Shown: positions 1-64,000 of the stretch, piece after piece | Position numbering within the stretch: the first letter of the stretch is position 1 | Layout: each line of letters opens with the position of its first letter | Source of the DNA: Glycera tridactyla | Lineage: Eukaryota | DNA: 64,000 bases | Reading direction: 5' to 3' | Assembly: GCA_965644265.1 (NCBI GenBank) | Contig: OZ286472.1 | Location: 51,336,001 to 51,400,000, forward strand | Made by a program: the position numbers and the translations under genes | The notes under the pieces: model-generated | What the model was told of the DNA's origin: nothing | What the model saw: only the letters and a program-made list of their open reading frames with translations | The model's database searches: none

Positions 1-540
1 TTAAATAGTAACAGTGCTGTTTTTTGACTCACAAAGTTCCTTGTCCTCCCCAAAAGTCCAATTTTCTTTCTTGTTTTAGAGCACATATGTTCAATGTGAT
101 TATCGAATTTCAGATAAACATCCAACCAGACCCCAAGATATTTGAAACTAGTAACTTGCTCGATACTAGTGTTCTTCATTTTCAAACTTAAGTCAATGGG
201 GTTTCTATAATAGGTGTTTCTTATTACCATTGATTTTGTCTTTTGGACATTTAGGGAGAGCTTATTCTTCATGAGCCAATCCTCAACAGAATCAAGATCC
301 ATTTGTAATGTGGCTTGTACCTCTTCAACGTCATCGCCTATCACAAATATCACAGTATCATCAGCATATAAAGCAACATTGGAATTTCTGACCACATTTG
401 GAAGATCGTTGATGTATATAATGAACAACAGGGGTCCAAGTATGGACCCCTGGGGAACACCGCATGAAATACTCTGCATGGATGATATTTCACCTTTATA
501 TCTAGTTACCTGCTTTCTTTCCAATAAGTAATGTCGAAGC
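1..540 (-). mobile_element. L2/CR1-clade LINE fragment (RT domain and downstream region), degenerate, runs off the window start
   Basis: Minus-strand translation gives GVPQGSILGPLLFIIYINDL...YADD...DWLMKNKLSLNVQKT and, after stops/frameshift, IEQVTSFKYLGVWLD...HIEHMCSK: canonical CR1/L2 ORF2 motifs. Confidence 0.9.
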
Positions 541-568
541 AGGCGTATCGGTGTCTAGTGGTGGTTTT

Positions 569-941
569 GGCGGTTGTAATCTGCGTTGTTCCATCTGTAT
601 CAGCACAGTCATTGTTCACAGCTAAACATAGTCAGATATAGTGACAGGTATGCCCCTTTCTTCGGTGTGGGGATTGAATGAAACCATACAAAACCACAAA
701 ATCTGAGACCTTGGTGACCGATGGCAGATTTTACAGATATCACATCAAGCATAGTCCCCAGTTTCGAGATCACTGGTTTCAAGGTTATACATTTCAAGGT
801 CTCAGATTTCATGGTTTCGTATGGTTTCATAGAATCCCCCCACACCAAAGAGAGAGGCATACCTGTCTCTGTATCTGACTATGTTTAGCTGTGAACAATA
901 ACTGTGCTGATACAGATGGAACAACATGAACTACAACCACC
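569..941. repeat. Foldback (long inverted repeat) MITE-like element, ~145-bp arms and ~80-bp loop
   Basis: 569-713 is the near reverse complement of 795-941 (e.g. gttgttccatctgtatcagcacagt / actgtgctgatacagatggaacaac). Confidence 0.85.
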
Positions 942-1262
942 GGAAATGTGTGTATTGTTGAAAAACACCTGCTTTGGGGCTAGCATCTATCTGGGGTCGC
1001 TTCATCGATACCACATGCTTTGCTCCAAGCTTGCCAAAACATAAAAATACAAGCACCTCAACACACAAAAAAAATGCAAGTTGTAACCGCCCTTCCCATC
1101 CATGTTATGAAAAACATGTCCAAGTGATGAAAAACATGCCCAAGTCACTGGTAAGAAGCTAGAATAAACAAATCATTCAACACAAAGTCAGCAACCATTA
1201 TCTTGCTTATAGTTCACGTAAGCCCAACATTATGGTGAGGATGTCAATTTTTTGTCATAATG

Positions 1263-2254
1263 CAGTTGAACCTCCACTAACGACCACCTCCAGAGAGCGA
1301 CCACCTCCTCGTAACGACCGCCCGTGACCGTGACCAATGTATTTTTCACTATAATTGACCCCTCTATAACGACAACCTCCAAACTCCGACCAGCGACCGC
1401 CATGTTTGGTTTGTGGACCTCCATATAACAACCGCCTAGGCCGTACCCGAGACCGGGAAATGTGCTCAGCTAGCCTTCTCACTGTTCGCATTCTAGCTGC
1501 CAATCCCTTTTGACGACCGCCTTTGTGGCCATACCGAGGTACCCAAGACCGGGAAATCTGCTCAGCTAGCTGACTCGCTGCTCACATTCGAGCCGCAACC
1601 TCTCCTAAAGACCGCCCTGTGGCCGGCTGGGACCATCCATACCTGAGACCGTGAAATGTGCTCAGCTTGCCCGCTCGCTGCTTACATTCTTGCCGCCAAC
1701 CCCTCCCAACGACCGCCATGTGGCCCGGCTGTGATCGTCCGTACCTGAGACGGTGAAATATGCTCAGCTCGCCTACTCTCTGCTCACATCCTAACCACCA
1801 ACCCCTTCTAACAACCACCTTTGTCATACCCAAGACCGGGAAATCTGCTCAGCTCATCTGCTCGCTGCTCACGTTCCCCCTCCCTTCAATTGATGACCTG
1901 CCACAAAGAGAATCACCTCTAAATTGCGACCTTTTTTCGTGTATACAAGCACATGCCGACATTTAACAAATCATTACCATTTTTCATATGAAATTCCTTC
2001 ATATTATCAGTACAGCACAAAAGATCACCTTTTAGAACCTACATAAACATCATATTCGAGAAAAAATTCGAATAATACAAGTTTCGTTTGCTCCTCTGGT
2101 GGTTACTGCAATGGCGGCCACAGTCCCGTTCTTCGCGCCTGATGAGCGAATTTATCATATTATTATTCATCAGAACCTCTCTATAGCGGCCACCTCCCAA
2201 TAACGACCACTCTGGTGTACGACCGAGGGAGGTTGTTATAAGGAGGTTCGACTG
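1263..2254. mobile_element. Non-autonomous Tc1/mariner (pogo-like) element with ~5 internal ~95-100-bp tandem units
   Basis: TIR cagttgaacctcc / ggaggttcgactg followed by TA; unit core gagaccgggaaatgtgctcagct recurs about five times in 1430-1880. Confidence 0.75.
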
Positions 2255-2465
2255 TACTGACGAGAAGGGCACCATGTTTCTAATGAACTACCAAATTTGA
2301 GCAAGATTTGCAGGCCTGCTGAAATCCATGATTTCTGGCACTATCAACAGAAAATCAGGCATGTAGAAGTAACTGACAGTTCAGACACACCTATACCTAC
2401 ATAAAATACACAGACCACATTGGTTCCTACAGTCAACTTGGGTCAGAGTTATGGCAATTATGATA

Positions 2466-3785
2466 AACAAGGCATAAATGCACAAATGGCACGCATGCGC
2501 GCCGCTAATTCATCCAAGCAGCTGAATCTAGCAAGCATAATCTTTTGCTCCAAGCATTCTCAAGTTATTGCAGTAACAAGGTCATGACCTGGGAGATGGA
2601 GATCAAGGTCACTTGCCATTTGATGGGCTTCTTTTGCTTTCAATGGTGCATATATGGTGTAAATCTGGTGAATGTAGCTCCAAGCTTTCTCATGTTATTG
2701 GAGTAACAAAGTATTTTTAATGTCAAGGTCATGACCTTGAAGGTGAAGAAGGAGGTCAATCACGTTTGATGGGATTATCCCCATTCATCAGTACATATCT
2801 GGCAGAAATTCGATGGATGTAGCTTGAAGTTTTCAAAGTCAAGGTCATGACCTGAAAGATGAAGGTCAAGGTCACTGACATTTGATAGGCTTCTTTTGCT
2901 TTCAGTGGTGCATATATAGTGTAAATCTGGTGAATGTAGCTCCAAGAGTTCTCATGTTATTGGAGTAACAAAATATTTTGAATGTCAAGGTCATGACCTT
3001 GAGGTGGGAGTCGAGGTCAACCACATTCGATGGGATTGTCCCCCATTCATTGGTGCATATCTGGCAAAAATTTGATGGATGTAGCTTGAAGTTATCAAAG
3101 TCAAGGTCATGACCTTCAAAATGAAGGTCAAGGTCACAGGCATTTGATAGGCTCTTTCCACCCCTGCCATTGCTCCTCTCACTGTCCTGGAACCCCCCCC
3201 CCCCCCACCCAGGTGCAATCCCGCTGCAACTGCCATCGCCTCCCCCCCCCCTCCCCCCCCCCCCCCCCCCCCCCGTCTCATGGCCACTCGCTGCTGCCCC
3301 CACCTCTTGCCCTGCCCTCCACAATTTAATTAAGAGATCAGACAGCTCTGCTGATATATGAAAAGGCTCCACTTGGTGCAAAGACAGTTATATAACCAGG
3401 GACGAAATGTGACAAGGCTCCATTCATAGGACCGGCAGTGTCATTACATAACAGCCTCGGTAATAGACACCTTATACTCCACTCTTTCCTATCCTGCTGG
3501 TAGAAAGTTGCTTTAAAATTCAGGATTCCAGCCTGAATAACTCATCTTCCATGAAAGTTATCGGGACAATATCGATACCCAGTATTCTGCCGCCCATGAT
3601 TTTTATGATTGCAAAATTTCAGAAATATTGCTTGTTTAGTTACAGAGTAGTGGCTCGAAGAAAAACTTTAACCAAAAACTTTAACCAGAAAGTTTACGCC
3701 ACACGGCCAAACGGCCGGACGGCCGGACAGACGGAATCTGCGCCATTACATAGACACGCATTTTGCTCCGCATGCGTGCCAAAAA
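2466..3785. mobile_element. Helentron-associated (HINE/DINE-like) non-autonomous element, copy 1, with ~262-bp internal tandem repeats
   Basis: Subterminal IR tggcacgcatgcg (2487-2499) / cgcatgcgtgcca (3769-3781), A-rich ends, cgga/cgg microsatellite near one end, repeat unit recurring at ~2581, 2844, 3106; second copy at 30786-32047. Confidence 0.7.
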
Positions 3786-4448
3786 TCACAAAGGCAAAGC
3801 ACGATCAAAAAAGTGAAGAAAAAAAAGTTCTTTTAATGAATAAAAGGCACCTCAAGACTATATCGACGTTTGTGTGAATTTAGTGAAAATAGATGTCAGG
3901 TCATCTTAAACTTCTTCATAGTGAAAGAGGAGCTTTGCAGGACCCCGGAGGCTCACAATTGAGAGCATTATATTGAATGACTGCTCCCAGAAATTACCTG
4001 CCAGCCATAATCACATAAAGTCCACACCAGGGCATCTAACCTGGTTAACAGTATCTCTGCAGACACTGTAATCCAAGCACTGTGGACACAGCTCTCTGCT
4101 CACTTTCTTCCACTGCTTTATATTGCCGCCGCTTTCTATCGTTGTCGCTTTTGATGGAATCCTTTTGGTGACAAGCTGGCAACACCTCCATTCTCGGTGA
4201 ACAATATCTATTCATGAGACACGAGACACGAGACACGTCATCCATCCTCTGATCCATTCGTTCATCGTGTATGGGGAATCTGGTCAACATAGGTGAACTG
4301 TGTTGCAATGGTGGTTTTTGAAAGGTTTTTTTTCAGAGAAACCATAGCATATGGGAGCACCCACATTCAGAGCAGATCAATTTCCTAAAGAAAATGTTTT
4401 TTTAATGCACTTCATCTTTTGAAACGATGACAACTGAGAGTGACTATA

Positions 4449-4609
4449 CAGTGAAACCTGCCACGAGAGACCACCTCTGATGAGAGACCACTTTTTCAGG
4501 GCAACCTTTTTATTTGCCACTTTCAAATATACCTCCGACGGGAGACTACTTCTTTTGAGAGACTGCTTTTGGTGACATGTAGGCAAGTCTCTTGCTGCAG
4601 GTTTCATTG
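4449..4609. mobile_element. MITE, CAGTGAAACCTG family, TA TSD
   Basis: ta|cagtgaaacctg ... caggtttcattg|ta; internal gagaccacctct motifs. Confidence 0.8.
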
Positions 4610-7600
4610 TACTGAATTTGATTGTGTTCTGTTGGGAACATTTCTGATCAATTTTTTTTGCTCTTCTTTCGTCAGAGTTTTGTTCAAATCTGACCCACAC
4701 TTTTTGCATTGAGCAGATCTTTTTGAAAACAAGTAAACTTGTGAGAAATGAGCCAATAAATACAAAGCAACCAAAACTATAAGGCTGGAAATACTCATGA
4801 ACAATGAGTGGCTACTTGAGACAGATTCTTGCTGTATACCTGGCATATTCAAGACAGAATCAACAACGCCCCAACCAAGAAGAACTTCTTTTGAGATAAC
4901 CTACTTTTTTCCCCAGCTCACAAGGAGTTCAGAATCAACTGGAGTACCAAGACTCTCGAGGAATGTGTTAGGATGTATGCTAGTCAGGCCAGTAGACACT
5001 TATATCTGAGAAGAAACAACCCGCCAACCAACACTACATAGCAACCAGCCTAAATAAAAATATTGGACCAAGATACATTCAGCTCTCATTGTATAAAAAT
5101 AACAAATCATCAGTGCTGTCCGTCAAAACGCAGAAACATAAATCTCTGGGAATATGTCGACATACAAGTATGCCTACTGGTTACATACTGATAGATAACC
5201 CAGTCGACTTTATACATAAATGAAACCAGCCAGGAGCAAGCACCATAAATCTAATAGGATTTGGTCTCTCACAACATGTGTGCTTGGTTGACACAGATAT
5301 ATCTGCAGAGGACTGACAGAAAAGGGTTCTGAAAAAATGCTCATTCACTGCATGTAAATCAGAGGCTAACAGCCTGGGCCCTCATTAATCCAAAGATCTG
5401 TGTTCTAGCACTCTCAGCCTACCTGTCGGCACAAATAACTCTCATCAATCATCCAAGCTTTGACTTCACCGATCACCAACTGTTGAGAAATGACAAAGTT
5501 CCTGCTCCCAACACCAATCCCAGTCGAAATGCCATCATCACAGCCAATCTCCGACATAGGGATTAAAAAAAATATTGGAATGATGCTAGGTGAAGTACAG
5601 AGCTCAATATCAACTGGAATAATTCCTGTAGTATCGGTCTAGGGTTTATCGATTGATTGATTGGTCGACCCAAAACGTGTATAGCAAATCTTTGAATGCT
5701 GATTTCTCTGTCTCCAGCAGACATGACTCCCTTAAAGCTGGAAGACAAAGCCACTCCTCACCCTTGCAGGGATTTTCTTACTTGGGAATATGTATGGGTC
5801 TTTCAATTACATTGATGCAGATTCCATGTGCCATTTTCGATTTGTGTGTGCCTCAAACCATGTAATCATATCAAAGTATGGAAAATTCCATGTGCTTTCT
5901 GGGCACAAGATATATGGTCTAATGTGCCCTTTCACAACTTTATGTGCCATTTAGCACAGGGCACAGTGTAAAATTATCCCTGCCCTTGGTAGCACGTCAG
6001 TAGTTAGTAGGCCATCCCCCAGACATTCAGTTTCTATTGGCCAAGGATATATTTGGCTATGGATTACTGTATATCACGTGACTGATAGTTCATAAATCAC
6101 AGAAACTCACATATGATATATATATATTTCAAATGCTTCGAAATGTGAAGTTGAGACCTCAACAATTTATTTATGAGGTGATTTACATTTGCAGCATGAT
6201 CTGGCAACTTTCAAGTTCGGTTCTCGCACCATGACCCAATCTTCACAAGGATACTGCAATTGCAAAAAATTTGGGTATCCATGTTCAAAAATGGGATGGG
6301 TGCAAAAGTAAGAACATGAACATTAAAAACTCCAAGTGATATTGGAGAGAGGTGGAGCCAAGGGAAGGTGGGGCCCATCTTCTAAGTTGCGGAGGCGATC
6401 CATCACCAGGGTATGCCACATGTTCCTACTTCAACCAACCACTTGATGTACAGATCTGCAAGTAACACCCAGAATAACCTAAAGCACATACCTCTTCTTT
6501 AAGTACAAAAAACTACACCTGTTTACAAATGTGGAATACTTTTTCTGTTGAGCATTGAAACCACGACATCCTTGGCGTCAGAGGGAGTGAACCTTTCCCT
6601 CATGCAGGGAGTGGCAATCTCTCACTATCACCACCTCAAAAAACCACTTGTTCCTATATAGTCCAGGACTCCATGCTAAAGTTTACAGCTTGCTTGAAAT
6701 GTTCTTTGAGATGTACTTGCCCGAACAGTAAATGTTTTTGCCTCACCTACATGGCGTCGCCATTCAGGCATGTAGGCATGGTGATCCAATGACACAAATT
6801 GTAGCCTTTTCCAACCACTGATGGTGAGCGTTGCAGAAAGTGAAACTCTCAATGCTATACAGTATTTGAATAATTATTTACAATGTGCTGAGACTGAAAT
6901 GCATTACGAATCACGAGATATCACTTCAGTAATGCCAGTGAGAATCAGATAATGCAAAATTTTCAGAAATATCCCACACTATATTCTCACAGAAGCTGTC
7001 TTCAAACTGCCAGATAACAGACCGTTACTGATCATAATTTCTCCATAAATACATTCAATGCCAAAAAGGAGTATACAATATTGAAACACTGGGTGCTGTC
7101 AAACAAGGCCACCTGTCTACAAAGGCCACTTTTTTTCTAATCATAGACAGGTTTGACTGTATACTTCAATACATTTTAGAACATTATCAGTGACACAGGT
7201 CCGCACTAACACATATCATTAGCCAGTTAGACAATAGCTGAAGCTTTTTCCATCGGTCTAAGAGAAATTGGAATAGCTACTTCAGCCAAATATGCTACAG
7301 GGAATTGCTCTATTGCTTATCTAGCAAGTCATATTTTATTTTCTGTCTGGAGGCAATGCTTTCTTTCAGATGCCTTCAGAACTGACCCAAGCTGGTAAAA
7401 ATGTGCAGAAATTGACCTTTTCAAAGTGTACTGACAGCCCATCAGTGGCCTTCATGGTGTAAGACAGGAAACACCGTTATGATTTTTAAGTGAACAAAAA
7501 CAATGCTATATGCCACAACCTGCCTAAAGAATAACAACAGCAGCATTTGGAAAGGAACTAAGATAACATTTAAGGCGAACCCAAGTACCAGCACCAACTT

Positions 7601-7941
7601 ATCAATTTGTTCATTTCCATGTGTTCAAACAAAGATGTGGCAGGCAACAATGTTTCAACTTGTTGAACCCGAGACTCTTAGCCTTGACTACCTATTCTCT
7701 TTGCACAGGTTAAGAGAAACATTCAGTCACACAGTAAATGGGGTGGTTTCCATTTATATTACATTCCAAGGTTACCTCCCCCCTCAGGCCAACAAAAGGA
7801 ATCAGAGAAACTTTACTTCATGACATACCACAGGAATGTACAAATTACATTCTTGGAAATCATCTGATTTCTTGTGGATTTGAACCTGGATCTCCAGCAT
7901 GGCACCAACCACCTAGTCCAGGGCCCAGATGACAACAAATA

Positions 7942-8044
7942 CAGTCGAACCTCTCTATAAAGACCGTCTTTGGTCGCATCAAAAAGTGGCCTTTATAGGG
8001 AGGTGGTCTCTATAGAGAGGTGGTCTTTAGAGCAGATTCAACTG
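7942..8044. mobile_element. MITE, CAGTCGAACC family (internally deleted), TA TSD
   Basis: ta|cagtcgaacctc ... agattcaactg|ta. Confidence 0.75.
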
Positions 8045-8159
8045 TATCTCCAAATATATGATTTTAAACTACCGTAACTCAGATCAAAAGGGTTCAAGCT
8101 TTTAAGGTTTCAAGCCAACTCGCCCAATTTGTCAAATACTCTTATGTCAATACTTATAC

Positions 8160-8870
8160 CTGATTGATTGACTGATTGATAGACGTTTATTTAATTTCAT
8201 CCACCCTGTCACGGCACTCAATAGAGGTCCATGATCTCCCCAGGGCAGATGAATGAAATATACAGCGGGAGATGCCTGGAAAAGAAAGAGTCTCAGAACG
8301 TTCCTGTCATCCGGGTAACATTTGATTGTTCATTTTGGAACTATAGATATTGATTTTTGTTTCAAGGTAATTGCCAAAATTTGAGATTTGTATTAATGAA
8401 GTGTTGATTCTATTTTGTTTTGCAGGTAGTTGGAGACAGGAACGTTCCGGTGCCTTGACTGATTAGAAGAAGACAAGACATAGAATCAAATATCTGCATT
8501 GATACTGGCTATACAGCATAAGTCATATTCTTGTTCTATATTCAATATACGTGTTAAAAGAGATACAACGGCTTTGTTTTCTATTCCTTTGTGCTAAATG
8601 CTATTGACGGCTTGGCAGTGGAAAAAGAGATTTGTAAAATACAGGGTCATTCTTCGTCATATCCAACAGGGATCTCTTTGGCACGCGGATTTGCGGAAAT
8701 TCCGCATATTTTAGAATAATGCCGCAGACACATTGGCCTGATTGCGTTCAATTGCCGCATGACCATCCAGTCAGGCTGTTGCCCACTTGACAAAGTCTGA
8801 TTCAGTCTAACATTGTCATAAGTATTAAACATACCAGCCTGACTAACTTGATGCCGAGTCTGCTACACTG
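8160..8870 (-). mobile_element. Possible highly degraded LINE 3' end
   Basis: Minus strand ends AATAAA plus (TCAA)n tail at ~8160-8195; upstream interrupted frames only weakly L2-like. Confidence 0.3.
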
Positions 8871-10099
8871 AAGTAACTTTATATGAAACAGCCGGCTGAT
8901 AAGCTGGCCAGAGAGGGTGGGGGTGTGTAGCGAGATAATCACTTCCAGGTGGTGGCTGGCCCCTGTCATCTATACCAATCTTACCCCATCCTTGTTCACT
9001 TCAAGATTAGACAACTTGACATGAACCTTGTCAGGTTACTCCCAGATACTGTTAGAAGATGGACAAATTGTAGGTATGGCATTTTTTTTAATGAAATTAC
9101 AATACTTGTATTTTAGCTCAGAGAGCTGTGTTTGCACCGGTTTTTCAAAACTTAAGTGTATTCACTGAGGGACTAATTTCTGTCAATATGCGACACATAT
9201 TGTTATTGAACAGATAAAAAGCTCTACAGCATTTTATGTGTTAGCTTGATCACTGAATTGAGTAGCATCATGGTGAGATGAGAACGGAAATTCATAAGAT
9301 ACGGGTGAAATCACAAAAGAAGAATATGACTTTTCAAAAGCTGCAACTGTCCAGTTTCCTTCTCTAGTTTGGGCTACAGCAACCGAAGAATCAAGCAACC
9401 AGCCTCCCAAATTATGTAATAAACTTGACAATTCTAACATCAACTATTGTGGCAAGAGTCTGCAGTTTTATTCCATATTATGACCTTTTGAATGTGGAGG
9501 GATTCTTGGGGTCGGAGTAAGTCATGTTCATTCATGACCCAGTCTATGAATCTATGGAAGGCGCAGGTGGGAATCCTGAGCAGGGCTCTATGTTTGCCAA
9601 AATATTTAGGAGCGAACTGGCTCCTAAGTTGAAATTTTTGGTAGCCATGGCAAAATGTTGGTACACAGTCAATACATTGCCAATCTCAACCTCTCAAAAT
9701 GTAATTGTCCTGGCAACTGAAAACACCATATCAGTGAAGCACCCTGCCACCTCCGACATGAGACCACCTCTTTTGAGAGATCACTTTTTTTTTTAGAGAG
9801 AGACCACGTTTTGATGACATTTAGGGTGGTCTCATGACAGGTATCACTGTATATAGAAACCTGTGATGAGAGACCCCTTGATGGGAGATCACCTCTGATG
9901 GGAGACTGCTTTCTCAGGGCAGCTTTTCTATTTGATATAGTCGAATATATGGAATTCAATTGTTCTTCATAGGTCCTAAAAGGGGCCCACATGTTTCGAC
10001 AAAGGGCCCACTCTTCTCAGAAAAGGCCCACTGTTCTGGGTACTAATGGGCCTTTGGCCCGCGCAGAAATCCGGCCAGGGAGATCCCTGAATCCAATAC

Positions 10100-10860
10100 A
10101 ATTCAAAACACGTTACATTACAAGTATCGACCAGTATATGTCTAGATATTAGCACCTATTGAGTATAATTGAGTCATGATTTGGTTTTTCTCTTGAAAGA
10201 TTGATAGGATAGAGGCAAGGAGCTCCTTAGCTCTGCGGGAAGAAGATTCCATCTTCTTGCAGTCATGAAGGAGAAAGCTTTCATTCCCTTCACAGTTTTC
10301 GATATGGGTAATTCCAGGTAATTAGTATGAGAGCCTCGTGTTTCGTGATTATGGGCATCCTCTGTCCTTAAGAACATATCTCGGAGATAGTCAGGTGCTT
10401 CACCCCTCAAAATCTTATATGTTGTCATTACCAGATGGAGATCTCCTTTGGGAGAGAGTAAAGAGACTTAGTTCTTGATGCATACTTGAAACACTTTCAA
10501 AGCGGCTCCGCTGCAAAATCAATCTCAGGCCTTTGTTTTGAAGAATCTGAAGCTGGTCCTGGTGTTTTTGTAGAAGACCAGAGTAAACTGTGTCGCAGTA
10601 GTCAAGAAGAGGGAGCGTAAGGCTTGTGTATAATTTTCTAGCTGTTTTACGATTGATGTACCTTCTCACACGAGATGAAACACCTATTCTCTGACTAGCT
10701 TTCTTGGAGATATGTTCAACATGCTCAGAGAAAGAGAGGGTCCTGTCAAGCATTACACCCAAATATTTGAATGAGTCAACTGATTCAATTTCTTCACCAT
10801 TAATGGTTACTAATAAAGATTCTTCAGATAGATACCTGACCCATCTATTCACATTACAAG
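10100..10860 (-). mobile_element. L2-clade LINE 3' fragment (ORF2 C-terminus), 5'-truncated, one frameshift
   Basis: IESVDSFKYLGVMLDRTLSFSEHVEHISKKAS...LDYCDTVY...LQILQNKGLRLIL...YKILRGEAPDYL...RWNLLPAELR. Confidence 0.9.
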
Positions 10861-11258
10861 TATCCATAAAATGTACAATACACACAAGGGCATGTAGGCA
10901 AGGTGATACATTTGCTTGAAAATAAATTCAACTAGCCCTAAGCATCTGACTACTATTACCATCAAACTTTAGATCACCTCAACCTAAATAATCATAAGAA
11001 ATGCAGACACCTTGGGATACCAGGTTAAGAGCGGCACGGAATACATTGGGCTCTGCAGTTCACACCCGGAAAGACAAGTAAATGGCCATATTATAAACTT
11101 CTAAATTTTTATTTAAGTGAGCCCCATTTATAAAACCCACCTAATGCTTGACTCACAAAGTAAGACCTCTTTTATGTGAGGAGTTCAAAACTATGTGGCA
11201 CAATGCTTTTAGATGCTGCCAGGTTGATATGTGGTTATAATATTTCAATTAGACTAAT

Positions 11259-13940
11259 GGGTCATTCCATGGTATTCCGGACATGCACTTTCATTTTTCA
11301 AACTTAGTAGTCAGCTGAAATTTTTATTCCAAATCATTGTCAACAGGTTCAAGTGTCGGGGAACAACTTTGTTTTGGTCAGAATTTGGAGACTTTGGTAA
11401 ATATAGCGGTTTTGGGGTAAAAAGTCACCTTTTTGAGCGTTGCGGACGGACAAATTTCATATTGCCATAACTTTGAATTGCAAAATCATACAAGTCTCAA
11501 ATTTGATAACAGACATCCTTCACCTATGTTATCTATGAAAACTATTGTTTTGGTCCAGATTTTTGGAAATTTTTGAAAAAAAAAATCAATTTTTTGAAAA
11601 AATAATGTCCGTCTGCAACACTCAACCTTCAAAAGTTCACTTTTTTTGAAGAAATTTCAAATTGTTTTTTTCAAGACTTCAGTTCCTCTTGAAAAATGCA
11701 GAGATGATGGTAGGTGGCGAGTTATGAATGAATATCTCTGCAACTTTTTTTTTTATTAAGATTTCAAAAAGTGTCCGTCCGCAACGCTCAAAAAGTGTCC
11801 GTCTGCAACGCCCTAAAAGCATCTATCAGCAACACTCAGTGTTTGGTAAAAAAATCTACCAATAAAAGTTTAGCTCATTTTGGATATCACTTGCATTATA
11901 CATTATACTTACATTATAAAGGTTATTGATTATTCCACCCCTTGACCCTTTCATGCTCAGGTGATCCCCAAAATTTCATCGAAAAATGTGTCTTTCAATC
12001 ACAACTTGCAACCTTGGATCTGATCATATGGTCTGACTTGGGGAATATGCCGAGCAAATTTGGCATGGAGAATAACCCACTTAATTTATTGGTTGAAAAC
12101 AATATGAATACTGTTGCAATGAAGGAAGGATCGAGTGCACTCACCATGTGTTTTAATGTCTCACCCCCCCCCCCCCCACCACTCATCCACCACACCTTGC
12201 TGAGCAAGCTAGCTGGGAGGGTGGAGTGAGTGATGAGGAGGTGACCTGCACTGAGCAGTGTGACCATGTTCACCCTATCCATATACAGTAGTTGCTCACC
12301 AAGTTGTGAGCAGATCTGGCCTAGTTGCAAGCAGAGAGCAGATCTAGGGTGGGTCCATAGGTAGATAGAGCAATCCCCCCCCCCCCCCCCTCCCTCCCTC
12401 ACAGTCAGAAGGGTGGGTGAGCAAGTGGGGAGGGGATGCATCAGGCACACTAATACCTCCAGATCATCACTAACAAAGAGTCATCTGAACCATACACTTG
12501 TTCTATTGAAGAAAAACTCACTTCGTGTGAATGAAACTAAAAATTGGATATTTTCATGATTTTGAGAAAAATTGGTGAAAAAGGTGAAATTTGATAAAAA
12601 TAGGAGAAAAATGACAGAATGATTTCATAGAAATATCAATATGCTCCTCATCTGTAATTAATATACTTAATATAAGAAGATATACACATGTATTTCCAGG
12701 GTATGGTAAATTGTTTTAGTACACCTCACATAACAAGGACAAATGTGTCCATCCACAGCGGTCAAGTGTCTGTCCGCAACGCACCATTTTTCCATGTTTT
12801 TTCCCTGATTTTTGAGAGCTCCTGTGAAAATCTCTTCATATGTTCCAGACATGGACTGAAGATGCTCATTAGGCCCAGTTACTGAATAATTGTCCATAAA
12901 CGGAGCAAAAAAAGTCAAACTTAGGTGACTGGAAATTGATATTTTCCTGTTTTGGGAGAGAAAAAATCGTAAAATGGCTAAAATTGAGTGAAAAGGGCGG
13001 AAAATGACAAAAAATAAAACCCACAAATACTTAGATACTCCTTAACTTTAAGCAAAATAGTACAGAAAGATATTTGAATGCTTCTCCAGGATGTGGGAAA
13101 CTATTTTGGTACACCTCATGTAACGAACAGAAGTGTCCGTCCCCAACAGTCAAAAGTGTCTGTCCGCAACGCAACATTTTTTCAGATTTTTTTTTGTTTT
13201 TTCGAAGCTCTAGTAAAAATCTCCATCCATATGTTTCAGTCATGGATTGAAGTTGCTTATTATACCAAATTACTGAATTATTGTCCATAAACAGAGCCAA
13301 AAATGTCTGACTAAGTGACTGGAAATTGACATTTTCATGATTTGGGAGAGAAAAAATTGTCAAAGGGCTAAAATTTAGTGAAAAAGGGTGAAAAATGATA
13401 AAATAATCATCCACAAATACTTAAATACTTGTTATCTTTGATTAAAATAGTAAAGGAAGATATTTGAATGTTTTACCAGGATATGAGGAACAATTTTAAA
13501 CACCTCATATAGCATGGACAAAAGTGTCCGTCCGCAACGGTCAAAAGTGTCTGTCCGCAACGCAACATTTTTTCAGATTTTTCTGAATTTTCTGAACCTT
13601 TGGTCAAAATCACTTTTCATATGCTCTAGGTATATACTCAAGATACTTATCAAGCCCAGTTACTAAATATTTGTCTGTAAACAGAGCAGAATTTTTTGAC
13701 TTTGTGACTGTACCTCAAAACCCTTGTCCCGAAAGTGTCCGTCCGCAACGGTCGGAAAAATGCCTCCACAACCAACATGTGAGAGTTAATGATGATAAAA
13801 ATGCCTGTGATATGTTGAGTCTTGTATGTATAATGAATTGGCATAGGAAAAGTTTTGGTTTGGTGATATGTTTTATCAAGAGATCAGAATTATGTCGGCA
13901 AAGTGTCCGTCCGCAACGGAAAAATACCATGGAATGACCC
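11259..13940. mobile_element. 2.7-kb non-autonomous TIR DNA element with ~390-bp internal tandem repeats
   Basis: Perfect 18-bp TIR gggtcattccatggtatt / aataccatggaatgaccc; units recur at ~12691, 13081, 13471; ~11 copies of tgtc(c/t)gtc(c/t)gcaac; TSD unclear so superfamily unassigned. Confidence 0.8.
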
Positions 13941-14044
13941 TTATACATTCTTGGATGAAACAATCAACCTATTTGTTTTTAGGATTTCCACATGTCGTGA
14001 ATGTTTCAACCTCACTGGGTTATATGATACAAGAGAGAAGGGGC

Positions 14045-14045
14045 A

Positions 14046-14076
<31 letters not shown>

Positions 14077-14128
14077 AGACAGCCAGCCAGCCAGACAGAC
14101 AGACGGACAGACAGACAGACAGACAGAC
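14045..14128. repeat. Compound (CCAG)n(ACAG)n microsatellite
   Basis: Direct reading. Confidence 0.95.
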
Positions 14129-14926
14129 TCACCAGCTGAGTGAGACTGATGTACTGGCATCATATGAGGGTCGAGACCAGACAATAATCAGATGCTGGTA
14201 GACAAGACAGACTGTGGCCTGGCATGATATTCCCCCAATACAAACACGGCTGGACTCAATCTAACATGCATACATCTCTGGTAGAATAACCCATAACAAG
14301 ACAGGCTGCATCCATAGACATCCTGCATATAATCCAACATCTGCACATAACCCACATAGCTAAGAAAATCTGTGCTGCAGAAAAAAAAAACATGAAATAC
14401 AACCAAATCACTATTTTCATTATCAAATAGAGCATCCAGAATATTGATGTTTGAAGAGATTCACAGAAACTTATTTCTGCAGAAAATACATAATTCGCAC
14501 CAAAGGCTTGATGTCATCAAAAATATCACCCCCACTGGGGCCTGCTTTACTGGCACAGATTCAGAGTCAGGTTATGTAAATTCATCAGTCTACCTGCCTG
14601 ATGGGCAGGAACATGGCCATCATTCCAGCAATGATCTCAAGCCGAAGGCTAGGTGAAAGTGTTAGGGAGGGTAGGTGAAAATCGCGCAATGGAAAGGCGT
14701 GATGTAGAGAGCGCACATGTAGCACTGATCCATGATTGTTGACAGGTATTTGATGCAAGTTCACTTTGTCATAAATCATAATGAAAAAAAAAAGAAGCTA
14801 ATTCTGGTATTGCATGGCGCATTTAATCTTCAGATTATCATGATGATGCATGGGTAATCGGGATCCACTTCAAAGAACGTCTCATTTTGCTGATGCACCT
14901 GAATGGATGGAGGTAAGCTCAGACTT

Positions 14927-15090
14927 NNNNNNNNNNNNNNNNNNNNNNNNNNNNNNNNNNNNNNNNNNNNNNNNNNNNNNNNNNNNNNNNNNNNNNNNNN
15001 NNNNNNNNNNNNNNNNNNNNNNNNNNNNNNNNNNNNNNNNNNNNNNNNNNNNNNNNNNNNNNNNNNNNNNNNNNNNNNNNNNNNNNNNNN
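14927..15090. other. Assembly gap (164 N)
   Basis: Run of N. Confidence 1.
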
Positions 15091-16231
15091 AATGATGGCA
15101 AGAAGCTGCCTTCTGAATAAATGATATTTTTCCTCCAATCGAGACAATTATCATTTCGCCGAATCCTCTCTGTTTTTTTTTATAATTTCCAAAATATGTG
15201 ATATTAGATATTCAGCAATATTAATGATTCATTATGAATTTTCTGGATTCCATGTGTATTTCAAAAGTTGTAATAATCCAGAGAGACAGAATTACACCTC
15301 ACCAATTTGTTCCACCAAATCACTCAAACGGCAATTGAAAGGATTAACAACCTCGGCATATTCTGGTTGAACTAAGGCAGAAATGGTTATAATTAGCTCG
15401 TGTGTAAATATGCCAGATGAAAAAGTACTTTGACAAGAACGCAACGAGGCCAACATTGTACATAGAGCCTTATCGGGCACAATATATCACCAGACAATGC
15501 ACAATGGGGTATCGCTAGCAGAGAATAATACATAAAAATATAATTGGAAACTTTCTTCATAGTAATAGCTGCAGAAATCTCCATTACCATGATAAGGACC
15601 AGAGGATTTACAAAGACTGGGTCAACAGGCTTTCAGGGTCAACAGGTATTTACTGAATCACTGGAGCTAGAAACCTTTCTACTCAGATTCCCTCACTGAA
15701 GTGAGACGTCTTTGTTGTGGTTTGTTGTCCCGTCCAGTAACACATGCTATATTAGGACATCACATGTTGGCTGTGGTCATCCCGTGTTTCTGCTGAGCTG
15801 AGACAATATTTCCAAGAATATATATGGCCATATCTTCCAATAACGGCACAAATATATCTCCAAAATGTATCTCAACAATAAATTTCACCTATATTGCAGC
15901 GATTATTCTATCCCGCCATTTGCATACAAAGACAGAAAATTTCACGAATATCAGATTCACCAAAGTCTTTGAGCTTTCAAGCATAGTAGATGCTGGAGTG
16001 TTGAGCCTGTTCGACCCAGTTTCGGAACCTAGGGAACCTAGAAAGCGGCTGGCCCTAAATCTTACTGGCAAAGCAGCAGTACAAACAGCTGGGGGTGTAT
16101 ATAGTACATCATTGTATGTTTTACACAGTTACACAAACAGCATCTGTCCACTGGTATAGCTCTACCCAGATGCAGTGGATGCTCCCAGTAACTGCAAGCT
16201 ACACTCAAGCAGATCTTACAAAAAGAAATTA

Positions 16232-16392
16232 CAGTCAAACCTCCTGTAAAGACCACCTCTCTTTGAAGGCCACCCTGAGCAGCGACCATGGTGGTATTTT
16301 CAACAGTGAATGACCTCTCTATAAAGACCACCTCCTTATAAAGACCACATTTTGATGTGACTGAAGGCGGTCTCTATTGAGAGGTTCGACTG
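16232..16392. mobile_element. MITE, CAGTCGAACC family, TA TSD
   Basis: ta|cagtcaaacctc ... gaggttcgactg|ta. Confidence 0.85.
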
Positions 16393-18260
16393 TATATTCC
16401 TATTTTTGCACAAGGTCCACCACCATGTTGCCGTGAGGTCACATTCGCTATGAGGGTCATTTTTGCTATGAGGTCACATGCCTATTCTACTAAAAGGATA
16501 CGAGGTTTAGCTATATTGATTTTGAGAATGCAAAGCAGGGACCCATCAAATACATCATGTTTGAGGACTTTTGTAATGAAGTAGCTGAGGCTATATCTGT
16601 AGATGTAACACAGAATGTGAAATGACCACTGGAAACTTCGACCTCAGCTCACCAACTACGGGGGACATTACCAAGCTCCCCTCCATTTTTGTTCAGCTGT
16701 GCTCCAGAACGAACATTCCCACATCTCTACCAAGCACATTTTTCCTCCGGTAAGACGTTGGCAACCATTCTCACAGGCGGACCAAGTTCCGCATCCCAAA
16801 ATCCGAGTTTCATTCTCACTTGCATAGCTATCAGCAACCCCTGGCTGCAACAAATGACAACTGAATAACAGGTATTTAGTGTAACACCCACACATCCTAC
16901 AGTACAGCACCCCTTATAATAATCCCCACTCCTCATTTCTGCAGTTTCAATATGAATTTCATGCCAATGAACACATGAGCTGGCTCTCCTTGAGAAATCT
17001 GTGACCAAAATAGGCAGCAGAAAAGGCTTGTTTGTTTAGGAGTACAGAATCACACACTTGCAAAATTTCCACAAACTGAAGCAAAAGAATCCATGCCCCT
17101 TGATTGCATATTTTGCAAACTTCCATACTTTTCAAACACATTTTCTAGGCCAACCGGAAATATTCTAGGTACCTAAAATAATGAATTTGAACGAAATTGA
17201 TGTGAATCAGTTAGATGACAAACAGCAGGGTTAGATGGTGATCAGAGATATGAGTAATCAGGGATGGCCCACGACTAATACAAAACCTGAAAACCAGTTC
17301 TCAAGAATTTTTCCGGCCAAAAACCCACAGCAAGTCTAGGCTAATGGCTTCTATGACTACTTGAAAATTTCATACACTATCTCCACTAATTATGATCCAA
17401 AAGCCGAAATAGTCAGCATAAAATGCTACTTCCTGTCATATGCATATTTCTTTTCACACATAATCAGACAACACGGAAATCTGAGGATCAGCGGAACGAT
17501 CACATCCCTGAATCTAAATACTATACATACTGCCTCTTCTCAAAGATTTTGTTTGTTTAGTGATGATTGATTTGTTTGAAACTTTATATTGTGACTAGGA
17601 ATACAGGGGGAACTTTCTTTGTTAACACTTGGAGGCCCTTGTAATCCTGATCAAATACTTGCTCTCTACTCAAATGTCAAATCATTCTATACTTCTCGAA
17701 GGCCTGGAAATCCCTCAACCAAATTCCAAACTATTTTGCTATATTCCAGGCTGGCTTCAAATGCTGTGATTAATTAAAGAGATGAAAGGCCAGGATTCAA
17801 TACTACATGTCGCATTGCGATTTGCAAACATGCGATAGCCTCAGTTTACATGCGAAGCCAAACCAGTCTATGAAGACCACCCTTGATCACATACAAAGTG
17901 GTCTTTGCAGACAGATGGTCTATGTATGGATTGTATACTACAGAAAGTACCATACTGTGGCCACCCTTGGGGGGGAGGGGCCTTTATAGGCAGGGTACCT
18001 TGATATAGAGGTGATCTCTGAAGGAGGTAATTATGTCAATGTAGTGGTTTAGAGTCTATACATATCCTGGAGATCTGTGTATTGGTGCAGGTCCAGCATT
18101 GAACAGTGTTCAACCTTGTCTATTTTAGTCTCTCCTCTGAGCAGAAGCATGCTCACCATTGTGATCAATCCAGCTCAGTTGAAAACTGAGGTGACTGCAC
18201 CTCAAACCTGCTCCAAAACCCACTACCCTATCAATACCACCTGCCTACAAAACAGTGATA

Positions 18261-18437
18261 CAGTGAATCTGCCAACGAGAAACCCCCTGACGAGAGACCA
18301 CCTCGAATGGGAGACTGCTTTTCAAGGGCAGTTTTCATATTTGACAAAGTCAAATATACCTCCAAAGAGAGACCACCTCTTTTGAGAGATTGCTTTTTGG
18401 AGACATCGAGGGTGGTCTCTCTTCACAGGTTTTACTG
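18261..18437. mobile_element. MITE, CAGTGAAACCTG family, TA TSD
   Basis: ta|cagtgaatctg ... caggttttactg|ta. Confidence 0.75.
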
Positions 18438-18952
18438 TACACACATCAAGAAAATTTCACCTGCTTGGTGGACAGAAGAATTCCACCTGCTCACTAAACA
18501 AACCTGCCCTGAAAGAAATCAGCCTGCCTGTGCCAGTAGGGCAACCCTTAGCATATAGCCCTGCCATCTATCAGCTCTCTACAGAGGCCACCAGCCTAGA
18601 GAAGGTACTTTCCACAAGTGACCTTTTCAGACAAGTTTGAGATTTTACCCAGTTTTCCTGACCTCTCTAAACTGCTGGAGGAGATCCACCACATTTCCTG
18701 CCATGTTATAGTGATGTGATCTACTGTTGACTGTGACAGCATGGGTTATGTCATGACAGGAAGCAATATTCAGCTCTTCTTCCTGCCAGCAGGTCACCAG
18801 GTCAAGCACAAAAAACATCCTGCTGAGTGGTTTCCAACCCATTATTGGGAATTTCCTGAGGTACATAAGGGAAGTAAGTGTATTTGTCACAAATCATCTG
18901 AATGTCAGACATAATTCAAAACTGACTCTAAGCGAGTCCATGCTTTAAAATA

Positions 18953-19643
18953 CAGTCAAACTTGCCTTAACGTGAACCTCCTCTAAGCGGGATCTTGTCC
19001 TAAGCGAACACTTTCAACTCCCCCCGACTATATTTTCACTATAAATCACCTGTTCTAAGCGTGAACCTGCCTTACGCGAATAGCGAATGACGATTTCAAC
19101 TCCCGCTGGACCCGTAAACTTGTATTAAACGTGACCTATCAGTGCAGGTTAGTCGCTATCGTATACATCTTTAATGCTGGAGGTGTGAAAGAACCATCAC
19201 AAATATCTGTCGCATTCACTGATTGGCCAAATTGCCGGAATCGCGGCGAAATCGACCAATCAGCGACCTGCTTTCATAGGGCTCTTGTCGCGAGATGTCA
19301 ACAATGTGCGCAGAAGACGATTTCCGAGCATCTGCGCAGGTTTCGGAACCACGAGGAAGCCGATCTTACAAATGAATTTATCACGTTTGAGGTGTTTTCC
19401 ATGGCGATTAGACGTATATATACGAGTATTTCCTCGATTTCGGTACGGACGGGTTGTTTTTCCACCGGAAAATGGCGGCACTCTCTCGGAAGTTACACTT
19501 GCTGTGTGTTTTCATCACGTTTATGGCGAAATCTTCTAAAAAATCGGTCTCAGGTATCGCCGAAATTGTACTAAGCGGGAACTTGTCCTAAGCGACATGT
19601 TTTGGTTCATCCCGTGGCCTCCCGCTTAGGACAAGTTTGACTG
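18953..19643. mobile_element. 691-bp non-autonomous pogo/Tigger-like element, TA TSD, CpG-rich core
   Basis: ta|cagtcaaacttg ... caagtttgactg|ta; subterminal ctaagcg repeats. Confidence 0.85.
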
Positions 19644-22600
19644 TAATGGTTGCCTTACTGCTTAGGATAAGCTAAAGTGTTGTTTAGGCAGGTGAAATTT
19701 GCCAGGATGGGGACTGCACTGCCCACCCTTCCAATAAGCGAAGGAAGGATATAGGGCAGAGCCAGAACTCATCAAATAAGTGAGATGAGAAGGCATATAA
19801 TCAGAATTGTACAGTGGTCCATGAGACAAGAGACCCGCTGACATGACCCCCTCTGCTCAGCAAGGACAGCTTTCTCATCTTACATGGTCAAACATACTTC
19901 CATAAAAGACCACCACTTTCTGGTGACATTTAGCATGGTCTCTCATCACAGGTTTTAACGTATTTATGTTGTGTTGGGATATGTTGGAGAGCCAGATCTA
20001 GTGAGACATATTGACTGTGGAATTAAAGCAATCTCCAGGACTCTACACCGCAACCAGTGAGTGGATAGCCAACATCTACCAAATTTACACTCTTGCTGCC
20101 ATATTTTGATAGTTATTAGCCATCCACCCCCAACATTTTGAGATTGTGTAAATGACAATGTATTGATTGGCTGCCAACATTTAGCAATGGTTACCAAAGA
20201 TGATCAACTTAGGGGCCCCTGAATATTATGACCAATATAGCGCCCTGCACCTACAAGATCACCAGTGATAAACCTCATCAGGGTTGGGATGGGTGGTTGA
20301 GGGTTAGCCTCATGCCAGGATATAGCCGAGGCACCACCCACATGACCCATGTACACAAATAAACAAACCCGGGAATCTGGTTCAACTTGTGTTCAGACAG
20401 CTATCATTTGAGACACGGCATCCCCGATATCTCACATGATGCTACTAGATCGGCTATCTTCCTCTCATCACAAATGTTACCAGAAGAATCAGCACTACAG
20501 ATCTGTGGCCAGTATTTCTGGTCCTTGTTGAACATATATTGTAGGCTGGATTAGCACCATCTATAATACCTCATGCATGGGTTCAGAGGCCAGAGAACAG
20601 CACCTTCTTTGAAGGCCACCTCCCTATAAAGACCATCTCTCTCTATGAAGGCCACTCTGAGCTGCAACCGTGATAGTATTTCCAACAATAAATGACCTCT
20701 CTATGAAGACCACCTCCATATAAAGGCCACTTTTTGATGCAATCAAAGGTGGTCTCTTCAGATAGGTTTGACTGTACTCATGACAGGTTTAACTGTATTT
20801 CAAGAGTTATCAGGTAACAGTTTAATCTACTCTGAGATGAGTATAGTAATGGCAAAAATTGTGGCAAAGCTGAATACCAAGAGAAGGTGCAGCGGATGGG
20901 AAGCTGTGGTGCAATAATATATGAATTTTCGTCTATGAATATCTGACACATTGGAAATCATTTTTTCAAGTTGGAGTACACTTTGCCTGCCTGACTACTG
21001 TCTACATCCAGACAGTTTTTACCATCACTTCAGTTGCCTCAACACCACTTATAGTATGATTACTGGATCGTTGATGATTGTCAATTACTAGTACTTCCTG
21101 GAGATGCTTCTTGAAGACGCTTCAAAACTGGAACCCATCTCACTACAAGTCTGAGTATACTACGGAAATGGCATGAAAGCTATAATTGCCATAGCAATCT
21201 ATGTCATTTAGTGCAGCTTCATCTTCAGTTCCCTTACACTTCAATGAAAAGCTCCCCAGTCACCTTCAGGGCTCTACAATGCTACTTTGTGTAACCAATG
21301 GCTAACAAATTTAACCTCTGGGTATCATCATTTGAAAGTTAGTAGCCAACAACCCCTGAGATTCTGAGAAGTTGTAATTGACCATGTACATGTATTTACA
21401 GTCTACATTTGGAAATGGCTACCAAAATATCAGCTTGAGGGCCAGCTGGCTCCTAAATATTTTGGCCAACATACACCTTTCTAAAACTGACTGATCCTTT
21501 GGTAAAGCAGCATTTCAAAATTGACATTCTTGCCCTCTCCTTCAGAAGATAATACCTGATCAAGACCACCTCTATCTTTCTGGTTAAGACTATGATTCAG
21601 TTGAGAAGTATCGCTGAAGAGGAGGATGGGCACTCACGAAAGATGGGCCCTCACAGTGAGCATGAGTGGAAACTTCATAAACAACTTTGATGCACTTGTT
21701 AGCAACTTAGCACTCAAATCAATTAAACCAGAAACTGACAATGAATCTGTTGGCACCGCAATCAAGCAAGAGGAATCCACTCAATCTGTGATGATAGGTG
21801 GGAGGGAGAGGAGGATGATGTGGGGGGAGAGAGGGGGGGGGGGCTGTAAACAAGTTGTTGATGGTCTGGAATCCAGCTGGGGTAAGCTGCTCTGGCAAAC
21901 AAGATGCAGCTGGCTAAGAATCTGCTTGCTGAAAAGATCCACAACCAAAGCATCACTTCTAATCAAGAGAGTTGGTGTCTTACTTTCTATAATTTCCTCA
22001 TACTTATGTATACTTCAGTACACCTTTAGCTAGCAGCAGCAAATCAATAGAAAATCAAAATTTCAGATCTTTTTTTTATCCCTCAGCCACAATTTGCATT
22101 TTCAACCCATCAATGTCTCATAGTATAGATCAGTTGGCCCAGTATTTCTTCCTCATCATTTATTGATGAATGGGAGAGGACCCATGATTTTGTGACATGG
22201 TCAATGGTATCTCAAGGACACGTGGGATACAGGGGCTCACTGACCTGTCAGAAGATCTTAAACTCTAAGAATTTCTTTGTTGTGATTACCCCATTGATAC
22301 ATCCAATAATAAAGTCCAATGCCTTGGTGATGTGCCCCAACCAAATAATCACAGGGTTCTGATAATCCCATGAGTGGGTATCGGCTTCTTGGGTAATATT
22401 AGGGCAAGTGACTGCTTTTGCATCTACTGGTGCACCGGGAGTGTGCGATCTGACACCCAGTCAGGTTGATTTTGACCTGAAGTAAGAGTGCTCTGTCCAT
22501 CCCCTAAACAGTACTTATAGCACTAACCCTTCTTATATTGCTGAGGTATGAGCTACCAATTTTAGCTATCAGAAGCCAGTGTCCCCTGTTCCAAGGGAGT

Positions 22601-24007
22601 TGTCCCTGATTTTGAAAGTAGAAGAGACAAATGTCCCCACTCAGTCAAGGGGTAATGGGTGATGCATTGCAGCCAGGGAGCAAGGTGTGAGTGAGTATAA
22701 AGGAAGGACAATATATAGGGTATAGAAACTTCCCACTGTCTAAATGGGTATCCCATTGACACCCCCATGTATCTCCTGGTACCCACATCACAATCATCGC
22801 CACTCCACCAAGTTCCTGACCTCACAAGTTCCTGACCTCATCTGACCTCATGTCATTCAACTGCTTGGCTTGAATCTCACCTTCAGTCTAGAACTGAGTA
22901 CCTTACAATACTCGACATATGTTCAGGTCATACAGGTGGATTCACATCTAAACAGCTCTACAATGAGTGATGAATTCAAGCATGTTCTTGTTATTCAGGA
23001 CAGTTCCAGAAGTGTTGCAGGGATCCACATTTTCCCAACTATCCTGCTACAGATCAAACACATTTTCAGACCATAACCATGTGAATAAGTATAATATACC
23101 CTATTCAAAACAAATGATTAGTGAATCTATTGGGTGGCAATTTATGTCACTCAAACATGCATTGCCAGGGTGATCAAAAACCTTATTGGCACAGTCCAGC
23201 ATAAAATATACAGTTTCAACCATAACATGAGTTTGTATGCCTATATTAGTCACTCATTTTTTTCCACCAGACATATCATCAAGCCGGTTTATATGAGAAT
23301 AGATTGATGGCTCAGCGCAATACTATAGACTGAGTGAAGAGTTAGCCTAGTATTGTGCTGAGCCATCGAGATGATGGCAAGTAAATGTGAAGCTATACTC
23401 ATGTCGCTATGATCAGAAGTGCACAAATAAATTAAGACGAATAAAAAGACGTGGAAAAAGTCAGTAAATGATGCAGTCATGCAGAGCAAAATATGCAATC
23501 ACCTTAAATGAATCGGTACATGATGAAGTGACATCCTCTTGTTCATTTAATGTTACATGTTTAACGTTATGATCGTTTTGCACCTGTCTACTGGGTAGGT
23601 GATACCTTTCTCTACCCGCCCAATGAGATAATTCACATAGCCAATTGTAGAGATTTAAATCTCATATTACTCATGAATCTTGACAAGGGTATCAACTTAC
23701 CACTCTTCAGGAGCAGAGATCGAGACACACCGAGGAATATAACACCCACCTGTAAATCACAGAAGCAGAGATAAGAGGTCAATAATTAATAAATTGAATC
23801 AGGTGTCCTCATAATATTCTCACTGTGGCATCACCATGATTGGGACAGATCTGACCAATCAGTCTGGCCTCTTCTCATCCTGCCATGGTTAGTGATTACC
23901 TGAAAATGTCCATCAGCTGGATGTGCCCTATCACAAATATTCTATTCCTATTTGAACCTTGGAACAGTAGGTCTGATTTTGTGAAGGTTCTTCATTCATT
24001 TGGAGTA

Positions 24008-24183
24008 CGGTCAAACCTGTATTCAGCAACCACACTTGGGACAGTGAAAAGTGGTTGCTTAAGACAGGTGGTTGTCTAATAAAGCTTAATTATAGTGAGA
24101 AATACTCTGGAGGGACTTTCGTAAGTGGTTGCTCAAGGCAGATGGTTGCTTAATACAAGTGCCCTTTATAGCAGGTTCAACTG
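24008..24183. mobile_element. MITE, TA TSD
   Basis: ta|cggtcaaacctg ... caggttcaactg|ta. Confidence 0.7.
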
Positions 24184-25141
24184 TACCTGTAAATCACTTT
24201 TTGAGATGTAAATCACAGGGCCCATTGCACCAACAAGTGAGTGCCCTCAGTGGAGCAAATGCTCTTAATTGTATGTACAATGGCTGTTGGGGAAAACCAT
24301 GGTAATCAAACAGAGTTCTTGTGCCATTTAGAGAGCACCCACACCTTTAGTGAAACATGCTGCTGTACCTGGATGATCAAAACGGGAAGTAATCTAGTCA
24401 GAATTCATATGTACAGTTGGACCTGCCCACAAAGACCACCCTCAGTCATATCAAAAAGTGGCATTTGTAGAGAGGTCATTTATGTACAGTAGAAGATACT
24501 CTCACGGTCTCAGCTCAGGGTGGCCTTCGGTGGCAGGTGGTCTTTGTACAGAGGTGGTCTCTTGAGCAGTTTCGACAACATTTATTACTTGCAAACATTA
24601 GTGTCAATCACCACCTATCAAATAGTTCATACATAATGATACATAGTGATATCAACTGACTGAAATATTCCTGCTAGGACTACTGAAACCTCCAAGTGGC
24701 TGAGGTCTTTGATACTTAAAATGTGTCTTAAGTCTTGGAGAGAACTCCCTGATCATTCACTTGACAATCACGAAGGAGTAGGGCTAAGAGGTGGTGGAGA
24801 TGCAATAAGATAACCACTAGACTCCAGTATGAGCTGGATGGCAGTTTGGAAGAATTGTCTTCCGATTACAATTCATCACCATAGTTGAGAAGGAACCTGC
24901 CAAGTTACCAACTTGGCGCAAACATGAGAGCTGTGGTCAGGCAACTCTCCAAGTAATTCTTCATGGAAACTGTTATCACATTTATATATTTCCTCCTGTC
25001 AGCGTCTGGCGCAAATCACAAGGTCAGACAGTGGCAGTGCTGATGGTGCGTGATGTGGAATAAAGTTTTGCTGCACCCCCCCCCCTCCCTCCCCCCCCCC
25101 CCCCATCATCAGCTGATTGCAGGGCTTCACATTGACTTCTC

Positions 25142-25364
25142 CAGAGTTTCAGATTGCTGGTGGGCCTGGGTCCGTGGCCCATATTTTTGCCTTTTGGACC
25201 CATTGATTTCACCTATTATAAGTTCACTGGCCCAGCTCTTTTTTGTCGCTTTAGATGATTGATAATAGTAGATGGCCCATCATTTTGAGTTATGGCCCAT
25301 GGTACAGTTTTCTAATTCATGGGCCATATGGGCCCACTGATCTGTCTGAAAATCTGAAGCTCTG
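25142..25364. mobile_element. CAGAG-ended MITE with ~6-bp TSD (hAT6-like), copy 1
   Basis: cttctc|cagagtttcagatt ... aatctgaagctctg|cttctt; homologous to 26565-26779. Confidence 0.7.
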
Positions 25365-26564
25365 CTTCTTTCATCAGCTGCCCTTTGGCTAGGTGAATTA
25401 GCAGGGCTCTACACTAAGTTTTCTCTTCAGCTTTTCTTCGGGCAGGTGGAGTGTGATTAGCACCTGCCCTCCCTGTCATTTTCACCTGCCCTCCTGCATA
25501 TAATCACTAGCTAAATGAAGGTTAGGTACCTGCCAATCGGGCAGGCAGACTCATAAAATCACCTGCCTTATCAACAAATCCACCTGCTTGTGCCAGTAGG
25601 GCAACCCTAAGTCTAAAACTCTGTAGAGAGCACCAACTGCCACCATGTAAAAAACAAGCTGCAGCCATCTCTCTTCTGCAGCTGCCTAGATGCAGGTCAA
25701 CCTGTCCACCCGAGGAAACCAACAACAGGTCTCACCTAGAGTTTGGCTACATAGCGATGGCGTGAATCGTGGGTTGTTAGGGCAACAGATTGTCCTCTTC
25801 TGCATCACCTCAATACTACCTGCATACCTGGCATCTCCAACTAAATGACCATCCCCTATCCATCATGCCAAATAACAGAGTCATATCCATCATCCTATGT
25901 AACCCAAAAAAATTGTCAGTGTTCCACCATGCCTCTTATTAGGTGGAGGAACATTGAAAAATGTCACCTGACAATGTTTAGATCTCGCATCGCCCTCATG
26001 AGATGACAAGAGCATGTGAATTATTGACATTGAGGGATATTCCATTGGTGACACTCCATTCCTGTTGTCACAAAGTTGATGGTGGTGGACTATTTTAGAT
26101 GAAACATACATGTGCTCCCAATTTTATTTGTTTTGGTGAAAAAAATGCAAAAGACATTTATGGTCATCTTGATTCAAACAATTCCATGATTAAGTGACCT
26201 TTGGTTTACTCTGTTGAAATAATTTTCACTTACTTTGGAACGATGTTTTGAAACGATCATGACGTTTCGACCACTCTACCAGCAATCTTGGCCATGTGAT
26301 GGATTAGTGGCGTAGCTCGCCGCTCAGGTTTTACTCTATATTCTCCATACTATGGATATAGTGAGAGAGGAGTATGAAAGCATGATAGAAACACAACTGG
26401 GAGTTGCTGCACTTGCTGGTCAGCCAACATGACAGCTCCACTCTGGTGGGAGACACACATCAACAAACCAGTCAGACACATCAAATTGGGGCTGATTGGA
26501 TCTCACAGACAGACGGCCTGACATACCAATTCTGCAAATAATGCTGTACAAGCCTGTATAGACT

Positions 26565-26779
26565 CAGAGCTTCAGATAGCTGATGGGCCCGGCCAATGGC
26601 CCACATTTTTGCCTTTTGGGCCCATTGATATTGCCTATTATGTGTCCACTGGCCCACTTTTTTGGTTCCTTTTAACCATCGATAAATTGTGGATGACCCA
26701 TCATTTCAAGTTATGACCCATGGTATCTCTAATTCATGGGCCATGTGGGCTCTGACCTGTCAGAATATCTGACACTCTG
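26565..26779. mobile_element. CAGAG-ended MITE with exact 6-bp TSD (hAT6-like), copy 2
   Basis: tagact|cagagcttcagata ... tatctgacactctg|tagact. Confidence 0.8.
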
Positions 26780-26786
26780 TAGACTA

Positions 26787-26963
26787 CAGTCAAACCTCTC
26801 TACAAAGACTGCCTTCAGATGCATAAAAAAAAGGCCTTGTAGGAAGTTGGTCTTTATAGAGAGGTTATTCACTATTGAAAATACTAGCACCAACGCAGCT
26901 CAGGGTGGCTTTTATAGGGAGGTGGTCTCTATAGGGAAGTGGTCTTTAGAGAAGATTCGACTG
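26787..26963. mobile_element. MITE, CAGTCGAACC family, TA TSD
   Basis: ta|cagtcaaacctc ... agattcgactg|ta. Confidence 0.8.
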
Positions 26964-27968
26964 TATGTCCAAAGAAAAACACTTCAACCAAAGACCGGTC
27001 TCCGGAACAAGTGGTCTCTTGCCAGAGATCTATCATTAAAAACAACTTGAAATCAGCCAATAGTAATCATTTGCGTTTATTCTGTTAGGAGACCCTGCAT
27101 TGTCATTGTTGATAACCAAACATATAGAGGGGTAAACCTTCAAAATTGAACAAAAAACTTGTAAGGTAAGACTACCAAAAAGACATGCAGAATTTCCAAT
27201 GTGAAATTGAACTTGAATACATGGTATGGAATGCTTTATAGTTACATGTATCTGTAAAATAAATGATCATATATAGGAAACATCTAAATTTCTCAGAGTA
27301 ATGTTATGTGTAAAATGCCAAAATATCAGCACTGCCTGGAAAGACTACGCATTTCTCCTGGATCATAATGGATGGTGTCTCTATTAAATTAGAGAAATTT
27401 TTTTGAGGGAGACAGCGTAAGTGATGTATCAAGATGACCAGAGCAGATGTGTGTACAAGAAGATTGACCTGTCACTTGTGAAAGTGGGTGATGGGTAGTT
27501 CCAGGAAGCTATCTGATCCAGCACTAAGTGGTGTCCCCATATATTTTACCTCTTTTATTTGAGGAAGCAAGCTTCTTCTTGAAATGCCAATACGACATGA
27601 ATCGGTATCAACCAAACAGGGAAGATCTACAGAGACCACCCATGGTCATATAAAATGGTCTTTGTAGACAGATGGCATTTGTAACAAGCTTGTTTATCGT
27701 AGGAACTACTATCATGGTTGCAGCCCAGGGTGGCCTTTGTAGGTAGGTGGATTTGTTAAGATTGGCTCAATGTGACATCTGAGTACAACTGAAGTAGCAG
27801 CCATGTGACATCACATGCACATTCTGTACTGGGATATTCATATGAAATGAGAGATCACAATCACAAGGAGGCGATGATTCAATTTGTGTGGTGCGAACAT
27901 TCTCACATGTAGCTCTGATAAGGGACCACCTCTTTTGAGACTCTTTTTGGTGACATTTACAGCAGTAG

Positions 27969-28496
27969 CAGGGCTCTACGTTGTTACCTGTGGATAGCCA
28001 ATTGCTACCAAATTTACCCTCGTCTACCATATTCTGTATGGTAGGAGCCAGCTGCCTCTAATATTTTGAGAGGTTGAATGGCTACCAAAAAATTCAATTC
28101 AGGAGCAAACTGGCTCCTAAATATTTTGGCCGACGTCCAGGGCTCAACGCTAATGGTTGCCTTACTGGCACAGGCAGGCACATTTGCTGTTAGGGCAGGT
28201 GATTTTATCAATCAACCATTATTTGGGCTATACAGTGAAACCTGTCTTAAGTGAAAAGTCACGGGACCAAATTTTTCTTTCACTCAAGACAGGATTTTGC
28301 TTTGCGCAGGACAATTATAGTGAGAAAAAAACAACCGGGCCGATTGTGGGGTATGTGCTTAAGACAGGATTTTGCCTAGCGCAGGTTTACTCTCGAGCAG
28401 GTTTCACTGTAATTATATGCAGGACGGCAGGTGAGAATGACAAGGAGGGCAGGTGAAAATCCCACTTCACCTGCCCAAAGATAATGTAGAGCCCTG
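27969..28496. mobile_element. Nested cluster: two CAGGGCTC-family elements plus an inserted CAGTGAAACCTG MITE (28233-28409)
   Basis: cagggctctacg at 27969, cagggctcaacg at 28138, gtagagccctg at ~28486-28496; ta|cagtgaaacctg...caggtttcactg|ta inside. Confidence 0.7.
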
Positions 28497-29054
28497 GAGT
28501 CCTGAGTAGAAGTCACAGGATTCACTGTAGTCATCAAAATTCCTCTCAAATTAGAGTAAACAAGATTTGTGGGGCAAGCACTGGGTGACCTTTCTGGCTG
28601 GGTGACAAATGACCATGTGTTGGGGGATAGGGGGGAGGGGAAACATGCTGGCAAACAAGCCAATCAAGTGACCAGCTGTCAATGTTGTCAAGGTAATCAA
28701 GCAGTTTCTCCTATTGTCTGGGCAACTATAAATGTGCCTGGGAAGTGTGCCGACTGACACTGACTAGGCAATGACTCACTAACATCTCCATAACATAGTC
28801 ACTGATGCCATGGGGTCAGCCATCTGCTTGTCCTTCGCCTCAATATTTCGAATTTCTGCTATAGTACTGTCAACCCAAGTTCAGGCTGGGAAAATCTATG
28901 CAGCGAAATATGCAATGAGAGTATATTTGACTATGTTGAATGGGAAAGTGAGCAGTTTCTGAAGAACAGTCTCTCGAAACAGGTGGTCTTATCAGGGGAT
29001 CTAACGAAAAATGGTCTTACAATACACAGAATACAGGTGGTCTCAAAACTGGTA

Positions 29055-29230
29055 CAGTCGAACCTCCCTATAAAGACCGCCTTCGGTTGCATCAAAACGT
29101 GGCCTTTATGGGGAGGTGGTCTTTATAGAGGTCATTTACTGTTGAAAATACTACCACGGTTGCAGTTCAGGGCGGTCTTTATAGGGAGGTGGTCTTTATA
29201 GAGAGGTGGTCTTTAGAGAAGGTTCGACTG
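29055..29230. mobile_element. MITE, CAGTCGAACC family, TA TSD, well preserved
   Basis: ta|cagtcgaacct ... aggttcgactg|ta (11-bp perfect TIR). Confidence 0.9.
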
Positions 29231-29867
29231 TAGTCTCATCAGAGATCTCTCAAAATGTGGTCTTACAATACAGGTGGTCTCTGGTTGGCAATATAGTTGA
29301 CTATGTCAAATACAAAAGGTGTTTCCAAATGATAAATCTCTAAATGAGAGTATGGTTCCACCTAATGCATAATTTTAATGAGTACCAACAAATTAAGTGC
29401 AAACAAAAATTCTAGTGAATTATATCCCTGGAAGACGTAATCAGTCTCTACAATGGCTAGCACAAACATATCATTTTCACGTTTTAAAAACCAGTCATCA
29501 AATATGCATGCAATTTATATTGGCAAGGGATACTTCATCATCGTGAATGCTACGCCGGATTCCTGGTGGAGCAACTATCATGACACGGTGTTGTACCGAA
29601 AATGGTTCAATCAAATATTTTTTGGCTGAACAAACACTGCTGAAAGATATCAGCGTTAATTAAGACCCTAAACAAAAACCAACATGCTCGGTTGATGGAA
29701 GACAGGTGAAGCAAAAATCTATGAGAAATCGATGAATGCCAGTCAGCAGGAAAGTTTTTCAGATCATTCCATATAGAAGAAAATAGAAACAAAAACATGG
29801 ATCAAGTCAGGACTTCAGAATTCAATTAACCCGATAGCAGGTTGCTGCCTAAAACAAGTGGATTATA

Positions 29868-30043
29868 CAGTAAAACCTCTCCTGGTAGACTGCCCCAAAT
29901 GCCAACCATAAGTGGTCTCTCAAGAGAGGTGGTCTCTCAACGAAGGTATATTTGACGAAGCCAACTAGAAATGAATCAATGAAAAGCAGTCTCTCAGAAG
30001 AGGGTGGTCTCCCAAAAGAGCGGTCTCTCAAGAGGTTCCACTG
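29868..30043. mobile_element. MITE, TA TSD
   Basis: ta|cagtaaaacctct ... agaggttccactg|ta. Confidence 0.75.
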
Positions 30044-30342
30044 TAGTGAGATACTCCAGCAAGATATCAGAAAGCGGTTGCTGTAGCCAAGTGGTTGCTG
30101 GATACAGGTCCACTCACCACATAGATCTGATGTGTGAGAGCTCACATTCAATCACATCTGTAACAATAAATGTGCAGTGAGCAATAGATGCATGACCAAT
30201 CAATGTACAAGTGCAACATTGATTGCGTGATGCCGGACACTGATCTAGCCTTTGCCATCCGCAAATTACAGACCCAACATTTGTCTGCCACACAAGGCCC
30301 TGACCTCACTTCCTGCAAGTTCTCGACACATGACTGACTCTC

Positions 30343-30353
30343 TCACACGCACG

Positions 30354-30390
<37 letters not shown>
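30343..30390. repeat. (CA)n/(CGCA)n microsatellite
   Basis: Direct reading. Confidence 0.95.
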
Positions 30391-30391
<1 letters not shown>

Positions 30392-30394
30392 AGT

Positions 30395-30760
30395 GATCGA
30401 TTGATTGATTGATGTTCAACATGTACTTCATGAGTTCCTGGTCAAAGCTAGATATTCTGTCCCCTGCAGGCATCACTTACACACACCCTGAACACAAGAT
30501 GATGAGGAACCTGGATGGTTGTGTATTGGANNNNNNNNNNNNNNNNNNNNNNNNNNNNNNNNNNNNNNNNNNNNNNNNNNNNNNNNNNNNNNNNNNNNNN
30601 NNNNNNNNNNNNNNNNNNNNNNNNNNNNNNNNNNNNNNNNNNNNNNNNNNNNNNNNNNNNNNNNNNNNNNNNNNAACATATCAAACCTATTAACGGCATA
30701 TCTAACTATGTAACTGGCTGGGAGCTGACACTCAAGCCTGATAGAATGCTTTCTTTTTAA
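30395..30760 (-). mobile_element. SINE-like dispersed repeat with (TCAA)n tail, interrupted by the N gap 30531-30674; second copy ~33775-34060
   Basis: Shared blocks ctggtca..aagctagat..ctgtcccctgcag..accctgaaca.aagatgat and ggcatatctaac..gtaactggctgg.agctgacactc. Confidence 0.5.
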
Positions 30761-30785
30761 GCTGGTACCAGTGGAAATCTGAGAT

Positions 30786-32047
30786 AACAAGGCATAAATG
30801 CACAAATGGCACGCATGTGCGCCGCTAATTCATCCAAGCAGCTGAATCTAGCAAGCATAATCTTTCGTTCCAAGCAAAGATTTTCCATTTGATGGGCTTA
30901 TTTTGCTTTCAATGGTCAGGGCTCTACGTTGCTACCTGTGGGTAGCCAATTGCTACCAAATTTACCCTCTGGCTACCATATCTTAAAAGATAGGAGCCAG
31001 CCGCCCCTAAAATTTTGAGAGGCTGTAATTGGCAATGCATTGATTGGCTACCAAAATTTTGCAAATGGTACCAAATATTTCAATTTAGGAGCCAGCTGAT
31101 GGTGCATATATGGTGTAAATCTGGTGAATGTAGCTCCAAGCATTCTCATGTTATTGAAGTAACAAAGTATTTTTAATGTCAAGGTCATGACCTTGAAGGT
31201 GAAGGATGAGGTCAACCACATTTGATGGGATTATCCCCATTCATTGGTACATATCTGTATATGGTGTAACTCTGGTGAATGTAGCTCCAAGCATTCTCAT
31301 GTTATTGGAGTAACAAAATATTTTGAATGTCAAGGTCATGACCTTAAAGGTGAAAGTAGAGGTCAACCACATTCAAAGGCATTATCCCCCATTCATTGGT
31401 GCATATCTGGCAAAAATTTGTTGGACGTAGCTTGAAGTTATCAAAGTCAAGGTCATGACCTTGAAAATGAAGGTCAAGGTCACTGACATTTGATAGGCTT
31501 CTTTTGCTTTCAGCCCCACTCCCACCCCAAGCATCCCCCCCCCCATCCCATGGCCACTCGCTGCTGCTCCCACCCCCTGCCCTGCCCTCCACAATTTAAT
31601 CAAGAGATCAGACAGCTCTGCTGATATGTGAAAAGGCTCCACTCAGTGCAAAGACAGTTATATAACCGAGGACGAAATGTGACAAGGCTCCATTCATAGG
31701 ACCGGCAGTGTCATTACATAACAGCCTCGGTAATTGACATCATAAAATCCACTCTTTCCTATTCTGCTGGTAGAAAGTCGCTTTAAAATTCAGGATTCAT
31801 GCCTGGATAACTCATCTTCCGTGAAAGTTATCGGGACAATATTGATATCCCACATTCTGCCACCCATGATCTTTATGATTGCAAAATTTCAGAAATATTG
31901 CTCGATTAGTTACAGAGTAGTGGCTCAAAGAAAAACTTTAACCAAAAACTTTAACCAGGAAGTTTACGCCACACGGCCAAACGGCCGGACAGACAGAATC
32001 TGCGCCATTACATAGACACGCATTTTGCTCCGCATGCGTGCCAAAAA
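30786..32047. mobile_element. HINE-like element copy 2, containing a nested CAGGG-family insertion (30917-31098)
   Basis: Collinear with 2466-3785 from aacaaggcataaatgcac to cgcatgcgtgccaaaaa. Confidence 0.75.
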
Positions 32048-32522
32048 GCAGAAATAATTATATAATGGTGTTCTACCTGTCAGACTCTGTCTCAGCTATT
32101 CATGGTGTTGCTGAGTTAGTCATGAGTGGGATGTGTTGGCAACATTTTTCCTAATTAATAAAATGGTTAACTAGGTCACTCTTGCCATCAATAAGTGGAG
32201 CATCCAATTACTGGAAGTTGTAACATGGTTACAGGCTAATGGGTGTGGGCCAGACAAAGACAATGATGAAAAGCCAAAATGAGACCAAGTTCACCTACTA
32301 GTTGACAAAAACACATCTTCCAATGATCCAATATTGGGTTCATGGTCATTTACACCACTCAAATTGTGAAATTTTACCATGCCAAAATTTGCCCTGAGTG
32401 ATTTTCCACTCATCTTCAGATTATGGATTGAATGATGCAGTATAACCTGTAATTAGCATTGAAATTTGGTCCTTCAGTCAGCAGCTTGCTGGGTACAAGT
32501 ACGATAATTAGCAAAGGGACTA

Positions 32523-32914
32523 CAATGAGACCTGCAACATGAGACCCCCTGACAAGAGACCATCTCCAATGGGAGACTGCTTTTCCAGGGCACCTTATCT
32601 ATTTGACAGTAAAATATATCTATGATGACAGACCACCTGTTTTGAGACCACTCTTTGGTGAATTTAGGGTGGTCTCTCATCACAGGTTTCACTGTACAAT
32701 AAAACCTGCTTGAGACCACCTCTATACAAACACCACCTGCCCGCAGAGGATGACGAGAGACCCCCGAACAGAGACCACCTTCGACAGGAGACCACTTTTC
32801 TAGGCCAGCTTTTCTTTTTGACAAAGTCAAATATACCTCTGATGAAAGACCACCTCTTTTGAGAGACCGCTTTTTGGTGACATTCAGGACGGTCTCTTGT
32901 CGCAGGTTTCACTC
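32523..32914. mobile_element. Two adjacent CAGTGAAACCTG-family MITEs sharing a TA
   Basis: ...caggtttcactg|ta|caataaaacctg...caggtttcactc. Confidence 0.7.
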
Positions 32915-34575
32915 TATATTCTACTGTAAACACCCTCCAAAAAATGCCATCTGTTTACAAAGACCACTTTGTGATGCAACCAGGGGTGATTGATGGATTG
33001 ATCAAGTAGGGCTTAACGTCTCCAACCGAGGGTGGTCAGTGACATCAGGTTCAACCGTACGTTGAAGTGTTCCAGGAGGAAGGTAATTCCTCATCACAGG
33101 CATGCTCAAGGCAGAAATTCTCCACAAGTCAAGCAGCGTATACATGTCTACATCCCCACTAAACAACTTTGTGAAATGGGAAGGGAAATCAGGGAAATTC
33201 AACACTCAAGGGTTAAACTCGACGGAGGGGGGGGGGGGGACCATACATGGAAGTGCCACTGGGCACATGTTGATCTCTCGGTCCAGCGCTCAACATGTTA
33301 ATTATTTATTGACCTTCATAGTAGATGCGAGTAATCAACCACCAATGAACTCCCGCAGGATGACGATCCATTTCACCAAAAATCAACAGTACCAAAAATA
33401 TCAGTGGTGGTAGAATTTTCCTTCAGAAACTATGAAGCAATGACGGACACCAACTACTGACTTGTGCACACCTAGGAAGAAAATGTCCCAGCCTCTTCTA
33501 GGTGTTCTTTAGTGGGCCGTGTACCAAGCCGTATGACTCCCAGAGTGCTTGTCTATTGATCAGAGCTCAATGAAGAAATATATACGCACTCCAAGGGCCC
33601 AACTTGTGTAGCGAACAAATGATAGGTCTGAGTAAATCACTTTCATTCTCCCACCATCTCTCACAATGTTGTGATTTAGAAGCCTAAGTAATGAGTAGCA
33701 AAATGCAACTTAAATTCACCTAATTGTACAGAAAAAACATGGAGGGAGGCAACCTGTATTACCAAGGATTGATTATTTGATTGATCAATTGATTGATTGA
33801 TGTTTAATGGCATTTATCAACCCAGGGGATTATGTATGCTGTGTTTCTGGTCAATGAAAGCTAGATGATCTGTCCCCTGCAGACATACATGAACCCTGAA
33901 CAAAAGATGATAGGGAACCTGAAAGGATGTCAAGTGGAAATAGCAGACAGTTCAGACACACCTCTAACTACACAACTTGAATCTAATGATGGCATATCTA
34001 ACCAGTAACTGGCTGGAAGCTGACACTCGAGCCAGATAGCAATGCTTTCATTGTTCTGATCTATTTTTTACCCAAGTGCAGCAATTTCCACAATTGTACC
34101 ACAATTTCTTTCTCAGCCCACGAATAGATCAGTTAGTCGAGCTTTTCCAACCCACCTAACCGCAATAAATCAGGGCTTGACACTAAAGTTTTTAGCCCAC
34201 TTGCTCGCGTGCATGTGTTCCCTGCGTGTGTGTGCTTGCATATGCATGCATGCATTAATGTGTGTTGCTCAGTTATTCCTCATTCATATCAATGCATGAC
34301 CACATAACAATAAGCCAGTGTGGATCAAACAGACACAAATGGTCATAATGGCTGTTAATGGGCAGTGCTGGGTGTCAACAACTGACCACAATGGTCAGTG
34401 AGGGTCAGTCTGGGTCATCACCAACAAACCCTCGTGTGTCAATCCCAATAATGGGATTCACAGCAGGCATCACAATCATCCTAGGCCCAGTTACCCATGG
34501 CAACCAGGATTTGAGCTTGGCTATCACACCTCTACCTAAGGCTTGCCCTACTTGCAAAAGCAGGCTACCAGGTAT

Positions 34576-34790
34576 CAGGGCTCTACATAAACTTTTTTTC
34601 TAGCTGTCCTTCGGGCAGATGAAGTTTGATTTTCACCTGCCCTCCCTGTCATTTCACCTTCCCTCCTACATAGCCTATAAATGATGGTGGAGTACCTGCC
34701 CATAAGGCAGGCAGACTGGTAAAATCACCTGCCCTAAACAATGAATCTGCCTGCCTGTGCCAGTAGGGTAACCCTTACCATAGAGCCCTG
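34576..34790. mobile_element. CAGGGCTCTA-ended MITE with 5-bp TSD (hAT5-like)
   Basis: ggtat|cagggctcta ... tagagccctg|ggtat. Confidence 0.85.
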
Positions 34791-35407
34791 GGTATTTCTA
34801 GGACTACCCTATTTGTATGAACAGGTAGAATACAGTAACTGCTATGGTACTTTGTATTAGTTTATATCAATTTGCCTGCCTGATAGGCAGCCAAAAAAAC
34901 ATCATCCAATTCATGTTTCCAAACTGAGGCAGGGCAGGTGAACGTGTTAGAGAGGGCTGGAGTGAATTCAAACTCTTCAACCTGAGGGGTATTGAAGTGA
35001 GAAGTTATGGTAGAGCATGCCCCAAAAATGGTGACTCATTCAAGTAGACTCATACCATTCATGAACGACAGTTGTGGTTACTCAGACCAGAAATGAAAAG
35101 TTGCACTTAGTCTGAAGAGGGATAAGTGTGAAAAAAAACGTAATGATTGTTCTCCTCACATCCGGATTACATGTCCTACATGGTGAAAGACACATAAAGG
35201 CGGTAATGGGGCACTTGCAACCATAAATAATTCGCCAAATGGTACATATAATTCTGCATACTTTGATGAAATAACACAGTTTGGAGTACATCAAAATGGA
35301 AAATGGCACATTGCAACTCCATCAAAGTGTCTAGAAGATCCATCCATTTTCTATAGTTGGAAAATCCCCTAGCTTGACCCACTCATCCTGTAGTCAGACT
35401 GCAAATA

Positions 35408-35577
35408 CAGTGAAACATGCGATGAGAGACCCCTTGATGAGACCACCCAGGATGGGAGACCGCTCCTGCAGGGCAGCTATCCTATTTGACATGATCCAAT
35501 ATACCTTGGTAAGAGACCACCTCTTTCAAGACCACTTTCTGGTGAAATTTAGGGTGGGCTCTCATCAGATTTCAGTG
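35408..35577. mobile_element. MITE, CAGTGAAACCTG family, TA TSD
   Basis: ta|cagtgaaacatg ... cagatttcagtg|ta. Confidence 0.7.
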
Positions 35578-36449
35578 TACACATTACCAACAATCAAGGT
35601 GACATCCAATAAATTCGGATTCAGAGTAACAGTTGACAACGCAAATAGTTTAGGCCATGTCTGTCCATGACTTGATTATTTCACAGGATTTTTTATTCTT
35701 CCATGCCAGACGTTTATCCATTGCAGAACAAATACAATTCAATCGTAGATCAGAAACTTTCGAATCAAATGCATTTAGGTATCTCCAGGGTTAAAAGTCC
35801 TCTGTTTCAAAACTATGGGCAATTTCCCCATTTCTGGGCCTGTGGGCTGAGGGGATCACCCACCTATTTCCCCCACCTGACCGGGCAGTCACCCATGCCA
35901 TGAAATGAGGCATGATTTCACACACGACAGCCTTCAACCAATTTACAAAGTGCTGCTGGCCCAGTATGCCCCAGGCTTGACTATGGCAGGCAGCCAGGCA
36001 GGAGTATCATCCTATCCTTACATCTCATTAAAATGGGGAAGTCTGGGAAATGTCAATCCCACAATTCAAAGCAGGGTGAGAAGAGATAGCGGCCAGGGCT
36101 GGTGGATTTTCCAGGTGGGTAGGCGGAAAATGATCATAAATACAATGCACATATATAAGCAGGGCAGGTCAATTTCCCTACAACCTGAGCCTCAATTCCC
36201 TATCACTTTCAACAAGGTGAAACCTATGATGAGACCACCTTGAAGGTCACCAAAAAACTGGTCATGAAAGAGGTGATCTCTCATCTGAGGTATGTTTGAG
36301 ATATGTCAAAAGAAAAGCTACTCTGAGGAAGTGGTCTCGAAATGGAGGTGTTCCCATGCTGCAGGTTCTATAAAAAATCATCATCATCATCTATCATTAT
36401 CATTTATCATTGTTATTATCATTTATTATTATTATTATTATTATTATTA

Positions 36450-37030
36450 CTGTAGTCTCGCGCGTGTACGCGCAGTGAGCGAAATCGTGACATTTTGACG
36501 AAACGGGGGATGCGCGTACGTCCGAAGATGCGCGTATAGTACTTTCGTGCAAAAGCGCACCTTGTCGAAACTATCTGGTTTTTGCTTTATTCTTCGCCAT
36601 ATCACGTGGAACGAAGCACTTTCCAACACCCGGCCGCCATTTTTCTTGATGATGTAAATATTAACTTTATTTCTCCCATGATGCTTTGCGCCTGCGAACC
36701 CTAGTCCCGACAGAACCGTCTTCGATCGAATATTTGTATGACACAAATAGAGAACGAGGTTGGGGTTGGAGGGAACAGGGTACACACGATTAATATTTTC
36801 CAACATCTCCCATCATGCAATGCGTGAAGGAGACGGATACAAGATGGCGATTCGTTGACAATGATAAGTAAAAAGATCGATTTCTCGTTAATTCTTTCGG
36901 GTTTCACACATTTCAACCGTGATTTTTCGAGGGTGTGCGTATGCGCGAGGACATGCGCGTATTCCGAGATTTTGACAAAACGGGGGATGCGCGTTTGTCC
37001 GAACCTGCGTGTACACGCGCGAGACTACAG
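36450..37030. mobile_element. 581-bp TIR element inserted in a (TAT)n microsatellite, TA TSD
   Basis: ta|ctgtagtctcgcgcgtgtac ... gtacacgcgcgagactacag|ta; TAT repeats on both flanks. Confidence 0.85.
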
Positions 37031-37703
37031 TATTATTATTATCATTATTATGGCTTTGTATTTTTTCTGATGAAAATGTGATATTTTCCTTATTGTTTCG
37101 GTGATTCAAGACAATTTCTGAGCCAAATGTTTCTTCACAACTATGGATTCACAATACTAGAATTTTCAGCCCAGCCTATGACACAGTCGGTACCTTCACA
37201 TAATCCACTGTCAGAACCAGGAGAAAACCGGCTCAAATGTCATTATGGCCGAGCTAGAATGTGGATGTCCATGCTGGATGAGAAATTGGGATGTGCAGTC
37301 CGACAGCTACTTGTCCACTTGTCCATGTGCACTTGTCAAACTGTATCTGCATAATAAACACTCACTCCCAGTCACCAAGCACACTCTTGATCACTCACCC
37401 ACTCTCCATCATGTCAGAAACATGACGTCCAACTGACAACCCTCTCAGAGATATCATTTATTCTGCTAACTCAGCAGATACGAAGAATACCATACTACCA
37501 TTTCTGGCCATCTAAGCAGACCTCCATCCTGAGAGTATGGTCTCAGCTTGAGGGATCTTTAGGTTCCTTGTGGAGAAGCAATTTTCAGGAGACACCCTGA
37601 AATTTTCATTCTCAAAGATAGTGGTAGAAAATGGGCAGACACCCTGATATTTCAAGGAATATGTTATTTTGGACACCCTGTTTGAAAATCCTGAAAACCA
37701 ATG

Positions 37704-38630
37704 CAGGGTTCGCACAGGATCAGGCCCAAAAAAATCAAGGCCTTTCAAGGCCATTACAAGGCCCTCCCAAGAAATTGGCAAGGCCCCTCGAAGGAATTCC
37801 ACAAAACATGGAAACGCCAAAGAATTTGATAAAACATGCAAGAATGATGAGCTAATAGGCATAGTTTCATCATTATTGACATTTTTCTACTGGTTGAATG
37901 AAGTTTTGTAAAGAAATAAGGTCTGAAAACTAGTCAGATCTGAGAATATTTGCGATTTCCGACAGCGACAGACAGCAGGCACCCCGATTGGTAACGAATG
38001 AGAAAAATATCGTTATTCGCCGGATTTTTCGCTGAGAAACATTTCAAAGCCCTAATATCGCCATTTCCACAAACGAATGTCATTTTGTTAGCATTTTATC
38101 CCAAGAATCCACGTTCAATCGAAAAAATCCGAGTCAGAATTGAACGAGCCATCCAAGATGGCGGCCACCTTGCTGAGCACGTGTTTCACAAAGTGCCGTC
38201 GAGAAAAACTCGACACATATCGTATTTTTACATGATATGTATTTTTCTGTTACTTAATCGACATTTGCGCTGGAAATTGCCATTTTGAGGGTAGTTTATC
38301 GTATGATTCGCGTATCAAACAAAAAAGTTCACGTCTGATGTTTATATTGATCATGTGATCGCTGGTAGCCAAGATGGCGGCATCCATGCTCTTCAGGTGC
38401 CTCACGTTAAATAAACGCAATTAACTCGGATTATCGGCTCAAGTAACGTCATTGTCTTCACGAAGGACCGTTGAGAATTGAATCTAAGTGGTAATTACGA
38501 GTACAAGGCCTGTATTGACGAAAATCAGGCCCAATTTGAAATTATAGCCAAATATTTTTACCAGGCCCTCAACAAATTCCCCAAGGCTCGCTTCAAACGA
38601 CAAGGCCTTGCAAGGCCCGTGCGAACCCTG
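37704..38630. mobile_element. 927-bp CAGGG-ended non-autonomous element with 5-bp TSD (hAT5-like)
   Basis: caatg|cagggttcgcac ... gtgcgaaccctg|caatg; subterminal aggcc repeats. Confidence 0.9.
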
Positions 38631-39953
38631 CAATGTGAGATAAGGCAGCAATAGTTTTGATTCACTTAAAATCCCATCCCTGATTTAGGAATGAGGTGAT
38701 TGAGCAGTAGTCTTGGCAGAGCAGTCACTTCACACAATCTCCGACCCACTCAAAGTAACAATATTGTGCCAATAAGGATGATGTAGGGGCCAATGAGCAC
38801 ACATGTTCAAGGTGCCCAGACTGTTCTAATATTGATACCCCCCCTCCAGGCTAAGGAGTTCAGTCGCAGTGGCCGGCTGCCAAATGCAGTATACAGACAG
38901 ACTGATTATGCACAATCAATAAGGAAGATCCTGCACCAGTTTATTATCAGGGTCACCTTGGTTGGTTCTCTCATAACTGCATAGAGGTCTCTTCCACACA
39001 CTTTCTGCTGGGTCCATCTGTATATTTCAACCAACTGAAGTCAGAATTGAACAGGGACCAGGGCTACTAAACAATTCCAACTATCTACTAATAGCACCTC
39101 TTCAAGTCATATGACCTGGCTCCAACCCCAACTATTATGTGATTTTGAGACCTTGCATAAGTCACAGGTCCAGGGTGCAAGCTTTCTCCCCAGGGTGAGA
39201 AAACATCAAAAAAGTCAACCTGCACCCTGGAAAATCAACCTGCCCTGCTTATATATGCAAGTCATTTATAATGATTTTCCACCTGCCCACCCATGAAATC
39301 TACCTGTCCCGGGCAGGTGGGCCGCTATCTCTTTTTGCCCTGCTCCCCCACTTTCACTGTGAGCTTCATAAAATCCTACTATTCCAATGCGGTGAGAACA
39401 ATAATTTTGGTGATATTGTTGAACCACAAAAAACTAGTGAAGCAGTGAATTTTCCAAGAAAGACTCAAGAGCATCAATCACTTTCTGATTCACATGAACT
39501 TGTTCCCTCCTAGTGAAGAAGAGGGGTTCAAAGAGCCTGTCATGACAGTGACAAAGTTCTTCCATAGAAACTCCAATGAGGGGGTGGTCTGCAGGTGAAG
39601 TATGTTCACTCTGAGAAAACCTCCATTCTGTAATATATTCAAGAAGATTGAGGTGCTCCAAAATTGAACAGACTATAACAATGAAATAATAAAAATCATA
39701 CCCATATAAACATAAACAATTACATACAATGAAATCATTACGAGCACCACAGATTACGGAATAAATTACCATGATTACTGCCCCCTACCCGAGCCAATCA
39801 GTGCCTAGTATCACATAACACTTTACATGTAATTGTATGATTAGCTTCATCATCTACTAATGACCATGAAATGGCTTATTATGTACAATAACACCCCACA
39901 CTTCTGCATGACATACTTAATGTCTGTGTTGAAAACTATACTGTTTCCAGTGC

Positions 39954-40533
39954 CAGTGTTCGAATTCACGCCGTCATCATATCAAATTACGCAGCGATTT
40001 TAGATGGAACGCCAAAACGCGACGAACTTGCCGTCCCCGGGACGCATCTTTATAAGGTTTAATAATTGCGGAAATTAACAAGAAAGCGAGGAGAAACGTC
40101 AACGAAGTCAAAACGACGAATCCCGGCCGCCATTTTGTTTATTGATATCTCGTTTGAGCTCTCGCGCCAAAACCGGAAGTGACGAGATCTGACGTTTTTC
40201 TTAATTTTTCAAGCAGAAATCGAAAGTTTATCGCCAATTTGTAGTTGTTTCGCTTAATTCATGGCCACGCAGGCTATTTATTAATAGTTCTTTGATAAAT
40301 TCCCTACGAAATGATGTTTTTATGTTGAAATTGACGAACTCTCGTCTGGCCGCGAGACTTCACGTCGTATGCGAGAAAACGCGAGATTTCGGCCGGATCA
40401 TCGAGTTTTAGTTTCGGTTTGTGTAACTGGGGATATAAGGCTTGGGGACTCCAAATAATGGGCGGGGACTCAAAAATTGGAGTCCTCTGTAGTCCCAGGG
40501 ACTCCAAATTTTTCAGCCCGAGCGCGAACACTG
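39954..40533. mobile_element. 580-bp CAGTG-ended non-autonomous element with 5-bp TSD (hAT5-like)
   Basis: agtgc|cagtgttcg ... cgaacactg|agtgc. Confidence 0.85.
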
Positions 40534-40743
40534 AGTGCTCATCACCTATTAGGCTTTTACAAGAAAACAGGACTTGAATGTTAAGGGTTGCCCTATTGCC
40601 CTGGGCAGGTAAATAACCAATGCCTACTTTCCCAAATGGCAAGTACATTTCAGGAATATTCATATACATGTACTTCAGTGTGGCAAGAATATTTAATATT
40701 CAGGCAAGTACACAACTACTTGCCCGAGGCCACAGGGCAAGTA

Positions 40744-41373
40744 CCGTATTCTCCCTAATTAGCGCCCCGGGGCGCTTGCTAATTGAGAAAGGGGGGCGCT
40801 TATTGGTTCAAAATGTCAAAAATCGCCGATGGGCGATAATGGGGTATTTTGGCAAACAAACGCCGTTGGCAGGTGAAATATCGAGGAAACATTCAATAAA
40901 TCTATTCCTCGGGTTCTGTTAGTGACAAATAGGGGTAAGAACGGAGAAACTGCATCAATATGACGAATATTTGCCGAATAAACCAGTGTAAACAGTGGCG
41001 TCTGTATAACCACTCTGACTTTGACAAGTCAATCGTGTTTTCAGGCACTTCGTTGCCGCGATAAATACCAACGAAACATCAAACTCACAGTGAAAACGAT
41101 CGTGCGAATGAATTCCTAGGTGTAAAATGGTGTAGTATCCATGCAAAAATTTCGAAAATCCGTCGAATATTCGCCGAAAACAACGGAAATATCGAGCGGC
41201 AAGCAGTGGCAGCATCACCCACGTGCTTGCCACCATGTTGGATCTGGCTTACTCGCTGGCTCAGAAAAGGCGGGAAATTCAAACATCCGGGACTGTCAAA
41301 GCTCCCCCGGGAGGGAGGGGGGGGGGGGGGGGGGGCGCTTATGAGGGTCGGGCGCTAATTAGGGAGAATACGG
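40744..41373. mobile_element. 630-bp non-autonomous Tc1/mariner (pogo/Fot1-like) element, TA TSD
   Basis: ta|ccgtattctccctaattagcgccc ... gggcgctaattagggagaatacgg|ta (24-bp TIR). Confidence 0.9.
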
Positions 41374-41752
41374 TATGCTTAAAACTTTAGCATCAAGCCC
41401 TGAGAAAATGACTATATTTGGCTTGGGCAAACACATACCCCTCTGTTGGTCTCCTGAGTGGCAATAATATATAGTTGAACCTGTCTTAAGTATGCAGCTG
41501 AGGGTATGGAGAAAGTGCAATGCAAGAATTGCCTCTTTCAACAATATTGCATTCATCTCTCAATGGAAAACTATCACCGTTAAAACTCTCCCCAGGCTGC
41601 TGCCGCTCAAGCAAACCTTTTTCCTATCACATTTTGAATCAATTGTGATTAAATGTAATTGGTGATTAATTATCTTATCAATTTCAATCAATCACCGACA
41701 ATAATTACTAGTAGCTGGGACAGTGAGATTCTGATGAGTCAGTATATAGGTA

Positions 41753-41912
41753 AAGTAAAACCTGTGTATAGTGGAAAGTCACAGGCCAGATTTTTCTTTT
41801 CACTGCAGACAGGATTTCACTATATACAGGTCAATTATAGTGAGAAAAAAAATGTTCGGGCCAGATTTTTCTTTTCACTGTAGACAGGATTTCACTGTAG
41901 CAGGTTTTACTG
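41753..41912. mobile_element. MITE, TA TSD (related to 28233-28409 and 63922-64000)
   Basis: ta|aagtaaaacctg ... caggttttactg|ta. Confidence 0.75.
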
Positions 41913-42169
41913 TAGTGTGAGATTGCTATTCTTTATTGTGGAGTTTTCAAATCCCTTCGTTGGAATCTTACTAATAGAAAAAAATTCTGTCCCACCTATT
42001 TGAAGTGCAGCTAAACAATTCCTCCTGTTAGTAGCAAGAGCTGGCCAAAGACAGGTTTCCTTTTCGTGAATAACATATGGTACCAAATTAAATCATGCTT
42101 TATCAAATGACATTCTCTTAAAACAAGTGAATGCTCAAGTACAGGTGGTCGCTCAGGCAGTTTCAACTA

Positions 42170-42347
42170 CAGTCGAACCTCTTCTAAAGACCATCTCTCT
42201 ATAAAGACCACCTCACTATGAAGACCACCCTGAGCTGCAACTGTGGTAGCATTTTCAACAGTAAATGACTTCTCTATAAAGTCCACCTCCCACTGAAGGC
42301 CACATTTTGATGCCACTGAAGCTGGTCTTTATAGATAGGTTCGACTA
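42170..42347. mobile_element. MITE, CAGTCGAACC family, TA TSD
   Basis: ta|cagtcgaacct ... aggttcgacta|ta. Confidence 0.8.
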
Positions 42348-43186
42348 TATATACAACTATTCCTAGGAAGTATCGGTACAATAGGCATCCATATCTACTT
42401 CTCAACCCTCAACATCACACCCAGAATTTTATGGTATTTCCAAAGTCACTGTAAGCCCCAGACCATAAGATTTTCTGACAGGTGTGTTGGCCCCTGTGGC
42501 TCAACAAATAGAAACACCATGGGCCATATCTTTGAATAATGGGCCATCCATTTAGTTTTTTTCCAACATCATGTTAACAGGAATGGTAAATCTGGGCCTG
42601 TTCACCAATTGCAGGGGATAAGCAGAAATGGCTTTGATGATCTGAAGGTTTCTAGAGCATGCATGTAGGAGATAAACCAACTTCAATAGACAGCCCACCT
42701 CCAGTAGGGTTCAAGTGTCTACACTAAGCCCTGCCCCAATGGTACTAACAGGTAGATTCGCTGGTAAGGCGTTGTCCGTACACCTGCATAATGGGCAGGC
42801 CCATGATCCTGATTAAGTCACTAATTTATTGGGGGGGGGGGGGGGGGGGAGTAGTAGTGGAAATGCTGCGGTCAGGTGAAAAATAATTCCACCTGACAGA
42901 AGGGCAGGTGAAGTAGAAAGTCAATGTAAAGCCTTTGATTCCAGGATCAAACATCTGAAAAAGGAACCAACCACCTGCAAGAATAGAACAACCAGATGCA
43001 AACAGGAGGTGGGTGAATGAATATTTCAGTTTCCAACCCTTGTCATAACATACTAATGTCAAGCCCTGGCATCGTGTACAAGCTCCTTGATACTCTATAA
43101 GAAAAATTGGGCCCTACACCTACAGTCCTTACCAGTAGTGGATCAAGTTGCTTTCTAGAGGTTTTTGAACAAATACTGGGGCATCT

Positions 43187-43401
43187 CAGGGCTCTACGTT
43201 GCTACCTGTGTGTAGCCAGTGGCAACCAAATTTATCTTCTGGCTACCATATTTTAATAGTTGGGAGCCAGCTGCCCAAAAGATTTTGAGAGGTTGTAATT
43301 GGCAATGTATTGACTGGCTACCAAAATTCTGCATTGGCTACCAAAAATTTCAACTTCGGAGCCACCTGGCTCCTGGATATTTTGGCAAACGTAGTGCCCT
43401 G
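43187..43401. mobile_element. CAGGGCTCTAC-ended MITE with 5-bp TSD (hAT5-like)
   Basis: catct|cagggctctacgtt ... aacgtagtgccctg|catct. Confidence 0.85.
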
Positions 43402-44121
43402 CATCTGACAAAAATACTCCATTATCCAAATGAATCGATATTTTGGCATTCTCTCGGCAGATTGTTAGATATAAACCAGATGGCCCATCAACACCTGTAT
43501 ATCTAGTCTTTGACCCAAATATCAGAGCCACCTCAAATATAGATCATGCAAGTCCACTTCCTTCTATCGTTATGAATCCAGCCTTGAGTACAACAAAGGA
43601 TAGCATAATGCTAAGGGCTACTTAATTTCAAAAGAGCACACCAAATGGGAATGCTCACTCAAATTCCAGGTGCAGTGCACTTTTTGAACTGGGATAAAAA
43701 AAGTTCCCTGTGTGCAGCAGAGGGTTGCTTGCTGAGTCCCATGTTCAATGTGTTAGTAATGCCTTTGACCAAGTTTTTTCTCTCCAGACCAAATGATCTC
43801 TCCCAGGTAGAATGAGATTGACTAACGTTCAAACGAACATGCATTTATGGCATGAAACACAGCAATTGCAACGAATGGCAATCAATCATCCATCAACTCT
43901 GATCAGCCTCCTACCCCCCCCCCCCCCCCCCCATCTCACTGACACTGACAGCTCAGTTTGTTGATTGCAGTTGAGTTGAGCCAGCGCGCTACCGCACTTC
44001 CAATCCACGACTGTCAACAGTTGACATACAAATCCAAACAACATAATTACTCTAGAAGTGCCTCAATCTCGAAATTTGGACACTTTTTGCCCGGTACAAA
44101 CCCGCGATTGGTCGTTAAAAC

Positions 44122-44742
44122 TATTTGTGAAAGAAACGACTCTCAACACCAAAATTCAATTTCTGCTGTTTTAATAACAAAATAAGTAATCCCCCGGACT
44201 GCGACACCGGCTGTGGAGTCACAGGGAATCACCTAGTCTAACGAATACATGAATTCCCTAACCACCAAACAATAGATCTTCACTGAATGACCTTGACCTT
44301 GCTCACACCGGACATGTCACCAATTCCGCTATCAAGGTCACGGGACCCACGACCTTGACCAAGGTCATAGGTCAAGGTCACTCAGCAAATCATCTTCCCA
44401 TAGGGAACAACTCTGTGTCAATACTGAAATCATCATCAAAGATAACATTTAACAGCTTATACCAGACTCCTGTATCTCTTCAAGCATCTCTCTATCTACT
44501 AAACCTCTGCTCTCCAACTGCTGCCCATCTGACCACCTTCGTCAGAGGCCACCGTTGACGGCAGCCAACTCAGGAACAATGTGAACTGTTTAACATGAAC
44601 TGTAATGGTTTCCATGGCAACAATAAGACTTGACCTATATATAGCAGATAGACAAGACTCGATCAATCATAACACTGAGAAACAAATCTCATAATACCAA
44701 AATATATAGCATGTGGTGCCTAATTGTACACAATAGCGGCAA
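44122..44742 (-). repeat. Split direct repeat B2 (621 bp, element 3' end)
   Basis: Matches 45043-45663 at constant offset 921; no mismatches seen. Confidence 0.95.
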
Positions 44743-44782
44743 CCCCCTTTCATCTAAGACCGGAGGATGGGGAGGGAGGCGG

Positions 44783-45051
44783 AACTTTTTGTCAGGAGAA
44801 AACACACACACCACCAGCAGCACGCTAGGTGTAATATGGCGGAACGGCGCAGCACGCGCATGTGACGTCACAACGCTCCTGAAGAGCGTCCCGTAGGTGC
44901 GCCCGTCTGCTAGCGTCCTTTTCCAAATCATAGTGACTTACAAGATTCTCCTCCAAATTGCCTCATTTCCGCTTAGCCTCAACCCCACCCAGGTCTTCTT
45001 CTCATTCTCTCACAAATCCCAATCGCTGTCGCTGGATTGGGTTATTTGTGA
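44783..45051 (-). repeat. Split direct repeat A2 (269 bp)
   Basis: Matches 51200-51468 at constant offset 6417; no mismatches seen. Confidence 0.95.
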
Positions 45052-45663
45052 AAGAAACGACTCTCAACACCAAAATTCAATTTCTGCTGTTTTAATAACA
45101 AAATAAGTAATCCCCCGGACTGCGACACCGGCTGTGGAGTCACAGGGAATCACCTAGTCTAACGAATACATGAATTCCCTAACCACCAAACAATAGATCT
45201 TCACTGAATGACCTTGACCTTGCTCACACCGGACATGTCACCAATTCCGCTATCAAGGTCACGGGACCCACGACCTTGACCAAGGTCATAGGTCAAGGTC
45301 ACTCAGCAAATCATCTTCCCATAGGGAACAACTCTGTGTCAATACTGAAATCATCATCAAAGATAACATTTAACAGCTTATACCAGACTCCTGTATCTCT
45401 TCAAGCATCTCTCTATCTACTAAACCTCTGCTCTCCAACTGCTGCCCATCTGACCACCTTCGTCAGAGGCCACCGTTGACGGCAGCCAACTCAGGAACAA
45501 TGTGAACTGTTTAACATGAACTGTAATGGTTTCCATGGCAACAATAAGACTTGACCTATATATAGCAGATAGACAAGACTCGATCAATCATAACACTGAG
45601 AAACAAATCTCATAATACCAAAATATATAGCATGTGGTGCCTAATTGTACACAATAGCGGCAA
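45043..45663 (-). repeat. Split direct repeat B1 (621 bp)
   Basis: Matches 44122-44742; overlaps A2 by the 9-mer tatttgtga (45043-45051). Confidence 0.95.
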
Positions 45664-45722
45664 AAGACTGCACAGTCGCACCACTGCCTCACAACCAACC
45701 TCTCTTCCCCCCCCCCCCCCTT

Positions 45723-46692
45723 TTACATAGCAACCACACCATTCCTAATATATCTTTGAAACGCCCCGGACTTCCACCTTCCTTTCCTCTGGATATTCAC
45801 CACGGTCTCCCCCTCTTCGGCCCAATCGGTACACCTCCCAATCCTGAAGGAGTGAGTGTTGAAACACTTGGGGTCTAACCCACATCTCAAACAGGCCTGC
45901 TTGAGCATATACGCCACTCTAGGACGTGAAACAGGGAGACCACCCCCGTCCGTGAAGAGGTACCCAGGGGATGTCCCTCGAAAACCCAGGTAATGTGACA
46001 TGGCTCTAACAGGGCAAACCTCAATGAGACCTGGTGTAGTCTGAGGACATAATCTGAATTCGTACACTTCCTGAGGGTTGGAATTCGTTTTGAATGACGA
46101 AAAATGTACTTGGTAACCAATAACCGCCCTACCTTGGAGAAGGGACCCTACATTTTCCGCCCTTAAAGCATGGTCGGCAGAGCTAGAAGGGGCAATTTCA
46201 GATATACGTAGACAACCATGATAGGCCCAAGAGTACAACGCAGCCCACATGGCCCTGCCCCTTTCAGTCCCCACCAGCCCAGGAATGGCCCCCATAAGCA
46301 GCCTCAAGATGCTCCTTGTGATAGGCTTCCTATGGTCCCTTCTCTCTTCCAATCTATGAGCTCCTACCAACAACTTCCGAATCCTATAGTCTGCCGGGGG
46401 GGTCCCCCATGCCCCTAATTTTGAACCCATGAGACAAGGCAGTAGCCTGCGATCTCAGCGTGCTTGCCGCATACCCCACTTCCACCAGGGAAGCTAAATA
46501 CATAGCTACAAGTTCAGCCCAAGTACCATGTGCAACTTCAGATCCCAATGTCATACGGAATTTGTGGAAAGCTGACCACGTCCTATCATACATGGCGGCC
46601 GTGGACCCCGCGAAGGCTCTCGACTGCAAAATTCCTACCAGCTCGCTCAATCTGTTGGAATCAGGTCCGAGGGGATTGTCATGGGGCACCAT
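45723..46692 (-). CDS. Tyrosine recombinase (~322 aa if restored); one-base frameshift at C7 run 46396-46402
   Basis: N-part ...AFAGSTAAMYDRTWSAFHKF...STLRSQATALSH...GMGDPP; C-part ADYRIRKLLVG...HGCLRISEI...FKT...THSFRIG...GRWKSGAFQRYIR with R, K, HxxR, W, Y catalytic set. Start (MVPHD, 46692) inferred. Confidence 0.92.
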
Positions 46693-48215
46693 TCCAACCC
46701 TGCTGCCCAGAGCTCTGCCCGAGACACCTGAAAGCGTGATAATCTGTCTGCTAAAACATTGAGCACCCCAGGTATGTGTACCGCCCCAATATGAATGTTG
46801 TGCATAAGACAAGTAAGTACCAGTTTCCTCACCAGAGCCATAATCTGCTTGCACTTGGAAGTACGAGTTTGGAGAATTTTTACCACTGCCATGTTGTCCG
46901 AATGAATCAAAAGCGACCTGTGTTTCAGTGTGTCTATAGACGTCTGAACAGCAGTGACCACCGGGTACATCTCCAAGTAAGCAATACTATGACCGGACCA
47001 GGACACCGGGTATTTGAACTGGAACCAACTGTTACCGAGCACCCCGCCAGCCCCAACATGCGATGCATCAGTGTATAAATGTAGGGTCTCTGGGCTAGTG
47101 AGGGATCTCTGGTCAAAGAACGCCTTGCCATTAAAATTAAAGAGAAAATGATGCCAAAGGCGAAGGTCCTCTTTCATGTCCAAAGTAAGCCTAATGAAGT
47201 AAAATGGCTTGTCGACGCCGACTGTTGCGTCAATGAGGCGCCTAATGAACGGCCTGCCCGGCAGCACCACACCAGCTGCCCATTGCAGTTTTCCAATAAG
47301 GGAGGCCATCTCTGACAGTCGGCACGTGGATTTGGATAAGAGGTCCTCAACCAGTCCTGCATACTCTCTCAATTTTGGCACAGGCAAAGTGGCCAGAAAC
47401 TCTGTGGCTGACAATTCAACACCGAGAAACGTAAGAGACCTGGCCGGACCTTCCGTCTTCTCTGAGGACAATGGAACACCCAGCATGGCACACACTTTCT
47501 GAAATACCCTCATGGCATATAAACAATCCTCATATGTGGGCTCAATCAGTATGAAATCATCAAGATAGTGAACAATGCGCACAAGGCCAAACTTTTCTTG
47601 CAAGACCCAGTGTAGGGCCGTGGAGAAGGACTCAAAGATTTTACAAGCTGAGCTGCAGCCCATCGCCAGACAGCGATCTACGAAAAATTGACCACCAAAT
47701 TTGAAGCCCAGCAGATGATAATCGCTGGGGTGAATCGGCACTAGCCGGAATGCTGATTTGATGTCCAGCTTAGCCATGTACGCATTCCTCCCTATTTGCA
47801 AAATCATAGCTATGGCATCCTGCACACTGGCGTATTGCACAGAAGATGCCACAACTGGTATATTGTAATTCACTGCAGTATGGTCATAGGGGTGAGACAG
47901 ATTATGTAGTAATCGGAATTCCCCCGGTGTTTTCTTAGGTCTAATGGCCAGTGGTGACAACTGGAGAGGGGAAACTGGCGGGGAAGCAAACGGCCCCGCT
48001 ATTCTCCCAGCCAGCATGTCTTTCTCAATGAGTTTCCAAGTAGCAGCGGCATTCTGTCTTACGGAGGCTGAGTTAGAACAAGATTCACAAATGACATGAT
48101 CCTCACAGTTAATACTGAAACCATAACGAAAACCATTGACAACATACAACCTCCTCTGCTCATCATAGCCCACCAGCAACCGGTCTAATTCATTTGGAAG
48201 AATAGGAGTGGGCAT
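46647..48215 (-). CDS. pol: Reverse transcriptase + RNase H (522 aa from MPTP; frame open upstream to 48650, overlapping gag)
   Basis: KLDIKSAFRLVP, LAMGCSSACKIFE, HYLDDF (RT); LYTDAS, LEMYPV, HSDN, NVLADRLSR (RNase H). Confidence 0.96.
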   Translation of the reverse strand: MPTPILPNELDRLLVGYDEQRRLYVVNGFRYGFSINCEDHVICESCSNSASVRQNAAATWKLIEKDMLAGRIAGPFASPPVSPLQLSPLAIRPKKTPGEFRLLHNLSHPYDHTAVNYNIPVVASSVQYASVQDAIAMILQIGRNAYMAKLDIKSAFRLVPIHPSDYHLLGFKFGGQFFVDRCLAMGCSSACKIFESFSTALHWVLQEKFGLVRIVHYLDDFILIEPTYEDCLYAMRVFQKVCAMLGVPLSSEKTEGPARSLTFLGVELSATEFLATLPVPKLREYAGLVEDLLSKSTCRLSEMASLIGKLQWAAGVVLPGRPFIRRLIDATVGVDKPFYFIRLTLDMKEDLRLWHHFLFNFNGKAFFDQRSLTSPETLHLYTDASHVGAGGVLGNSWFQFKYPVSWSGHSIAYLEMYPVVTAVQTSIDTLKHRSLLIHSDNMAVVKILQTRTSKCKQIMALVRKLVLTCLMHNIHIGAVHIPGVLNVLADRLSRFQVSRAELWAAGLEWCPMTIPSDLIPTD

Positions 48216-49929
48216 CTGGCCTGGGACGGGAGTCATTAGATTCTCCCCGTGACCCTCCCCCAGAGGCGTTGCCGTTGGAATTGCCCTTGGGCTTCTTACC
48301 ATGTTTACACGTGTAGACCGGGTGCTGGCCATGCCCACATGGGCAGGTGTGTTTGTAGATACAATTGTCAAACTCACATCTTGTCCCCGGGGTGTGGAAG
48401 TCATAGCAGTATCCCTTCCCAACCTCTGGGGTAACACGAGACTTCGACTTGTTAGCGGAAGACTTACGAAATTCATTCGGCTTCTTGGTCTTAGCGCGTG
48501 CCGCCCTGTTGAACAGGTCCTGTCTGAATGTGGCCCAGGAATAGGGCTCCAACTTGTCCGCCACCATGGCAGCCCGGCCAGACCGGAAATGGTAGTCGTA
48601 GTATAAGAAGTTGAGCCCATCATCTGCCATTGACCTAATTTCTGCGGCATAAGCTACCATGTCAACAGTCTCGTGTTGTTTGGACTTATGAGGGTTAGAG
48701 ATATAAATCGACATATAGATATCAAAGGCGTTCGACCAGTCTTTGATTGCAGTAATCTCTTTCTTCTCCCTAGTGAACCCCAGACGACCCTTGGAAGGGT
48801 CCATGGACAGAAAGAATTCGGTATGGTTTTTAGGGTAGAGAAGTTCTACAAACTCGATCAATTTGTCTGCCCAAATTTCTTCTTTCTTTTCCAGAACAAT
48901 ATTGTACCCAATGGGCATACCCCCCGTGATAACCCTCCCGGGGGCGATCTGGTTGTCCTCGTCATGGATGGAGGCATTGAGCAAGGGCATAAACAAGGAG
49001 TTCTCTTCGAACTTGGAACTCGGCTTTGGAACATTCTCAGACTGTGTATGAGCAAGAGCCTCCTGTAAGTTAGCTAAAGTGACCCCAGGTTGACCCTTCC
49101 CCACATTCAAACCAGTAATAGGAACAACTTTCTCACCACTTGTTGACGTTGTTGTCTTCGTTGTAGGCATCGACGCCTGTACTTGGGAAACCGCTGGCGT
49201 CTCTGACCTCCCTTGCTGCGCAGATGTATGAACGGGAATATGCTGCCCGGGCAGAGTCGACAATCTTTGCTCAAGCGCCAACACCGTATTCGTCAACGAG
49301 CTGATCTGCATCTGAGTCTGTTGCAGGCACTGAGCCAATGTGTCTAAGTCCTGAGCACCCTTTGCACCGCTTATCACCCCACGATCACTAACGAAGCCTG
49401 TTGCTTGTGAACTTGACTGCAGTGCCATGACAGTAGGCCCAGACTGATCCAACGCAGGCTGCGCCGAACCCGGTCCGGGACCACGGTCAGACATAGAAGA
49501 CACCGATGCTAGCCCTCGCCTGTCAATCTTATATCGAGAATTAAACACGGGAAGCATACGCTCCTGAGATGTCACCTGCACCTTTTCCAATGTCAAATCC
49601 GTCTCCATATGAACGGGCGTGATGCTGTCACCGTGACCTGAAGTGCACGCGGCTATCTCCACATCTGTGGTAGGAGCAGTGGGCACCTGCGTCAGCGGAT
49701 ACTCCGCCTCCGGCTCACCCCCCTCCTCCAGCGACTCGTTGGGTGTGAATGTTGTTGTTCCGTCAACCCCGTCACACTCCGTCACACTGGCAGAGTCACT
49801 CTGACCCGTGCCATCATTCTGCAACAACTGGGCCATTTCTGCATATTCTTTCGCCTTGCGACTCTGCGTGATACGACGTTTCGGGCGCGCCCCAGCCGGG
49901 TCCTCGCCCTCGCGTTTCTGACCAACCAT
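48190..49929 (-). CDS. gag: Gag-like ORF (579 aa) with C-terminal Cys/His zinc knuckle
   Basis: WSNAFDIY, YYDYHFR, CYDFHTPGTRCEFDNCIYKHTCPCGHGQHPVYTC typical of DIRS/Ngaro ORF1; uninterrupted. Confidence 0.9.
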   Translation of the reverse strand: MVGQKREGEDPAGARPKRRITQSRKAKEYAEMAQLLQNDGTGQSDSASVTECDGVDGTTTFTPNESLEEGGEPEAEYPLTQVPTAPTTDVEIAACTSGHGDSITPVHMETDLTLEKVQVTSQERMLPVFNSRYKIDRRGLASVSSMSDRGPGPGSAQPALDQSGPTVMALQSSSQATGFVSDRGVISGAKGAQDLDTLAQCLQQTQMQISSLTNTVLALEQRLSTLPGQHIPVHTSAQQGRSETPAVSQVQASMPTTKTTTSTSGEKVVPITGLNVGKGQPGVTLANLQEALAHTQSENVPKPSSKFEENSLFMPLLNASIHDEDNQIAPGRVITGGMPIGYNIVLEKKEEIWADKLIEFVELLYPKNHTEFFLSMDPSKGRLGFTREKKEITAIKDWSNAFDIYMSIYISNPHKSKQHETVDMVAYAAEIRSMADDGLNFLYYDYHFRSGRAAMVADKLEPYSWATFRQDLFNRAARAKTKKPNEFRKSSANKSKSRVTPEVGKGYCYDFHTPGTRCEFDNCIYKHTCPCGHGQHPVYTCKHGKKPKGNSNGNASGGGSRGESNDSRPRPDAHSYSSK

Positions 49930-50032
49930 CTACAAAACACGTGTAAAGTTAACTCAACACCAAGGCACATGACACACCATCATGCGGTGACCGAAATATC
50001 ATGAATCTGAAGAAACATGCGGGAAAACTCAC
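49930..50032 (-). other. Candidate 103-nt spliceosomal intron immediately 5' of the gag ATG
   Basis: caaa|GTGAGT ... gttaac (branch-like) tttacacgtgttttgTAG|ATGG. Confidence 0.6.
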
Positions 50033-50099
50033 TTTGCCCTGTAATCAAGCCTCCGAGTTCTGCACCGTGCGTGCGATCAGGATGCGGTTCGCCTCCAAC

Positions 50100-50260
50100 T
50101 TTCGTCTGCGCCGCGGCCCACGTGCGTGAGCCTCACTCTCGGCTGCCACGTGCGAACTGCACCCGGCCTGTCCGGCCATTGGTCACTCTATCACACGTGA
50201 TCACCATGCTGTAATTGTTAACGTCACAGTGCCAGCCGGCACAGCCAATCAGCGCGCAAG
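50100..50260 (-). promoter_or_regulatory. Candidate internal Pol II promoter upstream of gag
   Basis: CACGTG E-boxes at 50119, 50147, 50194; CCAAT boxes at 50178-50182 and 50243-50252 (agccaatcag); CpG-rich. Confidence 0.45.
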
Positions 50261-50373
50261 TCTCAATTGTTCCTAGGGGGGGGGGTGGGGCAATCAGGCC
50301 CCGGAATAACACAACACCGGCGCCCAAACAACGAGCGCGCGAAAACCAACACCAGCAGAAACTGAGCAAGGCA

Positions 50374-51183
50374 TTAAATTCCTCCGCATGCCTCATCACG
50401 TAAACGGTTGTATGCGGCATAAAACGCCTCTGTCCTGGCTAATTGAGGCACACTCGCAATTATTGCTGCACGCAACTCTCGTTGGTACTTCACGAAATAA
50501 TAGTCGTCGGGAAGGGGCACGCCTGTAGCTGTAGACCCCGGGTGCACGGAGTCCCCGGCATACTCCTCCACCTCCAACTTTTGGCCTCCTTTCCCATTCA
50601 TAAATCCTCGAACGTTGTAGAAGGAGACCCCTTCTTCGTATTGACACCCCGTCAGCACCGCCTCATTAAAGACCTGCATTCGGTCCTCGAACACGTCAGC
50701 CGCCAGTTTAGCCTTAAGAGATCGGTCCCCTCGCCTAATGCACGATAGCAGTGTGACTTGCCCAACCTTGGTGATGTCACGAACATGTCTCGCCATACCC
50801 AACAGGCTATCCGCCACATCCGCAGCATCAGCAAATTCACGTGAAATGTCATTCGTACCGATGTGAATGCATACAAGATCCGGTCTCCCCTGCCTGAGAG
50901 ATTCCAAAGCTGAAAGAGATTCTTTGCAGAGAACGGTAGGCGCGAACAGAAACTTGACAGACTCACATAGACGGTCCAAATTCAAGTAAGATGCGTACAA
51001 CTCTCCCTTGTCCATCCTACCCGATTGCAGGGCTCGACGATGTCCATCTCTGCGAGCCCTCCGCCAGAGCTCCCCCTCTAGCCGCCGCGGGAACGAGTGG
51101 CCAAGCACCACCACTTTGGCCTTCCTATTAAGCGGGACTCCAACTCCTCGCAAATCCCTGGCCTTCTTCCTACCACGAGGCAT
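50374..51183 (-). CDS. SGNH/GDSL hydrolase (esterase)-like ORF, 269 aa from MPRGRKK (in-frame ATG further up at 51348 inside A1)
   Basis: Block I VVVLGHSF, block III HIGTND, block V GDSVHP: putative Ser/Asp/His triad intact; uninterrupted. Confidence 0.85.
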   Translation of the reverse strand: MPRGRKKARDLRGVGVPLNRKAKVVVLGHSFPRRLEGELWRRARRDGHRRALQSGRMDKGELYASYLNLDRLCESVKFLFAPTVLCKESLSALESLRQGRPDLVCIHIGTNDISREFADAADVADSLLGMARHVRDITKVGQVTLLSCIRRGDRSLKAKLAADVFEDRMQVFNEAVLTGCQYEEGVSFYNVRGFMNGKGGQKLEVEEYAGDSVHPGSTATGVPLPDDYYFVKYQRELRAAIIASVPQLARTEAFYAAYNRLRDEACGGI

Positions 51184-51199
51184 CCCCACCGCAAGAGGA

Positions 51200-51468
51200 A
51201 ACTTTTTGTCAGGAGAAAACACACACACCACCAGCAGCACGCTAGGTGTAATATGGCGGAACGGCGCAGCACGCGCATGTGACGTCACAACGCTCCTGAA
51301 GAGCGTCCCGTAGGTGCGCCCGTCTGCTAGCGTCCTTTTCCAAATCATAGTGACTTACAAGATTCTCCTCCAAATTGCCTCATTTCCGCTTAGCCTCAAC
51401 CCCACCCAGGTCTTCTTCTCATTCTCTCACAAATCCCAATCGCTGTCGCTGGATTGGGTTATTTGTGA
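51200..51468 (-). repeat. Split direct repeat A1 (269 bp, element 5' end)
   Basis: Matches A2; contains terminal hairpin, TGTGACGTCACA palindrome (51278-51289, CRE-like) and AATATGGCGG (YY1-like, 51250-51259). Confidence 0.95.
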
Positions 51469-51521
51469 GGGCCAGACACACAGAATCCGGGACTGTCAAA
51501 ATACTGAAGTGAGATCCTCAC

Positions 51522-51693
51522 CTGATATACTTGTGTCTGCGAGGTCGCATTTTGCTGCAACTTTCGGGTACTCCTTCAGTTTTCTCTGCGCTAGGTTAAT
51601 CTCCCCTGTATATTGCGCCTCATCGAATAGTTTTTCTAATGTCCGTGATAAAGAGGTTGGGCTGAGACCGCCAGCACCAAATGCGGTCGCCAT
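51522..51693 (-). CDS. LRCH: Leucine-rich repeat and calponin homology domain protein, coding exon 1
   Basis: caaaATGG start; MATAFGAGGLSPTSLSRTLEKLFDEAQYTGEINLAQRKLKEYPKVAAKCDLADTSIS then G|GTGAGG phase-1 donor; resembles the LRCH N-terminus (LERALEEA...LNLSARKLKEFP...DLSDT) and its exon boundary before DLSxN. Confidence 0.85.
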
Positions 51694-51699
51694 TTTGAA

Positions 51700-51800
51700 A
51701 ACTGACTTCACTCCATCACGGAGAAATGACGCATGCGCGCTGACCTAGATTCCGCGCTCGGGAAATGACATCATTGGCAAGAAAGTAGGGCGTCCTAGAC
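51700..51800 (-). promoter_or_regulatory. LRCH proximal promoter/5' UTR
   Basis: CpG-rich; CGCATGCGC NRF1-like motif at 51730-51738. Confidence 0.4.
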
Positions 51801-53421
51801 ATAAGGGAAGATCTCAAATCACCGTAACCCATTTACGCCAGAAATATTTTAGGTGGAAATTGCGACATAGTCCGTGAAAATTTGCTTTTGACCATCAATG
51901 GAATTCCGATGAAGCAAATATCTTGTGTGCGTATGTATCTGACTGTAACATGATCACATCATGGTATGTCGCCACGTTATAGTGAAAGTGGGTGATTTCA
52001 GTTGTTCTGCTAACATATTCAAAAATTAAACAGATAAGCCCAGCTACAAGAACTTTCTCTCAAGTTGAGATGCTCCCAAACCCCATTAAACAAAAATGGA
52101 ACACGCTTTTCTTTCTTCACGTTTTCATAAAAATTGGAGGAGATATTTCTTTTTAATATCTACGAAGTGAAATACATAGGTGATACCAGGACATGTGGCG
52201 TCTTAAAAGTGCGCTTACATGTGCCCACTTAATACGGGCGTTTCTCACTAGCTCTCCTCTAGTTTTGGAGGTTGAAATGAGTGGCAATAATACTAGTTCC
52301 GGAGACGAGGATGAAAGCCTGCTTGTGTGATGCAGTCAGAGATATCCCATTAAAATTCAGTAATCTCAGATGAGGGACTTTAATCAATGACCTCCTGGAG
52401 AGTCAGTTCCACCCCTTGTAAAAATATACTGTGGTCAACTGGAAGTTGTGATAATCAAAGTCACATATCTGATTTCACTCTCCCCAGCTGACCAGTGATC
52501 TGATATGTGAGGTAATAACCACATACCAACATCACAGGGGTCCTGTCTGGAGGAGGGGCACAGGCCGCCCAACTGCTATCACCCTGCATATGATTACTCA
52601 CAGCACATATCCAGAAAAGTTGCTTATTTCAACCCAAAATTTCCCTAGTTCATTATTGTGCAATTATTCCCATATTCTGCACAATGGTGACAGGTTTTCT
52701 GTTTGATATGTATGGAAGCTCTGAAGAGCCCATGAGTTATGGATCAATATGAAAATTGAGATATAAAGTATCACCCCTATTGTGTACCATTGGTAGTGAG
52801 GAGGCCTTGTCACCGGAACTAGAATTATCAGGCTGTCTGCGCATGCCTGGTCCCCTGATGAGGCCAGAAACCGAGTAGTGAGGAATGCCCGTATTGTTTT
52901 CACAGAAATTCAACATGCAAGTGGCCCCAGTTATTATATAATTCCCATCGGCTTTTTGAGTAGGTATTCACCAGAAATTTCTGTTTCTTGAAATTGCAGC
53001 CCACTGCCCTCGACATGATGGTAATGACAAGTTGATGTTAACAGATTGATGGGTGGCAATACCTGCGCGCCGTGATTGTCCTGATTATCATTGCCATTGT
53101 TACAGAATTCCGGATGATTGATTTGATGCAACTTGCTGACATGGGGCTTGAAGGAATTTGCAATATACGGACAAATGATACCACTATGTCCTTCAAACAG
53201 GAGCATACACAGCCAGGTGGAAGATGTTGACTGATATGAAAGCTGAAGATACTTTGGGCAACTTCTGGTAACTCACAAACGTATCACAGGAATCACTCAA
53301 TAAATTACATGTATCAAAAATACACATCATTGAGTTGAAGTATTAATGTGAGATTCCGTGGTTATCCAATGAACTTGTCAGGCGATCTGATCTACCAAGG
53401 AATTTAACTCAGCCTATAGAC

Positions 53422-53432
<11 letters not shown>

Positions 53433-53478
<46 letters not shown>
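53433..53478. repeat. (TG)n microsatellite
   Basis: Direct reading. Confidence 0.95.
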
Positions 53479-53482
<4 letters not shown>

Positions 53483-54384
53483 CGAGCACGTGTGTGTGAC
53501 AGAGTGTGCAGTGTGTATTTGTACGGGGGGGGGGGGGGGGTAACAATCTTGTGATTTGCACAGAGTACCTCACCAGATTTTATGAGAAAAAATGTCACCG
53601 GGAATACCGCGACAATATTCTTTGCCAATCTCCCATTTGTTGTCCCGACTGCAATATGTATCAACTCTGCTCTGCCTCCTACCCCCCCCCCCACCCCTCA
53701 AGTTTGTAATCTAGATGTGACATTAACTGGGGATGTGGTCCCAAATTCCCTTTAGATCAAATCTGCGTCAGATCTGGCGACTGTACAATTGTATGGGCAA
53801 TCACATGGTCAGTGCGACGGCTTTTAGATTCACGTGACTGGACGAAATATGTGGAATAATATTTGGCAGGATCCCGCAACCAAAAAGTACCTGGAAAAAA
53901 CGATTGGATATTTAATTGTTCAACTCAGCATGGCCAAATAGTTCTTTTCTATGGCATGACATCTCAGAGCCAATTCGACCAAGATACTTGAAATCATGTA
54001 AAGTAGTGGTTGGATATGATCTCTGCACCAATTTTGATGATTTGGTATGAGTCAAGATCAAACATTCATACTGTTGTAATGGCTCAGATATTCTGTTCAT
54101 CGAAATGGTCTTCTCTCGACTGAGAAAATAACGAAGATCATCGGATCAGATGACTTACATATATCAGGTTTTTGTGAACCAATTTTTGAGGTTTCCCGCT
54201 GAACTGGTTGAAGCAGTTAAAAGCCCATGAACAAAAACCATGTTTCGAACAGGTACCATGGGTATCCCCGGGGGCTGTCCAGGTGGTTCCTATAGCTCCT
54301 TGGGTCAAAACAACGTCCACCTCGGACCAAAATTTATTTTTGGGAGACGTCATCTCCGTTGGATTATTATTACTACATCCAAGT

Positions 54385-55200
54385 TAAAATTCAATCTTGA
54401 TACTTCGCACTGCCATAGACTCGGGTAGACTGGCCCAACGTGGGCGAGTTGCTCTAGTTGTGCTATATTGAAACGTCACCGCTGCGATATAATGCGAAAT
54501 GCCTCCTTGTAAGATTTTAGACATCTCTGGCTTCAGTGGGTTGTCCAGTGCTCTGTAATCATACACGATGGGGTGATCTTTGAAAGAATCATCAAGCCCT
54601 CTCTTGAAAGAGTCCACACAAGGGGCTGTCACCACTTCCTCTATGAATGCACTGTTACCACTCACTTAAGGAAGAAGAATCTTCTGTTTGTTCTTGCACT
54701 GCATTTTCAAGACATAGACTGTGTCCATGTGTCCTACCATTTGACATCCTCCTTGGACAACATGGTTCCGCGTGAAAAAGACCATGTACATATTTGTATG
54801 TGCTGATCACTTCCCCTCTCAGTCTTTGACAGACCAGGGTTGGGATTTCTAAATGCCACAGTCGTTCCTCATAGGATAGGTTGTCTAGTCCTGGGACCTG
54901 CTTCGTTGCTCTCATCTGAACCTTCTCTATTGTTTCTGCAAGTTTCCACAGGTGTGGTGACCATACTGGGATGGCATATTCCAGGCGGGCCTGACCCTGG
55001 ACTTGTATAATAACCTGGACACTTTCTTGTCGGCACAGACTAAAAGGATCGCCATATCAACCCTACAATTTGGTTAGCTTTCTTCACAATTCCTTCAATG
55101 TTGTCTGCGAATGATAGATCCTTTTCAATCATGACTCCAAGGTCTTTTTCCTGATCTGTGAAATTGAGATGCCTACCAGATTTTACTCTACATTGTGATT
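54385..55200 (-). mobile_element. CR1-clade LINE 3' fragment, degenerate
   Basis: QEKDLGV...KKANQIVGLIWRSF; RATKQVPGLDNLSYEERL..LEIPTL..RLRGEVISTYKY; EEVVTAPCVDSFKRGLD. Confidence 0.9.
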
Positions 55201-55344
55201 TTTTTTCATACTTCGATTTATCAAACCTGCTAATCAAACCAGCTCACCGTCACGGTGATTACCTCTATTGAAAGGATACTTGTTCTCAGTGAGAATCTTT
55301 GTTCAGTCCGACAGGCCTATTACCGGTTCGCTCGTCACATAGTT

Positions 55345-55357
55345 CGCCATCTGGCGG
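55345..55357 (-). promoter_or_regulatory. CTCF-like motif (CCGCCAGATGGCG) in a CpG-rich candidate promoter
   Basis: Close match to the CCASYAGRKGGC core by eye; just upstream of a candidate first exon ending at the GTGAGG donor (55461). Confidence 0.4.
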
Positions 55358-58300
55358 TAGTGCTGCATTCGGGTCCCCTAACTCGAAGTTGGCTGTGTGT
55401 CGATCTTGTTTATTGACTGGGTACCAGAAGGGAGAAGATGGCCGACGAGTGCTATTTAGGGTGAGGAAATGTGATAAATGTTGATTTTCTGTTGCTTGCG
55501 TGTATGATAGTGTGTATGTGATGCACGGAAATGTTGCTCATAATATGAAGGAGGAATGGGACCCAATTGGGAAGAGCCCCTTCCCTTGGATGCTCTCATT
55601 GCATGCATGAACAATGTGATCACTGATGGAATGACCAACTGTCAGCAGTGTGAGGATTTATTGTAATGCTGATGTCTCACCAGATAAGGCTGTAATAAAG
55701 TATTTTGTCTTGAATTGAATTATTCTAATCACATCATGATGATTGATGGATAAAAAAATTTACCATCATTCATTTTGAGAATCATGTTAGAGTTTCGCTT
55801 CTAAGCACCTCTGTCCTCAAGAAATAACTGAAAAACAAAATAAAAATGGAAACAACTGAAATCAAATACCTCCGATGAGAGACCATTTATGTGGGACAGC
55901 TTTGACCAAGTGAAATATATCTCTGGACCAGAGACCACCTAATATACAGGTAGCTCTGTTGAGTTTCATCTATAACAATGATTTTTGTAAGATATTTTAA
56001 GAATATAGCTGCAATGGGAATAATTAAGAATAGAACCATATTTTACTGATACATAATTGCAATATCAAATTACTTGCTGTAAATTATATATGGGCATGTG
56101 ATAGGTGCTATGGAAGTAATTTGATGGTCTTTGGACAAGTAATTTGCCATTCAGTGATAAACACAATACCATTCTGTTGATCACAGACTGGTAATAAGCA
56201 TATGAAAGAGCCTCACTTTTAGTGTGGATCAGGTGAGAGTGGTATACAACATCAATGGGCAACAACTAGAGGACACCTGGCATGTGTTTACAGTGCTACT
56301 GTCATGAATGTTGATCTAATCAGCAATGATGGCATCCAGCTGATCGAGCTAACAATCAGCTGGCTTTCTTGTCTATGCGTTTTTGTTGTAATGTCTTTCT
56401 TACCAAGATGAGAAGCTTGACTTGCAGAAATCATATATCATCATATATGTAGGAGCCCATCCTACCTTATGTTTGGCTTCTATTGTATAAGTTTGTAGAC
56501 CATGGATATTAATTTAGCATTGGCTGCTATCAGGCGGTATTTAAGTTTGAAGAAGAAATAACAACAGCGAAGGAATCTTCAAAGTGACACGGTAAGAATG
56601 TTTTGGTGTTTTGCTGGAATCATGCACTGTTTTTCTTTACTCTTGCTGAGTCTCCATGTCCAGATAAATTATCTCAAGATTTTCAGATTGAGTGAAATTG
56701 ATGTTATGATCAGTAGTCCATGTTCAGAAGCCTGTTAGAGATGAGTATAATTTGTTCTGTGACCTCGATTTCTTGCTTAAGACATGATAAATTGAACTTG
56801 GATTTGCTCAACCTGAAATACTACTCATGTGATATCTCAGATGTATAGTATTCAACCACAGTGGTTTCTGACTCAATGGTGTAGGAATTTCCCTCTCCAG
56901 AATTTTATAGTATAATATAACTGTATTGAATAAATAAGTAATGTCATGCGTAGCCACATGTTCCCTTCTTCAGGTTTGTTGCTTTGATACATGTACAGGT
57001 TTGATTATGATTATAAGCACTTCATCTGGAATTTTAAGAATCATTGAACTGGTTTGATATTATGTCTTAAGAGATTGGGATACTTCCTGGATTTTGCTGT
57101 GATATTCAAGTCACAACTTGATTATACTTATGACTTTTCATTTCTTATTTATATTTGTTGTGACAGCACCCAAAATATATTGTTCTTTTCCAGATAAGAC
57201 ATGTGGAGAACAGTGAGGAATTTGAAGATTTTGACAACATTGAAGTGGAGCAAATGTCACATCAGTTGTTTCAAGCTGCACAGTTGAATATAATATGGAC
57301 AAAATCAGGAGACTGCAATTGCATTGAAAATACATAACATTTCACGGAATATATCACAACATGGAAGTACATGAATTGGAAGAGAACACCTTCCCCTTGT
57401 TGGAGGGTTGTTCTTTTGTGGAACTGGAATCACAAAACCATGGTGTTTGCACCCACCATAATACATGCCATTGACATCAAGAATTTCACTGGTCAGTGAA
57501 TGTTTCAAGGATGGACCAAGCAATGGAATGACGGATGATGATGATACAACTTCCAGTACTCTGCTCAGCACTTGGCTGGACTTTTGAGCAGTCATGAACT
57601 AGATATTGAGGTTGCAGAAAACCGGAAAGAGTACTACTTGTGACGTTGAAGTGCTTCAACAGAGTGGGAGAATTGGTGGCACACCCTGATTTTGTTTCAG
57701 AATAAAGCTTGGATGTTTTCATTCGAAGTTTGGCGAGTAGGTGGAGATATATGTCAGGTATCCTGTATTTTGTTTCAGCATTTGTCTGCCACTTATTTAT
57801 TACAAGCAAAACTACACCAATGAAATTTCACTCAAGTCCTTGAAAATCTCCAGTTTTCACTAGATATCCTGGAGTTTTTTTATCCTGAAAAATTATGCAG
57901 TTTTCACCAGGTTTCTTTAAAATGTCCTTGAAGTATTTCTTCAGATGTTCAATGACTTCGGGGAGACGCTTTTGCAGTAGTCACAGAATTGTGAACAAGT
58001 CTAGTCGCTACCAGTGATTTGTCATATTCACGAGTGACTTTCCCCAAGCATTGGTGAATATCCTATCACACTTGAGACACTGATGTTTGACAGGGCAGCT
58101 AATTTTCACCTGTCACATGAATAACTGGTCATGGAATTGTAAAACTTCGTAGATCATCATCACCCAATCACATATTTGCCGTAGCTCTTGCTGCATTCAA
58201 TTTTTTCAAAGGAAATACTTGAGCCTTTTTTGTGATATCTCTCATGTCTGAAATACCTTGAATAAAACTGCTAAAAAGGTGGTTGTAGATTACCAGTGAT

Positions 58301-60543
58301 CAATGTTATTTGCTTATTTGTGTTGGTGAGTTCGAAAAATTCAAGCCATTTGCTTTGATATTTTTTTCAGCCCATCCCTGGTGTTAGCAGTTTTTCTGTA
58401 GTCATTTGATGATAAGTGGCATCGGTGGTGAGTTGTGTGCTGGTTTAGGGTTGAAAAATTACGTATAAAAACAGCATTTTCAATTGCTATTTTGAGACAC
58501 ATAGAACCAACTGTCTGAAAGCTCATTAGGACATTCTGTTCCCAAAGATTCTACTAAGGTCTGTTCCATTTAAATGTGGATCTTCGATGTTCCCTAGAAT
58601 GAGAATATTGAGCACACTGCTCAGTAAGATGGAATCTTTTCAAAACATTTTTTTTTTTGCTTCCTGATGAATATCATAATGTTGATGCACAGGGCAGGAG
58701 CTGCTGTTGATATACATGTAGTGGTATATTACACACAGTATTTCATAGCTAGTGATTGTGATGTCACAGTGAGAAACTGTGATGCTGACTACACAACTAA
58801 CTAGTTAGCTTCAAGATGGAGTACAGTGAGTTACACATGATTTGAACACAAAAACAGCGACAGCGAAAAGCAATCTCCCAAATTATGTGCTGTCATCCTA
58901 GGGTTCATACAGGTATTGAAATTCTGGGAAAAAGTATGACTCATACAAGTTATGAACTAAAATTGGAGCAAGCTGCAATAACATTTTTCTAGAACCAAAA
59001 TATATCCCAATATAGCCAATGTGGACCTGACATGGTCATTACATGATACAAACCCATTCCAACAGGCTTGGCTGTACATATAGTGATGTAGTATTCAAAT
59101 TCTATGTGTTAGCACTCTGCATTGGCGCTAAATCAATATTTCCAGTATCAAATTTGGCTCAAGCAACCATTCCAAATTGTTCATGATTTAGCCAGAGGCA
59201 TTGTAAAGTGACTTCAGTTTTGCCATAACTTTCATTTCACGCTGGTGTACTGAGTTCCTGAAATGAGAATTTGTTTTTGCAGTCCCCAAATATCATTGGT
59301 GATGGACTTCTCATGAATACATGAGGTTTATGAGAGGATACGATGACTGTCTTCATTCACTTCAGACTGACTTTTAACCAGTTCTGACTTGTCTATTTCT
59401 CTAGTCAGATGGGAAAATTTTCAAGCCGTGGTTACCTGGCTAATGGCTAGTGCCAACACCATCCAGCAATGAGCCAGTTAGCCATTGGCTAAAGCTTTTC
59501 TTAACTTGCTCAAGAAATTGATAAGATTTTAGCCAAAGTGTCGAAAGGGAATCAGGTTGAATCACAAGAAGACAGGGATTTTATCCTCTCACATAGCTTA
59601 TGTATTCACGAGAAATCTGTGTTTTATACATGTTTCTTTATTGGGGGGGGGGGGGGGGGGGATGGTGGTTGGAAAACATATTTCTCTGTCTGGAACTTGA
59701 TACACCAATTTGAAAGGAAAGTGATGACAACATTGAAACAATGAGTGGCTAAAAGTGGCATATCTGATTTAGCCAAATATGCTACACTAAATATCTTTCT
59801 TGTACTAGAAACCCATGAAAATGTCCCCCAACTACCTTGATGTCAAACGAAGAATACTGTTGAATCTAAATGAGTCAGTTGCAAATTATCATATTTCATG
59901 TGGTGGAACTGAAGAATAGTGATATGATTGTTTTCGATAGTCATGGGGTTTTGTCTTGGGCCCACATATTGTGTTAGAGATTATCCATGGTAGCCTTTTG
60001 TACTTACCCAGATTGTGCAAAATTGGATTGATGGACAACCAAATCCCAGAAACAAAGATGAATTTTTGGATCGTTGCTATATAAAATATCCTAGAAGCTA
60101 TTAATTTGGAACATTATTTTGCCAGCTTTGAGTATTACATGAAAAAAAAGAGGGTAATTTGCCTCATCAGAGCTGGCACCAGAGATTTCTATGATTTCTT
60201 GATAACGTGCATGTACTTTGCTCATTTTGCAGAGCATGATGTTTGCTCATCTGAAAATGGAACATGTGTTCACTGGAAGTGAACGTTAGAAGCTGTCACA
60301 GGAGCTGAAGTCCAAGATCATTTCAGGAGGATTTAGAGGGCACTGCAGCGCCCCAGTACAGATTGAGGAAACTAGGAGAAAGTAATCCCTCTCACCAAGT
60401 GGCCAACTGAAAAATTGCTTCCATGTGAGATGCATTGGAAAGAATTCTTCTGAGGAAGATTACAGAGCATTTCTTCTGAGGATCAATCAAGATTAAGTGT
60501 GGAAATCAGGAGCAGTTCATCTCCTGAAAAAATCTGCTGGAAA

Positions 60544-60686
60544 ATGATGGACCAAAGGCTGGCCGACCGTAGTATTGACTACCACGGTCCGGAGCTTGTT
60601 GACAGGCTGGCTGAAGAGGAAGTCCCTATACAGCTGCCAAGTTTTCTCACACTAAGTCGGCATGGCACCAAGCAGGAGATACCACC
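60544..60686 (+). CDS. TTC14: TTC14 coding exon 1
   Basis: MMDQRLADRSIDYHG resembles TTC14 MDRDLLRQSLNCHG; donor CC|GTGAGT (phase 2). Confidence 0.85.
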
Positions 60687-60720
60687 GTGAGTCTGTTTAT
60701 ATATTTGCTATATCACTTTA

Positions 60721-60898
60721 CAGTCGACCCTGCTCTGAAGACCACTTCTCTATAGAGACCACCTCTCTATAAAGACCACCCTGAGCTGCGACCATGGTAG
60801 TATTTTCAACAGTAAGTGACCTCTCTAAAAAGACAACCTGCCTATAAAGACCACTTCTTGATGCGACCGAAGGCGGTCTTTATAGACAGGTTCGACTG
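60721..60898. mobile_element. MITE, CAGTCGAACC family, in TTC14 intron, TA TSD
   Basis: ta|cagtcgaccctg ... caggttcgactg|ta. Confidence 0.85.
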
Positions 60899-61366
60899 TA
60901 CTCTGTTCAGCGAGTGAAAACTTTGCTGAGAATTTTCTATAGTCTTGACCTGGGTTGATGCAAGGGAGATCCATTACAGAGATGACCAATGCCATTAACC
61001 TTCCCAAGAGGTCAAAATGTTGTACTGCCAAGCACAGATGAGTGAGAACCCATGTTGCATGACTCACGGTTGCTTGTGATGTCAAAGATTCACAGCACTT
61101 TTCTACTCATATTATCGACTTATATTTTATTATAAAACGTCTGTGTGGGATAGTTTGCTGGGAGGTGAAATTTTTGGAGTCAGACAAGACCAGAGAATAT
61201 ATTGTGGAAGCACATAGCAAGTTGAAATTGATGATGACAATTTTTGGATTATTTCACTTGATGACTCTTCTGAGGGACCATTTGTTTCATCTAGCCTCTC
61301 AATTTTGGAAGGAAGATCAACATTGGGTTAGTCTCTCAATTGAAAGTTCTGTTTTGTTCTCTACAG

Positions 61367-61479
61367 GGATGCTGAGTTTGATCGGAAACTGGTCCGATTT
61401 ATTGCTAAGAAGGCGGACCTGTTATTCTGCAGTTATGAGGCAGAGAGAGAAACTACTACAAGTAAAGACCCCGATCAAG
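61367..61479 (+). CDS. TTC14: TTC14 coding exon 2
   Basis: ctctacAG|G...; DAEFDRKLVRFIAKKADLLF (cf. KFISKKADLLF); donor G|GTTTGT; phases consistent. Confidence 0.9.
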
Positions 61480-62215
61480 GTTTGTGGTTTTTACCTGAAC
61501 TTCAGCTACCAGTCTGCGATTGAATTACCTGCCATGTGATTTCATAGGACCACAAGCTGCATGAGGCCCTAATGCCCTGTGGAAGTATCTTGAAGTGCAA
61601 AGGTTCACATCACAGTTTTCAGGGTTTGCACAGGCCCTAAAATGCCCTAAATTTCAACCCTGGCCCTGAAAATGCCCTTAATTGAGATGGGCCCCAAAAG
61701 TGCCCTGAAAACTTCCTAAATTCTGCTGGAAATGCCCTAAACATCATTGAATTTGCAGCATCTGGTTCTAAAAAGACATAGAAGTCATGCTTGTTGAAGA
61801 TGGAAGCTTCAGATCATGAGGGTTTCAGAATCATTTGCGTCATTAATGATTATTCTCAATAATCGGCGTAACCCTTTTGGGTCATCAGAAATGGGCATTC
61901 TAAGTTGGGAAGAGAGGGCTTCCCACCTGCCCAGGTCAGCCAGATTCTCCTGCTAGGTAGATAAAATTTAATTCTCTTGCCAGCTAGATTGTTAGGAAAT
62001 GATTATTAATGCAGTTCATAAAGGAACTGGGCATCTTGTACTAGTTAACATTCACTCATGAAAGTCATTGCTACCATAAAGGTTGTAGCGTGGATGAAAA
62101 GAATAATGAGTCTTGATGGAGTAGTTTCTGTTTCCCATCGCCTTTGATATTCCTTATCTAAACCATGAGATGTCAATTGGAAGACTTAAATTTTTATATT
62201 CTTTTCCACTTTCAG

Positions 62216-62290
62216 AATTGTATGCTGTGATGCCACCATTGGAAACTTTCATGGAAGCACCGGAATCACTGAGGAGGGATCATTTCTTCA
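62216..62290 (+). CDS. TTC14: TTC14 coding exon 3 (3' end lost in the N gap 62291-62456)
   Basis: ttttccactttcAG|; ELYAVMPPLETFMEAPESLRRDHFF (cf. YAIMPPLEQFME...RRELFF). Confidence 0.92.
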
Positions 62291-62902
62291 NNNNNNNNNN
62301 NNNNNNNNNNNNNNNNNNNNNNNNNNNNNNNNNNNNNNNNNNNNNNNNNNNNNNNNNNNNNNNNNNNNNNNNNNNNNNNNNNNNNNNNNNNNNNNNNNNN
62401 NNNNNNNNNNNNNNNNNNNNNNNNNNNNNNNNNNNNNNNNNNNNNNNNNNNNNNNNATTTGGTGTAGGTTTACATGGGTTGATGGAATAGATTTCAACTT
62501 TAAACATGCTAGACATCTGGTTTAAAGTTCCTCTAATTTTTCCCCAAACTAACTTTATTCATACAATGATTGAGTGTTTTGTTATTTTTCATCTTCATTT
62601 TTCACAAGGTAGTGTAGAGATTAGACATACTTGTATCTGCGAATGTTTGTCTGAAATGGGGAGGATATTCCAACATAGCATTGCCATTAAGAGATAGCAG
62701 GTTGAATTTCCTCAAGCACCTCCAGACAAATTGGACATTTTCGAAGTCAGTTATTCTCATAATCCCCCCCCCCCCCCCCAGAATTATCCCTGTGTATGTC
62801 TAGACAGCCAGAGATTGTGCGTTATTTCTGAAATCAAAGTGTTGGTGAAATAGTGATTCTCCTTTGTTTTCTCGTATATTTCAACATTGTGATTTGTTGC
62901 AG

Positions 62903-63025
62903 TCAATCAAGAGAGGAGACATATGCATGGGTGTAGTGGTGAGTGTACAGGACAGTGGACTGACAATAAGTCTGATGTGCATTGAAGAAGAGAAAGGCCG
63001 CGATATTGATGACCTCAATATCATT
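62903..63025 (+). CDS. TTC14: TTC14 coding exon 4 (S1-like region); gene continues beyond the window
   Basis: ttgttgcAG|; SIKRGDICMGVVVSVQDSGLTISLMCIEEEKGRDIDDLNII (cf. IERGDIVIG...RDIAHLEIT); donor GTGAGT, 123 nt. Confidence 0.92.
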
Positions 63026-63459
63026 GTGAGTTTTTTGAAGAAAAATTATCATTGTGACAATTTTTCTTCATTGTTTCAGTTCCTACGCTTACTTTCAAAC
63101 TACATAACTTGTGTCGCGCTTGCGTGGCGCGTGCACACACACACACACACACCAGGGTGAGGAGACATACAAAAGTTACCCGCCCAATGGCCCGCTAGAT
63201 TTGAAATCTACCTGCCCTGCTCAAAATTCAGCCTGCCCCCATTATTTTTGTTTTCATTTACTATCATTTTTCCACCCGCCCACTGACCAGATAAACTAAA
63301 AATGAGCCTGTCACTTGCCACCTGTCGCACTTACACACACACACATGCACGCATGCACACACACACCACCACCATTTAATTTTATATCAATCACATGCAT
63401 TGGCAACAGGTTCATGAAATGTGTCAAATGCCCTAGACACATTTTTTTCAGTCATATAT

Positions 63460-63537
63460 GGGATTTGAACCCTCTGGGTAAGGCACCCACTGCCAGCAAC
63501 ATGCTGCGAGCACCCCTAACCGCTGTGCCACATAGTC
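63460..63537 (-). mobile_element. tRNA-derived SINE head / tRNA-like pseudogene
   Basis: A-box TGGCACAGCGG and B-box GGTTCAAATCC; no acceptor-stem pairing. Confidence 0.55.
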
Positions 63538-63921
63538 ATTCCTCCCCCTCTCTCTTTATATCTCTATCTATCGTCATTTATCATCATTTTTTACCACTTT
63601 CAGGCATTTTGCCCAGCAAGAGAAGTACCGAAGTACATAGCACATGAAAAAGCTACAGAAACATTCTCGGTCAAGGATAAAGTCAGAGGTAAGCAGATAT
63701 CTCACACGCCTCGATTACTACTTGAATGTGAACACAATTATCTTCAGAACACTTGCTAAGAACTTAGTTGGACTGGTTTGTGATTCCGGGTCACATAATT
63801 TGGACAGACCTTGAAGTTCAAACTGTTTGCATCATTTATTCTGTGAAATGCTATGTATATCACCACTCAGGCGCCTTTTGTAAATGGTATATACTCCAAG
63901 TGTCAGTATACAGCGTATATA

Positions 63922-64000
63922 CAGTAAAACCTGCTATAGTGAAATCCTGTCTCCAGTGAAAAGAAAAATCTGGCCCATGACTTTTCACTATAGACAGGTC
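63922..64000. mobile_element. Partial MITE at window end
   Basis: ta|cagtaaaacctgctatagtgaaatcctgtc..., reverse complement of the end of 41753-41912. Confidence 0.75.

What the first reader, a model, noticed from the sequence alone, without database searches (positions are those of the whole stretch)
44122..51468. Ngaro-type YR retrotransposon with the SGNH hydrolase 5' of gag: a possible circularly permuted architecture
Seen: order A1-SGNH-gag-RT/RH-YR-B1-A2-B2, with the hydrolase catalytic motifs (GHS, GTND, DSVH) intact. From recalled knowledge: in described fish and amphibian Ngaro elements the hydrolase ORF follows YR at the 3' end. Inference: on the circular intermediate the cyclic order gag-pol-YR-SGNH is unchanged, and only the B/A recombination junction sits on the other side of the hydrolase. 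This could be a lineage created by relocation of the junction. The promoter-like spacer and intron ahead of gag would then be the ancestral 5' end.
Basis: partly seen in the sequence, partly recalled or inferred. Interest (0 to 1): 0.85.

Follow-up and report, generated by a model that had tools for sequence, protein, structure and literature searches.

The report
Ngaro retrotransposon with esterase gene first
This is a young copy of a tyrosine-recombinase (Ngaro-type) jumping gene whose lipase-like esterase gene sits in front of the capsid gene instead of behind the recombinase; the layout is real and standard for a large, old group of such elements in this animal and in marine invertebrates, so it is a modest variant of a known kind, and its proposed origin by circular permutation could not be tested.

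Summary
On the minus strand, 51468..44122 reads A1-SGNH-gag-RT/RH-YR-B1-A2-B2. A1=A2 (269 nt) and B1=B2 (621 nt) are 100% identical, and the GHS/GTND/DSVH motifs are intact.

The layout is not a one-off:
- At least 12 copies from two subfamilies in this 2.04-Gb genome share it.
- 33 of 33 SGNH/YR coordinate pairs from more distant lineages have SGNH 3.8-7.1 kb upstream of YR.
- So do elements in the scallop Argopecten irradians and in marine-sample assemblies.

SGNH is under strong purifying selection (dN/dS 0.05-0.07), folds as an SGNH hydrolase (pLDDT 91; Z 16.9 to PAF-AH Ib and sialate O-acetylesterases), and diverges in step with RT and YR.

A conserved promoter-like cluster and a short leader intron ending exactly at the gag ATG occur in all 10 copies compared. 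No RNA run was listed.

The circular-permutation origin is untested. No 3'-hydrolase Ngaro sequence was reachable, and the SGNH-gag spacer shows no remnant of the B/A junction.

No searchable paper describes a hydrolase-first Ngaro; Repbase and Dfam could not be checked. The scan has found this layout before on other DNA of the same genome. In this copy the recombinase gene is frame-shifted.

Verdict: new variant of a known kind, moderate interest.

The parts
51200..51468 (-). A1, the 5' split direct repeat (269 nt). It holds a conserved CCAAT (51457-51453) / ATTGG (51440-51436) pair and a GTGACGTCAC box (51288-51279), read here as a putative promoter P1.
   Evidence: 100% identical to A2; the motifs are conserved in 9 copies of two subfamilies.
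51460..51468 (-). 9-nt core TCACAAATA at the 5' end. It is also found at the B1/A2 junction (45043-45051) and at the 3' end (44122-44130).
   Evidence: The overlap between the ends and the junction ranges from 0 to 9 nt or more among the copies, so it marks the crossover zone and is not a fixed duplication.
50374..51183 (-). SGNH/GDSL hydrolase gene (269 aa from MPRGRKK, stop included). It is the first ORF, and its ATG lies 17 nt after the end of A1.
   Evidence: Pfam Lipase_GDSL_2 E 1.1e-8. AlphaFold2 model pLDDT 91. Foldseek 1wab E 7e-7 and VIA-align Z 16.9. GHS, GTND and DSVH are conserved. dN/dS is 0.05-0.07.
50033..50373 (-). SGNH-gag spacer. It holds a promoter-like cluster (ATTGG, TGTGACGT, CACGTG, GACCAATGGCCG, GCACGTGG), the invariant GCAGACG (50109-50103), and a 77-nt ATG-free putative leader exon (50109-50033).
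   Evidence: The motifs are conserved in all 10 copies compared, in which gag is only 52-74% identical to the window's; there is no ATG in any putative exon 1. No RNA evidence.
49930..50032 (-). Putative 103-nt leader intron: donor AAA|GTGAGT, acceptor TTTTGTAG| directly before the gag ATG.
   Evidence: Donor and acceptor are present in 10 of 10 copies. The intron holds 0-5 ATGs against none in the exon. This is inferred, not shown by RNA.
48190..49929 (-). gag-like ORF (579 aa) with a CCCH-like zinc-finger motif near its C-terminus.
   Evidence: There is no Pfam hit. It is homologous to the gag ORFs of the other copies and of L043, L047, L051 and L055.
46647..48650 (-). RT/RNase H ORF (667 aa). 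It overlaps gag by 461 nt in another frame and has no methyltransferase domain.
   Evidence: RVT_1 E 1e-14 and RT_RNaseH E 1.3e-3. 1011 homologues at E<=1e-10, the best at 49% identity.
45723..46854 (-). Tyrosine recombinase gene, split in this copy into two frames (46854-46384 and 46430-45723). The break lies in a G5-A-C7 run at 46396-46408.
   Evidence: The other copies and the outside relatives have one ORF of 305-373 aa. The relative L041 scores Phage_integrase 33.5 bits, above the cut-off.
45043..45663 (-). B1, the internal copy of repeat B (621 nt). It starts 59 nt after the YR stop.
   Evidence: 100% identical to B2.
44783..45051 (-). A2, the internal copy of repeat A. It overlaps B1 by the 9-nt core.
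   Evidence: 100% identical to A1.
44743..44782 (-). Unique 40-nt A2-B2 spacer with the C-rich motif CCGCCTCCCTCCCC.
   Evidence: The motif is conserved in both subfamilies and in the Argopecten element L042. Its function is unknown.
44122..44742 (-). B2, the 3' terminal repeat (621 nt). An ATTAAA at 44175-44170 lies 53 nt before the element's end and is a putative poly(A) signal.

Best explanation
The region is one recently inserted copy of a Ngaro-like tyrosine-recombinase retrotransposon. All four genes are present, but the recombinase is frame-shifted. The copy belongs to a large, old clade whose normal layout is A1-SGNH-gag-RT/RH-YR-B1-A2-B2.

Shown here:
- the repeats and the ORF order;
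- the hydrolase as a conserved, selected, resident gene of the element;
- the same layout in many diverged lineages of this genome and in other animals.

Inferred working:
1. A promoter in A (a CCAAT pair plus a TGACGTCA box) starts the full-length RNA inside A1. An ATTAAA in B ends it about 20-30 nt before the end of B2.
2. As in the published Ngaro model, the missing ends are restored from the internal B1/A2 junction.
3. The recombinase inserts the circular product by crossing over in the TTTCACAAATAA zone of the B/A junction.
4. The esterase is translated from this RNA as the first ORF.
5. gag-pol is made from a second, internal promoter in the SGNH-gag spacer. Its ATG-free 61-79-nt leader is spliced over a 103-147-nt intron directly onto the gag ATG.

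The enzyme is predicted to be a Ser-His-Asp esterase acting on a small acyl (acetyl-type) ester of a lipid or sugar. Its substrate and its role in transposition are unknown.
For: Structure. Copies: 12 full or near-full copies from two subfamilies share the order. In 11 of them the split repeats were found at 97-100% identity, and where both flanks were read they differ between copies. Wider lineages in this genome: more than 1638 SGNH and more than 2361 YR candidate loci, and in 33 of 33 pairs matched by coordinate SGNH lies 3.8-7.1 kb upstream of YR on the same strand. Outside this genome: L041 and L042 (Argopecten irradians) have the full A1-SGNH-gag-RT-YR-B1-A2-B2 structure, L043 has A1...A2, and L048, L055, L057 and L058 have the same ORF order. 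Selection: SGNH dN/dS is 0.05-0.07, like RT at 0.08 and lower than gag at 0.13-0.29; 70-74% amino-acid identity is kept where synonymous sites are saturated. Co-divergence with RT and YR: r=0.74 over 30 pairs not both from this genome; L041, L043 and L048 group together in both the RT and the SGNH tree, though no branch of the SGNH tree is well supported. Fold. Internal promoter and intron: conserved in 10 of 10 copies. ATTAAA in B.
Against: No RNA run was listed, so both promoters, the intron and the transcript ends are predictions. The YR of this copy is frame-shifted, so this copy could move only with a recombinase supplied by another copy, unless the shift is a homopolymer error of the assembly. 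Distant relatives (L055, L058) have only 48-87 nt between SGNH and gag, which leaves no room for an internal promoter, so the expression scheme is not universal in the clade. The GTAAGT in A1 (51359) that could place SGNH inside a long intron is not conserved in the other copies. The Pfam match of YR in this family is below the curated cut-off.
Confidence: 0.8

Rival explanations
1. Circular permutation. One ancestral Ngaro element acquired the hydrolase once. The classical (YR-SGNH-B/A-gag) and the present (YR-B/A-SGNH-gag) layouts then differ only in which side of the hydrolase the recombination junction and its terminal redundancy lie on the circle. The gag-proximal promoter and intron would be the former 5' end. 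The direction of the change is open.
For: The cyclic order is identical, since published amphibian elements have the hydrolase after YR. The B/A unit here fills the YR-to-SGNH interval almost exactly: 59 nt after the YR stop and 17 nt before the SGNH ATG. A complete promoter-like module with a leader intron sits directly before gag, as expected of a former 5' end. Cyclic assemblies from marine metagenomes (L049-L054) read gag-RT-YR-SGNH-gag. The nearest ESM Atlas cluster by features is a chordate group named after PAF acetylhydrolase. SGNH-first is old: SGNH-less relatives nest inside it.
Against: The spacer has no detectable similarity to A or B (best 21.4 bits; 19 of 100 shuffles do as well). 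Cyclic-order identity is nearly forced, because the YR-to-gag interval is the only free intergenic space. No 3'-hydrolase element turned up among the 9 outside elements (L041, L042, L043/44, L048, L049-54, L055/56, L057, L058) or the 33 in-genome pairs. All the outside contexts have the hydrolase directly ahead of gag, and L049-54 is a cyclic assembly whose repeats suggest the same layout. So a shared origin of the two hydrolases is untested. An internal promoter is also what a leading ORF would select for.
Confidence: 0.35
2. Independent capture. This clade acquired an esterase gene at its 5' end separately from the vertebrate Ngaro elements, for example from a host PAF-AH-like gene or from a LINE ORF1 esterase.
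For: Retroelements have taken up SGNH esterases more than once (LINE ORF1 esterase, PDB 4c1b, PMC3905857 listed). The A1 profile matches PAF-AH (E 4e-3) and the LINE esterase (E 7e-3) about equally weakly. A single-sequence search of 1.84 billion representatives gave only 75 hits, and every one whose context could be read lay directly ahead of gag.
Against: There is no close host or LINE donor: the best solved-structure matches are 13-18% identical. The gene has co-diverged with RT and YR over a depth where RT is only 42-48% identical, so any capture was ancient. Two Ngaro lineages recruiting the same enzyme class independently is less parsimonious.
Confidence: 0.3
3. Artefact of parsing. The hydrolase really belongs to the 3' end of an upstream tandem or partial copy, or the boundaries are misplaced.
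For: Tandem and multimeric repeat units do occur (L031 carries extra B-A units), and metagenome assemblies walk through the repeats cyclically.
Against: In 10 genomic copies, homology to the window begins at A1 and ends at B2, with different flanks on each side, and B2 is followed by host DNA and not by a second SGNH. In the window, A1 is preceded after 53 nt by a host exon.
Confidence: 0.03

Closest known systems
Ngaro-like YR retrotransposons of vertebrates with a hydrolase ORF (DrNgaro; Xenopus DIRS-53_XT and DIRS-54_XT; Goodwin and Poulter 2004 as cited in PMC9210276)
   Same: Split direct repeats A1...B1-A2-B2. The genes gag, RT/RH without a methyltransferase, and YR. An extra SGNH-type hydrolase ORF. 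The same cyclic gene order.
   Different: There the hydrolase ORF follows YR at the 3' end and all ORFs overlap. Here it is the first ORF, 17 nt after A1, and is separated from gag by a 445-nt promoter-like spacer with a putative intron. Sequence relatedness of the two hydrolases was not tested.
Hydrolase-free Ngaro elements (sea urchin, fungi, Cafeteria; PMC4157794, PMC8547959)
   Same: The repeat structure and the gag-RT/RH-YR core. The RT relatives L046 (Pinctada) and L047 (Procambarus) have no SGNH either.
   Different: They have no esterase gene. In the RT tree the two SGNH-less relatives nest among SGNH-first elements, which suggests loss.
Esterase domain of CR1/L2-type LINE ORF1 proteins (ZfL2-1, PDB 4c1b, PMC3905857)
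   Same: An SGNH esterase encoded at the 5' side of a retroelement, ahead of the RT.
   Different: There it is a domain of ORF1p in a non-LTR element. The sequence match is only marginal (E 7e-3), and 4c1b is not among the 50 best structural matches.
PAF acetylhydrolase Ib catalytic subunits and bacterial sialate O-acetylesterases (PDB 1wab, 3dt6, 7pzg, 6njc)
   Same: The best structural matches: Z 16.7-16.9, rmsd about 3 A over about 177 residues, with the same catalytic blocks.
   Different: 13-18% identity. The nucleophile motif is GHS, not GDS, throughout this family. These are cellular enzymes, not element-borne ones.

Membership tests
Ngaro-like YR retrotransposons (order DIRS) | Split direct repeats: A1 at the 5' end and B1-A2-B2 at the 3' end, with A1=A2 and B1=B2 | tested here: met
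   269-nt and 621-nt pairs, both 100% identical, in that order.
Ngaro-like YR retrotransposons (order DIRS) | Encodes a tyrosine recombinase and not an rve integrase | tested here: met
   Phage_integrase E 5.6e-4, below Pfam's cut-off. HSFR...GRW...RY motifs are visible. The homologous YR of relative L041 scores 33.5 bits, above the cut-off. The gene is frame-shifted in this copy.
Ngaro-like YR retrotransposons (order DIRS) | RT/RNase H without the methyltransferase domain of DIRS and PAT elements | tested here: met
   RVT_1 and RT_RNaseH only. The ORF ends 63 residues after the RNase H match.
Ngaro-like YR retrotransposons (order DIRS) | The RT/RH groups with the Ngaro reference sequences in a phylogeny | not testable with these tools
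   No reference Ngaro sequences (Repbase) could be obtained. The relatives found are unnamed or 'uncharacterized protein'.
Hydrolase-bearing Ngaro as described (fish, amphibians) | The hydrolase ORF lies downstream of YR | tested here: not met
   SGNH is the first ORF, upstream of gag. The published position is after YR.
SGNH/GDSL hydrolase superfamily | Conserved blocks I (GxS nucleophile), III (GxND) and V (DxxH), and the flavodoxin-like SGNH fold | tested here: met
   GHS 30-32, GTND 111-114 and DSVH 213-216 of the 271-residue query that starts at 51189, which begins two residues before the ATG. Pfam PF13472 scores 36.3 bits against a cut-off of 32.9. Model pLDDT 91 and Z 16.9 to solved SGNH enzymes. 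Activity was not assayed.

The most novel reading that the evidence does not exclude
The hydrolase-first and hydrolase-last Ngaro layouts are circular permutations of one ancestral element. The attachment junction and its terminal redundancy moved from one side of the esterase gene to the other, and the conserved gag-proximal promoter and intron are the relic of the former 5' end. That would make this the first documented case of a retrotransposon lineage evolving by relocation of its recombination site on the circular intermediate.
Probability: 0.35. Interest if true: 0.55.

Novelty: new variant of a known kind. Interest (0 to 1): 0.4.

Why it matters
The published picture of Ngaro elements places the optional hydrolase behind the recombinase and is drawn from fish and frogs. 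These data show that a much larger and older group has the esterase as the leading, strongly selected gene. That group has thousands of candidate loci in this genome, and members in a scallop and in marine-sample assemblies. The result corrects the textbook diagram for annotators. It gives a large natural set of sequences for asking what an esterase does for a retroelement, which is still unanswered for LINE esterases too. It also raises a testable question about how elements that pass through a circular form rearrange. It is not a new kind of element.

Tried and rejected
- The word-indexed protein search with the SGNH protein found nothing. With the 40-sequence profile it found only 6 hits, none named.
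- The metagenome-contig scan returned a single, already known 1.5-kb contig.
- Three look-ups of cluster members gave almost no names and mostly short contigs.
- Single-sequence structure prediction failed (pLDDT 34). The alignment-based model was used instead.
- No RNA run was listed for the element.
- Goodwin and Poulter 2004 and Poulter and Butler 2015 are not held. No supplement of the Xenopus paper is held.
The wider lineages were therefore judged from hit coordinates only, matched by eye.
- The idea that SGNH lies in a long intron starting at the GTAAGT in A1 (51359) was set aside for this family, because that donor is absent from the other copies.
- A remnant of the B/A junction in the SGNH-gag spacer was sought and not found.
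Full report
**What is there.**

The finding's coordinates are exact. The element is on the minus strand, from 51468 down to 44122.

The repeat finder and direct extension give two pairs of perfect direct repeats:
- 51200-51468 equals 44783-45051 (269 nt).
- 45043-45663 equals 44122-44742 (621 nt).

Read in sense, this is A1, internal region, B1, A2, a 40-nt unique spacer, then B2. B1 and A2 overlap by 9 nt (TCACAAATA), and the same 9 nt form both outer ends.

The ORFs in order are:
- a 269-aa SGNH protein: ATG 51183, 17 nt after A1, stop at 50374;
- gag, 49929-48190;
- RT/RH, 48650-46647, overlapping gag in another frame;
- the tyrosine recombinase, 46854-45723, ending 59 nt before B1.

Pfam gives Lipase_GDSL_2 (E 1.1e-8, above the curated cut-off), RVT_1 (E 1e-14), RT_RNaseH (weak) and Phage_integrase (E 5.6e-4, below the cut-off). 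It finds no methyltransferase.

GHS, GTND and DSVH are present. They are the nearly invariant columns of a 40-sequence alignment of relatives.

The recombinase gene of this copy is split between two frames at a G5-A-C7 run (46396-46408). Six other copies and four outside relatives have a single ORF of 305-373 aa.

**It is a family architecture, not a one-off.**

A DNA search of the window's own 2.04-Gb assembly found full-length relatives at 78-85% identity and a second subfamily at 67-70% identity.
- In 12 loci examined, tblastn gives the same order: SGNH, gag, RT/RH, YR.
- Self-comparison finds the A1...B1-A2-B2 repeats at 97-100% identity in 11 of them.
- The flanks differ from copy to copy, so these are independent insertions.

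I therefore matched the two coordinate lists by eye:
- 33 pairs lie within 8 kb of each other on the same strand.
- In all 33, SGNH lies 3.8-7.1 kb upstream of YR.
- None has SGNH just downstream of YR.

**Outside this genome.**

The RT/RH has 1011 homologues at E<=1e-10. The best is 49% identical, and the few named ones come from Argopecten, Pinctada and Procambarus.

Contexts fetched for RT hits and for SGNH hits agree:
- L041 (an ENA assembly) and L042 (Argopecten irradians) have the complete A1-SGNH-gag-RT-YR-B1-A2-B2 structure.
- L043 has SGNH-gag-RT-YR, with an A-like repeat before SGNH and after YR.
- L048, L055, L057 and L058 have the same gene order.
- The Tara-type contigs L049-L054 assemble cyclically as gag-RT-YR-SGNH-gag. 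A 70-nt repeat in L052 suggests that the B/A unit lies between YR and SGNH.
- L046 (Pinctada) and L047 (Procambarus) have no SGNH (hmmsearch). In the RT tree they nest, with 100/100 and 100/99 support, beside SGNH-first elements, which suggests loss.

Not one 3'-hydrolase element was met.

**The hydrolase is a resident, selected gene.**
- Against L002-L004, its dN/dS is 0.05-0.07. This is as low as RT (0.08) and lower than gag (0.13-0.29).
- Between subfamilies, synonymous sites are saturated, yet 70-74% of residues are kept.
- Across seven lineages, SGNH identity tracks RT and YR identity (r=0.74 for the 30 pairs not both from this genome).
- L041, L043 and L048 group together in both the RT and the SGNH tree, though no branch of the SGNH tree is well supported.
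- With the alignment, AlphaFold2 gives pLDDT 91.
- Foldseek's best match is PAF acetylhydrolase Ib (1wab, E 7e-7).
- VIA-align gives Z 16.7-16.9 to PAF-AH Ib and to bacterial sialate O-acetylesterases.
- By sequence profile, the solved relatives are all distant: a bacterial GDSL protein at 9e-6, PAF-AH at 4e-3, and the LINE ORF1 esterase 4c1b at 7e-3. There is therefore no sign of a recent host or LINE donor.

**How it probably works (inferred).**

The alignment of A from nine copies shows a conserved CCAAT...ATTGG pair at its start and an invariant GTGACGTCAC box about 100 nt before its end. A short ATG-poor stretch and the SGNH ATG follow. B has an ATTAAA 53 nt before its end.

A transcript from inside A1 to inside B2 fits the published Ngaro model, in which the internal B1/A2 junction restores the ends (PMC6681497). 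The esterase would be its first ORF.

In all 10 copies compared, the SGNH-gag spacer holds:
- a cluster of ATTGG, TGTGACGT, CACGTG, GACCAATGGCCG and GCACGTGG;
- an invariant GCAGACG;
- 61-79 nt without any ATG;
- a consensus donor (GTGAGT or GTAAGA);
- 103-147 nt holding 0-5 ATGs;
- TTGYAG directly before the gag ATG.

I read this as an internal promoter with a spliced leader that makes gag-pol RNA. No RNA run was listed, so this is unproven.

Distant relatives keep an acceptor-like YAG at the gag ATG. Some of them have only 48-87 nt of spacer, so their scheme must differ. The GTAAGT in the window's A1 is not conserved in the other copies.

The ends of the copies overlap the junction sequence TTTCACAAATAA by 0 to 9 nt or more. 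This fits a recombinase crossover zone better than a fixed target duplication.

**The permutation idea.**

The literature held here confirms that the described hydrolase lies after YR (PMC9210276). It holds no description of a hydrolase-first Ngaro.

The cyclic order is indeed unchanged, and the B/A unit here fills the YR-to-SGNH interval almost exactly. But that interval is the only free intergenic space on the circle, so the agreement carries little weight.

The spacer has no similarity to A or B beyond chance: 19 of 100 shuffles reach the observed score. No vertebrate Ngaro hydrolase could be obtained for a tree.

The only hint of kinship is weak. The nearest ESM Atlas cluster by features is a chordate group auto-named after PAF acetylhydrolase.

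I therefore leave the origin open:
- permutation of a single acquisition, about 0.35;
- independent ancient capture, about 0.30;
- the rest undecided.

**Relation to earlier notes of this scan.**

The same layout was noted at least eight times on other DNA of this genome. Follow-ups (s1-320738, s1-345368) judged it a real but modest variant, and my own tests agree.

The notes on my own window were each checked, at least in part:
- s1-356637, the 9-bp core;
- s1-356640, the promoter and intron at gag;
- s1-356647, the host intron.

**Safety.**

Noticed in passing
window 46396-46408 (minus strand): The recombinase gene of this otherwise perfect copy (repeats 100% identical) is split between two frames at a G5-A-C7 homopolymer run. 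All other copies have one ORF. It may be a real early mutation, a copy moved by a recombinase supplied by another copy, or an assembly error.
   Followed up: partly
window 50374-51183 versus 45723-49929; L002, L003, L004: Synonymous distances are mosaic. The window's SGNH is nearer to L003/L004 (dS 0.6) than to L002 (1.06), while gag, RT and YR are nearer to L002 (0.55-0.94) than to L003/L004 (1.2-2.4). This suggests recombination between subfamilies near the SGNH/gag boundary.
   Followed up: partly
window 44743-44782; also L002-L005, L033-L037, L042:12284-12344: The unique A2-B2 spacer carries a C-rich motif (CCGCCTCCCTCCCC-like). The motif is conserved in both subfamilies and in the scallop element. 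It has no assigned role and may be a priming or recombinase-binding site.
   Followed up: no
L041:5069-5083 and 11614-11628: The ENA element L041 is flanked on both sides by the same 15 bp (TTCTCTACCTGATAA). This is unexpected for a recombinase-inserted element, which should make no target duplication.
   Followed up: no
L031:7762-10000: One copy carries extra B-A units after B2 (a 1371-nt self-match with a period of 868 nt), that is, a multimeric repeat tail.
   Followed up: no
L002:7550-7850: A tandem duplication of about 147 nt of the promoter-like cluster lies in the SGNH-gag spacer of one copy.
   Followed up: no
window 51469-51711 (minus strand): The element begins 53 nt after a GTGAGG donor that ends an ORF resembling the first exon of an LRCH-type leucine-rich-repeat gene (MKSVFKMATAFGAGG...). 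It therefore sits in sense orientation at the start of that gene's first intron.
   Followed up: partly
G000 genome-wide: More than 1638 SGNH and more than 2361 YR candidate loci were found. Nearly all of the 150 scored in each search are free of stop codons, which points to a very large and recently active radiation of these elements in this genome.
   Followed up: partly
L046:1010-5655: Upstream of the SGNH-less Pinctada element, two 255-nt perfect direct repeats flank two long ORFs (592 and 693 aa). This is probably a separate LTR-type element and it was not characterised.
   Followed up: no

What the first reader, a model, noticed from the sequence alone, without database searches (positions are those of the whole stretch)
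44122..44130. 9-bp att-like core TATTTGTGA at both element ends and at the internal B1/A2 junction
The same 9-mer occurs at 44122-44130, 45043-45051 and 51460-51468. The internal copy shows it is element-encoded, so it is not a simple TSD. The inferred empty site ...gtcgttaaaac TATTTGTGA gggccagacac... shows the target carried it too. This is what YR crossover between a circle junction and a matching chromosomal core would leave. It implies more sequence-selective integration than the very short matches usually noted for DIRS-type elements.
Basis: partly seen in the sequence, partly recalled or inferred. Interest (0 to 1): 0.75.

Follow-up and report, generated by a model that had tools for sequence, protein, structure and literature searches.

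The report
Retrotransposon end repeat, unusually long here
The 9-base repeat at both ends and at the inner junction of this young tyrosine-recombinase retrotransposon is real, but 16 sister copies in the same genome share only 0-5 bases there, so it is an unusually long case of the known short match at insertion sites and not a required 9-base attachment site.

Summary
Observation confirmed. TATTTGTGA sits at 44122, 45043 and 51460 (+). These are the left end, the internal B1/A2 junction and the right end of a 7.3-kb Ngaro-type (split-direct-repeat) tyrosine-recombinase retrotransposon whose sense strand is the minus strand.

Interpretation partly supported.
- I read both ends of 16 other family copies in the same genome. 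The bases shared by both ends and the junction number 0,0,0,0,1,1,2,2,3,3,3,3,3,4,4,5; only the window copy has 9.
- The exchange point is fixed. Every left end starts at TTTGTGA and every right end stops at ...(T/C)A.
- For 8 other copies I found paralogous or allelic empty sites. In all 8 the shared bases occur once in the empty site, with no duplication or deletion. So the crossover is conservative and the shared bases come from the target.
- A 9-base core is not required. This is the known NTT/ATT trinucleotide rule of DIRS-type elements, with a measurable preference for matches to the junction.
- The 9-mer is also the outer arm of a conserved junction hairpin.

Modest interest; new member of a known kind.

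The parts
44122..44130 (+). 9-mer TATTTGTGA at the left end; it is the first 9 bases of repeat A1. The family-wide exchange point lies between 44123 and 44124 (A|TTTGTGA).
44122..44742 (+). Repeat A1, 621 bp, 100% identical to A2. In element sense (minus strand) this is the 3'-terminal repeat.
44743..44782 (+). 40-base unique spacer between A1 and B1.
44783..45042 (+). Repeat B1, 260 bp, 100% identical to B2.
   Evidence: family D2
45043..45051 (+). 9-mer at the internal B1/A2 junction. This is the element's stored copy of the joined-ends (circle-junction) sequence.
45010..45051 (.). Conserved palindrome (hairpin) spanning the junction. Outer arms are TCACAAAT (45010-45017) and ATTTGTGA (45044-45051). 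Inner arms are CCCAATC (45018-45024) and GATTGGG (45035-45041). The loop is 10 bases and there is a 2-base bulge at 45042-45043.
   Evidence: DNA fold -13.8 kcal/mol (z -5.4); RNA fold of the sense strand -27.8 kcal/mol (z -5.9). One compensatory C-G to U-A change in the inner stem.
45043..45663 (+). Repeat A2.
45723..46430 (-). Catalytic (C-terminal) part of the tyrosine recombinase. The motifs LRISE, HSFR and RYIR (R...HxxR...Y) are present.
   Evidence: Pfam Phage_integrase E = 5.6e-4, below the cut-off
46384..46854 (-). Likely N-terminal part of the recombinase ORF, in a different reading frame. The gene is split by a frame change in the overlap 46384-46430. Assigned by position only; no Pfam hit.
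46647..48650 (-). Reverse transcriptase / RNase H ORF.
   Evidence: RVT_1 E = 1e-14; RT_RNaseH E = 1.3e-3
48190..49929 (-). 579-aa ORF with no Pfam hit. Its position suggests gag, but this was not tested.
50374..51348 (-). ORF with an SGNH/GDSL hydrolase domain. It is the most 5' ORF in element sense.
   Evidence: Lipase_GDSL_2 E = 1.1e-8, above the cut-off
51200..51459 (+). Repeat B2.
51460..51468 (+). 9-mer at the right end. In the other 16 copies only the first 2-6 of these bases follow B2. Here all 9 do, so the full palindrome is rebuilt at this end.
51499..51693 (-). Host ORF that I read as exon 1 of a host gene (ATG at 51693, GT donor near 51522). The element lies about 50 bases into the following intron, in the same orientation. 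Read by eye; no gene model or family search was run.

Best explanation
The 9-mer is the element's own junction sequence. Bases 2-9 (ATTTGTGA) are the invariant start of repeat A and form the outer arm of a conserved hairpin at the B/A junction.

New copies enter the chromosome by a conservative exchange, with no target duplication or deletion, at one fixed point inside the 9-mer: TA|TTTGTGA. The tyrosine recombinase as catalyst and a joined-end intermediate are inferred. The target needs no 9-base match. It is an AT-rich site of the form W W | T W W T. In two of the three subfamilies it usually shares 2-5 bases with the junction (ATT, TTT, TAT, CAT, ATTT, ATTTG); in the third it shares none.

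The bases that the target happens to share with the junction end up at both ends of the insert. The window copy landed in a site that matched all 9 bases, so the whole 9-mer flanks it.

Shown: the fixed exchange point, the conservative insertion, the target origin of the shared bases in 8 other copies, and the 0-5-base range.

Inferred: that the window's target carried the 9-mer, that the recombinase catalyses the step, and that longer matches are favoured.
For: - Structure: A1-B1-A2-[YR, RT/RH, ORF, SGNH ORF on the minus strand]-B2, with 100% identical repeats.
- Seventeen copies were read at both ends. Overlaps are 9 (window) and 0,0,0,0,1,1,2,2,3,3,3,3,3,4,4,5.
- All 27 left ends keep TTTGTGA, slightly mutated in two old copies. 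All 17 right ends keep ...(T/C)A.
- Empty sites (shared bases in brackets):
  - C10_953 [ATTTG], 10 of 10 paralogs.
  - C11_548 [none], 8 of 8 paralogs exact.
  - C29_603 [ATT], a 544-bp, 100% identical empty copy 0.8 kb away.
  - C18_584 [TAT], C32_733 [ATTT], C7_761 [AT], C26_756 [none], C13_812 [ATTT against ACTT in paralogs, gapless].
- Preference for junction-like targets: random-site mean overlap is 0.80 and P(3 or more) = 0.071; observed is 9 of 16, p = 3e-7.
- The first right-flank base is T in 13 of 17 (p = 4e-5). The last left-flank base is A or T in 26 of 27 (p = 5e-6).
- Literature: DIRS1-like elements begin and end with NTT, mostly ATT, equal to the 3-bp circle junction, and recombine with an identical 3 bp in the genome without duplication (PMC3266345). 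TTT ends are reported in Xenopus (PMC9210276). The same model is stated in PMC7192593.
Against: - The empty allele of the window copy itself was not seen.
- Even given a match of 3 or more bases, a 9-base match is rare by chance: 8e-4 per copy, about 1% for 12 copies. So either longer identity is favoured or this is a lucky draw, and one case cannot decide.
- Zero-overlap insertions are unusual for classical tyrosine recombinases, and no circle or recombinase activity was observed.
Confidence: 0.75

Rival explanations
1. Strict att-like core. The recombinase needs a 9-base or near-9-base identical core in the chromosome, as lambda-type integrases do, so integration is far more selective than the usual trinucleotide.
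For: The window copy has 9 of 9 at both ends and at the junction. ATTTGTGAA is invariant in the junctions of all subfamilies. A 9-base match is very unlikely at a random site (5.6e-5).
Against: Sixteen other copies share only 0-5 bases, including 6 of the window's own subfamily type (3,3,3,3,4,4). Empty sites of 8 copies confirm these short or absent matches. Three unoccupied 9-mer sites lie in this 64-kb window, which scales to tens of thousands genome-wide by my extrapolation, yet only 1 of 17 insertions uses one.
Confidence: 0.03
2. Terminal redundancy made by the element, not carried by the target. A linear cDNA whose right end was copied a few bases too far across the internal B1/A2 junction (or a circle opened by staggered cuts and filled in) was joined to a chromosome break. 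The empty site would then read aaaac-gggcc.
For: Right ends vary in how far they run into the 9-mer, from position 2 to 6 and to 9 here. Linear single-stranded cDNA intermediates are reported for DIRS-1 (PMC7192593). The window's empty site is unseen.
Against: In all 8 copies where the empty site can be read, the variable bases are present in the target and nothing is duplicated. The element ends are never nibbled and the flanks are never deleted, unlike end joining.
Confidence: 0.07
3. Insertion into a relic of an older element's junction. This would be homologous targeting of pre-existing family sequence, as noted for DIRS-1 in Dictyostelium.
For: A GATTGG motif lies 10 bases left of the 9-mer in the flank, as it does next to it in the junction. 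A C1 copy shows three A-repeat starts about 870 bp apart, which suggests a tandem A-B-A-B-A array that could arise by element-into-element events.
Against: Local alignment of 80-base flanks against the B end and the A start is no better than shuffled sequence (p = 0.30-0.40). The flanks are single-copy and lie beside what I read as a host exon.
Confidence: 0.03
4. Pure coincidence on top of the ordinary 3-5-base match. The four extra right-flank bases GTGA and the left TA matched by luck, with no preference for longer identity.
For: Only one such case exists among 17. The finding was chosen for follow-up because it looked striking, so selection inflates its apparent rarity. One other copy reaches 5.
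Against: P(9 or more | 3 or more) = 8e-4 per copy, about 1% for the 12 copies of the two match-using subfamilies. The family demonstrably prefers junction-like targets (p = 3e-7).
Confidence: 0.12

Closest known systems
Ngaro-type tyrosine-recombinase retrotransposons (split direct repeats A1-[ORFs]-B1A2B2; Goodwin and Poulter 2004, as described in PMC9210276, PMC8547959 and PMC4157794)
   Same: Split direct repeats with an internal junction next to the 3' repeat. RT/RNase H followed by a tyrosine recombinase. No methyltransferase domain found. An SGNH hydrolase ORF, as in amphibian Ngaro (PMC9210276). Isolated A-B remnants, as in Cafeteria (PMC8547959).
   Different: The SGNH ORF is at the 5' side here instead of after the recombinase. 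A 40-base spacer separates two of the 3' repeats. RT/YR phylogeny was not done, so placement inside Ngaro rests on structure.
DIRS1-like circle-junction trinucleotide rule (elements begin and end with NTT, mostly ATT; recombination with an identical 3 bp in the genome, no TSD; PMC3266345, PMC7192593, PMC9210276)
   Same: A short T-rich motif (ATT, TTT, TAT, CAT) is shared by both ends and the internal junction. There is no target duplication. The shared bases are contributed once by the target, shown here with empty sites.
   Different: The match length is variable (0-5, once 9) rather than a fixed 3. One subfamily uses none. The terminal repeats are direct, not inverted with an ICR.
Crypton DNA transposons (tyrosine recombinase; short 4-6-bp direct repeats that reflect microhomology with the target, not true TSDs; PMC13465315)
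   Same: Flanking short direct repeats arise from identity between the element junction and the target.
   Different: Cryptons have no reverse transcriptase and no internal stored junction.
Classical att core sites of lambda-type integrases, and loxP/FRT
   Same: A recombinase of the same superfamily. An element-borne site with inverted-repeat arms. The shared core ends up on both sides of the insert.
   Different: Those systems need identity across a 6-8-bp overlap. Here the exchange point is a single fixed position and the target identity can be zero.
Folded single-strand recombination sites (integron attC, CTX phage attP(+))
   Same: This is a functional analogy only. The shared features are a hairpin-forming site with bulged bases next to the exchange point, one fixed exchange position, and minimal target sequence (G|TT in integrons, A|TT here).
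   Different: There is no evidence here that a single strand is the substrate. These are bacterial systems with no sequence relationship tested.

Membership tests
Ngaro-type YR retrotransposon (DIRS order) | Split direct repeats A1-[ORFs]-B1-A2-B2 with A1=A2 and B1=B2 | tested here: met
   In element sense (minus strand): the 260-bp repeat, the ORFs, the 621-bp repeat, the 260-bp repeat, a 40-base spacer, then the 621-bp repeat. Both pairs are 100% identical. The same layout is seen in sister copies.
Ngaro-type YR retrotransposon (DIRS order) | Reverse transcriptase / RNase H ORF | tested here: met
   RVT_1 E = 1e-14 (above the cut-off). RT_RNaseH E = 1.3e-3 (below the cut-off).
Ngaro-type YR retrotransposon (DIRS order) | Tyrosine recombinase instead of a DDE integrase, with the R...HxxR...Y catalytic residues | tested here: met
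   LRISE, HSFR and RYIR motifs in 45723-46430 (minus strand). Pfam Phage_integrase E = 5.6e-4, below the gathering score. The gene is split between two frames in this copy.
Ngaro-type YR retrotransposon (DIRS order) | No methyltransferase domain (distinguishes Ngaro from DIRS1-like and PAT-like) | tested here: met
   no MT family among the Pfam hits of the five ORFs. An absence by Pfam scan only.
Ngaro-type YR retrotransposon (DIRS order) | RT and YR sequences fall inside the Ngaro clade | not tested
   No phylogeny was run. The large protein searches were spared.
DIRS-type junction/trinucleotide integration | A short motif shared by both termini and the internal junction | tested here: met
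   12 of 16 other copies share 1-5 bases, mostly ATT, TTT, TAT or CAT.
DIRS-type junction/trinucleotide integration | No target-site duplication; the shared motif is present once in the empty site | tested here: met
   8 of 8 copies with paralogous or allelic empty sites.
DIRS-type junction/trinucleotide integration | A circular (joined-end) DNA intermediate recombined by the element's YR | not testable with these tools
   Needs inverse PCR or read data. No sequencing run was listed.
Sequence-specific att site with an extended identical core (7 bp or more) | The same extended core is present in the target of every insertion | tested here: not met
   Overlaps are 0-5 in 16 other copies. Empty sites without any match: C11_548 in 8 of 8 paralogs, and C26_756.

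The most novel reading that the evidence does not exclude
The conserved junction hairpin that contains the 9-mer is itself the recombination substrate, folded from single-stranded cDNA as in integron attC or CTX phage, or bound as a duplex arm. The recombinase makes one strand exchange at A|TTT, and replication resolves it.

This would explain three things: the single fixed exchange point (17 of 17 copies), the absence of the two product classes expected from a 6-8-bp heteroduplex overlap, and insertions with zero homology. Targets that carry the recombinase-binding arm TTTGTGA, such as the window's site, would be strongly favoured pseudo-sites.
Probability: 0.12. Interest if true: 0.65.

Novelty: new member of a known kind. 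Interest (0 to 1): 0.3.

Why it matters
How tyrosine-recombinase retrotransposons choose and enter their targets has hardly been tested. The published model rests mainly on trinucleotides seen at element ends, and PMC7192593 states that the recombinase specificity has not been studied experimentally.

This family gives a small but clean natural data set of 17 insertions with both ends read and 8 with empty sites. It shows four things:
- The insertion is conservative.
- The exchange point is fixed to one phosphodiester position.
- Target identity ranges from 0 to 9 bases and is preferred, not required.
- The junction carries a conserved hairpin.

The data set corrects the idea of a 9-base att site. 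It leaves one testable question, whether longer identity or a recombinase-binding arm raises integration efficiency. Practically, it gives exact end definitions for annotating this family.

Tried and rejected
1. Empty allele of the window copy.
- The left and right 300-base flanks are single-copy in the assembly, so there is no paralogous site.
- The look-up of sequencing runs listed no run.
- No relatives of this genome are held.

I switched to pieces of 86-161 bases. As a result, the internal structure of several A-only copies, and of the apparent A-internal-B forms, was not read.

3. Target as a relic junction: rejected (p = 0.30-0.40).

4. Templated terminal redundancy as the general source of the shared bases: rejected for the family by 8 of 8 empty sites.

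5. An unbiased heteroduplex across a 6-8-bp overlap predicts two classes of apparent ends. Only one class is seen, 17 to 0.

6. Left flanks of C32_733 and C18_584 gave repeats that stop short of the insertion point in the genome search. Spanning paralogs were then found among loci already fetched.

7. RNAalifold on 11 junctions recovered only the inner stem. The outer stem is invariant and is offset by one base in one subfamily, so covariation cannot support it.

The only joins made in scripts were of host flanks (pseudo-empty sites).

Full report
**1. The observation**

TATTTGTGA is found on the + strand at 44122-44130, 45043-45051 and 51460-51468. There are three further copies on the minus strand in unrelated sequence. 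The total is 6 matches against 1.1 expected, and none of 100 shuffles reach 6 (sequences read).

The repeat finder and a pairwise alignment give this layout on the + strand:
- A1, 44122-44742
- a 40-base spacer
- B1, 44783-45042
- A2, 45043-45663
- the internal region
- B2, 51200-51459
- the 9-mer

A1/A2 (621 bp) and B1/B2 (260 bp) are 100% identical. The first two 9-mers are therefore one fact, the start of repeat A. The independent fact is that the 9 bases after B2 repeat the 9 bases after B1.

**2. What the element is**

The ORFs lie on the minus strand. In element sense the order is:
- an SGNH/GDSL-hydrolase ORF (50374-51348, Pfam E = 1.1e-8)
- a 579-aa ORF without a Pfam hit
- RT/RNase H (46647-48650, RVT_1 E = 1e-14)
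- a tyrosine recombinase (45723-46430)

The recombinase carries the motifs LRISE, HSFR and RYIR, which give the R...HxxR...Y signature. What I take to be its N-terminal part lies in another frame, so the gene is split in this copy. No methyltransferase domain was found.

In element sense the repeats read A1-[ORFs]-B1-A2-B2. That is the split-direct-repeat layout that defines Ngaro-type elements (PMC9210276, PMC8547959, PMC4157794). The window is one 64-kb piece of a 2.04-Gb assembly.

**3. Sister copies**

A 300-base query across the junction, and two subfamily queries, found about 25-30 copies in the genome at 74-95% identity. None is a close sibling of the window copy.

I number the junction 9-mer T1 A2 T3 T4 T5 G6 T7 G8 A9. 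In one subfamily position 1 is C.
- Every internal junction reads ...GATTGG-xx-(T/C)ATTTGTGA-A....
- All 27 left ends keep T3-A9, slightly mutated in two old copies.
- The base before T3 is A in 15 copies, T in 11 and C in 1.
- All 17 right ends keep positions 1-2, then run a variable distance into the 9-mer.

The number of bases shared by both ends and the junction, per copy:

| Shared bases | Copies |
|---|---|
| 9 | window |
| 5 | C10_953 |
| 4 | C13_812, C32_733 |
| 3 | C26_193, C29_603, C18_584, C26_541, C32_273 |
| 2 | C4_960, C7_761 |
| 1 | C11_457, C42_642 |
| 0 | C11_548, C26_756, C31_887, C1_461 |

That is essentially met: the range is 0-5 and the median is 2.5.

**4. Where the shared bases come from**

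Several copies sit inside dispersed or local repeats, so paralogous empty sites exist.
- **C10_953:** ten of ten paralogs read ...gatgtgt-ATTTG-acttgaat..., with a single ATTTG.
- **C11_548** (no shared base): eight of eight paralogs, 97-99% identical, read left flank directly followed by right flank.
- **C29_603:** a 544-bp, 100% identical copy of 39 bases of left flank plus 505 bases of right flank lies 0.8 kb from the element. It carries a single ATT. It may be the empty haplotype.
- **C18_584** (TAT), **C32_733** (ATTT), **C7_761** (AT), **C26_756** (none) and **C13_812** (ATTT, where paralogs read ACTT) all align across the insertion point without a gap.

So in 8 of 8 cases insertion is conservative. 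Nothing is duplicated or lost, and the shared bases were in the target. It rejects, for the family, the rival that the shared bases are a terminal redundancy made by the element.

**5. How selective the integration is**

At random sites of the window the expected overlap is 0.80. P(3 or more) is 0.071 and P(9 or more) is 5.6e-5.

Nine of the 16 other copies have 3 or more shared bases (p = 3e-7). All nine belong to two subfamilies. The third subfamily, whose A repeat starts ...aagaaagg, has 0-1 shared bases. The inferred targets give an AT-rich pattern W W | T W W T and no more.

So there is a preference for targets that resemble the T-rich part of the junction, but there is no requirement. 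Three unoccupied 9-mers lie in this window alone.

The window copy is an outlier. Given a match of 3 or more bases, a match of 9 or more has probability 8e-4 per copy, or about 1% over 12 copies. Either longer identity (or the TTTGTGA arm) is favoured, or this is a lucky draw that was noticed because it is striking. One case cannot decide.

**6. The fixed exchange point**

If the recombinase cut both partners 6-8 bases apart and the overlap differed, replication would give two classes of products with ends shifted by the overlap length. Only one class is seen, 17 of 17 (inference). The data fit an exchange at a single position, A2|T3. I cannot say how this is achieved.

**7. The junction hairpin**

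The 9-mer is part of a palindrome: TCACAAAT-CCCAATC-(10 bases)-GATTGGG-TT-ATTTGTGA, at 45010-45051.
- It folds strongly as DNA (-13.8 kcal/mol, z -5.4) and as sense-strand RNA (-27.8 kcal/mol, z -5.9).
- The inner stem shows a compensatory change in C7_761. A second one is seen at the right end of the C1 copy.
- ATTTGTGAA and CACAAA are invariant in 11 junctions that are otherwise 74-95% identical.

The full hairpin exists only at the internal junction and at joined ends, and by accident at the window copy's right end. Its role is open. It could be a recombinase site. It could pair the two ends during junction formation. It could be a priming hairpin of the kind that PMC7192593 reports Poulter and Goodwin noting for DIRS-1. 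Either of the last two roles would explain the conservation of the 9-mer without any role in target choice.

**8. Comparison with what is known**

DIRS1-like elements begin and end with NTT, most often ATT, equal to a 3-bp circle junction. They are thought to recombine with an identical 3 bp in the genome without duplication (PMC3266345). Xenopus DIRS-like families have TTT (PMC9210276). PMC7192593 restates the model and notes that the specificity is untested. Crypton flanking repeats of 4-6 bp are likewise read as microhomology (PMC13465315).

This family behaves the same way. A search of the held library found no paper that links these retrotransposons to folded single-strand sites. That reading is speculative.

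**9. What could not be done**

- The window copy's empty allele was not obtained.

**10. Verdict**

The claim of a 9-base att-like requirement is not supported.

This is an ordinary Ngaro-type insertion with an unusually long target match. Interest is modest. The most novel reading still open is that the junction hairpin or arm is the recombinase's substrate and makes 9-mer sites favoured pseudo-sites.

Noticed in passing
L031 (G000:C29:60362500-60371500), in element orientation 4584-5127 versus the right flank at 3802-4306: A 544-bp, 100% identical copy of the C29 insertion's empty site (39 bases of left flank plus 505 bases of right flank) lies 0.8 kb from the element. It could be the empty haplotype folded into the assembly, which would make the insertion heterozygous, or it could be a local duplication.
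   Followed up: partly
G000:C32:73303609-73304540 (L014); G000:C10:95391240-95397645; G000:C11:45738980-45745410; G000:C1:46106225-46108106: Variant forms of the family. C32 is a solo A-B remnant flanked by host DNA. The C10 and C11 copies appear to be A-internal-B without the internal B1-A2 pair. The C1 copy has three A starts about 870 bp apart, which suggests a tandem A-B-A-B-A array. The last two forms are inferred from hit coordinates only.
   Followed up: partly
window 60719-60898, 29055-29232, 20613-20774, 42165-42346: Four copies of a roughly 190-base high-copy dispersed repeat (thousands of candidates genome-wide). It is the same family into which the C13 Ngaro copy inserted. Probably a SINE or MITE-like element; not classified.
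   Followed up: no
window 51499-51693 (-), donor near 51522; element right end at 51468: What I read as exon 1 of a host gene (ATG, 57 codons, GT donor) ends about 50 bases from the element. The element then lies in intron 1 in the same orientation.
   Followed up: partly
window 46384-46430 (-): The recombinase gene is split. The likely N-terminal part (46384-46854) and the catalytic part (45723-46430) overlap by 47 bases in different frames. I did not check whether sister copies share this.
   Followed up: no
window 42830-42849, 43914-43933, 45707-45720, 53523-53538, 53676-53690: Long G or C homopolymer runs (14-20 bases), several preceded by the same CTCCTAC motif (families D4 and D7). One lies inside the element just downstream of the recombinase gene. 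Origin unknown.
   Followed up: no
window 341-349, 19197-19205, 23931-23939 (-): Three unoccupied TATTTGTGA sites in unrelated sequence. This is somewhat more than the roughly one expected by chance. No element sequence lies next to them.
   Followed up: yes
window 44743-44782 versus 45664-45720: After the 621-bp repeat, A1 continues with a 40-base spacer while A2 continues with about 57 different bases ending in a C14 run. The two share only a CCCCC-TTT stretch, so the inner boundary of repeat A may have been reshaped by a deletion.
   Followed up: no
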